From NCBI GenBank assembly GCA_044892505.1, contig CM097883.1, forward strand, positions 78,182,001 through 78,246,000: DNA of 64,000 bases, given 5' to 3'. The stretch comes from Schmidtea nova. Taxonomy: Eukaryota. Made by a program: the position numbers and the translations under genes. Shown piece after piece: positions 1 to 64,000 of the stretch. The notes under the pieces are model-generated. The model had not been told where the DNA came from and ran no database searches. It worked only from the letters and a program-made list of their open reading frames with translations. Each line of letters begins with the position of its first letter. Positions within the stretch are counted from its first letter, which is position 1.

Positions 1-3000
1 TTTTGATTGGTTTTGACTCATCGAATTGATAATTGCCTTTGTTCCCCGTCCACACTTCTCTCTACTATAGTATTCTGAAAGGAGATATTTATTTAAACAA
101 AAATTGTAAAAATATATGTCATTGTTACGTAAATGTTAAATAATACACAAAGGCATTATGGAATCAAAATTTCCTGAACAAATATGGTCCTATTTAAACA
201 AAATGACATGACCAAAATATGTTACATCATACATTTTATAAAAATGGAATAGATGTGCTAAATGGTTAGTCAGTAGCTCACCTGGGATGAATGACAGCTG
301 TACTGAAGGCTACAAAGTATTTATGAAGTTTCCTCTTGGTATCCTCGACAATATCCTCAGCACCGACTCATGCTCCGGATGCTCGATTTGTCTCAAATTT
401 CCACAATGATGTAAAACGTTAAAAAGTCTTTCGATCTTATGGCTTTCAATGACTAATTATAGATGGATAAAAATGAATTTTTTTATTTTTTGTTGTTATC
501 TTCCGGACCTTTTTTTTGAAATTTAAACTTACACTTAACTTTGACTTAGTTCCTGAAACTATTTTAGAGTATTTAATTGTACTGCCATATTTTCGCTTAC
601 ATTTGAATTGTCAAATCTAATTAGTCGCATACACATTTTGAATGTAAAAACGAAAACTGGTCATGAATCACCTACTTATATTTAATTAATAGTAATTAAC
701 AGTATGATTTTTCTGTATATTTTTAAATCACGTACAGAACACAGATTTTAAAGATAAAATTTTAACTATATTTTGGACAACCATAAATTGATGTGTAATC
801 ACAAATTTTTTTGAAATGATGTAACATATTGCAGTTAATTTATTATTCACATACAGAGGTATGAAAACAATAATAATTGAAAAAAAAACAAATTTGAAAT
901 TATAAAAATTATACGTCACAAAGTATTTTCAACAAATCACATGATTAACAAAAATTACTACAAAATAAAAACCAATACAAGTACTAATTGAATTTCCATA
1001 AACAAAATCAATGTTAGTCAGTGTGGTAGTTTGAATAAATCTCCATGAAATAAACCAATGCAATATAACAGCCAAATTCCAACAAGCATGCGATTGGAAA
1101 TTCATTACCTTATTCGTGAGATCTGATTCGCTGTTCAATACCATATCAAATATGCACACTAATTAGCGTATATGTACAGATTTATACCGAATATGCTTCA
1201 GCGCGATTAAACTGAAATTCATTAAATTCTCTTTAATGTCAAATGGTTCAATAAATTGAAAATTACTGATTTGTTACAAATTTTATTTTTTCAGTTATCA
1301 AAAAATTAAGATTTTAATTTTAAGACTTAAAAATTTTATAAACTGATTTCATAATTATAATTAAATATGTTAAACTGATATAAATGCATTTTAATAGCTT
1401 CAATAAATTATTTAATCAGAACTGGGTTTCTTTTAGGAAGACACTAATTAAACTATTTTTGAGGGCCATCTCACAGTTAGTCGCATGCACGGTTTCCACA
1501 AATAAAATTCTTAATATTAATACAGTAAAAATAAATAAAATGTTGATTAATCTTTATTGGTAAAAGTAGTATATTTAATTAATTTTTAACAAACATTGAG
1601 CTACTGAGCCTTCTAAGCATTGTGTCTTAGGCATATGCGTCAATCTGACCTTGACTCTAGTCGATTATTTGTTCCATATAAAATTTTAAGAAAAAAGTCA
1701 TATTTTTAATCTTTGAATATTATAATAGGATTAGTATTAACACGTTCGCTACAGTGCGTCGATGTATGACAAATATCGTATAACATTGAGTCCAAGTAAT
1801 AAATATATTACAAATAAAAAATAATTTACTAAAAACAGTTATAAATCTTAAAATTAATATGATTTTCGGTTTTGAATTTTATTGTTCAATTCTTCGTAAT
1901 TAAAAATGCATAAAAATATTCATTGTCGAACTTTATTATGGAACTTTAACTTGGAATCTTACTCCACGCGTTCCTCTATTCAATATGCAACCCGACTAAT
2001 TACAAAAAATGATGCTCCAGAAATATATCAAATAACTTTTTAAAACTTTTAAATACGCATCACAAGCGCCCAATCTTAGCATATTTTATCAAGTGTATTT
2101 TCCTTTTACACTTGATGGAAATAATTAAAGTCATATCGATCATTTCCCATATCTCGATGATTGGGTCTCTAAATTAAATATCATTAATTGTACCACCAAT
2201 TCATAGTTTTACAGATCTCTATTTCGCCTATCCAACTTTTCTATTTTGAATTCTAACATAAATGATTAATGTGACAAACAAGATTTTAATTATTGTAGTT
2301 ATCTTTTGGTTTTAACTTTGACCTCTTTTTATTTAAATCAATAATTTTCCAAATTGTGTGTCTATAGATAAAAAATATTCTTAGGTTGTAGTGAGTTATT
2401 GGGAATACTTAAAAACAAATTATCGTGACTCTCTTCTAATAACCTCGTATATAAACATTGTTAACTGCTACAGTGAATATGTAGATGTGAGCCCATGGAC
2501 CACTATGAATTACTGAGCACCCCTTAGAAAATAACACCAGTGTCGCGATTTCGCGAAATGAGTTTCCATGCACCTGTGCAACAATTTACAGCGCACCATA
2601 ACAACATATTATCGGACACTATGTCATGTGTTATCGTGAGTTTTTTAAATGAAGTGTACCTTTTGATTAAAAAGGGCTACTATTGATTATCAAGTGCACA
2701 TATATTTCAATAAGTGCTGCAATTTATTTCAAAGTGCTATTATCGATTTTTAAGTACAAAAAAGTGCAAATAGTTAGTTTTGTACACAAATCACAGTTTT
2801 TCAAAGGGTTATACAAGTTGTTCTGAGACTTTTATTGCATTAAGTTATAGGGGCAGTGTTCCCGGTTCCCCTATAGTATTTTTTGTTTCAAAAATTATGA
2901 AAAATTCAATTTTTTCACGATTTTTCTTAAGGAAAAAATTACCATATAATTTATTATGGAAATGAGTTCAGGGATCGATTATCGATCACCACTAAATTCA

Positions 3001-3268
3001 AAATTCAAAAGTAATCTATATTTTATCTATCTCAATGTGCCTAGTGTCATTCGACTAAAAAAAATTCCCCATCTTGTGATCCAAAATTATTTCGAAAATT
3101 ATTGATATTCAAATACTTTGTTTTTCACAGCAACTGCAACAACATATAGAGTTAATTTTCATTTCACATGTTGAAAATCAAGTGCTCTTTCTGCCCATGT
3201 AAAAGTTTCGTTAGAAACAAGTGACTTAATTTTGCACCCACTGCACTTCAAATTTTTCCTAGGGGCTT

Positions 3269-3896
3269 CAGGGCCGTCCTAATCACTGGGCTAAATGTGC
3301 TCAAAGCCTTTTAGGGCTGCAATTTTTATTTGCGATGTATATGTTTTTTTTGTTATTATTAGTTATTTATAGTTATTGTCATTTAGTTATTAGTTTCATA
3401 AAAATTCACTTTTCGTTTTATTACTTATCACGTATTTTTAAATTAAAACAATTTATTAAATACAAACTGCAGTGGCGAAAGATCATTTTCAGCAATAAAA
3501 AGAATAAAAAAATATTTACTATCTTCTTTGGGACAGAACAAATTCAATGATTTAAGGATTTTATCAATTGAGAGATATTTATTTGATAACTTAAATATGA
3601 GGGATATTATTAATTAGTTTGCCAAAGAAAAGCTAGGAAAATAAATATATAAGTTACTTTTGTTTCTTGTTTACATTAAGGTTTGTTTTTGTTCTTAAAG
3701 GTTTTTTAATTTAATTTAATTCAATTTTATGTTTTTGTTTTGTATATAGGTAATAAATTGATTTTTTTAGTTCTGCCACTTTTGTATAACTTTGCCGGAC
3801 ACCCCGCTCCCGTTTGCTATTCTGTGAATTTTTTTACGAAAAGGGTTTTATAATTTTTAGTAGCCCGAGGGCGCCTAATTTCTTAAGGCGGACTTG
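3269..3896 (+). mobile_element. Internally deleted hAT DNA transposon with dimerisation-domain remnant
   Basis: Imperfect TIRs CAGGGCCGTCCTAA / TTAAGGCGGACTTG; 8-bp TSD AGGGGCTT / AGGTGCTT (7/8); 3455-3660 reads TNCSGERSFSAIKRIKKYLLSSLGQNKFNDLRILSIE (hAT C-terminal dimerisation motif). Confidence 0.8.
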
Positions 3897-4440
3897 AGGT
3901 GCTTAAAATTATTTTCAAGACATTTATAGCTAATTCTTACAGTAAAACTTTTCTCTATATGATGGTATATAAATTTTTATCATAATATTGATTTTTATTT
4001 TTGGCACCCTGTGCACTTCAATTATTTTGTATTTTTTTGCACTTATTATCAAAAAATTTATAGCTTATTAGATAATTTAATTCTTTACAAGATAGTATAT
4101 AAATATTTGATATAAAATTGATTTTTAAATTTTGCACTCACTGCACTTCAAATATTTTATAGGTGCTCAACTAGAGTATTAATATTTTTTAAATCAATCT
4201 TCTTAAAATATTATTCTCTATAATATGATATATTAATTTAAGTTAAAAATTTGATTTTATTTTTTCAACTCTTTACATTATAAGTTTCCTGCAAGTGCTT
4301 GCAATTATTTTCAAGAACTATATAGCTCATTCGATTCAAAATTTAATTCTCTACAAGATGGTATATAAATTATTGGTATAATATTAAGTTTTGCATTTAT
4401 TGCACATGGACATTTTTATAGGTGCTTAAATTATTTTTCA
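3897..4440. repeat. Degenerate ~130-140 bp tandem repeat array
   Basis: Recurrent block GTGCTT..TTATTTTCAAG..TATAGCT..ATGGTATATAAATT..TTTTGCAC..TGCACTTCAA at about 3900, 4030, 4160 and 4290; the hAT at 3269-3896 interrupts one unit. Confidence 0.55.
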
Positions 4441-4445
4441 ATATA

Positions 4446-4846
4446 CAGTAATCCCTCGATCTGTGTGGTAGTTACAGTCTGAAAAAACAGCGCTCAAACC
4501 GAAACCGCGTTATGTGAACCTACTTTTGTATTAAATTTGAAGAATACGTTCCAAATTTTAAATTTCTCATAAAAAATTTAATTCTAAGTAAGTACATAGT
4601 TCAAATAAAGTTTTTGTTCAGTGAATAGTTATATTACACAAAAATAAAAGTTAAACATAAACAAAAAATAAATAAAAATTATAAATTCATTTAATGTAAA
4701 TGAAAACACACATATGTAAATGAAAAACTCTTTACATCATGGAGAAATATATACGCGCTGCTGCGAAACTTTTACCACACAATGCAAAAATTTTAGTGGT
4801 AAAAAAAATCGCGCAGTCACAAACCGCACAGATCAAAGGATTACTG
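4446..4846. mobile_element. Tigger/pogo-type MITE
   Basis: TIRs CAGTAATCCCTCGATCTGTGTGGT / ACCGCACAGATCAAAGGATTACTG with TA duplication on both sides; no coding capacity. Confidence 0.85.
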
Positions 4847-4925
4847 TATTTTTACATGATTCAATTTGTAATTTAATTCTCTTCAAGGGTTGAAAATAAT
4901 TTTTAAATTAATCTTTTTACTCATA

Positions 4926-6352
4926 CCCCGGGCTACCAAAAGTCTCCAGTCCGACAGTTATTTACATAGTGCAGTTTATAATGAACGTCTGCAGCGCAAA
5001 TATGAACAGCAATGGAACAAAGATCACCAACACCTTCAACATGCTGCATGTGCACATGTACACACACATGCACACACATAGACACACACAGAATATGACT
5101 ACTCACACAAGACACACAACAGCGATAACAGGGAGTCATGTTAATGAAAGATTGTCACTTTCTTAGAATATGACTACTCACACCAGACACACAACAGTGA
5201 TAGCAGTGAGCCATGTTAATAAAGGATTGTCAATTTCTTAGAATATGGCTACTCAGAGAGAACTTACAGACTTTCAGAAAAGCATTATTTACGGATGTTA
5301 CCTCTGTGAAAAAAGTCAGAGTGAAACTGATGCATTGACAGGCCATCCCAAAGGAACTACTTCCTAAAGAAGTACCGCCAGGAACAGGCACATAAACTTC
5401 TGAGAATCCGTACACAACGGCAGCTGAAACGATTTGTGGTCACTAATCGTCGATTCCCCTTTCATATTTAGTGTCCACATTTAACACTGGCCCTGTGCAT
5501 GCCAGCATGTCCACCATTCGTCACGCATTAAATTTTCATGGTTTCTATGGCAGATACTGTGCAAGGAAGCCCTTGATTACAGAAACAATTCGTCGTCGTC
5601 GCTTGATTTGGTTCCGGGATAGAAGGAGTTGGGCAGCAGAACAATGGCGCTCAGTCATTTGGAGTGATGAATCACGTTTTACTCTTTTTATATTCGATGG
5701 ACAGCAATTCTGCTGGTGTCGTGTAGGAGAAGGATTTCACCCTGACAGCATTCAGCCAACTGTGAAATATGGAGGAGACTCAATCATGTTTTAGAGTCTT
5801 TTGTCAGATCGTGGAACTGGCCCTCTAGTGAAGTGCAACAATCACATGACGTCAGTGGAATACTGTGCCATTCTGGAAAATGAGCTTGTTCCCTTTCTCA
5901 CAGAAATTGAGGGGGTCATTTTCCAACAGGATAATGCACCAATCCAGACTTCGCACATTATGAAGGAATTCTTTCTGCAGCTACTATCAACGTTTTTGAT
6001 TTGGCTCCACAAAGCCCTGATCTGAATCCTATTAAGTTTCTGTGGGACTTCGTTGGTAGGTGAGTTTGCAAAAGGATTCCTATTGCCCGTAACGCCTCCG
6101 AACTGGAAACGCATCTGCATGAGGAATGGTCATACATCTTCCCTGATTTCCTGGCAAAAGTGGTCGATACAATGCTTAAACAAATGCGCCTTGTTATCCA
6201 GATGAAAGGTAATAAAGCGAAGTACTAACTCTCTCAGCATTACAGACATTCAGTATCCGTGTGTGTTTGTGACATTTGTTCCCATTGCTGTTCATTATAA
6301 ACTGCAATATGTAAATAACTTCCTAACTGGAGACTTTTGGTAGACCGGGGCA
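4926..6352 (+). mobile_element. Tc1-family transposon, decayed transposase (about 5245-6228)
   Basis: Long TIRs (CTACCAAAAGTCTCCAGT..AGTTATTTACATA.TGCAGTTTATAATGAAC at both ends); N-terminus MATQRELTDFQKSII at 5245; catalytic motifs VIWSDESRF and FQQDNAP plus a frameshifted SPDLNPI-like motif; stops and frameshifts. Confidence 0.9.
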
Positions 6353-6383
6353 TATTAACAAAGATTGTAGTAAAATATTTTAA

Positions 6384-7010
6384 ATGGAGTTGCAAAATTA
6401 AGCTTTTTATCAAATTGTTAGACCGAGTGGTAGCGGCAAAACACTTTTTGTATGTAAATTATTGCAATTTAATCTTTTTGTTGAAAAATTCAATAAAATA
6501 TATTGTCACAAGGATTCAGAGTTTGAAAATGGATCAACACAATCAGAATTTTGTAAAGTTAAAAATTATTCAAGGATTTAATAAAGATTGGAGCAAACGT
6601 TTACAAAAAAGAGACGTCATCATTATTGATGATTTTTATCAAGAAACCAACAAAGAAAAGGAATTTAATAATTTGTTTACAAAGATTACTCGTCATTTTG
6701 GAGTTACTGTCATATTTATAACTCGAAACCTGTTCCATCAAGAATGAAATCATAGAACTCGTAATTTAAATGTGTATTATCTAGTAATTTTTAAAAATCC
6801 AAGAGATGCAACAGCTATTGATTTTCTAGCAAGGCAAGCATATTCAAACAATAGAAAATTTCTACTTGAAGTATTTCAAGGTACAACTAAAACTCCACAT
6901 GGTTATTTATTTCTAAACTTCACTCAAAAAATGTTCAGATGATTTACACGTTCAAACAGATATTTTTAATAAAAACGGAACAACAGTATATAAAAAAGTT
7001 GATCAAAAAG
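6384..7010 (+). pseudogene. Maverick A32-like packaging ATPase (frameshifted)
   Basis: Walker A (R)PSGSGKT near 6410-6435; after a frameshift, Walker B IIIDD and LFTKITRHFGVTVIFITRNLFHQ..NVYYLVIFKNPRDA..LARQ..TPHGYLF, typical of Polinton ATPases. Confidence 0.85.
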
Positions 7011-7233
7011 AAATATTAATAATGTCGTTTCAAACAATAATTGTCAAACCTTCAAAGAAAAGAAATTTAAAGAAATTGACTAAAAACAATACAAGAGAAA
7101 AATTTCAAATAAACTTGTATCAAAAACTAGTTTTACAGAACTAACAGAATTTCAATTATCCAAACAAAAACCTATGGAATTCAAAACATCTAGGCAATTC
7201 AAGATTCCACGGAGTTAGTCGTATTTTAATTTA

Positions 7234-7533
7234 TTGCTAAAGGCTCCAAAACAATCGAGAATGATAATTTTACAATCATTTCCTACATTTGTGATTGATG
7301 ATTTACTGGATATAATAATGAAAATTGTATATGGTAAGGTAAATATTAGCGTTGCAAAGAAACAAATGTTGATTAAACACAAGAAATTTCTTTTATCTCT
7401 TGTAAATAGTAAGAATAAGAAGCAAATGATAAAGATTATGTATAAACAACATGGTGGATTTATTGCAGTTCTGTTACCTCTTGCATTATCATTATTAGGC
7501 GAAGCAGGTTTATTAGGTGCACCTAAAGCATAA
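7234..7533 (+). CDS. Maverick small basic core protein with QxGG site and amphipathic C-terminal peptide
   Basis: Lys-rich ORF ending KQHGG-FIAVLLPLALSLLGEAGLLG; lies between ATPase and integrase as in other Polintons. Confidence 0.7.
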   Translation: MLKAPKQSRMIILQSFPTFVIDDLLDIIMKIVYGKVNISVAKKQMLIKHKKFLLSLVNSKNKKQMIKIMYKQHGGFIAVLLPLALSLLGEAGLLGAPKA

Positions 7534-7598
7534 ATATAGGGCGCTAGTCATTCATTACCTGATTTCCAGCTTAGCTTGATTTAACTCAAATTGTTGCA

Positions 7599-9210
7599 AT
7601 GGAGGAAATTTGAACAAACCCGCAAGATCCAGTATCTTTCGAAAGAGTCGACAGACTGCAAAAATCTATCAAGAAATAAAAAAACGAGACTCAAACATGG
7701 TTATCGAACCAACTTCCATACAGTCTAAACAAACCAATGCAGAAAAGATTTCCAACAAGAGCATATAAAACATTTGGTATTGATGATTTGTGGCAATTAG
7801 ATTTGATGGAAATGATTTCATACTCAAAAATCAACAAAGGTTACAAGTATATTCTAACATGCATTGAAGTTTTTAGCCGGTACGCAAGACACATTCCAGT
7901 AAAATCAAAATCTGCATACAAAATGTCAATAGCAATCAAAAATTTATTTGCTGATGGTCACCCATTTAATTTACAAACAGATTTGGGTAGAGTTCTACAA
8001 TAGTTAAGTGAAACAAATTCTAAAAGAAAACCATGTAAATCATTATATTGTAAATTCCCAATACAAGGCAGCACATGTTGAAAGTTTATCGTACATTGTG
8101 AGATAAATTAAAAAAGTATTTTTTACATCAAATTAATAAAACATGGATACATGTTTTACCAAAACTTGTGCATTCATGCAGTGGTAGAACTTCAAAATTT
8201 AGGCCCCCGCGAAAAAGTAAAATAGTTCCCCATTTAATTTTTTAACAAAACATATTAGATATTTATTTCATATATCATAAAACAATAAAAATATAAATAA
8301 TAAATAAAACTTATGAACCTTAAATTTAAAAATCTTTTCTCCTTGATTTCATATTGGCAAATTCATTAATTATTTTTTTAAATTCCATTTTTCCAGCCTC
8401 TTTTGCTTCAATATAAAGTATAGAAAGATCGCTTAAATGCTCCTTTCCAATGGTATTACGCATATAATATTTTATTATTTTCAGCTTTGAAAAACAACGT
8501 TCAGCTGATATAGCCGTAACAGGTAGCGTGAGAAATAATAACAATGCTGTTATCACCTGTGGAACACTTGCAGCTATAGTTGACAATTTTACTATTAAAA
8601 GTTTTTGCAAATTCGCGTACAGATGAAATTTTGGAAATTTGGGTCCTCTATAAAATATGATTGTAAAAGATTTTTTCAAAAATAAATTTTAATAATAACT
8701 TTGGGCCCTCTATAGCTGCTGGACCCCCATGTAGTGCAGGGTCCTGCGTCCACTAGTTCCGCCACTGCATTCATATAACCATTCATCACATCGTGGTTTA
8801 AATAGATTGAGACCAATTGATGTTTCATCAGATAATCAAATAAAGTTGTGGTTGTCTAGTAAAACTACAAAACCAAAGAAACAAAACTATGAAATCGGAG
8901 AATATGTGCGAATATTAAAAATTGGCGCTTCACCATTCATTAAAAACTTTGACAGTAAATTGGAGTGATGTAGTATTTCAAATTTCAAAGACTAATACAA
9001 AACAGAATACAGTCATGTATGTCATTAAAGATTATGACAACAATGAAATTGTGGGGAAATCCTATGAACAAGTATTTTAAGTTATTCCATCACACTCAAT
9101 ATTTAGAATAGAAAAGATTCTAAAGACAAAAGGAAAAGGTATCACGTCAATATCACGTCAAATGGCATGGATATCAAAGCCCTACTTGGATATCAGAATC
9201 TCAGTTACAA
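7599..9210 (+). pseudogene. Maverick retroviral-like (rve) integrase with C-terminal chromo-like region, split by a hAT insertion
   Basis: WLSNQLPYSLNKP..LWQLDLMEM..YKYILTCIEVFSRY..LQTDLG; removing 8179-8767 plus one TSD copy restores KLVHSYNHSSHRGL; later FRIEKILKTKGK. Confidence 0.9.
8179..8767 (-). mobile_element. Internally deleted hAT element nested in the Maverick integrase
   Basis: TIRs CAGTGGTAGAACT / AGTTCCGCCACTG; 8-bp TSD CATTCATG / CATTCATA; ORF 8326-8679(-) LPVTAISAERCFSKLKIIK..LSDLSILYIE = hAT dimerisation domain. Confidence 0.9.
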
Positions 9211-9950
9211 TGAATAAAAGTAATTTCTATATGATTTTACCACGTAATAGTTGCCCAACAATTCATCCTAATAACGAATCTAGTAACTTAGTTGTTGAAA
9301 TTCAAAATCAAATCTATTTGAATGGAAATTGGGAGGTATCCTATTTGATAAAACTGTGAGAATAGAACTTGAGACTCTTCCGAAAACTGGAAAGATGATG
9401 GAATTCAAATTCAACTCTTGTACAATGAAAAATCTGAATATGCGTATATCTTTAAAGATGAATTATATATTGCAGATCTTGATCAATTACAAGTTTATTT
9501 AATACAAAATTGTGCAAATATTTTAGCAATAGTCGAATTAGAAAAAGACAAATGTTTTTAATTCCAAAATAATTCTAAAATGAGTCAAGTTAAATTTAAT
9601 TCAAATTTGGTAAAAACATTAGGATTACAAAAGAACATATTTTACAAAATGGTTAAGTTAAAGAAGGAACATCAAAATCCAAAATAATTAAACTTCATCA
9701 ACAAATGTTCATCTATATCAATATTGTTGAATCTGTAATTGTTGGTGATGTAGAAGTTCCTCTTTTGAAAACAGTATGGGTTGAAAAACATGAACAGGAA
9801 GAAGTGGTTCAAATACAGATTGAAAATCCCATATATTTATATGTTTTGACATCTTGTATAAACAATATAGAAATTAATATATGCGATGATTACGGAAGAT
9901 TAATAACCTTTCCAAAGATTCAAAAATTCATTTGACTTACATTTTAAAAA
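9210..9950 (+). pseudogene. Maverick minor capsid (penton-like) protein
   Basis: N-terminus NFYMILPRNS..HPNN..YLNGNWEVS and C-terminus IYINIVESVIVGDVEVPLLK..NPIY..IEINICDDYG match Polinton minor capsid motifs; disrupted in the middle. Confidence 0.8.
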
Positions 9951-9955
9951 GGTGA

Positions 9956-10292
9956 ATGTCTAATCCCGATATTGTTTCATTGTAAAGCGATAGTCAAACT
10001 GGTGGGGAATTACCATATTTTGTTGAAATACAATATATATCCGGTTGGCGACGAATAATTGCTTCCTATACTTAAAATGAATGGTTCTTTTGGTATGAAC
10101 ACAGCAAAATATGTGATTATGAAAGATTAGAAAATACTCTCTACTCTGAAAAGACATGCAATGGAAGAAATTGGAAAATTAAGACCTAGTGCTAAAAAGG
10201 CTTTTAAACCAAGTGAAGCAGAAAACCAGAAGCAAAAAAACGTCAAAAGTTTCTTATAAACAAAAGATGGAAAGGTCGTGGAACCATATTTG
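9956..10292 (+). pseudogene. Second Maverick core protein (QTGG motif, basic C-terminus)
   Basis: MSNPDIVSL*SDSQTGGELPYFV.., then basic LKRHAMEEIGKLRPSAKKAFK; between minor and major capsid genes; stops and frameshifts. Confidence 0.55.
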
Positions 10293-10295
10293 AAA

Positions 10296-11552
10296 ATGAT
10301 TTGCAGCAAAACTGAATTGTGTATTTTTGATCGTCCATCATCTCAAGTAGTAATTGAACATGGTGCATTCGAACATGGATTTCCCATGAACGTAATTACT
10401 GATTCTAGAAAGGATATTGAATTTTATATTAACGGATCGCAAACAGAATAGTTGGATTTAAATGACACTTTATTATTTCTTCAAATGAAAGTTGTAAGTA
10501 AAGACAATAAAAGTTTGAAAGTTGTAAATAAAGACAATAAAGATTTGGCTAATGGTATATATGTAGTACCGAGTAACTTCATGTTTCATACTCTATTTAA
10601 AGGTGTTATACTGCGATTTGATAATATTAAAATTTAAGGGGGGGGGGAACAACACATATACACAAAGTTTTATTGAAACAAATTTAAACTATAATGGATA
10701 TACAAAGAGTGTTTCGCTTGCAGCAATTGGTTATGGAACCAAAGAATTTAGAAAAACAATGGATTTCAAAATCAAGATTTTTTAATATGTTCATCATTAC
10801 AATTAAATTCTATGGATCAACCCAAATAACTGATTCCCAGTGATATTGTTCACATTCGTCTAAAAAGATCAGAATCAAAGTTTTGTTTGGATACAAATGT
10901 TGCTGGAGGAGCACCAAAATATCAATTGGTTGATGCGAAATTGATGGTGCACCGAGTAAGAGTTGAATCATCAGTGTTGGTAGGTCATCAAATTGGTCTC
11001 AATTCGCAATATGCAATCTATCGCAACAATACAAAAGAAATTGTTGCATTTGCAATAAGCAAATGTTCTTCATCCTTTTATAAGGAACAAATATTTTGAG
11101 ATAAGCGTTTGCCAAACTTTATTCTTGTAACCTTTTAATCAGGAGCTCAATATAACGGTTCATGCACGGAAACAAGCTCAAAATTTGACCATTTCAGTAT
11201 AACTTCATTAACCTTATCAAAGAACTATGATTACCGTGAAACATATACCCAAGATTTTGACAACGATAATTATGCTGTAAATTATATGCAATCTATACTA
11301 CGAAATATGATTTTTTTAGATAAGAATTTAAATTTTGGAATAGATCTTTTAGACTTTAAAAACAAATATTCATTCTTTACATTTGTTTTGGCTCCCGACT
11401 TGGATTGGAATCAAGCACATTTACCTCAAAATAGTAATTTAAGACTTGATATTAAATTCAATAAGGTTTTGACATCCCCTGCATATGTCATAATTTATGG
11501 TGTTTTTGAGAGTAAAGTTCAAATTTCAGGAAGTCTAGCAATTTTAGTTTAA
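10296..11552 (+). pseudogene. Maverick major capsid protein (double jelly-roll)
   Basis: CSKTELCIFDRPSSQ..IEFYING..DLNDTLL; later AKLMVHRVRV, FTFVLAPD and NLRLDIKFNKVLTSPAYVIIYGVFE; several stops and frameshifts. Confidence 0.85.
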
Positions 11553-11619
11553 ACGAAGTTTTTGTTGACGAAAAAGGTGAAGTATGGAGTAAGTTTGTTT
11601 TTATAGATGATTTTACTAA

Positions 11620-11960
11620 TTTAGTTCTATTCAGGTAAAAAGAATTGCATCAAATCTATTTAGGTGCGAAGTTTTGGGAGTTTTTCCTTTGGATAAAATC
11701 AAGTTTTCGACAATAACAATGCTATTATCGTGAATACTCAATCCTCGAGATTTGGTGAAGAACATTGGTTAACCATTTATGTGAAAAAGATTCATGTATT
11801 TGATCCTATAAGTTATTATTATCCATCACTCTTGGTGTCAAAGCGGTCGAAATTATCAAAACCTGTTTTGTACAATAAAGTTAGATATCAAGATCCATTT
11901 ACAATTACTTGCGGACAATATTGTATGGTTTGGTTTGGTTTTATGTTTAATATATGTTAG
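11620..11960 (+). pseudogene. Adenain-like cysteine protease of the Maverick
   Basis: GVFPLD..IIVNT..GEEHW..VFD..YQ..TCGQYC: catalytic His, Asp, Cys and oxyanion Gln in the expected order. Confidence 0.85.
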
Positions 11961-12119
11961 TAAATGTTTTTTCTTTATTTTTCAAAGTAAATAAAATAAC
12001 AAAGTTTCTGTACAAGTTTAATTAAATAACAATAACAACATGAAAAATAACAAACATTTACAAAAATATCATAATAGAAATTGTTGGCTGGTTGGGAATT
12101 TATCACTTGTTCATGCAAA

Positions 12120-12720
12120 CATATTATCATTAACAATAATTATACAATAATGCCCATATGCAAAACATTTTTTGGGCCCAGCTAGACCATTTTATCATCC
12201 TTATTTGTTAGAGCCACCTTTGTAGTTTTAAATGTATACAGTTGATGATTTTAGGAACATAGTCTCGTTTGGATAACGTATACAGTTGATGATTTTAGGA
12301 ACATAGTCTCGTTTGGATAACTTTAGATATTTCTATTCCGTTAAAGCAATTAAAGTATGGTTGATGAGTTATCTCTGTTTCATTCAATCTAATACCTTTG
12401 GCTCATAGTTTTCTTTGGAACCACCTAAAAGACTTTGGTGGAATAAATATCCATTCGTCATATAAGACTCATTTACTTTCGTCCTTAAACTTTCCTATAA
12501 CAGAATCCAATATTTTATTATAAATGGGATGAATGGGATTATAGTTGAATGTGCCACAGAATCATCGTCAGAGGGTATGGAAAAATGATTATTTATAATC
12601 AACAAAAGAAATAATACATATAAACTTTTAATTTTAGTGCATGTGTGATATAAAATAGGTAAAACTGTAAACTTCTGTCGAAATGACAATCATAAAAAAT
12701 TATTTAGTAATTGTTTTAAT
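12120..12720 (-). pseudogene. 3' remnant of protein-primed family-B DNA polymerase (pPolB)
   Basis: Minus strand gives HPIYNKILDSVIGKFKDE and KTTKVALTNKDDK, resembling the pPolB C-terminal GKFKDE and KxALSxxDDKR motifs; exact 44-bp tandem duplication at 12234-12321. Confidence 0.65.
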
Positions 12721-14991
12721 AAATAACAAATGATAAAAATCGAAAAATTTATAGAAACATATACTTCATTAATTGGAATATATAAAATAAACATGAAAAA
12801 TAAAAATAAAAATAAAATACCTTGCGAGGTGCGATTGGAGCATACACCTCGCCTTTCAAGATAATTATCCTTACATTGAGCTTTCTTCCGATAAATCAGG
12901 AAACTGCTGTCGGACCAGATAGGCTTGGATAAATTTGTGTTTTCTCAATAACGAGTTCTAACAATCGGTGATCCAACAAAGGCTTTAGAGAATTATTGTT
13001 GTTTTCAATAATAAACGATGTAAGCGTTCAAACAAGTCATGAGTACCCGCAATAAGCTCAAAATTTCAAAAAACTATCCTTTGAAAATTTTTAAGAAAAC
13101 CTCTGTGTTTCTTGAAATGAAATATCCAAAAACAATGTTTAGAGTTTTAAAAAAGTCTCTCGGATAATATTTTTAACAATTAGTGTCAAAAAAGTGTATT
13201 TCAGAAAAGAGTGTTTTTTCCAAATGAGTGTTTATAGAAAAAGTGGTTTATTTTCTCACAAACTGGTGGTTTTTTGCCCGATTTGGTGGCGATTTGTTGG
13301 GGAAAAAAGGTTGGGGATATCTTGATCTTAACACAGATTTGACTCTACAAATATAAATATAACGATTAAATAAAATTCAAATAAGGAAGTGTTCACCGAT
13401 AAATTATATTTCAAATTATAAAATAAATATGTTGGTAAATATTAAAAGTAGGTACAATAAATGGTATTAGATACCACAGAAGAATTCAGCAAGAGGTAAT
13501 CGGTGGTGCTAAATGCCCACACCGTTTTGTATATTACAGATGAGGAAAGTAAAGGTTAGATTTTAGGGCTACTCAGGTGAATACAACAAATCAAACTGTT
13601 GATTCGCGATAAATATATCAACAAATAATACCAACTGATTCAATAAGTGAGTGAAATCAAAATTTTCTCAATAGCTTTTAAAAATGCAAATGATACGCTA
13701 TTTAACAGTTCCTTCTCTTCTGAGCTAAATATAAAAAATTAATCCTCTCTTGGATTGAACTGTTCAAAACATTTCTCTAGAATTATCGTATTCTTTTCTT
13801 TCTTTTCGTTTCATACTTGTCGATAGTTTATTAAATTCTACACAGGTGAAGACACTTGGTAGACAGGCAAATACCTTTCTCTTATTTCACTGGTCTTGTT
13901 GACCTTATTTATATTATAAATTTTGGAATGTTAAATAGTTCTTAGTGTTTTTATATTACTAATTTAATAATAATTATTATATATATTTTTATTTTTAGTA
14001 TATTTAAAATATTATTGATATTATATTTTTATTTTTAATAATTTTAACTTTCTATTTTTAATATTATAATTAAATTTTGATTAAACTAACATAATTTGGA
14101 CACAAGGTCCATCCCTAACAGATTTATATAGTGATTATTTCTACCTCCTCATTTGATGCAGTAAACCAAGTTTTTCATGATCAAATTTTTCGATTTTTTG
14201 AATTAAATTATTTTCATTTTTTCAAAAATTAAAATTATATTTTTGTATAAAATTTTATTAAAGTTTTAAATAAATTTATTTTAATCTAAAATTTTATATG
14301 TTAATCAAAGTTTTTACCAATTTAACAAATTTTGTTAAATTTTTTTCAAATTTTTTTCTTTTGCATTTTCTCATTTATTTTTATATAAATGGAAAGAATT
14401 TTCTATAAAACATTTGAGTTTTTTCTAATTTGTAGTTAATTTACTGAAATTAATGTTTTTATGTTATTTTTGTTTTTTACGTGTTTATTTGATGCAATTG
14501 TTCATTTTATTTTTAAAATGTGTTTTAATTAAATCGTATTGTGTTTCTGTGGTTTGTTTATTTGGTGTTTTCTGATAATATTTCAAGTTCACTTATTGTG
14601 CGCTCTTTACGTGCTGCGTTACCGTTTTAATCAAACATTACTTGTTTGCGTTTAGTTTTGCCAAGAAGTTGTTAGGTGCATGATATTTTGACACAGCATT
14701 TATTAAGTGTGTACTTCCTTGATAAATTTGATAAAAGCTGCGCCAAAATATTGTGTATCTAACAACAAAAATAAATTTTGATCTAGTCATACGATTATGA
14801 AAATTATTGATTTAAAGATTTTAATTAATTAATTTGTAAGTATATTTGTAATTACGTCCCCATAGATTTGAAAATTCTTCTTCAACTTTTCATTCGCTAA
14901 ATGCTCATACCATTTTCCCGAAAATATTCATTTATAACTTCTTAATGTTTTTATTAATTTTTGCACTTTCATTTTGATTTCACATTTAGAA

Positions 14992-15618
14992 TGTAGTGCC
15001 TCCGTCATTTATCTATTATTTATATATTAAAAGTAACTAAAATTTAATTAAATATATTTTTAATTATATAAGAATATAAAAGAAAAATAACATCGATATA
15101 TATGGGTTGTTTAACCATTAACCAGGTAATGGTAATATCCTTCCCACATAAAAAAATACATTTTACCGGGCAATGGTTGTAAATTTCCCACAAAATGTCA
15201 AAAATGTTTTTCAGGATTTCCACAAGGATTTTCTTTTTTGCAATATATATTTTTTTAAATATACTCTACAAGTAATTTGATTGCACAAATACATTTTTAA
15301 TAAGTTTGCTATATATCTGTGGCCTGGTTAAGATTTAAAAAAGCAGATTTGTTTTAAAAGAGGAGTTTTGTGAGAAGAAAAGATTTTTGAAAACAGATTT
15401 AGTTCAAAAAGCACGTTTAAAGAAAGAAGCACTAAAAAGCAATTTTGTTACAAGCACTAAAAGAGAAGTTAAAAGAAGAAGTACAAAAAATACAAGTTTA
15501 AAAGACGAAGAGCAGTTTTAAATCCTACAAGTTTACAAATAAACAACAAATGAATATTTTAATCAAATATATTTTATGTATTGGTTTATTAATTTTTGAT
15601 TCAGTTACATTCACTAAA
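14992..15618 (+). repeat. 5' LTR (contains a 224-bp TTAA-flanked insertion)
   Basis: Starts TGTAGTG, ends CACTAAA; aligns with the 3' LTR except for 15115-15338. Confidence 0.95.
15115..15334. mobile_element. piggyBac-like MITE inside the 5' LTR
   Basis: Flanked by a TTAA duplication (single TTAA at the matching position of the 3' LTR); short inverted ends TTAACCAGG / CCTGGTTAA. Confidence 0.7.
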
Positions 15619-16584
15619 AATGGTGTCAGAAGACCTGATCATGCCGATCTCTCTCGTATTCAGTACAGTTTCAAGACTCCTAGCACGACATTTCAACAAG
15701 CATCAGAAACTGAATACCGAAGATCTGAATCGGAAAAGCGCGAAAGCAACAATTACAACAAGCAATCAATCGAATACTCAGTTAATTTCGTCTCATCTCC
15801 TAAACAGAATCTTATTGGTCACAGATTTACTATGCAATGTAAAGTCATTCCGAAATTCGCAAACACCAGATACTCATGGTACAAAAATGGTCAATTAATT
15901 AGCTATGATGAGAGCACCACTTTTGAACAATTGAGACGAGAAGATTTGGGTTCTTATAAATGCGCTGTTAAAGGAACTACTGAGACCGGGTCAACAATGG
16001 AATTGGAAGCCTCGATATTTCAACCAGCCTCAGAAACTACATTCCGTCAATCAGTAGAAACAGGAAAGCGCGAAAGTGTCAATTACAACAGGCAATCAGT
16101 TGAATACTCAGTCAACATCGTCTCATCACCTGAACAATATGTCATTGGTCAAAGATTTACCACGCAATGTGAAGTTAATCCTCAATTCAAAACTGCTAGT
16201 TATTCTTGTCCGTTGCGTAAACTCGACCTCGGCTCCTATTCATGTGTGGTTTACGGGTCCACTAACAACGGAGTGGCAATTCAACTGGAAGCGTCTATCT
16301 CTCAAAACAATTGCGGCAGTTACTTCGTATTATCTGGCGAGTGGTATTTTATATCTATTATTTATAATATTACATTACATAATATATTATATTTATTTAC
16401 ATTATTTTTATTCATACTAAATTTTAAAATTATTTATATTATTCTTCTCAAAATTTACAAATACTCTGCCCAGTTTCTTTTCGACAGCTTCAATACAAGT
16501 TACGCCCACAACCCTACACACACTTTCTTGTACAACAGAGATTCTTCCACCACCACCGAGATTTTCCCCCAAAATATGTCTTAA
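15550..16584 (+). CDS. 344-aa ORF: LTR-derived hydrophobic N-terminus, two tandem Ig-like domains, hydrophobic tail
   Basis: Ig1 has C-x12-W(YKNG)-x27-C with DLGSYKC; Ig2 is a diverged repeat (327-nt period) with DLGSYSC and an in-frame 48-nt deletion of the W strand; no stop in 344 codons. Confidence 0.75.
   Translation: MNILIKYILCIGLLIFDSVTFTKNGVRRPDHADLSRIQYSFKTPSTTFQQASETEYRRSESEKRESNNYNKQSIEYSVNFVSSPKQNLIGHRFTMQCKVIPKFANTRYSWYKNGQLISYDESTTFEQLRREDLGSYKCAVKGTTETGSTMELEASIFQPASETTFRQSVETGKRESVNYNRQSVEYSVNIVSSPEQYVIGQRFTTQCEVNPQFKTASYSCPLRKLDLGSYSCVVYGSTNNGVAIQLEASISQNNCGSYFVLSGEWYFISIIYNITLHNILYLFTLFLFILNFKIIYIILLKIYKYSAQFLFDSFNTSYAHNPTHTFLYNRDSSTTTEIFPQNMS
15621..15632 (+). promoter_or_regulatory. 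Primer-binding site complementary to the tRNA-Leu(CAA) 3' end
   Basis: TGGTGTCAGAAG, 2 nt after the LTR end; the reverse complement CTTCTGACACCA is the canonical eukaryotic tRNA-Leu(CAA) 3' terminus. Confidence 0.8.
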
Positions 16585-16766
16585 CGCTCTTCAATAACAA
16601 AATAACTCAAGTAAATATCATCACAGATTTACACACAGATATAGCTGCGTTTCACCACATTTACAACACATCTTTTTATTTATCGACCAACACATTTCGC
16701 ATCGCTACAACCTCTGAAATCAAACCAAACTCGATCGTAGTCGTCCATTTACGTATTCTTGGAGGC
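16572..16766 (+). pseudogene. Ubiquitin-like module upstream of gag
   Basis: Open frame (16428-16886, no ATG) reads ..TLFNNKITQVNII..FYLSTNTFRIATTSEIKPNSIVVVHLRILGG and then runs into Gag-like sequence. Confidence 0.5.
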
Positions 16767-16799
16767 GTGCGACCTCAAACAGAACCGACTTCCTCATTC

Positions 16800-19700
16800 G
16801 TTCCCCGTCCAATTTTGTTTTTTTTGGATCCCGACGGTACATCCTCGCCGATGCTCTTTATTCAGATAACCCGTACGATGATTTGAAATCCCTGATAGTA
16901 TCCAAGTATATCTCATCACAGAACCAGGCTCTCACAAAACCTTTGGCACCACAAAATTGCATCGGACAACAACCCAGCATTTTCTTAGCACATATTGCTC
17001 GCTCCAACGACACCGCCATACCTGATTTGTCCAAAAACACACAGCTCTTAAAAGACCAATTTCTTTCCGCACTTCCATACCATTTACAAACCTCCCTCGC
17101 ATTGGAACTCTGAAGACCCGTACCATCTTGCTAAAATAGCCGATCGCATCTACGCACTTCAACCCCATAAACTTCGCACCGATAATTACACTTACCACCA
17201 CCATATCCCATCGTCAACTCAACACATACATATGATATCCACTACCCTCGCAACGTCGAAAGATATGCCATCCACACGCCGCCCTCGCATAATGTACAAC
17301 ATCCGAACCAACCACCAACAACACGCACACAAAACATACAACCCAATAATAGTTCACAACTAATCTGCTTTTACCATAACAGATTTAAACAACACGCACA
17401 GAAATGCTGCATCGGTTGCACTTCCGAATTCCGTACGCGTCATAACCCAATCATTCCAATGTGCATTCACCATCACCTTTTCAAGACAAGGGCATCATCC
17501 GAAGCACTTCTTCCCCATGGAATTCCCCTATTCATGTAGTCACGAAGAAAAACGGCTCCTTCCACCCCTGTGGCGATTTTTGCGCGTTGAACAGCCTAAC
17601 AATTCATGACGCTTACCCTATGCCACTCATCAAGGACCTATTTTCACGTTTTTCCGGGAATACAGTCTTTTCAACGATCGACCTCGCCAAAGTTTTTCAT
17701 CAGTTCCCTGTAAATTCAGATGACATTCCAAAAACAGAGGTAACTACCCCTTTCGGCAATTTCGAATAATTGTTCATGCCATTTGGCCTGAGGAATGCTG
17801 CACAAACACTCCAACGCTTCATAGACATCACCTTCCCACATCTCAACCACACCTTCACCTATCTAAACGATATTATTGTCGCTTCTCCGACGAGTCCACA
17901 CACGTAAGAGACTTAATACAGGTTTTCGAAGTCCTCCACAGAAATAACCTCCGGATTAGCCATGATAAGTGCCAGTTCTTCAAGTCGTGCGTCCGCTTTC
18001 TAGGCCACATACTGTCAGCAGACGGATGCGAACCATTCTCAGAAAGGCTAGACATTATCCATTCATTTCCCAAACCATCCACGGTCACAGAACTTCGCAG
18101 CTTTCTCGGAACTGTAAACTTCTGTTACAGATTTATCCCGAACTAGTCCCACATTACCGCACCACTATCAACACTCAATCACGGCCCCAAAAGGCTTTTA
18201 TAAAATGGTCCGACGAAACAGATCAGGCCTTCACCGACGTAAAAGACGCATTGACTAATATCTCAACGCTGTATTACCCACATAACGACCTCCCATTCAC
18301 TCTAACCACCGACGCCTCAGAGATAGCGGCCTGGCCATTCTCCACCAAATTAAATACAACGTTTCTCTCCCCATCGAATTTTTTCCACGTAAATACTCAT
18401 TAGCAGAAACAAGGTACAGCGCCTTCGACAAAGAACTACTAGCCATCGTGCTGTCCGTCAAACATTTCCGGCACTTCCTAGAGTGTAGACATTTCACAAT
18501 ATTCACCGACCATAAGCCTCTCCTACACTGCCTCACCATGAAAGATCCATCAAATAGGGTATTCCGTCAGCTCGCTTTTTTATCATCGTTTGATTTTGTG
18601 ATCAAACACATTGCCGGAGGTGACACGTCATTGCAGATTGCCTTTCGCGTGCGATCATAAACTCAATATCTTTTTCTCCCATCTTCTCGCTAGACATTCT
18701 TGCATCCACGCATCCTTCCAAGAAAGACATTTCAAGATTTAAAGACTTCCACAAACTCATCGATGGTGTACATTATGATACATCTTTTAAAAGCACACTA
18801 CGCCCATAATACACGAGTCACTCCGCAAAGAAGCATTTTTCGTGGTTCATAACCTACACCATCCCGGCATTAAATCCACATACGCTCTACTACGCTAGAA
18901 AGTTACCTGTTACGCCCTATTCAAAAATGTCAAACGATGGGTCAGTGAGTGTCAAGGGTGCCGGCAACATAAAATTAACAAGCATGTCAAACCACCGCTC
19001 ACCCCTTTCCCTACAGGTTCCCACTTCGGCATTTTGCACATCGACCTAGTAGAACCACTCCCGACAGACAACGGTTTTTCCTTCATCCTTACCATGATAG
19101 ATCGTAAGACACGATGGTTCGAAGCAGTACCCATACCCAATATCACAGCACCTACAGTAGCAGACTACTTAGCGTCTACCTGGTTCTCTCGTTACGATAT
19201 CCCTACCACCATCATTACAGATCAAGGCCGCCATTTCGAATCGGACTTATTTAATTACATAACAAACGCCCTCAATATTAAGTACATACGCACTTCCGCC
19301 TATTATCCACAGACCAACGGCCTAGTCGAACGCGCTCACCGCACTATCAAGACCTCACTTCGCATTCTCGCATCTTCCTATGGATGGACCAAATCCTTGC
19401 AGTTCGTACTACTTGGATGGCACAACAAACCTAATCGTTCAAGCGGAGTTTCTCCGGCACAGTTATTGTTCGGCTCCAACACACTCATGCTATCACAGCT
19501 TATAGATACAGACTCCGAATCGTCCCTCCAACAAATAAACCAGGCCCACAGCCACTTCCTTGCCTTGAACTCTAACCCGTCCTTCATATCCTCTACCTCT
19601 TACAAGCCTTACATGCCAAATACTCTTACCTCAGTCTCACATGCCAGGTTAAAATACATTGACTCATCCAACATGAAGCCCTGGTATAAAGGACCCTTCC

Positions 19701-19995
19701 CCATTATAAAAATGCATAAGAACACGGCTCAACTATACATAGACGGTACAACACAAAAAAACCTGTCAAAAACCTGAACCACTTAAAACCGGCTTTTATA
19801 CTGATAGAACAGGACAACGAGCTTCCCCTGCACCACCAATCAGACGAAGATCTAACCGACGACCCCCCATATAATCCAAACTCACAGGTTCTCTATCCCT
19901 TACCCATTCCGCAGGCCGAACCATTTTGTGATCTATCATCACACAACCACATCCGCCGTCCTCCACAGTATCTCTCAGACTACCATCTCGATTTC
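16800..19995 (+). pseudogene. Gypsy gag-pol (Gag, RT, RNase H, integrase); protease region deleted
   Basis: Gag PYDDLK..PS..L..FLSALP and CFYH..C..C; RT SPWNSPIHVV, TPFG, MPFGLRNA, YLND (mutated YLDD); RNase H TDAS, DKELLAI, FTDHKPL; integrase H..HPG..C..C, HIDLV, DQG..FES, NGLVER; C-terminal RRPPQYLSDY. Confidence 0.95.
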
Positions 19996-20061
19996 CAATC
20001 TGACCCTTGAATTCCGTTTTGCCCTTTTCCCATACGCTCCGCGTACTTCGGCGGGAGCTAA

Positions 20062-20486
20062 TGTAGTGCCTCCGTCATTTATCTATTATTTATATATTAA
20101 AAGTAACTAAAATTTAATTAAATATATTTTTAATTATATAAGAATATAAAAGAAAAATAACATATCGATATATAGGGGTTGTTTAAAAAAGCAGATTTAT
20201 TTTAAAAAGAAGTTTTGTGAGAAGAAAAGATTTTTGAATACAGATTTAGTTCAAAAAGCACGTTTAAAGAAAGAAGCACTAAAAAGCAATTTTGTTGGAA
20301 GCACTAAAAAAGCAATTTTGTTACAAGCACTAAAAGAGAAATTAAAAGAAGTACAAAAAATACAAGTTTAAAAGAAGAAGAGCAGTTTAATCCTATAAGT
20401 TTACAAATAAACAACAAATAAATATTTTAATCAAATATATTTTATGTATTGGTTTATTAATTTTTCATTCAGTTACATTCACTAAA
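20062..20486 (+). repeat. 3' LTR
   Basis: Direct repeat of the 5' LTR followed by the TSD TAGAA. Confidence 0.95.
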
Positions 20487-23400
20487 TAGAAATTTTAATA
20501 AATTCTCTACTCGATTTTTTAATTGATTATATATCTCAATTTTATTTCCCATTAATTTGCGTTAAACACATATTTTTTTCTGTATACTATTATAGTTGTA
20601 ATGTTGAATTTTTTTGTCCAGTGATTTTGGGAATGAAATAAAATATCTCCTTTTGGTTTCACCTTTGATCTCTTTTTTAATTCAATAATTTTCATATTAA
20701 TATTTTTTTGGTTATTAGGCACACGATTATATTACTTATTAAATGTAACACGTGATACTTAATAAAATATATTTCTATTTATTCAAAGGGGTACCCTAAT
20801 CCATTTTGCAGCAAGGCCACAAAATAATTTAGCACGAGCTTGTTGCACCATCACAAACAGAAAGCGATATACACCGTATAACACTGAATACAGCCTTCTA
20901 TAATATTAGTTGGTGCGTATGTCAGTGATAAATCATGATTTTTAACTGGATAAAGTAAGAAATTTACATAAATTTATCATTTAAATATGACTTTTTAGAA
21001 ATTTACCAACTTTATAATGGATTTATTTTCACACAAAGTAAGAAACTAAAGTAAAATTTAAAATTTTATATCATTAATCTCCTAAGATATCTAATATTTT
21101 GCAGCATTTTGGAAAAAAGCGCTGAATATGTAGATAATAATTTTTAAGATTTTTATATTCATCTATTTCTAACTCATTTTGCAATGCTTCTTTTTTAGGC
21201 CAAATTTTAATAGTGTAATTAATTGTTTTTTAAGATTCTAAACAGACTGCCAAATTTTATGTGATCCTCCCCATTTTCCATTACATTGAAGATTTTGGCT
21301 TTGTCATTTTCTGATATTCTATTACAATATAACATTTTTAAAATTTTAGCCAATTGTTGGATTATTAATGAATAGTCGGTTGATATCTGACTCCTGTGTT
21401 CTTTCTTTCAAGACAACAAATTAGACCCAACACAATAAATTTTTATTTCTCCAATTCTATCGCAAAAAATATCAATCACAAAAGTTATAATTGTTATCTG
21501 CACTCTGCGTTAGGGTAGAAGACCCAATGGGAGATATCCGTTTCTGGTACCCAGGAAAATTGATAAATCGATACTCTACAACTTTCAATTACCGTTTTAG
21601 CTTTCTTTATGAGTTTTCTATTCTCACTCAATTCTTTAAATTTTTCTTCGAGCAACTGGCGATATCGGCAAATGACTCTCAGTTTATATAGCGCCTTTTT
21701 CCTTTCATCCTGTCACATTAATTGGATCTATCAAAATAAAATAATTTGATTGCTTTTGCCACTGCCTAATTGAATTTTGCTGAAACTGGGTTCGCGGCTT
21801 TTCCCGGAGCATCCTTTGCTCATTCAATTTATTTGGATAATTAAATGATCTTGTTGATGCCCCGGGTTTCTCACATCGCTCGGGTTTCCCATTAGGCAAT
21901 TAATAATTTTTAATTAATTTGTATTTTCTTAATATTTCTTTCTGGAGGGCCCTTTTTACTTTAATATACCCATATTTAAATTTTCCTCATCATTTTGCAT
22001 CCTCCCATACCAGTTCCCCCTCTAAATCTTTATTTTTGATTTTTATAAATTCTTAATTAATGTTTGCCAATTTTATAATTATTTTTCCAAATTTGTATTT
22101 TTTATTGATTTGCCCTTAACTTTTGTACCTTTTACTTTTACTTCCTGTTTATTTTAACAACCTTAACACAATAAAACCGACGTTTTCCTAGTTTTTTTGT
22201 AAATCAAGCACTGCAGAACACAAAAACTCTTTCATTAAATGATACTATGAAAATTTTGATTTAATGATATATTGAAAAATAATTTTTACAAATTTGACTG
22301 ATCATTTCCCCGGAAAAGTTTACGTTGATCCTTCAGAAATATTGGAATTGCTATAAAAATTTTAATTAATTATAAAAATTAAATCTTACAATATGTCCTC
22401 TTGAAAAATAATCTTTTTCAAAGATTTTGCTTTTAAAATTGGTTTCATTTTAAGTCAATAAAAAATAATTAAAATAAAGAAGATAATAACTTTTTTGCGT
22501 GTTTAAAATTTTTTTATTGCTTTTTGTTGATTGATTAAAATTTTTCCCATTAACATTTTTCATGCAGTTTCTACTATATAATGCCGTTTTGTGGTCTAAA
22601 AATTTTTCCTACCCTTTTTGTCTAACACATAATGAAGATATTATTCATTGTTAGCACACCGATAACACAAAAGTGAGTTTTTGGAATTTTTAGTATAATT
22701 TCATTTTATATTATAGGAGGCGGTATTCATCATTATACGGTGTATAAGTGACCTCTTATTTTAGACAAAGATACATAAAAACAACACTCACATTGTCAGT
22801 TATCAAATATATTTAACACTTTTAAACTAATAATTCTTATCGCTCACTCATCCAAAGATAAGGCCAGTGACCATTTTTGTTACAAACTAGTCATAGTATT
22901 AAATCATTTAATTTACTATTTATCAAGTTAAATTGTTGCTAGAATCAGATTAAATTAAAGGCTGAGTAAATTCCATAATAGTAAAAGAAATTTTTGTGTT
23001 AATGAATCTTATTCGTCGTGTTAAATAAATTTTTAAACAAAAGAATGTTGAAACTTTATTATGAATTAGATATGCGCAACTCCGATAAAAATGCATTCCA
23101 ATAAGAATTATAAATCAAATAAATATTCATCCTCATCAAGCCATCACTTTTGTAGAATAATGTAATGCTACCATCTTTCCATTAAATTCAATCACTCATT
23201 TCTGTAACTTCTGAACTTTTATGCACCAATGTTCTTGAGTACATTCAACTTTTACACATTCTTCAAAATCTTGGAATATCACAAAGGGTTTCAGTTCAAC
23301 GTTCGCTTTTATGAGCTTTTCCAAATTTATTTAGTATTTATAATATTCTATCAAATCTCGTTTTATGGTCGTATAATATCAACCATTTTTTTAATATCGT

Positions 23401-24039
23401 GTTAATTGAATTAAAATTTTAAATTAAATTAAATTTATTAGTAATTTTCTCCTTACTACCTTAATCTTTTTTATTCACTTTGTTAGTCATTGTTCATTTC
23501 AAATAATTCTGATTCAGATAGTTCTTGTTGTGAAAAATAAATCACGTGTGTAGTATGACTATAAAATAATGCCCATTGATAATTGTATAACAGGTATTTA
23601 TGCCGAAATGATATGACTGAATATTATTTAATGCATGCCTAAGTGTCAAATGTGTTATGTGGGAAGTTGGATGATTCTAAAAATTTTTAAAGTTATTGGT
23701 GACAAAATATTGAAAATGTGAAATTGAAAATTTAGAAAAGATTTTAAATTTAAAAGTTAAAATTGAAAAGAATATTTCAAATTGAAAAATTTTAAATAAA
23801 AAAATGAAGATGGTAAATTTGTTTAAATAGCATAACAAATGAAAATCAATTAAAGTTTTTGTTAATCATTTAATTGAATAAATTTTATGGATTTATTTAG
23901 TGACTCACAAATCAATTGTAAAGCTTCAAAGGATGAAAATCCTAATAGGTGTGATATTATATAATGTATGCATGTTTGTATATTGCTCAAGGCATTTACT
24001 ATAAATGTATTTTCCCTCCTAAGATTAACCTCTTTTTGA

Positions 24040-24550
24040 TTAGATAAATACTATGTCTCCAAAGTCTTCTAACGTAGTGAGAACAGCAAGACTATTGGCC
24101 AACAATCAATTGAATTCGTTTATCTCAACGTCGAAATCTTTTGCTATTGAAGATAGCTTAGAAAATTTTTTGATTTAATCCAAACTCTAATTCAACTTCA
24201 GAAAACGTTTATCAGAGCATTAATGTCAACTGAATAGGCTAAGTTACATGAAGGAGTCAATGAAAAAATTGAAAATTATGAGGAAAGATGTAGTAAAGCT
24301 TTTGAAGAACCTTCTAATTTAGGGAGAGATTTAAATGAAAGGTAGAAAAGCAGTCCAATACTTTTTCAGGAACATTAATCGACTGGTAGGGAATGTCTTA
24401 GGGCATGAATTGTCAAAGGAGAAAATAACAGCTATTTTATTGAAAAATGCAATAGAAGATAAAGATAATTTTGAGTTTATTATGTCTATTTTCTTTCTGA
24501 TTTACAATTCAATATGTTCCCATATCCTCAGGAAGTTCGTACTATGATAT
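24040..24550 (+). pseudogene. Decayed coding remnant, possibly retroelement Gag-like
   Basis: Interrupted frame EGVNEKIENYEERCSKALKNLL..YFFRNINRLVGNVLG; helical Gag-like composition but no diagnostic motif. Confidence 0.25.
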
Positions 24551-25399
24551 ACCATGTGTAAACCCCTAGTCACTCGATGGTCAACTAAGTTTTGAACTCA
24601 GGTTTCAACAGGCAGGTGAGCTTCTCTGTAAAACCTACTCCCTGTCAAATGCATACTTTACTGGGTTCATTTTCAAGCCGATTCAAAACCTATTGCATGT
24701 TCATTTTTGTCCTTTACTCGTTTATCACTTTTATGTCATTAACTCCTGTATTCATTCAGCTATACTTATCTTTCTTACTACTCAATTATTACAATCATAA
24801 AAATATACATTCATCCGTGCACCAGGAAAACTACAAGTCACAATTAAAGACATACATTAATTACAATCAGGTACAATTTCTGTCGGGAATCACAATCTTG
24901 CCTAACAGTTTTAAATCGGTCAAATCATTTAGTCGATCATCCGTTTTCATGAGTTGTGTACGAAACTTCACTTTCCGCATTTCACGACTTTTCTTATTTT
25001 GTTTCTGACTTGATTTAGTCTTTCTAGTTACATTGGGAAGATTGGTTGAGTTTGACGATATCGGTTCTCTAATGGCGATCGATGGTTTTTTGGGAAACCA
25101 TCATTCATAAGTCACTGGCATAATTGTATCAGTCGATTCCCGCTCTACGAATGTTTTCGTTAACAATTGATGACAGTTTTGCAATTCCAATCTCTCCGCC
25201 TACAATTCCAACTGAAATGTTTCATAAGCCTTTAATACTCTGAGCAACTTCTGCTGGATTCTCTTACAAAACTGGTAGGAATTACGTATGTTCCAAGTCA
25301 TAAATTCAACATTTGAGCTTATTTTCTTTTCCTCGTCCACATTTCTCCTGTTGTTTTGAACACTTACAAATTGATATATACATCATATTTATCTAGAAA

Positions 25400-25960
25400 A
25401 TCGAGGATAAATCGAGCGAAAATCGAGGATATCTTGAAATTATCCAAGGAGTTGGTCCAAGCATCCGACAGATGAACATCCGACTAGCCGACATGGAAGA
25501 AGAACGTAAGATGGTCTGGTCAGAGCTTTGAACGTTGTCAAAAAGAATGGAGAAATTCCAATCTCGGTGCTGAAAGATCGAATCCACATGGACAAATGTG
25601 GAAGGCACCGAGAAGATGAAGAAGTAAATCAAACTTCTTCAAGAGCAGGCTGTGGATGATGCTCTACAACAGCAAGCACTCAAGATGACCGCCCGAGACC
25701 GTGATGCCGAATTTGTGTGATTGCGGGTTGACGCTGGTATCGTGTCAGCGGTGCAGCCGAAGTTAGAATTCACCACACTGTAGCTGTTTCCAGTGCGGGT
25801 AGAAGAAATGATGCCGTCTATCGCGTTCAATCCAGTTACAGTCTCTGGTCAACCGAAGCGATGAATACCTAGTAAAGGAGTTTGCTCCTGGCAAAAGAGA
25901 CGCTTGGAAGAACGACTACTGGGTCAGCTGCAAAAGACAGCCGCAGAGACAATAGATCTC
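25400..25960 (+). pseudogene. Unidentified coiled-coil ORF family, copy A
   Basis: GC-richer island; IRLADMEEERK..RMEKFQSRC*KIESTW..IKLLQEQAVDDALQQQALKMTARDRDAE.. is similar to 27128-27394(-) and 30491-30875(+). Confidence 0.6.
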
Positions 25961-26230
25961 TCGATTGTGAATTGATGACCCATACTTAGACAGATTTCCT
26001 TTTCTTTTTCTGTTCTTTTGTGATTTATTGTAGTTCGATGGTGTAATAAATGTAGTAAATATTAATTACATGTATAACTCAACCTTTTACATATTCTTTT
26101 AAATGGACATATCGTATATACACTTCGGAATTTGGTATACATTGACCCAAAACACGCGATAGAGAATGAATAACTTTTCTTTAAATTTCTGGTTAATGTA
26201 TCTCGAATTGAGTTAAGGAATAGAGTAGAG

Positions 26231-26776
26231 GACTAAAAATTGATAGATAACCTTTCGTCGGTTGCCCTTAAACCCACGACAATGTTCAGTCAATTATAGT
26301 TTCGAATTTCTTGACACTCTCTGATTGCGAATATACACCCAGTTGTTGCATTACCAGCGTTACATTGTAGCGGGCAAATAGATGGTTAGCTAATGTTTTA
26401 TGTGTTGAGTTGTTGATGATGAGCATTAGCAACGTCAAAGTCATTTTGATGGTCAACAACCCACAACTTATTATTATATTTTGTTTTAATTGTCATATTT
26501 TATAATATTACTTTATTAATTTTTCGTCTTTTCTTTATTTATGATGAGTTGTTGACCGTCAACATGACCTTCACATTACCATGGTTCATCATCAACAACT
26601 AAACACATAAAAGCATAGTTTAACCATTGTTGCCTGCTACAATGTAACATTGGGAATGCAACAAATGGGTAGATATTCGCAATCAGTGAGAGTAGAGAAA
26701 TTCTAAACTATAACTGACTGAACATCGTAGTGGGTTCAAGAGCGACCGATAGAAGGTTATATGCCAATTTTCCGTC
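26231..26776. mobile_element. Foldback / long-TIR MITE (Mutator-like)
   Basis: About 230-bp imperfect inverted repeats (26231-26465 vs 26540-26776), e.g. ATGTTCAGTCA.TTATAGTTT..CTGATTGCGAATAT..GTTACATTGTAGC.GGCAA, around a short AT spacer. Confidence 0.8.
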
Positions 26777-27109
26777 ACATATTAACTTTCTTATTTTCTA
26801 GATTGTAGTATAACTTGAAGTAAAAATCAAATCTTGAATATCTATCTCGTAATCCATGCCGATAATTTATGTTATTCCAGTATAAATAGAGATATTTAAT
26901 AATAATATAATAAATTATAACAAAGAAACACAGATTAGGTACAATACTATAATTATCATAATAAATACCATGCAGTTGACAGTTTCACAAAGGAAAAATA
27001 TACTAAATCATAAATCACAAAAGAATACACAGAATCAGTTCAAATATTTTGTATGATAAAGAAGTCGATGGTTTCAACACACTTTTCGGAGTTGTCCCAG
27101 CCCCTCTTC

Positions 27110-27394
27110 CGTCGAGCGCGTACCCCTTTATTGTGTTGCGACTGGCAGATTGATAACGAATAGAAGGGTCTCGCCTGACAGCACTGGAAACAGCTCCAGT
27201 GAGGGAAGGGTCAATTTCAGTTGCAAAGCTGTGATTATACAGGCATTGATTCGTAGCCGCGCTAGTTCGGTATCGCGATCTTTGACAGCTATTTTTAGAG
27301 CCCGCTGCTGAAGGTCATCGTCGGTGGCCTGTTCCTGAAGCAGCTTTATATGCTTCTTTAACTTAAAAAAATACCCCTTTAAAAATACCTTCAT
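27110..27394 (-). pseudogene. Unidentified coiled-coil ORF family, copy B (3' part)
   Basis: KHIKLLQEQATDDDLQQRALKIAVKDRDTELARLRINACI..LELFPV aligns residue-for-residue with copy A. Confidence 0.6.
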
Positions 27395-27497
27395 TTTCTA
27401 ATTTAAAACTATTTATACAAAAATTCTAAGTAAAACTTTTAGATTATCATTTAATGAATTTTCCAGTGCAACCTGATTGGTTGTATTATGTTATACA

Positions 27498-27550
<53 letters not shown>

Positions 27551-27769
27551 GTAATAACAAAAAAATTCTTTATGAAACCATTTGCAATCGATGAAAGTTT
27601 ATGTGTAATTTAAGAATATAAATTGCATTTTTGATTTTTTTAAATAAGTTCCCCCCTTTTCGGAAGAAGAAAGGGAAGAAATAATTTTTTTCAAAAAATG
27701 GACATGTTTTTTTAGCTTAATTCAAAAGAGTAATAGTAATAACTAAGCAACTTTTATTAAGAAATAAGA

Positions 27770-28105
27770 TACGGAACTGTTAGTAATCTGTACAAAATGT
27801 ACAAAATGAACTTCAGTTTCAAAGATTCAATTTTTCTCGATTTCGCGTGAAGTTCCACCATCAGTTTTACAGCACGTTCAGCAATTTTGTTAGATCTGGG
27901 AATGTCAATTAATGACTCCTCGACTGACCAATGCGTCTTTAAACACTTAATTGCTTTCTTGAATTTTATATTGTTGAGTGAGGTAAACAGTTCATTAAAG
28001 GACGCTTCATTGTAGTGCTACAAATGGAATCAAGCATTTGTCCATTCGTAGCAGATGAATTCGCATGCTTGGAGCGAGGATGCTGCGCCACTCTGGAATT
28101 AGAAA
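27770..28105 (-). mobile_element. C-terminal remnant of a DNA transposase (NxxAERAVKL motif)
   Basis: Minus strand reads CLKTHWSVEESLIDIPRSNKIAERAVKLMVELHAK; abuts the truncated Gypsy pol at about 28105; (TA)n at 27502-27547 lies beyond it. Confidence 0.45.
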
Positions 28106-29950
28106 TAATGTCAAACTAAATTTGTAAATCCCAGATCAAATTTCGACGCCATAAAGATTCCGCCGTATTTCCTGATCATTTCTTCAATGTCTTTATTATT
28201 CTCACTTGCCATCGCCATCAGTGCTTCATTTATTCTCTCTTCATCAGTGTGAATTTTGTTTATAAATGAAGTTTCTATATTATTGATCTTCACTAACTTT
28301 ACTCCAAGCTCCTTCATTGTATCAATACCCCCTATGAATTCAGTCTTGATTTCTTTTACAACCACTACTGTGATAATTTTGATCTTCTGATTCCATGTGA
28401 CCAGTACATTTATATATTCCATTGCTTCTTCACTTCCAGTTGAAAACACGCCGCATAATAATATAGTACTACGTTGAAGGTTTGGTCTGTCTATTCATTC
28501 CCACAAATCCTTGTTCATGACTGTTACTGACGCTCCAGAGTCCCATAACATATCTACTTCTGTATTTCCCAACATTATTTTACTCCAACTTCTTCCATCC
28601 TTCGTCTGATGCATCTCTTCTTCTGTCTCGTCTCTTCTTCGTTCATTTCTTCTTTCACAATTTATTGTCTTGACTCCACCGACAAAATGAAACCCATGGA
28701 GTCGCTGATGTTTTTTCCGTCTTCTCTCAATGTAGTATATTTCTAAGGAACATTGTATCTATCTTCCATATCGCTGTGAGCTATTCTGAAATCCTGGCTG
28801 TTCTCTGTGTAATCTCTTCTTTCAGATTTGAAATCTTCTTCTTCTATGCATGCTATTCTTTGATATCGGTGGGTAACATTTTTCCGTAACGAAAAACAAT
28901 TTCGGAACCCGTGTCCCTCCTTACTACATATCAGGCATTTATTTTTCAGTGGGCCCTCATATCTTCTGTGTCCCCTTTAGCCACAGCAAAAACAATCACC
29001 TATTGTTAATTTTGGAGCCAGTGCTTGTGGTAGTCCTCTACTTTCATTATAGATCCTTCCTGCTATATTCTTCATGGATAATGTTGGCAGTTTCCTTTCT
29101 GACCCATCTTATATTCTCACCTTTCTCAAAAATTGTTCTCTTGGAATTTTTCTCGACGACTGTGGTTATTTTCTTCGTATTGTATTGATTCGCGTTCAGG
29201 ATTTTTGTCTCTTCTTGGTCTGTGATGACTAAATGGCTCTTCTGATAGTCTTCTTTGTAATGGTGTAGGTCTGGTATCTTGAGTATTCTGTTGAATTCTC
29301 ATTTGCCCTTCCTCAATCACGCTAGCATATGTCCTTTTACCAATTGCTTTAATAAATTCAGTTTTATTGCTTCCATTTTGTAACTCTCAAAAATCTTCGT
29401 CAATGATCTCCTTTCTTTAATTTTTGTTTCTGGTTTCATCAATAATATCTCCCTCAGTCTCGCATCGCGTGCTTTATTTGCGATAAGATCTTGCACAATA
29501 TCTTCTCCTGATCGTCTTGAATTTATAACTTCAGCTAAAGCTTCCCTTAATCGTATCTCGAAAGCTTCATAACGTTCATCATCTTCCAGTTCCAGAACTG
29601 CCAATTCTCTGATTTTGTCAGTTATTGAGTTAGTAATTGTGAAAGTATATAAGAACCAAGTTTTGGCTTTCACATCTGTTGTTTCTGTTTCTCTGACGTT
29701 TCCACACAATGTCTTAGCTTCTGCCACTAATAACACATCGAAGGTGCTTGTCAATCGCTGTCCATTTGTCAACAGTCATTCTTCTATGTCCCTGATCTAT
29801 TCTTCTGCTTCTTTTGATCCTCGTCCATAATATCGTCTGATATTCAGCGTAAGCATATCTTGGGATGATTTTGGTAGACATTCCATTAACGTCTTTGTTG
29901 ATTTCGAAACTGCATTGACATTCTGATTTTCGGCGTGGTCGCCAGTTAAA
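28105..29950 (-). mobile_element. Truncated Ty3/Gypsy element: PBS, gag with two CCHC knuckles, aspartic protease, start of RT
   Basis: PBS-like TGGCGACCAC (29935-29944, -); gag ORF 29317-29772; CFCCG.RGH and CLICSKEGHGFRNC knuckles; protease MLWDSGASVTV at about 28520-28555; KYGGIFMASKFDLG before the truncation. Confidence 0.85.
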
Positions 29951-30490
29951 TCAAACTAAACAGCTTTTTCCTTCATATAGTTTTCTTTTTGTCGAGGTTT
30001 TGTCGATATCATCGACCTGGGCACGATCAGGATTCGATTTCCTAAATTAAAATATACTTTTGAACTCAAAAATAAAAATAAAATTCGAAAGATCTCAAAT
30101 AAATTTCTGGAAGAGATAAATGTAATTTTGGGAAAATTTACATCGTTACCCGTTGCCAGGGCCTCGGCAAATTTTTAAACTACGAAAATATTAAATTTTT
30201 ATTAAAATTGTAGATAATTTTATTAAATAAAGCAAGATAGACATTAAGTAATAAAAACTAAGCGGAGCTTGATTCAAAATTCACATAAAACTTCGACAAT
30301 GTAAAAACATAAAATTAACAATTAGGTATGAACGAACGTTCGAATCCCGAATTGAGTAGTGATAGTGTGATAAATATAATAACTGAAATTAAAATTATCT
30401 GTATGGTAAAATAAATCCTTTTGTCTGATTGTCAGAGATCGTCGATATTGGAATAAAGGTGTTTTGAACGCTATATATTAAATTTTAGAA

Positions 30491-30875
30491 GAATGAATCA
30501 AGACCAGAAATTATACGAGCTGCTGCGCAGAGCCGATTAAACCTCGAGACACAATAGGCGCGTGGATATCCGTTTAGCCGACCTTGAGGCCGAAAATCAG
30601 TAAGCGCGGAGGCATTGCAGACAATGGCCACGCGTATGCAGAAATTTCGAGCTCGTTGCCATAAGATGGAGGCAACGTGGTCAAGCAAGGAAGTCGTCGA
30701 CAAGATCAAACGACAAAATCAGATGTTGCTGCAGCAAGCGGCTGAAGACTCCATGCGATTGCGTATATTCAGAATGACTATTCGAGAACACGAAGCCACA
30801 ATCACCAAATTTCAGATGGAAAGCGGCATAATAACAAGTGAAAGCCTCATGGAGCAGATTACAGAACAAAATTAA
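30491..30875 (+). pseudogene. Unidentified coiled-coil ORF family, copy C
   Basis: DIRLADLEAENQ..RMQKFRARCHKMEATW..QNQMLLQQAAED..RMTIREHEATI..ESGII, homologous to copy A. Confidence 0.6.
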
Positions 30876-31255
30876 TGGTATTATAAATGACTTGATATCA
30901 TATTTAGAATTTATGATTTAAAATAATTTAACAAGCATTTTAAGAAGTACAACTTCAATGTAAAAGCATTTTTCTATTATTTTCATAAAATTTAAATTCA
31001 CTCTCCAGGGTTGATGATATATTAAATTATTTATAAATAAAAAAGTAAACTCTTTTATTAAAGAATAAAACAAAAAAAATAAAGTAAGAGTAAAAGAATC
31101 TTTGAATTATTTCAACTATGCCAATAACTTTAGATTTGTTTTAATAAATTTTCTTTTTAAAAATTCAAATTTAATCTTGTAAGTCATTATTTGATTAAAT
31201 GAATATTAATAACAGAATTAGATAATAATTTTTTAAAGATTTTTCTAATTTACAA

Positions 31256-34200
31256 ATGAATGACAATAACCAGTATATGGTTCAAGTTGGAGACTATGAC
31301 CAGAACACATACATCATTCAAGATGCTAATGGCGTTCAATATGATGGCAGTGCAATAATATCCGGTGACATTGCTGAAGGAAATAACCTAGTAATTAAAA
31401 AATATAGTTGTATAACAATTTAGCAAAAAAATTATAATAGATAAGTGAACCTCGATGGATACAACAAAATTCAGGAAGAGGTGGCAAAATTATGACAAAG
31501 TTAGTTTTTATATTAGACTTTTGAAGTTATATAATAAAATTAAGCCAAGCATTTGTAAATGGTGGTGATTTGGTATCAGTAAATGGTACAGGGTTGAATC
31601 TGAGCACCAGATTTACTCCTTCATCAATCGTACTGAATTCAGCTACAGCTGGCCAATTTGACCAGGACAGCTTGAGGATGGCATCAGCTGTCACTGGAAC
31701 CGGTGGAAGGGGGCGACCAAGGGGAAGAAAACCATCTCGAGTGAATAACATCTGAAATGAATAAATAGTTTAATATTGTTATTATTTCAGGGCAATTTTC
31801 CCGTCGTTCCAATAGATATGGTGAGACAATTGGGAATCGAGCAGCAGGTAATCCTTCAACCAACAGTACCAGTTGCAACAAAGAACAAATCCATTCAAAC
31901 GTCCACAATACAAATGTCAAAGAAAACCCAATGCAATGATATTGGGGTTAATGATATCTCTCTCAATTCAGAAGGGACCACCGAATCCAGTTAGCTGCTT
32001 TCATTATAGATTTGAATATTACATAAATAATTATTAAACAGTTTATTTGGGAATTATGTTTTCTTATAAACTTTAAAATGCAATATATTGAAACTCATTT
32101 TGTTGAAATAATTGAATTGATTAAAAGGCAGAAAAAGATCGAAATTTACATTTTTAACACATAAATCCTATAATTAATATATATTATTCCAGTGTCAGAA
32201 TTACAAATTATATACTAAAGAACAAGTTTTATTTTGAATCTCCCTTAGCAGCTGGTCATTTTAGACGAATGAAATACACGTTACGAAATGATTTAAACGA
32301 GATTAATATCTGCCGAGGTACTTTCGGCTATCTGGCACCCAGTATTATTTCAGCTATGGATTCAACATAATTTGGCAACACAGTCAAGCTACCAAATATT
32401 CTTTTATTTATTCAGGCGCCTAAAATAGATTCATATTCCTGAGAACACATTGAACCATCTCATTGTCTTTGGTGCCACATAACTAAATATCTAGCATAGA
32501 TCGTGCGATTCCACCGTGATTTCACCGTTTTGTATTTTCACATTTGCCACATTCTCATGTTCCAGTTGGGGATCCGATTGCATCATGTTATCTAAACATC
32601 TGTTTCCAAGGTTATCTTCTATTCGGCATCTATAAGTATTTGCTTTTCGGATCCAAAAGTAATGTTTTTGCTAATCCATCTCTATTGGCCAGTTAAATTC
32701 AAAACCATTTCATGGCAATTGTGACATTGTGCTAGATCTAGCGACTCATAGTCCAATTATGTAACGGGACCATTAAGAGATTCTTATAAATATAATAAAA
32801 ATGATTTATTGAATGTTTCGGAAACTATTTTTAATTAAAAATCAATGTAAAAATTATTTATAAAATTTTAATTTTTAAAAATTTTTTATTTATTTAATTT
32901 AAAAACCAATTTCATCAATCAATGCAACAACACACGCCATGCTGACATCCAAACTATTTAAAAACATTCAAAATACATGTTTTCACTGTATTCTTTACAT
33001 TAATTTTAGGGTTTAAGATCTTATCAACAACGGTTCACATATAATGCGTTCATAATGATTATTATCGAGTGCCGATGGATCACTCTAGGAATATATATTG
33101 GATATATGAGTTATTTTATTTATAACGTTTGCTAATTAAATAAGTCTCCGCTATCTCCTGAAGCATTGCTTGCTTCTGCTACCCCACTGTTACACTGCTG
33201 ATATATTAGGGCATCAGTTAATGACAAGGATTTTTAAAGAAATTTCAAGAAAAAATCCTATTTTTTCCGACAATTATCATGACAAATATTAGCTTAAATG
33301 ATCAAAATTTAACTAGTTGAATCAAATGCTGGAGAGACGGTAATTGATAATAGCTTAATTTGAACTAAAATCACCAATTGATTTATGAGGTCAGGAACTT
33401 TTATAAACCAGATTGACCAGAATGGGAGGAAATGAAATGTCAGACAAAACATCTAGATGGAAGTTGATTGAATTGGATAAGATAGATCTTTTTTCCGAAA
33501 ACAATATAAATACAGTCTAACTTTCATTATAAAGGTTATTAAGTAATCAGAAAGTAACCAGAATTACATTGAAAACATGTTGAAGTCATCGAAATATGAA
33601 GTATATATCAAGAATGGCAAATTTATAGGGAACTCCCGACACCCTAATGGTGGTTCACTAAAAATACTGATTATTTTTTACAGGGATGTGGAGTCGGAGT
33701 CGATAGAAATTAATTGTCTCTTCGACTCCTTTTCCACTTCGGAAAAAATTTATTTCACGCACGCATGTTAAACTTACGAAAAATATGAATGCTAATCAAA
33801 TAAAATGCACTCCAGGCCCCAGATTAGCGGTCTAAAAAACGAACAATGCATGGATACAGAGCGATGGATAGTTTTATTATACAAGAGCCCAAAAGAGATA
33901 AGAAATAATGTGTCTGGAGAGAAAATTTATTCAATCTTTATTTACACTTAATTCTGTTTTCACACGATAGATACGTTCATAAAAAATTCGTGTAAAAAAA
34001 GATATATTATGTATATTTCGGGGAATCTCACCCAATGAGAAAACATACGCATATAATCGACATAATCTAACTGAATTCTGAAGAATATAATGCGAAGTTA
34101 AAATGTATGTATGCATAATTTGTGAAAAATGAAAATAAAAAAAATTAATAGAACATCAAAAAAAATTCATAGACTATTGAAAATCGTGTTAAAACAAAGC

Positions 34201-37200
34201 AATTCGTGTAAAAAGAGAAAAAGAAATTCTTTTTAATTCGTGTAAAAACAGAATTAGGTGTATATGTTTAATTTATTTCATTATAAAGGTTATTAAGTAA
34301 TCAGAAAGTAACCAGAATTACATTGAAAACATGTTGAAGTCATCGAAATATGAAGTATATATCAAGAATGGCAAATTTATAGGGAACTCCCGACACCCTA
34401 ATGGTGGTTCACTAAAAATACTGATTATTTTTTATAGAATTTCAGGATATCTACGTTTTAATTAAGTATAATACGTAAATTTTTGATTTCCAATTATCTT
34501 TCACTACTTGTGTTAGTGTTTCCATAAATTTTCGATTATTTTTAGCTGATGTATTTCCTTTTTTATTTATCATTCAATCTCCATATTCATTCAAAGAACC
34601 ACATTTAAATTTCTCCAAATATTTATAATCAATTGATTCATCAGAGTTCGGCGATGAATCTTCATTATAACTAAATGACATTCTAAATCTGAGCTCGCAT
34701 AACAATTTAAGTACATATTTATACATTATTATTCATTCCTCTATGAATCTTGTTCAATTACTTTAAATTAAATCATTTGATCTTAACCGGTGATAATAGA
34801 AAAGGGACGTTGTTTTCATTTTTTAAATTTCATTTTTAATAAGTAATTGGAAAATAACAAAGAAGCCATTATTTGTAGAATTATATAGAATATAAAAAAT
34901 GTTCAATTTTAGTAGACGAATTAAATTAATATCCTAACAAATCTAAAAAATAATTCAAGTTTTCAAGGAGGTGCGAAAATCTATTTTTAATCTCAAAAGC
35001 GAAACAAGTAATGATTACAATTAATAAACATTTAATTACATATATTTTTATTGAAAATATATCCAATCGGGCTAATTTGATGCATACAAAAATACAATAA
35101 CTAAAATGTTGATTAAAAGTGAAAACTTCATCATTTCCCATCTAACTATCAATAAAATCAACTCGTTTTGCTCGAAATAATAAAAATTACAAATTTGCAA
35201 CAAAAACATTTTAGATTCACCAACTCAACTAGATAAATATTGGCGCATTCTATTACTATACAAAATATATAAGTTCTTAATATTTATCATTGCATAACAG
35301 CTTTACAAGGAATATATGGTTAAATTGCATAAATGATGTGGAAACTGATTGTCAGGAAACATTTAAATAATTTCATGTTGCCTATTTGTTATTACTATAA
35401 ATATTTATTTAATTGTTTTACAATATCTTACAAAATTATCTGAAATATGAATAAATCAATTGCTTTTTGGTATTTTTGTTATTTGCTACTGATGCCGCAT
35501 TATATTGACTTGATATTGATACTCATACGGTCCTGTAAATGCATTTCTAGATACAAAATGCATACACGTTCCAGTATTTATTCCGATCCCTGTACCAGTT
35601 TATATACCAATTCCGACATTTGTTAGAGAAAAACCCAAACCAAAGGATTTGGAAATTGTTCAGGAAGTAAATCCTGACGAAACAGAACTAATTGTGGAAT
35701 ATGAAGCAACAAATGGGGATAAAAATATTATATCGGTTGAGACTTCATCGATAGATAATTTAATAGATAAATCTGTAGAAGAAGCTAATGCTAATGCAGT
35801 TGATGTGTTAATGTCAATAGAAGAATCACCGATAAAAGAGGCTTATGTGAATCCTTCTTCTGTTGTATTTTCTCAAGATAAACATATTACTATTTCCACT
35901 GAAGAAGGATCAGCTCCGTCGAAAGAAACTCCAGTAGAAGTGAAAGAAGCGCCAGTAGAATATAAAGAAACGCGAGTAGATTATAAAGAAACTCCAGTAG
36001 AATCTAAAGTGAATCATTATTGTTGAAGAGATTTCATTAATCGATATAATAACAGAAACGTCGACTGAGCGATACGGAATCGATGCCGACTAAAATCAGG
36101 AAAACTGAAGCAACAGTAATAGAAAAGAAAGAGACCGATCCATGCAAATTGAAATATTCCTACGGAATCAACGCGTGGCGTCACTGGTCTAAAAATCTCG
36201 ATCTATTGAAATTGAATGTCACGGAAATCAATAAATATTTGATTGAATTCGTTCAGAAGATCCGTAAACCAACAAATGAGCGCTATGTTCCAGATTCTAT
36301 ATTTTATTTGTGTCTAGGTAATCTGGCCAAGGATTTCTCTCTTGATCTTAATTCTATTATTATAATAGGCATTCAATTGTTTTTATTGGATCATAAAAAT
36401 GAACTGAATTTGTTTGTTGATCCAAGATTGTTGGGATTTCAAAGTGAATTGAATAAAATTTTGGCTACTTTTAAACAGAAACTCGGAGAAAATCACGTTC
36501 TCGTTTGTCGTATCGAGGAAGATCACCTGTGGGAATCGCGACAGCTCGGCTGTCATGATCCTGGAGTAAGTTATCTTCACTGAATTATATATATTAGTGG
36601 TGAGTCGATTTTTGATTTGGAAATCGGAATTGACCGTATTCCTATTCTTGCCGATTAATCGGTATCAGCACGGACAGGCCTACCGATTCAAATTGTGTTA
36701 AAACCGGTTAATCAATTAAACATAAAATTATAAATAAATATTAGCGTTATATACGTTTATAATACCTTCTTCCATGTATCCAGTTACATTATCTTGTCAA
36801 ATAAAAATATTAAAATAATAGCTGATTTTATTGTTTATTTCTGCGATCATCCCGCGACAGACTTGATAGAAAACGGATTTTATTAAATCATATAAAATTT
36901 CCAAGATTAATTTAATCGGAATCGGAATCGGTAAAAAAAACTTCACTGATATTCGGATTCCGGAATCGGTAAAAAATCAAAATCGGCCCACCCTAATATA
37001 TATATATTTATATATATATATATATACCGTATTTATTTTCTTATAACACACACCTTTAATAATTTTCTGTTTGATATATGAAAATTAAAACCGTACATTC
37101 AAATTACGGAAAGCTAGTATGTTTATTCAAAATATTGATCAGGCAGATAAAGGCTGCTATTTCCAACTAAATTGGAATCTTGAATGCCCTCACCCAGGGG

Positions 37201-40200
37201 CTCATCAATACCTTCATGTCTGTCAATATAGCCCGGTTTTGAAAATCCAGAAATCATCGTAGCATGAGACAGCTGTTCCCAGGCAGAGTCAACCCAATCA
37301 ATCAAAACATCTCTTTGGGGAACTTTTGCTTTGAATATGCCTTCATTTGCTTCCATATCCGTTCTTAATTTTTCAGACCACATTGTTCTTAAGTGCGATT
37401 TAAACGTTTTATTCCAGCTAACATCTGCAGGCTGGCAAACTTATGTAAAACCAGATGGAATCTTCATCAATGTAATATTAAGGATATTTGCAGCGGCTTA
37501 AACATCGCTTGTCCAGTGTGCTGTAAAGTCATCCAATAATAAAATCTTTGGCTTCTGCACATTGTCGGAAAAATTATGATAAAGCCAGATAACCATCATA
37601 TCGCTTGTAAACCAGCCATTTTGGTTGCAATATATTTGAGTCGTGCTGGTTTTATTGATCTCCTGTATTTTTTTCCAGGCACAACTACCAAATCCATGTT
37701 GATTAATTCTATTCTGCAACGATGATGCCTCCACAACTGATTGTTTACCCTTAAATATTACAAAAGGTGGTTTTTTCTGTCCATTAGAAGATCCCAGCAA
37801 TAATACTGATATCCTCTCTTTTTCTTTCCCAGCTGTTCGTATGAATATTGTCTTGGAACCTATTTTATCTAAGGTTTTTCCGGGGATTGTTTCATAATTA
37901 ACAGCCGTTTGGTCGGCATTCCAAACACAACCTACATTTAATTCAATCATTTTTTGTCGGACGTCTAATGCAAACTGAGTGGCTACCGGATTTGGAAGGA
38001 CTATGGATGTTTGTCCTTGATGAGATTTGGCTCTGAGTGACAAGCCATATTTTTTCTTAAAGGTTTTTAGCCACCCAGTGCTTGCTAAGAAATTATTAAC
38101 ATCGGTTTGTCTGCACGATAGGCGAGCTTTAGTACGAAGTATACTGTCGGTTACGGGGACACCATTTTGGCGCAGGGTTCGGACCCAGAAAATAAGTTCG
38201 TCTTCGACCTCAGATGAAAGACTCGAGGAAGTTCCTAGTGGTCGGATCTTTTTCAATTTCTTGACCCTATTCATATTCCCAAGTTTTGTTATTCGGTCTT
38301 TATTTTTTCTCCATTGATATATTAACTGTCTTTTGGCTTCACGAGCTGGCGATGATGACTTTAGATCAGGCCAAAATTTGGTAACTGTCTGTGACGCACC
38401 ATATACATCATAGAAATCCAACACATTCTTTTTAAATTGTATCGTATATGCAGTTCTCATATGTTTTACTTCTACTGTGTGGAATCCTTTTGTAGAAATG
38501 CGCCCAGATGCATTCTTCTTACCCACCATGTTGGGTTTAAAAGTTGAGTGTTTTTCCATGCTTTATATAAGGTTGCTTTCTATATATATGTGTGTGCCAC
38601 AAAATTACAAATCAATTTTTAGTGCTTTTCTCTCAACCGATTCACTTCAAATTTTGCACACTTGCTCACTTCCGGTGACAATACATGGAAATTGATAAAT
38701 TTGACCAAAAAAAGTTAATTAAGTTAACTAAATAACAATTTGAATTTCCCCATACATTTAACAATGGACGAGAGGTAAATGTGTTGGTGTCTTCAGAGAA
38801 ATTTTGCGCGTAAATGTAATATAAATTGCAAAAAAAAATTTCTCAGCCAAGTGGAGTTCTGCTCGCATAAAGCATGGATTTGAAAAAAGAATTTTTTTTT
38901 GATTTACTAGTTAAAAATTAAAAAAGTATTGAACGATAATATTAAAGCCTGTGTGTTATAAGAAAATAAATACGGTATATATATATATATATAATTCATC
39001 TGTAAATATTTATATTTATTGTTAATAATGAAATTAAATTCTACAAATCGGGCTTATTAATTCCTTGCAACGGCTTGTCTGCGAAACCCTTTACACAAAC
39101 TACCTATTGAATTAGCACAAATTAATTTTGATAAAATTAAATAAAATAACAGCTCGGTTGCCATAACTCTGGATTAATTTATTTTCAGTAATACGATTAA
39201 ATATTTAATTCTTAAGATAATAATAATAAACCTTGTATATTATATTCAGTATTTATTAATATCTTTTTCATTTCTTATCACAATTTTAGCTCCTTTTTAT
39301 TTTTATAATCTACAATCACCAGTAAACATCGTGACAGTTTTTATTTAAAAAAATATAATTGAATTTTTACATGCATTTTTTTATTAGATTATATTTTACA
39401 TATTTACGTAATTTTATTTATATTTTACACCTTTATTAAATATATTGAATAATACTAAATAGTTGCCGATGTAATAGTAGTGAGCCCCCCAGCACAGCAT
39501 GAGTTATTGCGCATTGCTGATTAAAACAAAAATACCCCCGGGGCATATAAGTTTTTGTTTTAATCTTTGATTATTGATTTTATTTTTTTTTGTTTAAATG
39601 AGCACAAAAGGAAAAATAATAAAGTTAAGAGAAAACTTCCAATTCAAAAGTTGTAGATCATATCGAGACCCACATTTAGGCTTTAAAAACTTTTTTTTTT
39701 CTTAACCCTCATGTTCCAAAATCGTGTTCCAGTGTTTCGTTTAAAGAAATATACGACTTCTAAGATAGACATGAGAAAACTTCCAAGATAATATTTGTAG
39801 AGAATGACGAGCCACACATTATATTTGCAAATTATTTTCATTTTGGTTAACCCAATGTATCGAAATCTTGTTCCAAAGTTTCGTTTAAAAAATCATATTC
39901 AATTTAAAGTGCAAACAAATAATCAAGTATAACTTGTTATTAAAAGGAGCTACTAAATATTTCAAAGTGCCAATATTTTTAAAAAGTGCTGCACATTATT
40001 TTAAAGTGCAAATATTCTAAACCTTTAAACTATTTTATTTTAAACCTTTATATAAAATTTCATCTTATAAACAATATCTGTTTTAATTCGAATAGCAAGC
40101 TAATATTATTTCCATGTCTAGAATTTATCCAGGCATTACAACCAGAAAATATTTATTTAATGAAATTTGAGTTACTGTTAAAGTCCTAATTAAATTCTAT

Positions 40201-43200
40201 ATAAAATTTTGACATTAACCCTCCTTTTTTATGCACTTGGAAATCTTTGGGTTTAGAGCTGTTTGGCATTCTTATCGATTTTCTGGTCTTATAAAAACTT
40301 GCAATGCCTTCCAGTAGTATCCAATGTTCCTTACCGTAACAGGCCTTTGCAATTGATAAAAGTGAAGTTTCACAGTTCACATTGTCATGGATTGGAATTA
40401 AACAACCAGATTCAATTACCCTACATCATAATTTTCATTGGATTCCCAGTTCTTCTTTGCAGGAAGTAAACTTAGTCTCCACTTTTTTTCCACATTAGGA
40501 AATATTAGGGTTTCAAGCAATGTAGTACAGTCCAGTTAGGTTTTTTAAACGGAAGATGGGTGTGAAGGTTAAAATAATATTTCGATTACAGTACGTATCT
40601 TGGACGTGACACTAATTTCGACGCTTTTTTGTTCATGCAATTGCTCCGAGATACATTCAAAGCTCTAAAATCGCGCCTGTCTGCATTGTTCAAGACTCTT
40701 TTCGAAGAATCTCCAGATACATATCCCAACATTATAATTTTGATTCACGATCTGTCAAAACGGTGTTTTCTTAGTAAATCTCTTTTCCTTGTCACATCAT
40801 CAATACGTGTTGCTTAGAACTGAAGTTTATGAGTTAACTGAGCGTAACATATTTGATACAATCCTCTGGGAAATAGAACTTGCTTTCATTTAATTTTCAG
40901 CAGAAAAATATTGGTTTTTGCTCAGTTTTACACATTTATATTAAACTAACTGGGATTACCCGTTGTTTTTTTATTAAAGTAACCAAAGCACCATATCAAG
41001 CAAGGTTTGATGTCCATCTGGAACTTTGTTTACCAATTTTGGACAATGCACAGGAAAATACAGCAACATTTTTTAGTGTTACACAATAATCCCACATAAT
41101 GCCACCCTGTTGGTTAGCAACATTTTTGGTCCATAATTTGACAACCACTTGTTCGAATTCAACCAACCCCATATTTTCTAATTGCAAATCGTTTAATTAG
41201 ATTAAATTTCTTTACCGTTTCTAAAAATATCAAAAACCAAAAAACGTTATTCAAAAATATATTTTTGATTACATAATCGTATAATAAACAAATTTTTCTC
41301 CGTCGCCCAATTTTTTTTCTAACGATTCTGACCATTATAATATCAAATTATAACCAATGATAAAATAATGCATCATAATTAGTTGAATGGTGCGGCGGTA
41401 CGAGTCACGGCTGCGGATTGGCTGGTCACCGGTTCAATTCTGCCGGAAACCACTTTATTTCATATTTCAGTCATAGATTTCATATAGCCGAACCAAATGA
41501 TGGAAATCTGGGGCAAGACATTACAGAATAACTTAAAACTTTTAAAACGCGCCGGCCAACACACAATAATCCCACATAATGTCACCCTGTTGGTTAAGGC
41601 TATGAAATAATCGGAAGACATAATTTTGTTCATTTTTTCACTTAAAAACAACAAATTAGAGATTTCATTAAAAACATTTAGTCAACTTTTTCAATGAAAT
41701 TGTTCTTGCGCATTGAAAACAGAAAACTTTAATAACGGTTGATTTCTTCATCCTTTATTTTAAGTTGAAAACGGTTCAGAAGTACATGGGCACCAGGAAA
41801 CGTGATACGCACGTACTAAAATACGGGCACTCTACAAATTTTTTTTTATAAAGTTTTTACGCATATCACACGGTTAATGCAGCAGAGCCACCTTGGACTA
41901 TATTCTGGGCATGCCTGACCTCGGGGGTACGGGGTCGAAACCCAGCTATGAACCCGTGCAAAATTTCATCAAGATCGGTCCAGTGGTTTGGATTTATCTA
42001 GAAAACACACAAACATTGCCATTTTATATTAGATAAATAATTGATAAAATTTTGAATTTAGTAACGCAATTTTATTGTGGTGTAAAATAAATAAACCAAT
42101 CTTTAATTAATTAATATTATTTAATTATAATCTTTTTAATTTAAATTTTTTAATTAATTTTTATTATTTTAATTATTTATTAATTATTATTAATTATTTA
42201 TTATTATTAATTATTATCATTTATTATTAATTATTATCATTTATTATTATTAATTAATTATTATTAATTAATTATTATTATTAATTTAATTTAATTTTAT
42301 TTTTAATTTTTTTAAATTTTATTAATTTAAATTTTATTAGAATCTTAATTTTATTTAATTAATTAAAGTTTGGTTTATTTATTTTACACCACAGTAACGC
42401 AATTTTATTATATTTAACTATTTATGTTAACATTTAGGTTAATAGAAATGTAAGTAAATTGAAAATACATTCACCACTGGATGATATTATTAATAATATA
42501 AGGACATTCATAATTTGTCCTTTTATTTGACCAACCTGCTAAATAGTACATTTGTGTTCTAACGCAAATGCTGACTTCTTAGGGGAATAAATAGCGTTTA
42601 GCTAAATGAAATCGAGCAATAACAATGTCAAGGGGCCGCACGCGCGTTACAATGGCAGTAACAGTTAATTATTCCATGCACCCACCGTTATTTCAATAGA
42701 GTTGAAGTCCTACAAATTAATAATAAGGGGTCATTGCATAATTACGTCACGCTCGAGGGTGGGTGAGTTGAGCTGAACGTGACGTCACTTCGAGTTGTAT
42801 TTTATAATGGACCGGTTAGACCAAAAGAGTTCTAATTGCAACAATCTTTCTCTGCTACAGTGATGCTGATACTTTGACTGGACAACTATGACTAACGAAG
42901 CTGCTACAGCAAGCTCCCTGCATGACAGGCTAGAGGACAGATTAATACAATGTATCATATTCCAGCAGGAATGCATGCATCCAGCGCACAAATAGCATAG
43001 CAGCAGCTAGGAGGCTGCAATAGTCTTACAAGAAACATCTGTTTTTACATTTTAGTTCTATTTGTCCAACGACTACTACACAGCTATGAAAGATTGAAAA
43101 ATTTGTATTAAATATTCTAAAACTCAATTTCTGTTGTCTGACAAATAAAATTAAGAAAAACAAACAATAAACACGATATTTTATTTGATGCAGGAAGATA

Positions 43201-44065
43201 ATCCATAAATTACTATTCTAAATGTCAAAAACTTAAAATTCAATGCATACATTCTAACCTGTTTCAACTGTCCGTAAGTTTATATTTTGAATGGCTTATG
43301 GTACCACTAGGCTTCCCCCATTTCGTGAACAATAAAATGGCGCCACGATTGGGTGTGGGTGGGTCTCGGGAAATGTGACCAAAAGTGACGGGGTGGGTCA
43401 AAATGGTCATTTTTGACGTGACGTAATTATGCAATGCCCCCTAAGCGTGTTCATATAATCGGACAAAATTTTAATCGTTGTTGTTCATTTTTAAACTTTT
43501 AAATCTAATTCAGCATTCTCTATCAAAGCTCATTTTGTTCACTGTTTGCTAAATTTTGTGTAAATGCCTGACTATTGGTATTCATTGTGCTAGAAATAAT
43601 ACGACAATTATGCAGGTCCTCTTGTTCACAGTTTGTTACATTTTGACGAGGAACATGAGAATTTCCGCCGTTGAAATCCATGCAAGGTTATCCATCAGCC
43701 AATTGGAAATGAGTGGATCAAAAATCACATTTTTATCCAACGCGGATAACATGAGATACGAATTGTGTGCGGAAACAAATTCCAAGCGATGTTACTACTC
43801 GATTGTCCGTACTTATATTGAGAAATGGTCAGTGGCTGTGGATATTGGGAATGATATTAATTTTGTATTCAGCAGCCGATTGGGGGATGACAAATCCCGG
43901 ATGTTATATTTGAGGCCTTTATCACAGATCGATAATAATAATAGCGGAGACTCGTTGTGGTATGAGAATACTCCAGCCGACTCTTCTTTATTGGATATGA
44001 TGCTGAATAGAATACGAGTTGTGAAAGAAGTCCAGGAAGCCTTATATATTCCTACTGTTGAGTGA
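31256..44065 (+). CDS. ZMYM2/3/4-Woc/QRICH1-like DUF3504 chromatin protein, complete 9-exon model (about 636 aa), no MYM zinc fingers
   Basis: Exons 31256-31390, 31441-31499, 31545-31740, 31791-31989, 35551-36008, 36056-36317, 36369-36565, 43616-43827, 43873-44065; all GT-AG and phase-compatible. AT-hook GRGRPRGRK, TKNKSIQT..KKTQC, VPVFIPIPVPVYIP, KYSYGINAWRHW, PDSIFYLCLGIQ, EEDHLWESRQLG.HDP|VLLFT, WY..P..LDMMLNRIRVVKE. Confidence 0.85.
33522..34434. repeat. Near-perfect ~158-bp direct repeat (33522-33680 / 34276-34434) bracketing MITE fragments
   Basis: Identical by eye from TTTCATTATAAAGG to GATTATTTTT; the spacer contains a CAGGGATGTGGAGTCGG end and a TA-flanked MITE. Confidence 0.85.
33945..34260. 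mobile_element. Tc1/mariner-type MITE
   Basis: TIRs CACTTAATTCTGTTTTCACACGA / TCGTGTAAAAACAGAATTAGGTG with TA duplication. Confidence 0.8.
36595..36995. mobile_element. hAT-like MITE in ZMYM-like intron 7
   Basis: Imperfect TIRs TAGTGGTGAGTCGATTTTTGATTT / AAATCAAAATCGGCCCACCCTA; ATATATAT on both sides; absent at the homologous site in copy 2. Confidence 0.65.
37027..38975 (-). mobile_element. pogo/Tigger transposon, near full length (ORF 38559-37123 with two in-frame stops)
   Basis: Perfect 26-bp TIRs CCGTATTTATTTTCTTATAACACACA in a TA run; CENP-B HTH (EVEDELIFWV..ASTGWLKTFKKKY) and DDD motifs WNADQT, LLLDDFTAH, QPADV. Confidence 0.95.
39629..39900. repeat. Degenerate ~144-bp tandem duplication
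   Basis: Two units beginning GAGAAAACTTCCAA..TTGTAGA and ending TGTTCCA..GTTTCGTTTAAA. Confidence 0.5.
40190..41650 (-). pseudogene. Heavily decayed DNA transposase-like remnant with possible BED finger
   Basis: QQGGIMWDY..FSCAL..SRWTSNLA resembles a BED zinc finger (W..F..C..C..TSNL..H); the N-terminal piece is repeated near 41090 and 41560; many stops. Confidence 0.35.
41381..41452 (+). other. tRNA-derived SINE head / pseudo-tRNA
   Basis: A-box-like TGGTGCGGCGG (41388) and B-box-like GGTTCAATTC (41431) at tRNA spacing; no clean cloverleaf. Confidence 0.35.
41860..42035 (+). mobile_element. Possible Helitron-derived MITE end
   Basis: AAATTTCATCAAGATCGGTCCAGTGGTTT..ACACACAAACATT..TTTTATATTAGAT resembles a common non-autonomous Helitron subterminal motif. 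Confidence 0.35.
42076..42393. mobile_element. AT-rich TIR element with TG..CA ends and a 15-bp target duplication
   Basis: About 39-bp TIRs TGTGGTGTAAAATAAATAAACCAA.CTTTAATTAATTAA; direct repeat GTAACGCAATTTTAT at 42061-42075 and 42394-42408. Confidence 0.85.
42727..43441. mobile_element. PIF/Harbinger (Tourist-like) MITE
   Basis: TIRs GGGGTCATTGCATAATTACGTCACG / CGTGACGTAATTATGCAATGCCCCC with a 3-bp TAA duplication. Confidence 0.9.
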
Positions 44066-44724
44066 TTATCCGAAGCATTTGTTTGTATGGTGTAAATATT
44101 CATGAAATCTGTAATCTATGTTAGCTGATTATAATAAACTGTCTTATAAATTCTTTGTTTTCATTGGTTATGTTATATAATTCTGTTTTTGTTGTCATTG
44201 GTCCGTTTATGTGTGTGATTCGTTCATTGGAGCATTTTATCAGACTGGAAGGGATATGGAATCAATTTGAGAATCACAAGACGAGAAGAGGTTTGATTAT
44301 GTGAGTAAATGTTTGGGGATTTTAGTAGGCTTAATAGATGAATTTCTTTTGACAAATATCTAAGGACTAATTGGGGGGATGAAGTTCATTTCAAATGATA
44401 GACGTTGCTATTGGTAATATTACGCCAAATATTTCGGATAGTTTATATCAATGAATGTCTGATATTGTGGAATTTTGCTCTTATAAAGGGAAATTCTTCA
44501 AATATCGATCAAAACTTCGGTACTGAAAATTGCAAATAACCAATGCATAATTACAAATACATTCTCATTTTTCTGGTATTTCCAAATTTATAAATGATTG
44601 AATATCTTTTTATGCAAATGTGAGAAATCTGCTCACTCTTCATATTAAAGGTGTATTGTTTTTAAATAAAAGTTTCTTATGTTACATTAATTTTTAATTG
44701 TCTTAGTTTATGATAATAGAATTA

Positions 44725-44886
44725 CAGGTCAAATCTCGAAGTAACGAAATTTCCAATATAACAAATCTATAATTTGTCCCCGAGAAATTGATGACAATAT
44801 CGTATAGTACTCACTATAACAAATTTTCAGTATAACGAAACAATTTACTTAGTTCCGTGAGCTTCGTTACAAAGAGATTTGACCTG
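44725..44886. mobile_element. Tigger-like MITE
   Basis: TIRs CAGGTCAAATCTC..GTAACGAA at both ends, TA duplication. Confidence 0.85.
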
Positions 44887-47044
44887 TACAACTTTGCATT
44901 ATTTGAAAATCCAAATAACTTCTACAATTAATAAAAGTGAAAGATATATTTTATAAATGTACAAAGAAATATATGTCAATACTAGAATTTGCCTGCTTAA
45001 ACCATTATGAATAGTAAGAACATTCTATTTCAGATTGTGAATCACTTCACACTTGTTATTGAATTTTGATTAGAAACTTGCTGCTGAAGTCTACTTTTAA
45101 TTCAACACGCAGCCCTAAATTGGACAACATAATATAGTATTGCATTCAAGATCAAATCAAAGGTTTTTGGCGCCATCTCCGATTTTCAATTTTAGCTTTT
45201 ATAATCAGTTTTACTTACAAAAATTAAATTATACTCCGTAATAGACCAATTGAAATAAAAACTAAACTTTATATGAAAATTTTCACTTCAAAGAAGAAAA
45301 GAGTAAAAATTTAAAGCAAATGTATTTAAAAAAATAATGTATACGTTTTAAAGCATAATATTTCTGTTGGGTCGTTGGAGTAGAAAGCCGGTCTAGGTTC
45401 AAAGGATTTACGCGAACAGACCTTTATGAAAATATATTCTCCCTCGTATCCACTCTTGATTATCTTGATTAATCACGTTGGTAATGTGCATTACGGCTTT
45501 TGGAATTAGTTAACAGGTAAGCTGGTTCACTTATGTCGATAGACGGCATTCAATACGGTTTCCTTGCCCAGTTGGTCACAAATTTAAACTGATCAATTCC
45601 TCTTTTCCGACTTCTACACTCCTCAAATTTTATACCTTAACCCAGTTAACTATGGGTTAAAAGAAACTAAGAAAACATTGACGACTATCTTATGACTAAC
45701 AAATACAACAAAACTTTTATTTACAAATACATTTATAAGATGGTTATCTCATTTAGGAGATCAAACTCAGACAAATTATCAAGGTATTCTAAGTTCCTCG
45801 TTACCTTTTGATCGAACACGTTTTCACGTCATTTCTTAATCTTTTGCCTTTCTTTGCACTGAGTCGATAGCTTTTTGTCTTTTGGGGTGATAAAATCTGT
45901 TTAACTTCATAAATTTGCACCCGTTCGGGGGATGCGATACAGCAATTACGCTGAGTGATGGGACTATTTTTTCCAATCAAATCCTGCTGAATAACCTACT
46001 GGGTCATCTTCTTTCTGTAGTACTTTAATTTGAGATGATTTGCTCTTGATTCTAACTGTAATTCGCTGTTAGCTCTCTTGAGGCGCTCTATTTTTAACTG
46101 GGCTTCTTTCAATTTTGTCTGAGAGAAATATTTGTTCTCCGAGTTTATGATTCTTCTCTTGAGCCGCCAAACTGATTTCTCTTCCCAAGCCTGTTGTTGT
46201 TTGACACATATACACAATCGGATGCCTTTCTTGCTACTTTTAAAAGAGTGGACACTAAATATAAAAGACAATATAATGGTGTATAATTGAGAGGTCTATT
46301 TGAAACTAATGCATATTTCCCATTGTCATCCCTTATAAAGCGCACATTTTGTTATCAATGCAAACCAATCTACCATCTTTACCTACGTCACTAGAATTTA
46401 TTTACGCTGAAACTATAAGATTACAATGAAGACAAACTTTTATTTCCATAAAACATTTCGCGATCAGCTATTATTGTATTTTGATAGTCTGGAGCTTCTA
46501 TCCGGCAGTAGTATGCGACCTATCGACATGATTTCCTCAATGGGAATCATGCCATTGTGTACTATTTCTCAATAGCCTCCTACAAAGCTGGGGATCACAT
46601 TGAAGCATCTCAAGAGCCTGTTTTAATACTTATTGACTTTGATTGGCCATTTATGGCTACTTGGAACCCGTTATCCGCTAAGAGGGTTATGACTCGGGTT
46701 TAGAGTTCTCCCAATGTCGCAAATCCTTTCAGTCTTTCGCTAGATTATCCACAGACGAGGATTCGGAATGTACGTGCGAATAATGGGAATATCGTTAATT
46801 ATTCGCGCTATCACGTCTTCTTCAATGGCTTTAGATTCCAATTTTTCATGCATAACTATTGAAATTTGTAAATTATTTATCAATCAAATACTTTTATTTC
46901 TGACGCCGCTTATTTCGCTTAGTATTGTATTTAATAACGGATGTAGTTCTCAATAAAAAAAGATCCGATCAAATAAATACTACCTAAAGTATGAACTTCT
47001 CCCTACCGTAATTTTCTCGACTAAGGGAAGTTTAAAAAAAAAAT

Positions 47045-47942
47045 TTAACGTTACTTGGAGAATATGACACTATGTAAACTTGGAATATAGAATGGTGTTG
47101 GCAATTAGTATGTCTTTCTAGTGTGTCTTCAAACCAGAAGCATCGAAAGGCAATTTCACCATTATTTTATCCCCTTTTGCTTTCAACCTATAGAATAGTA
47201 TTTTATTTTGTTGACCATTGGCAATTTATTAACACTAAAAACAATATTTAATTTTATATTAATTCTATTGGATAATAATTAAATTAAATTAATAATGAAG
47301 TGCTGAGCACTGAATAAATTGAGATAAGTTAAATGAAACCAAATAAAGAAATACCCGCCAATTTCTGAAAATTCCTCACAATTGGTGCGAACTTCAAAGG
47401 GTAACATTTGATTATAATATTTTATTTCTTCATTAAATTAAAAAAGAAAAAATTTTGAGATGAGATTTGAAAATTTGGGAATAAATAATAAATATTGGAT
47501 CGTATTACTGAAAATAACTTACTCTGTAGTCATGCAACCGAGCTGTCGCGAGTTTAAAAGTGAAATATTATTTTATATTTTTAACTAATTTTATTTAATT
47601 TTAACAAAATTAACTTGTGCTGATTCAATTGGTAATTTGGTATAAATGGTTTTGCAGACAAGCCGTTGTAAGGAATTAATAAGCCCGATTTGTAGAATTT
47701 AATTTCACTATTAACAATANNNNNNNNNNNNNNNNNNNNNNNNNNNNNNNNNNNNNNNNNNNNNNNNNNNNNNNNNNNNNNNNNNNNNNNNNNNNNNNNN
47801 NNNNNNNNNNNNNNNNNNNNNNNNNNNNNNNNNNNNNNNNNNNNNNNNNNNCACTCAATACCAATATTTCTCTGGTTTCATTGCCAAGGTTGTTTAAACT
47901 AAATTAGGTTATTTTTAAAATTCTGAATACAAAAATGACATA
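47045..47942 (-). repeat. Inverted copies of both flanks of the ZMYM-like exon 5-7 block around an N gap
   Basis: 47045-47719 is the reverse complement of about 58270-58927; 47852-47942 is the reverse complement of about 54993-55080. Confidence 0.85.
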
Positions 47943-49143
47943 CCGTATATACTCGTACATAAGTCGGAAAATTTTAGGCAAAATCAGACAATTTCTTTTT
48001 CAATTCGACCTATACACGAGCCATAGAAAAATCTTAATTATTATTTTCCTAAAAAAGTTTTAAAAATGAGTTTTTAATCAAATTTTTTAAAATTAAATTA
48101 TTGAATTCAATTACCAAATTTGATAATTATTAAGAAGACCTATTAATTAAATTATTAAATATTAAACAATTTATTTAATATCCATCTATCGAAAAAATTT
48201 AACATCCATCTATTAAAAAAAATTTAATCAGAAATATTGCAAGAAATAAAATCAGTAATTGGAGATTATTCAACAAAGCAACTTATTATCGTTACCATTA
48301 CAATTACGTTACAAAAGTGAATCATATATAAAAAGAAAAAGGAATTCATATGAAGCTGGATTTAAGTAACGAGTTGTAGAACTTGCTGAAATAAACGGAA
48401 ACTCAAAATCTGCCAGAAAAAGTAACATCGATGACACATTTGTTCAAGATTGGCGTAAAAACAAAAGTGAGCTCACTGAAATACCAAAAACTAAATGCAC
48501 AAGACGAGGAAAGATGCCATCATTTTCGGATTTAGAAAATGAGATTAATGAATGGGTTTTGGAGCAACGACAAAATGGATTCATAGTCACAAGAAGATTG
48601 GATCGCGCCCTTCAATTAAAAAAAACGAAAAGTATCAAAATCTACCAGATATTTCTACATTAAATGCTTCACATGGATGGTGCTGAAGGTTTATGAATCG
48701 AAATTCATTAACACTCGGGCAGAAAACTAATATTAAAATGATCAAACATTCATTTCTAAAATGTGGTATCAGCAATGCTATGGATGGATCTGAGGATGAT
48801 GCTTTGTTCTTGGAGGATTCTAATGACCAGGAAGATGTTGAAATTTATTCTGAAGATAATGATCACACAGATGACCATGTTGGAGATGTTTCAGAGAAAA
48901 TCTACAATGAACTGTTTGATGATTAACCAATTCAAAAACTTTTATTGGCAAAAAAAACTATTTTTAGTCAATAACTTTTTGTCAATGTTTTTATCAATAT
49001 TTGCATAATGAATTTTTTCAATATTTTTTGACCTAATTCTTTTGCATCGACCTATACAAGGGTTTCAAATTTTGGACCAAAAAGTGACTTTAAAATTTCA
49101 ATTCGACTTATACTCGAGTCGACTTTTACACAAGTATATACGG
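47943..49143 (+). mobile_element. Internally deleted pogo/Tigger element
   Basis: TIRs CCGTATATACT, TA duplication; KRNSYEAGFK..DWRKNK..FSDLENEINEWV (Brinker-like/CENP-B HTH) joined to the C-terminus IKHSFLKCGISNAMDGSEDD with the DDE core missing. Confidence 0.9.
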
Positions 49144-50879
49144 TAATTATCGTAATTTTAATAGTATAAACCTAAAAATGTAAAAATAAATTGTAAAGTT
49201 AAAGTTAAAATAGTTAAAATTTACTTAAAATATTAAATTTTGATAAAAATAAAATTTATTAAAGTAATGAATAAAATTTTATATATAAATATAAACTTAT
49301 TTTAGTAAAAATAAAATATTTAACTTTTAAATTAAATTAATTTTGGGCTGGTAAAAGTGAGGTTAAAGTTTTGTTTTGATGCGTCGAAAAAAATACACAC
49401 AAAAAGAAATGAATTCAAAGTTCACAGTAACACATAAGAGAAGTAAGTAGAAAAAATATTACAAAAAACATAGAATACTAAAAAACAAATTGTAGACATG
49501 TGAACCACATTTCAAAAGTCTGTCAAGTTAGAAATAACTGACAGCCAAAACCATTATGATCCGAAAGAATAAATTAAGCAAGATCAGATGACGTCGTTTA
49601 CAATTAAAGCGACAAGCATGAAACCTAAAAAACAGAGTCAGCGAAGGAATTTAAGAATGGAGTTGAATGACAGACAGTGAGTTATCATCAAGGAAGGAGA
49701 TTCATGTTGTGAAAATAAATCTTAAATGTTTTGTCTCTAGTTTCTTATGATTTTATAGTTATTGCAATTGAAGTGGAAATTTTCAGTTGATGAGAAAACT
49801 TTGTTTGACATACTATTTGTGATAATAGATTTGATGAGGTCAGATTTATAAAATTATCCTTTTGCTTTGTTATAGATGCGCAATCATGGTGACGGAGGGA
49901 AAAGGAACGAGGAGAAGCCGATAGATTAAGAATAAAAGCAAAGGATAAGATAAACAATTCGTTGCAGAGATGCCGGAGACTTGAACACACGTAGTTTAGC
50001 CTGACAAAATGTGGAGAACTCAGCATAAAAGGAGCTAGAAATTCAGTCATTGAAAGTAAGACTCAGCGAACAGACGTTTGCAGAAAACCAAGAGTTGATA
50101 AACCAAGCTATTAAAAAGGATTTAAAACCTCTAACATAAGTTGAGAATGGCTTAATCCCAAATGATTGTTCAACGATTCTACAAGACTAAACTAAAGGAA
50201 ACCATGTGAAAAATTCAAATCCTAGAAAAGTTGAGAGGAAAACACATAATTTAAGAAAGATGGTGAGTATCGCCGCACACATTAGTTTTGATTAGCTGAA
50301 TTCAAATTATCTTTTTAGTAAATAAAATTTTCTTCTTTTATGAATTTTGTATTTTATTTAATTTGTTTTGATCCTTAAAATTATAAGCATTAAAAAGAGC
50401 GATATTGTTAGAGATGATTAAGCTGAGAAGGGGTGTCGATAAATTTTAGGAACATTTACATTTAACAGTTTTGATTAATTTCCACTGTAAAATATTTATT
50501 GGAAACTAATGAGGAATAAAAAGAGATTAGTTACATAGCGATGGGGCCATAATAAAGAGTATCAATAACCATCTATCGGTGGTATCGGAACGCAATAAAT
50601 CGCCTGGACATAAGCAGTCGAGAAAACACTGCTCGCCTTTCGTAGACATATTCAACCCCTTGGTACAATACCAACGTTGTCTAATGATAACGAGTCGGAT
50701 GGATAAGTTATTTTCATGTTGGAGCATTGTAGGTTAGTTACGAAGCAAGAATCTATATAGTCTAGTAAAAGTTTAATGACCATAACCCAGCAAAGGTTAT
50801 AAACGTTTTGTCAAATTTATTCATCTTTATTTAAAAATTTCCTTTATAAATCGCAATTAAAAATATTAATTATATAAAT

Positions 50880-51052
50880 CAGGGGTCTCAAACTCAAAGT
50901 CTAACGCGGACCGTGTGTGACAAAAAGCATAACCCCAGCGGCGCACTACTTAAAATCTTTATACAATGATTAAAACACATAAATCTAGTAGTTAAGAAAG
51001 GAAAACTTAAGATCCATGTGCTTCATTTCAGGACGCGTGTTTGAGATCCCTG
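50880..51052. mobile_element. hAT (Charlie-like) MITE
   Basis: TIRs CAGGGGTCTCAAAC / GTTTGAGATCCCTG with a perfect 8-bp TSD ATATAAAT. Confidence 0.9.
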
Positions 51053-51403
51053 ATATAAATTATCATATCCTTGACAGTAAAATATATTATTTAAATATAA
51101 TTTTTTTAAATAACATATCGAAATTTTTTCTAATTTAATTGATAATTAATTATCTAATTAAAATAATTTGAATGTAAAATAAAATAATTGTGTGAAATTG
51201 CAAAAAAATATTGCTTGAGAATTAAATGTTGTGAAAGACTTATAAATGGATATTATAAATTTCAACACTGTCAAGAACTATAGAATTGTTTTAATATATC
51301 TCAAATTTAAATTTCTTTCTTAATATTCGAAGTCATTAATTTATAAAATGTAAGTTTTTGCTTTAGTTTGATTATAATTCATTTAATTTTTTTTAGTTTA
51401 TAA

Positions 51404-52353
51404 ATGAATGACAACAATCAGTATATGGTTCAAGTTGGAGATTATGATCAGAACACATACATCATTCAAGACGCAAATGGCGTTCAATATGATGGCAGTG
51501 CAATAATATCCGGTGACATTGCTGATGGAAATAACCTAGTAATTAAAAAATATAATTGTATAAAAATTTAGCTAAAAAATTATAATAGATAAGTGAACCT
51601 CGATGGATACAACAAAATTCAGGAAGAGGTGGCAAAATTATGACAAAGTTAATTTTTAAATTAGACTTTTTGAGTTAAATAATAAAATTAAGCCAAGCAT
51701 TTGTAAATGGTGGTGATTTGGTATCAGTAAATGGTACAGGGTTGAATCTGAGCACCAGATTTACTCCTTCATCAATTGTTTTCAATTCAGCTACTGCTGG
51801 CCAATTTGATCAGGATAGCTTGAGGATGGCATCAGCTGTCACTGGAACAGGTGGAAGGGGGCGGCCAAGGGGAAGAAAACCATCTCGAGTGAATAACATC
51901 TGAAATGAATAAATAGTTTAATATTGTTATTATTTCAGGGCAATTTTCCCGTCGTTCCAATAGATATGGTGAGACAATTGGGAATCGAGCAGCAGGTAAT
52001 CCTCCAACCAACGGTACCAGTTGCAACAAAGAACAAATCCATTCAAACGTCCACAATACAAATGTCGAAGAAAACCCAATGCAATGATATTGGGATTAAT
52101 GATATCTCTCTCAATTCTGCAGGAACCACAGAATCCAGTTAGTTGTTTTCATTATGTATCTGAATATTGCATAAATAAAATAATTATTAAATGTCAATGG
52201 AATTAATTATGACAATTTTAAAAAGTACATTTATTTCACTAATAAAATTGATCATTAAATTGTTTACAGAAAGAATATGGCAAATTTTAATTTTTAAAAA
52301 GTAACTTTATTTCATATAAATGTGCGCAATTTGTTATTTTATTGCACAGAAAT

Positions 52354-52429
<76 letters not shown>

Positions 52430-55400
52430 GCTTCTAGTTGGTTTTAGGTTGAATAACTTTTTTAATGAAAGCCTACAGTTTGACTGTTTTAATATTGTTT
52501 TCGGGAAATCTATCTATCTTATCCAATTCAATCTACTTCCATCTGGATGCTTTGTCTGACATTTCATTTCCTCCCATTCTTTCATTCATATTTTCTTCCT
52601 TTCATCTGATAATACTGCCGATAGATAACAGAACATGATACATTTGGACTACTACAGGCTACTGAATTCCTTGAATTGCAATTATTATAAAAATTCCTAA
52701 CCTCATAAATTAATTGACGAGTTTTGTTCAAAATAAGCTTTTATTAATTACATTGCTCTCGCGTAAAATACGGTAACCTCCAGCATTTTATCCGACTCCT
52801 TCAAAAGTTTTGATTTCTTGATAAAATTTATTTTAAGTCAGACTCGTAATACATCAATCTTTGTCATTAATTAAAAATCAGCAGCATAAAAATAGGGTGG
52901 CAGAAACAATCAATGCTTCAGGAGATAGCGGAGCTTTTTTCATTATAAAACATTTCTTAAAATTTCTCTAAAAGACCGTTTATTCAACCAATATTCCGAG
53001 AATGTTCCACTTGTACATTGAAAATGTTGTTATATACAGTAAAAACTATCCATCATGTGTCTTTATAAGTTTCCTCCATTAACATTGTACCTTTGTGAAA
53101 CCTCTCACTTCATTAAAATAACTAAGATTGTACGGAAATTTCTGTAAGTGGCTATGATTATTATTTACCTTTATGCACATATTACAACATAAACTTTCAA
53201 AGATAGTGAATATGTTTTTTTACCAATTCCTTCATCATTATCGGCTGTGATTACTAAAAAAGGATCGCGGCCAATTCACCGAAAAACTATTTATCGATTA
53301 ACCAAATGAAATATAATTAAATTAAAATTATTATGGATATTAGGAATGTCTTTAGAAAAAGCGTATTTTTTTCTTTAACACTTTACGGAGGGGTGATGGG
53401 TAGGATTTCTACTTTTAATTCATTTATTCTTTAATAACGAACACAGAAATAAAATTTTAACAAAAACATATTTCCCTGAAATTGATTGTTTATATTAATT
53501 CTCTGTAAAAATGTATATGAAAATAATTTTTACTTTCTATTTTATTTTTCATGAAGATAATCTGATGACCCATACGTTCAACATTAATCAAGCAAACACG
53601 ATTGAATTCATATACAACAATTATACTGGATTACATAACACACCATAAGGGCCAGGACAAACAAATATCTCATTACAATTAGAAAACAAAGATCAACAGT
53701 GAATAAAATTAATTATTTGTTGATTTACTGAAATTAACATTTATTTAAAATGAATCTATTAAAAAATATGTTAAACAATATAAATAATCTTTTATTATTT
53801 CTGTTAAACGTTGAAAATCTGTCAATGGAAGAAGTTAGACACTTAAGATATGTTTGGTAAGGATCACGAACACTTCACCGAAAACAAATTTACCTAAATG
53901 CCAATTCACCGAAAAACAATTTATCGAATAACCAAATGAAATGGAATTAAATTAAAATTAATATTATGGATATTAGGAATGTCTTTAGAAAAAGCGTTTT
54001 TAGTCTTTTCTTTAACACTTTACGGAGGAGAGATGAGTAGGATTTCTACTTTTAATTCATTTATTCTTTAATAACGAACACAAAAATACAATTTTTAACA
54101 AAAAACATGTTTCCCTGAAATTGATTGATTATATTAATTCTGTAAAAATGTATAAGGTAGTTGTCTACTTTATCTTTGACAAATAAATAACCGTAACGAT
54201 TTAATTTTGGTTTCCCTTTTTCACTATTTATTAACTCCAACTCCATGTCAAACCAGGGTTATATTATAACTAAACTCTTAGTAGTAAGAAAAGAAAGCAC
54301 CCGAAAACATTAAGAAATATGAATTCTAATATTATAACAATTTGTTGTATAATTTATATAATTCATGTAGGTAAAATAAGTATTATAATAAACATTACGG
54401 CATCAGTTATAATTTTTGTGAAAGTTGTATCGTCAGAGTTTATGAATTTAAGGATCGTCAAAGATTTTTATTTTTAGCTTTTCATTACTCAGTCCAGGAA
54501 ATAATTTGCAAATATATAAAAAGCCTCAGCAGGCCAAGTTTGACATTGGTAGTGGATGAATGATATTGACTATGTCATCCAATTGGTTGTTAATGATATT
54601 TCCTGCACTCACATTCATGTCGTCTCTTACAGGCCCTACTATCTCACAAGCAGCGGAACTAATAGTACAGTGTNNNNNNNNNNNNNNNNNNNNNNNNNNN
54701 NNNNNNNNNNNNNNNNNNNNNNNNNNNNNNNNNNNNNNNNNNNNNNNNNNNNNNNNNNNNNNNNNNNNNNNNNNNNNNNNNNNNNNNNNNNNNNNNNNNN
54801 NNNNNNNNNNNNNNATGTGAGAAATTAGGAAAAATTATGTAAAGGCATTTTCACCTATGCTAATGTTCTTGCTCCATAGATGAAGCATGCGCAAATCATT
54901 AACACAAATTTCTCTGACTGTATAAATACAATATCGAAATAATTCATTGTATTACTGCATTATCTCAGAAAATAGTCAATTCAACAAAATTATGCCATTT
55001 TTGTATTCAGCATTTTAAAAATTTCCTAATTTCGTTTAAACAACCTTGGCAATGAAACCAGAGAAATTTGGTGTTGAGTGTTTTATATTACTATCTAAAA
55101 TATATACTATACAAAATATATAAGTTCTTAATAGTTAACATTGCATAACAGCTTTACAAGGAATATATGGTTAAATTGCATAAATGATGTGGAAACTGAT
55201 TGTCAGGTAACATTTAAATAATTTCATGTTGCCTATTTGTTATTACTACCGTCTTTTTCCGAAAACAAGACACTGTCTTATTTTCTTTTTTAGTCCAAAA
55301 TACGCGCTAGGTCTTATTTTCGGGGGAAAGACAAAATATAAGTATATTTATAATTTTTTATTTTATATCATTTTACATTAAACAAAGAAATACAAATTTA

Positions 55401-58222
55401 TTCAATTACAGTTATGTCATCTTCTGGAACATCGTCAAAAATAAAATTCTGAATTATATTCTGATTTTCTTCCAAATCTAATTTCTGTTGAATCATAGGT
55501 CCAAATCTCTCATGTCTTGAGATATAGCTATCGTTGAATGAATACTTCTTGTCTAAGTAACCTGTTCGTAATGCAATTGAAACATCACTATCAGTTATTT
55601 TGTTCCATGAATTTTTTACCCAATTCACAATTTCTTGTAAACCTGGTTTTACAAAATCACCATTCTTTTTTCAATATATTCATTGATTTCTTCACGCAAA
55701 GAATCCTTGAATGGCTTGTTTATTGCAATGTCAAGTGTCTGGAGGTAACCAGTCATTCCTGTCAAGATCATTATTTGATCAATCTTCCTCTGCAAGAAAG
55801 TTTTTCGTGTCTTTAGCACGATGAGTACTAATAACCCTCTATTCTGGCCTCTTAACAATGGTGGCAGCACAAAATCAACCCATTTTCTAATGACTGCTTG
55901 GGTGCACCAGGCCTTTTCACTTTCAATTATATAAATTCCAGAAACTCGTTGAATTTGGTCTTTTTTGCCTTTAGTGATTAAAAATAGCGATACTTTCTTG
56001 CCATCTAAACGAATCGCCAAAATACAGTTAACACGTGCACTATCGTAACCAGTAGAAGGAACATAAATTGACGAAGAAGCCTTGTAGTGGATAGTAGTTT
56101 GAGCTCCTTGGCCTAAGAATACAGCAGTTTCATCGATAGCAATCATGTTGGAAAGTTGGTATTTCGAAAAATCGATTCCATCAACAAAAAGCTTAAACGA
56201 AAGTGCACGATTAACAACTTTATTGTCTTCTAGCTTAGACAATGTTGTCGATCTCCTTAGAGACAGCTCATATCGATCAAGAAAGTTGTTCAACCAGTGT
56301 GATGACGCCTTAAATTTTTCTGTGGATATATCGAATTCGACAGCTGTTTTAAGCGCAAATTTTTGAATGTCAGCTCTGCGTACAACCAAAGCCATGGCTC
56401 TCCTGGCTGCGATCCATTCCCAGATGCAATCTTCCAACTCAGAAAATAACGGCTGGCGACCGGATCCAACTCTGCGTTTTTTCTCATTTCCTTGGTCCAC
56501 CAGTTGACACAAGTAAATATAGTCTGCATGCCATCTACGAACCATACGAAGGTCCAGCATCTTCTCTTTACAGAATGCTACAAGATTCTTACCTTGTGAG
56601 TCTTCCACAATTTCGTTTTCGTACTCGACAGAATAGCCTTTTCGCTTTGTACTCATTTTAATTGGGATTAAAACTTATTTGCTAAAGTAAATAAAATCGA
56701 TATGAGGAATTAATCAGAATTGCAGAGCCAAAATTAATAAAATAGTATGCCTCATTTTTGCTCAATGTAGATTGCTACTTTATGCTGTATTTTATAGAAA
56801 ATTTTCAAGAATTTATTTTAAACGAACTGCAGATGTAAATAAATAATTTCTTTAAATATTTTGTCTTAAACCTAATTTAAATATGAGTATTGGTAAACCT
56901 TGACATATAATTTCTTATAATAGATTAATAAGCAGCATTTTCTAACAAATTCTTTCAGTAACGTTAGTTAACTAGGGCTTATTTTTGGGGGATGTCTTAT
57001 TTTACAAAACGTTAAGAAAATTAAGCTAGGGCTTATTTTCAGAAAAAGACGGTATAAATATTTATTTAATTGTTTTACAATATCTCACAAAATTATCTGA
57101 AAGATGAATAAATCAATTGCTTTTTGGTATTTTTGTTATTTGCTACTGATGCCGCATTATATTGACTTGATATTGATACTCATACGGTCCTGTAAATGCA
57201 TTTCTAGATACAAAATGCATACACGTTCCAGTATTTATTCCGATCCCTGTACCAGTTTATATACCAATTCCAACATTTGTTAGAGAAAAACCCAAACCAA
57301 AGGATTTGGAAATTGTTCAGGAAGTAAATCCTGACGAAACAGAACTAATTGTGGAATATGAAGCAACAAATGGGAATAAAAATATTATATCGGTTGAGAC
57401 TTCATCGATAGATAATTTAATAGATAAATCTGTAGAAGAAGCTAATGCTAATGCAGTTGATGTGTTAATGTCAATAGAAGAATCACCGATAAAAGAGGCT
57501 TATGTGAATCCTTCTTCTGTTGTATTTTCTCAAGATAAACATATTACTATTTCCACTGAAGAAGGATCAGCTCCGTCGAAAGAAACTCCAGTAGAAGTGA
57601 AAGAAGCGCCAGTAGAATATAAAGAAACGCGAGTAGATTATAAAGAAACTCCAGTAGAATCTAAAGTGAATCATTATTGTTGAAGAGATTTCATTAATCG
57701 ACATAATAACAGAAACGTCGACTGAGCGATACGGAATCGATGCCGACTAAAATCAGGAAAACTGAAGCAACAGTAATAGAAAAGAAAGAGACCGATCCAT
57801 GCAAATTGAAATATTCCTACGGAATCAACGCGTGGCGTCACTGGTCTAAAAATCTCGATCTATTGAAATTGAATGTCACGGAAATCAATAAATATTTGAT
57901 TGAATTCGTTCAGAAGATCCGTAAACCAACAAATGAGCCTTATGCTCCAGATTCTATATTTTATTTGTGTCTAGGTAATCTGGCCAAGGATTTCTCTCTT
58001 GATCTTAATTCTATTATTATAATAGGCATTCAATTGTTTTTATTGGATCATAAAAATGAACTGAATTTGTTTGTTGATCCAAGATTGTTGGGATTTCAAA
58101 GTGAATTGAATAAAATTTTGGCTACCTTAAAACCGAAACTCACAGAAAATCACTCGTTTCTTTGTCGTATCGAGGAAGATCACCTGTGGGAATCGCGACA
58201 GCTCGGCTGTCATGATCCTGGA
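51404..58222 (+). CDS. Second copy of the ZMYM-like gene (exons 1-7; last two exons not found in the window)
   Basis: Exons 51404-51538, 51589-51647, 51693-51888, 51939-52137, 57208-57665, 57713-57974, 58026-58222, with the same lengths and phases as copy 1 and open frames. Confidence 0.8.
52361..52426. repeat. (TA)n microsatellite
   Basis: Long uninterrupted TA run; similar runs at 27502-27547 and around 37000 and 38980. Confidence 0.95.
53255..54250 (-). mobile_element. Mutator-like (FLYWCH) element ends, duplicated
   Basis: About 250-bp direct repeat (53270-53520 / 53900-54135) starting GCCAATTCACCGAAAAAC; subterminal TTCACCGAA repeats; ORF 54061-54246(-) MELELINSEKGKPKLNRYGYLFVKDK resembles a FLYWCH N-terminus. 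Confidence 0.55.
55249..57052 (-). mobile_element. pogo transposon with near-complete, frameshifted transposase
   Basis: TIRs CCGTCTTTTTC.GAAAA.AAG, TA duplication; ORF 55649-56656: HTH FSELEDCIWEW..ASSHWLNNFLDRY, IAIDET, LQTLDIAINKPFK; empty site present at 35396-35397. Confidence 0.95.
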
Positions 58223-58899
58223 GTAAGTTATCTTCACTGAATTATATAAAAATTCTTCATCTGTAAATATTTATTGTTAACAGTGAAATTAAATTCTACA
58301 AATCGGGCTTATTAATTCCTTACAACGACTTGTCTACCAAACCCTTTACTCCAAATTACCAATTGAATAAGAAAAAATTAATTTTGTTAAAATTAATTAA
58401 AATAAGATTTAACTTTTTAGCTCGCCACAGCTCGGTTGCCATGACTCCGGAATAAGTTATTTTCCGTTATAATACTATCCAATATTTATTATTCATTCCC
58501 AAATTTTCAAATCTCATCTCAAAATTTTTTCTTTTTTAATTTAATGAAGAAATAAAATATTATAATCAAATGTTACCCTTTGAAGTTCGCACCAATTGTG
58601 AGGCATTTTCCGAAATTTGCTGGTATTTCTTTATTGGGTTACATTTACCATATCTCAATTTATTCAGTTCTCAGCACTTTATTATTAATATAATTTAATT
58701 ATTATCCAATGGAATTAATATAAAATTAAATATTGTTTTTAGTGTGAATAAATTGCCAATGGTCAACAAAATAAAATGCTATTCTATAGGTTGAAGGCAA
58801 AAGGGGATAAAATGATGGTGAAAGTACCTTTCGATGCTTCTGGTTTGAAGACACACTGGAAAAACATACTAATTGCCAACACCATTCTATATTCCAAGT

Positions 58900-60570
58900 T
58901 TACATAGTGTCATATTCTCCAAGTAACGAACAAACTAACACTATATTAAAACATCTTTCGACACAAAAATCTTTCACTTCAAACATAAAGAAAATAAAGA
59001 ATTCCAAAGACTTCTTCCATCTGATAAAATCAACCGACTACACAGAACAATGCAAAACTTTATTTGAAGAAAATTTATCGAATTATGAACCCGTAAACAA
59101 AATCATCTTACACGTATCCACTCAGAATTCATACATTAGGAAACTGCCAATGCTTACCAATAAACAAATCAACCTTAATATTAGAACTTACTCTTAATAT
59201 ACAAATTTAGTGTTTTCTTACCTAGTAATATGACTATGTTACCAAAAGACCACAAAAGTGCTTTAAAAGGTAGACCTCTTGTATCCGCAGTAGACACTCC
59301 TTCCACAACACTTTCTAGATTTCTTTCAGAAATCCTAAAAACACTCTTTTCTTTTGTTCCTTGTCAACTTAAAAACACAACAGAATTCGTCTCTGAAATT
59401 ACAAATACGTCTCTTCCGTTCAACTCAGAATATCAGTACCTTTTCGGATCTTTTGATGTCTCCAATCTTCGCGGATCTATCTCGCTTTACGGAGAGAATA
59501 ACATTTTTGATATCGCAGCCTCTTTGAAACTCATAAAGCCAGCACTGGCCTCGCAGACTTAGCTCAATTAGACTTTATAGAACTTCTAAAATTAGCAATA
59601 AATTCAGATACTGTCATAATTAAAGAAAAACCATTCAAACAAATTCATGGATTAGCCATGGGTAATAACGTTTCTCTCATCTTAGCCATCTTCTACATGA
59701 ACTTTATAGAATCTAAGATCATATCTTTTTTTGGGGACAAAATACTTTTCTGGAAACGATACATCGACATCTTCATAGTCTCCACAATCCCTCTCAATCA
59801 AATCCTATCACACGCAAATTCTACTAACACCAACATACAATTCACTTTTGAAACACCGAACGCAGAAAGTAAAATTCCTTATTTAGATACCTAAAAGGCA
59901 ATTTAGATACACTAAATTCAAACACTGAGCTATATTCAAAAAGTTTACATAGTGGTCATATCCTCCCACGGAAAAGGCAATTTCCACTTCAATATAGTAG
60001 AGAAAGAAAACAAGAAACTGTTCTGACGCAAACAAAATACAAGAAACATTAGAAAACTTCAAAATACGATTCTTTCAAAATGGATATCCTGAAGAATTTG
60101 TAACAAAATACTTCCTTAACGAACCATACCACAATAAACGCAACAATAGGAAACGCCAGAAACACAATAACAATAGCAAACACACAACATATCTACGATT
60201 ACCTTTCCTAAATGACACTACAGCCAATAAAATCAGAAACAAAGATGATTTGCCTATCCAAATCCGTCCTACTTTTGCCACTTCTGCACATTTTTAATCA
60301 CAAATTCGAAAGTCAAAAATATAGGGTTTTCCGATCTATTTGGATTTTTTCCCGATCATTTTGGAATTAAATTAGTTAATTAATCATTTATTTAATTCCA
60401 AATAGATCGAAAAACCCTATATCAAACATCTGCAAACATAAATGTTCTACAATAAGATGCTTTTGCTTTTTCCAAAAATATAGTATATAAACATAGCTGA
60501 CTGAGATGTGACGCTACTTACATAGGAGAAACACAGAACTTTTCGCACCCGAATTAATGAACACACTTAA
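58900..60570 (+). mobile_element. Decayed Penelope-like retroelement (RT + GIY-YIG endonuclease)
   Basis: LPKDHK..GRPLVS..SFDVSNL; HGLAMGNNVS..WKRYID; IQFTFE..IPYLD; C-terminal NIVYK..CDATYIGET..TRINEH. Confidence 0.9.
60322..60419. mobile_element. Short palindromic MITE inside the Penelope element
   Basis: TIRs TAGGGTTTT.CGATCTATTTGGA flanked by TA. Confidence 0.75.
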
Positions 60571-60916
60571 TGCATTGGTTTTCTCATTTTGTGGTTCTTT
60601 TCTTTTTTGCTGATTCTCAAGGTTGATACGTACTCTGACATTGGTTCTTTTCCAAGCTAGCTCTTTTATTGAGTTTCTGATGTTTCTCTCTAATTAAAGA
60701 TAATTCTAATTCATTGATCTTTAATCGATGAGTTACTGCTAACGACATATTTCCCTGATCTCCACTCTAAATAACTCTATTGAGTAATTCGTTAAGATTC
60801 CTTATAATTTATTCGTTGTCAGTTTCAAAGGATAAAACTCTCCCGTATGCTTTAAAAGTTTCATAATAATTATTCATAAATTCAAGAGCAGCTGCTGCCT
60901 TGAGTATCCCTTAGAC

Positions 60917-62827
60917 CAGGGCTGGGCAAACTTTTTTTAACTGGAGAGCCGCATTGGTATCTGTCCTATGCAAAGAGGGCTGCATCGGTACAATCGGTAC
61001 ATTGATAACAATAATTATATATGCTGCACCCTTCTCGGACTTGACATCGGACGCGCTTCTCCTGGGTTTGATTTTAAAATATTAAATCTTTTATTTATTT
61101 TATTCGTATTCGTTACTCTCTCACTCTTTTTATATTTTAAAGCCCTTCCTAAATAGAAAGGTTGATTTAATCACTTTTTTAAACATTTAAAACTCATTTA
61201 TTATCCTATACTAGGTTCAATATCCTCCACTATCTGACCAGGTGCTATTGGTTATAAATTATCATATCGAACCCTTACAGTAAGGAAATACGTGGTTGGT
61301 TCATTAAGTACCTGCAGTCGGTATCAAAAACAAAAGATATTGACAAAACACATTTATTTTTAGAATCTACGACATGCCTAGGCTTATTTTTCAATGTAAG
61401 AGCCATTGTTCTCAATACACTTTTTTCCAACGAACAGGAAGTTCTAAAACCCCGTTATTGTAGAACGATTTTGGTTTTTCGTCGAATAATTTTGTTACTT
61501 CCTCCTTTAGTGAATCACTAGAAACAAAGAATTTACCAGCCAAGTGTTTCTTCAAATGTCTAAATAAATAGAAATCACTTGGAGCCAGATCAGGACTATA
61601 AGCAGGATGTTCCAATGTTGAAAAGCCACATCGAACAATTTTCTCCGACACAAGTTTTGATGCATGAATTGGAGCATTGTCGTGAAGCAGTCACAAATTT
61701 GTGTTTTTCTTTTTTTGTCGAAGATTCCGAGTTTGTTCAATGAGATTAGAATAATAAACACTGTTAATTTTAACTTGTCTATCTGTGAAATCAATATTGA
61801 TTATTCCATCACTATCCCAAAAAATCGAGAGCATCAAATTTCGACGGTGAATGGTTCCAGATTTCAGCTTCTTTGTTGGATTTTCATCTAGAAACTTCCA
61901 TTCTGCCGAAGATCTTTTACTTTCTGGAATATAAAGACTTAGTGGTGTCTCGTCTTCCGTTATAATGTTTTTCAAAAATGACTCACCATGTTCCTCGAAC
62001 AGTGCAAGATTGTGTTCACAAATCATTAGCCTTTTTCACACAATTCAGCTGATAAAAAATAAGGAACAAACCTGCTGCACAACTTCCGCACACCCATCTT
62101 TCATGACACTAACCGACACTGACACTGACATTGACCTTCTTCGCCAAATGTTTTACTGTAATCCTTCGTTCGTCTTTAATTAACGATTCAATCTGATTTT
62201 TCTTTCTGTCTTCATCAATTTCAATCGGTCTTCCTTGCTTTGATTCATCAATAACTGACATTTTTCCACTTTTGAATTCACTAATCCAATAATAAATAGT
62301 TCTATCACATGGACATTCTTCTTTATACGTCTCTTGGAGCATTGCTAATATCTCTAGTCTTGAAGCCTCGCGCATTACAAAAAACTTAATCACCGACCGA
62401 TATTCAATGCTTAAAATTGCCATATTTTGAATGATTAAATATTTGCTCTAAACAAATATTGGTTAAATAAAACAAAATGAAGATTTCTAACCTGTTATAA
62501 ATTCTCTACAACGGAAACACAAAGTTATTATAATATCTCTTATTTTTGATATCGAGTGCAGGTACTTCGTGAACCAACCACATAGGAGGAAAAGCTTTAT
62601 TAAAAACACCCTTGTTTTTTGTAGAGTAGAGTTACATCCCTCTTATAACCACTTTTTAAAACATAGCTGTTATTGGTTTCAAATGTGATAGTTCAGTCTT
62701 CACTTCCCATAATTCTTGTGTTGTTTTGGACATTATAACATGACCATCATAATAAACAAAAACAAGCTTGTGTCCAAATCATTGACGGGCTACATGGGAC
62801 CCGTGGGCCGTAGTTTGCCCACCCCTG
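60917..62827. mobile_element. Non-autonomous hAT element carrying a nested mariner
   Basis: TIRs CAGGGCTGGGCAAACT / AGTTTGCCCACCCCTG; perfect 8-bp TSD CCTTAGAC (60909-60916, 62828-62835). Confidence 0.9.
61291..62582 (-). mobile_element. mariner (DD34D) transposon, full length, inactivated
   Basis: About 40-bp TIRs GTGGTTGGTTCA..AAGTACCTGCA.TCG.TATCAAAAA, TA duplication; transposase 62423-61412: YRSVIKF..GRP, ITEDET, LHDNA, HPAYSPDLAPSDFYLF. Confidence 0.95.
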
Positions 62828-64000
62828 CCTTAGACTGCTCGGGCTCTAATTTCATACATTCTTCAGCATCGTGTAATGCTTCACCATCTTTCTTTATAAC
62901 TTCAATATAACTCTTGATTGCTCAGTGGATCTTGCCAATGAACGCCTACAATCAAAGCGTTTCCCAATTCCTTTGCCGGTATCCCCGAAAACAGCATGTC
63001 AAAACACCCGTCAACCCAAACTCAACAGTTTTATTTATTCACTCATTCTCACTGAACTTTATCCTTATTTCAGATGCTTAATATCAATTAATCTTATTTA
63101 ATTTACAATTTTAAAATAAAATATTCTAATCTTCTATATATTATCATAATTATCTTTTGGTTTCACCTTTGATCTCTTTTTATTTATATCAATAATTTTT
63201 ATAATTGTATGACTATATGGATCAAAATATGTTTTACACAATATTTGATCTAAATTATTGATATAAATACCAACAATTTTTTAATTTTTTAAAAGTTTTT
63301 AATTTCAACTTTTTTACTTTCACAAAGTAATTAAATTCTATTTTAATTTAAAATATATTTTATTGTTGTTTCTTAGGAAATTGACTAAAAATTTAAAGTC
63401 ATTTCCCAAGTTAATATGATACATGAATGTCAGGTGGTGCAAACTGATCAAGTAATCAACACTAAAAATAAAACCAGTAATTATAACCAACAATGGGAGA
63501 AAGTACATAAAATGATCCCATCTATAGACAAAACAAAAGCCAATTTTTGCAAGATAGATTCAAAAATTCATTACAAAGATTAGCTTCCGAAACCTTTTAT
63601 ATAAAAAATACAAACCGTCCGTCGACATCTAATTCGTACAAAAAGTTGTTTGAAGTTTATGTTGCGGATTTGATTAATTTGCATCATCTGACCTTCATGT
63701 GTTATAACTAACTAATAAAAATAAACCTGACAAAAAACTGGCAAAATTAAACCTGTTCAAAATGGGCGACTGAATTTCAGTTTTCCCCTCAATAATTCGT
63801 CAGTGAATTGGAATTTTTCAACTTTTAACTTTTTTTAAAAGAACTTAATTAGATCTTTATTTTAAAAAAGAAAAGAAGGCAATTATATATCGATATATGT
63901 ATATTAGTAAGAGTCTAATGGTGAAATACAGGTTTAGAAAGAAACTAGCTTTTTGAAGGCCATTGCCTGAAATGTTATTTCTCTCAAAATACCCACAAAG

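Follow-up and report, generated by a model that had tools for sequence, protein, structure and literature searches.

The window analysed here, 64,000 nt of Schmidtea nova contig CM097883.1, contains a Ty3/Gypsy LTR retrotransposon of 5.5 kb that carries approximately 800 nt of foreign DNA with two immunoglobulin-like (Ig) repeats (Table 1). Both LTRs, a 5-nt target-site duplication (TSD, TAGAA on either side), a PBS-like 12-mer and a polypurine tract were recovered, confirming the LTR pair, PBS and TSD described in an earlier note on this DNA. The two LTRs differed at 9 of 397 aligned bases (2.3% divergence). We take the PBS-like 12-mer to be of the tRNA-Leu type and, by its look, not of the tRNA-Trp type; tRNA and Rfam searches gave no match in the 64-kb window. 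An insert observed in the 5' LTR only appears to be MITE-like and arrived after integration. No second copy of this insert was found within the window, and the Gypsy element itself was likewise seen as a single copy there.

Table 1. Features of the Gypsy element and of the DNA it carries, in window coordinates.
Feature	Position	Strand	Remark
Left TSD	14987..14991	+	TAGAA
5' LTR	14992..15618	+	627 nt, ends TGT...AAA
Insert in LTR	15123..15335		flanked by TTAA, short inverted ends, 5' LTR only
344-codon open frame	15550..16584	+	LTR-derived hydrophobic start, Ig1, damaged Ig2, AT-tract hydrophobic stretch
PBS-like 12-mer	15621..15632	+	behind 5' LTR
Probable gag start	15641..15672	+	ATG 15641, 11 codons, closing in left CAGTTTC; GC skew -0.33, like element
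Left copy of 7-nt direct repeat	15666..15672	+	CAGTTTC
Tail of preceding host Ig unit (putative end of exon n-1)	15685..15727	+	matches P0003 linker
Putative host exon n, complete Ig domain (repeat 1)	15728..16057	+	88/109 identical to P0003 unit, linkers included
Putative host exon n+1, second Ig unit (repeat 2)	16058..16336	+	16 residues lost in frame, core Trp among them; 61/92 identities with P0003 unit, linkers included
Donor-like site, then AT tract	16337..16470	+	G/GCGAGT, 13% GC; probable start of retained host intron
Right copy of 7-nt direct repeat	16471..16477	+	CAGTTTC; element sequence resumes
Broken gag	16473..17419	+	several frames; weak DUF7041 match
Gag knuckle	17366..17419	+	CX2HX9CX3C (CHCC)
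pol remnant	17479..19995	+	RT-RNase H-integrase, Pfam domains
Polypurine tract	20048..20061	+	ahead of 3' LTR
3' LTR	20062..20486	+	425 nt
Right TSD	20487..20491	+	TAGAA

State of the element and other features of the window

Domains of reverse transcriptase, RNase H and integrase were recovered in Gypsy order, in agreement with the gag-pol region of Gypsy type that had been proposed. Fifty-seven pol relatives were found, eight of which were mapped onto the window. All eight begin matching at 17479-17485, 60 nt past the gag knuckle. In the relatives of sufficient length this point is preceded by a protease motif, for which there was no counterpart in the window. A frame-aware alignment to two relatives revealed 3 stops and 6 frameshifts over 2.5 kb of pol. 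The element is therefore not intact: the protease is absent, pol is broken nine times, and the intact gag and protease-bearing pol of an autonomous Gypsy element were not found. This copy is dead and non-autonomous.

The gag segment 16575-16772, ending in LRILGG, has a hydrophobic pattern that we took to be reminiscent of a ubiquitin-like domain. It gave no PDB match, no Pfam ubiquitin family and no usable Atlas match, and its single-sequence model reached a pLDDT of 45. Some distant pol relatives bear additional families: P0208 and P0210, one of which is annotated as a cold shock CspA family protein, have PF00313, and P0197 and P0200 have PF00680.

Elsewhere in the window, a gene segment of the QRICH1/DUF3504 type, interrupted by an intron of 51 nt, was present in two copies (35396-36600 and 57053-58248, 98.6% identical), with related pieces near 38988-39193 and 43553-44062 and, inverted, at 47049-47719. 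Transposase remnants at 4872-6458, 37126-38562, 55401-56674 and 61415-62447 were Tc1-like, pogo/Tc5-like (two) and mariner-like (one). The open reading frames at 7219-11957, which look like a Polinton/Maverick remnant, include an integrase fragment (7680-8000) and have a hAT fragment inside (8329-8688). Open reading frame pieces at 27760-29775 on the minus strand resembled, by eye and with no fitting Pfam match, a second and unrelated gag-protease remnant, and those at 58811-60294, which had no Pfam match, resembled a Penelope-like reverse transcriptase. Two N runs, or assembly gaps, were also observed (47720-47851 and 54674-54814, 273 bases in total).

The Ig repeats and their closest relative

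The 327-nt period reported for the two tandem repeats was confirmed (15686 versus 16013), becoming 330 nt after a 3-nt indel. Repeat 1 belongs to the immunoglobulin superfamily by profile, fold and core residues: it exceeded the cut-offs of both Ig_2 and Ig_3 in Pfam (29.7 bits for Ig_2, cut-off 27), was modelled as a beta-sandwich with a pLDDT of 68-91 over residues 31-110, and has the Cys-Trp-Cys core. Repeat 2 failed the same test, matching no Ig family in Pfam at E-values up to 10 and modelling poorly (pLDDT about 45-59). The Ig fold and the motif C..W.KNG..DLGSYxC, both previously ascribed to the pair, thus hold for repeat 1 only, as W.KNG is among the 16 residues missing from repeat 2. 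Fold matches of the cargo were Ig or Ig-like, those of the two-domain model being weak (best E 9e-5). Differences between the repeats fell on first, second and third codon positions in the numbers 25, 18 and 40 over 92 codons, so that the earlier wording, largely third positions, was an overstatement. The purifying selection deduced from these differences stands (pN/pS between repeats 0.38, bootstrap 0.26-0.55) and would most simply have acted while both Ig units belonged to a host gene.

A single outstanding match was obtained among the 1.84 billion representatives searched, P0003 (UniParc UPI00060F0DB2), a protein of 1301 aa without a functional name that was matched over 13 stretches and contains Ig units of 109 aa, arrayed in tandem and almost identical to one another. 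The cargo has the same 109-aa unit and linker, and this host tandem-Ig protein thus shows the type of gene from which the cargo came. Other long matches were generic multi-Ig proteins near 30% identity. Matches to sialoadhesin, CD22 and hemicentin (23-37% identity) were set aside as generic multi-Ig similarity, and phage Ig proteins, which gave the best PDB sequence matches and were among the top fold matches, were rejected as the source on identity (roughly 30%, versus ~81% for P0003). P0003 is nevertheless not the exact template, because within one 26-residue stretch of it repeat 2 is identical and repeat 1 differs at 7 residues; the cargo would instead derive from units that the P0003 model does not include, from a different paralogue or from a different species. 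The same 7 versus 0 differences imply that cargo divergence does not reflect uniform decay, and for this reason dating the capture from it was rejected. In one P0003 unit 27 residues are duplicated internally, which may be an error of the protein model or of the assembly. The parent gene is not located in the 64-kb window, where tblastn with the Ig repeat, the search that had been proposed for finding it, matched the cargo only.

Putative exon boundaries and a probable retained intron

Three single-Ig relatives (P0001, P0002 and P0047), open reading frames on contigs of 0.5-0.9 kb that are 38-55% identical to repeat 1, were compared at their ends. In all three, the unit closes with a Gly, behind which comes a short tail of unrelated sequence, and it opens behind I-I-E or I-L-A. 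These ends read like phase-1 exons running into flanking introns, and the one host intron checked (51 nt, 36318-36368, in the QRICH1-like gene), out of the introns that the earlier note placed every 60-460 nt, ends in the same style as this read-through. The homogeneous array of P0003 starts at the same point, with K/SENRES once and E/SENRES eight times, the K and E codons differing in their first base. Because the three relatives and the P0003 array agree on this point, the protein ends indicate that a parent of the P0003 type would have one phase-1 exon per Ig unit.

Mapped on the window, the putative exon boundaries fall at 15727/15728, 16057/16058 and 16336/16337. The first two are crossed without an intron. 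The third lies 13 residues past the domain-end motif, at the same distance as in P0001. It reads G/GCGAGT, one base off a canonical donor, and only 0.11% of the positions in the window show this pattern. Directly after it the GC content drops from 40% to 13%, and 124 nt of intron-like DNA follow, probably the beginning of a host intron that was retained. Since two boundaries lack an intron and the third is donor-like and followed by intron-like DNA, the cargo probably comprises an exon tail, two exons and an intron start, copied from a partly spliced or intron-terminated RNA. The earlier description of an intron-less piece of ~650 nt agrees with the two joined boundaries, and fails at 16337, where the retained intron apparently begins. 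In the same way its capture from host mRNA is upheld as regards the RNA route, to which P0003 and the joined boundaries point, but not as regards a fully spliced mRNA, given the donor-like site and the AT tract.

The intron-like DNA within the cargo could also have been taken up at the DNA level. Here the array units would lie in one long host exon, and the end of this exon and the start of its intron would have been copied by break repair with no splicing involved. The units of P0003 do show the near-identity that long repeated exons may have. However, the inferred split codon is where the P0003 array starts, each of the three single-unit relatives looks like one exon, and we consider this origin unlikely.

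Junctions between cargo and element

The GC skew was -0.09 in the cargo, compared to -0.33 and -0.55 in the flanking element DNA. Copies of CAGTTTC lie at both compositional edges and in the same phase of the gag-like frames, an ATG is found 25 nt ahead of the left copy, and for 380 nt no Met occurs in the gag frame downstream. On these grounds the insert, with its junctions placed from the sequence, probably interrupts gag near codon 11, and the cargo would lie inside the 5' end of gag instead of between the PBS and gag as previously described. A shared 7-mer occurred in 4.2% of random 25-nt zone pairs and in 21% with wider zones, and as a mark of a continuous gag the 7-nt repeat is suggestive only. 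Three 7-mers are shared between the junction regions; the other two were discarded because they do not lie at both compositional edges. Approximately 10 bases behind the left CAGTTTC match neither element nor cargo. The cargo is in sense orientation to the element and truncated at both ends, and no poly(A) tail was found at the 3' end of the insert.

A misassembly in which an Ig gene was fused with the element would be favoured by a highly repetitive parent, and the assembly does have the two N runs noted above. With no N within 27 kb, an intact TSD, a junction overlap of just 7 nt and introns that a genomic mis-join would not have removed, we regard an artefact as highly improbable.

Origin of the cargo

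We favour, with a probability of about 0.55, the reading that part of a host tandem-Ig gene was retrocopied and placed in the Gypsy element by template switching from a partly spliced RNA. The match to P0003, the joined boundaries, the donor-like third boundary, the pN/pS between the repeats, the contrast in GC skew, the sense orientation, the truncation at both ends and the missing poly(A) argue for it. A host-gene transcript, spliced at two junctions and with the next intron kept, would have been copied along with the element RNA. The reverse transcriptase would have left the element template near the gag start, copied some 800 nt of host RNA, from the intron start through two exons into the tail of a third, and returned to the element near the same place, leaving the 7-nt repeat and the stray bases. 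The chimera would then have integrated, generating the TSD, and decayed. We infer that the join was made by the reverse transcriptase of the element itself. Several observations speak against template switching: the two CAGTTTC copies in one gag phase look like a plain insertion, the exon reading depends on relatives of limited identity to repeat 1, and one element copy is present in the window. Template switching, already suggested in the earlier note, thus stays the favoured mechanism, but a 7-nt repeat in an otherwise continuous gag frame also fits insertion into a resident element.

It is accordingly possible, although we lean away from it, that cDNA of the same partly spliced host RNA was inserted into an already integrated element, either by retroposition of the non-LTR/Penelope type or by break repair. 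The 7-nt repeat would then be a target-site duplication and the LTR element a mere landing place. The position of CAGTTTC at both edges, in phase and at the 4.2% chance level, is consistent with such a history, as are the other late insert that the same copy took in its 5' LTR and the nine breaks in pol, which fit decay after integration. The insert has no poly(A) at its 3' end, however, its sense orientation and its place just behind the PBS would have to be a coincidence, and the repeat carries less weight at the 21% level and among three shared 7-mers.

The 344-codon open frame

A frame opened by the ATG at 15550 runs through the end of the LTR, the cargo, the AT tract and the 5' region of gag, a total of 1032 nt without a stop or frameshift. 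Its openness is the single feature left unexplained by the template-switching model. The frame could belong to a working chimeric gene that uses the LTR promoter to make a signal-Ig-Ig-membrane protein, and selection on behalf of the host or of a non-autonomous element family would then maintain it. Such a gene would be a new type-I membrane protein gene from three unrelated sources, with LTR DNA as signal peptide, host Ig exons and host intron DNA as anchor, maintained while gag-pol decays, or else part of a non-autonomous family that spreads this Ig frame. Hydrophobic 19-mers at both ends of the frame (KD 2.1 and 2.5) and the in-frame nature of the loss in repeat 2 are in keeping with this, and the flanks are open in the cargo frame at a probability of 0.0007 by dinucleotide shuffles (0.16 x 0.38 x 0.046 x 0.24) or of 0.012 given the 11 stop triplets present ((2/3)^11), both calculations being post hoc. 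The cargo would remain unbroken at the break rate of pol with a probability of 0.10, and selection argued from this alone was rejected as not significant. An equally hydrophobic, stop-free stretch was obtained from 25 of 298 AT-rich windows. Further points against a working gene are the loss of the core Trp and the poor model of repeat 2, the five 5' LTR ATGs upstream of 15550, and the start codon itself, which is ATG in the 5' LTR only and ATA in the 3' LTR. We therefore judge a working gene to be very unlikely.

An exact look-up of the 344-codon frame in the protein collection returned no entry, and among 192 candidates the proteins of similar length were only 2 single-domain fragments. An Ig domain was observed in none of the 57 pol relatives, records of pol proteins outside of which the leader region lies. 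An element-encoded surface or adhesion protein, the other possibility raised in the earlier note, finds little support: the domain is damaged, the element dead, the hydrophobic ends LTR- or intron-like, and no full-length relative was among the matches. Most likely the cargo is a pseudogene, probably without a working protein.

Discussion

The most likely reading of this locus is one more capture of a host gene by an LTR element, a known kind of event. If the 344-codon frame were expressed and selected, it would give a rare opportunity to see a surface-protein gene in the making, with DNA of an element, of exons and of an intron as its parts. We found no Ig cargo in a Gypsy element in the open literature searched.

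Among known Gypsy elements, the CsRn1-like Ty3/Gypsy clade, as far as described in the sections drawn upon (PMC2582038), shares with our element the CX2HX9CX3C gag knuckle and allows LTR ends of TGT...AAA or TGT...ATA, the former being present here. In contrast, its TSD is 4 nt and its PBS of the tRNA-Trp type, apparently different from ours. Because of the 5-nt TSD and the PBS apparently unlike the Trp type, we would not file the element in this clade. The giant Burro elements of planarians are also Gypsy elements with host-like domains; according to the main text of the paper, in which the word immunoglobulin does not occur, these domains are fixed in a polyprotein of 4,900 aa and present in thousands of copies (PMC6431247), whereas the element here is short and broken.

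Host gene fragments captured by LTR elements are known in plants and animals (parts of PMC7264820 and PMC6431247). Maize Bs1 and the transducing LTR elements of plants resemble our element in carrying such a fragment, and the cargo of the plant elements has a copy number of one to a few; Bs1 differs in that it joins three genes, at 1-5 copies (from the relevant passages of PMC5131818 and PMC7264820). The closest likeness is to the LTR-mediated retrocopies of animals, which as portrayed in the corresponding sections of Tan et al. 2016 (PMC5131818) are partial retrocopies inside LTR elements that arise by double template switching, have no poly(A) and are often non-autonomous. Both LTRs of one element flank the cargo here and poly(A) is lacking, as the definition of such retrocopies requires. 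The likeness extends to a partial host coding sequence truncated at both ends, its sense orientation, a non-autonomous carrier, a few stray junction bases and, at the protein level, apparently joined exon junctions. Two small twists set our case apart. The template seems to have been only partly spliced, with an intron start apparently kept, and the insert seems to interrupt a gag frame that is continuous over the 7-nt repeat, whereas in the account given in those sections none of the 15 Drosophila cases looked as if an insert had interrupted an element that was otherwise continuous; there, element sequence had been partly replaced (PMC5131818).
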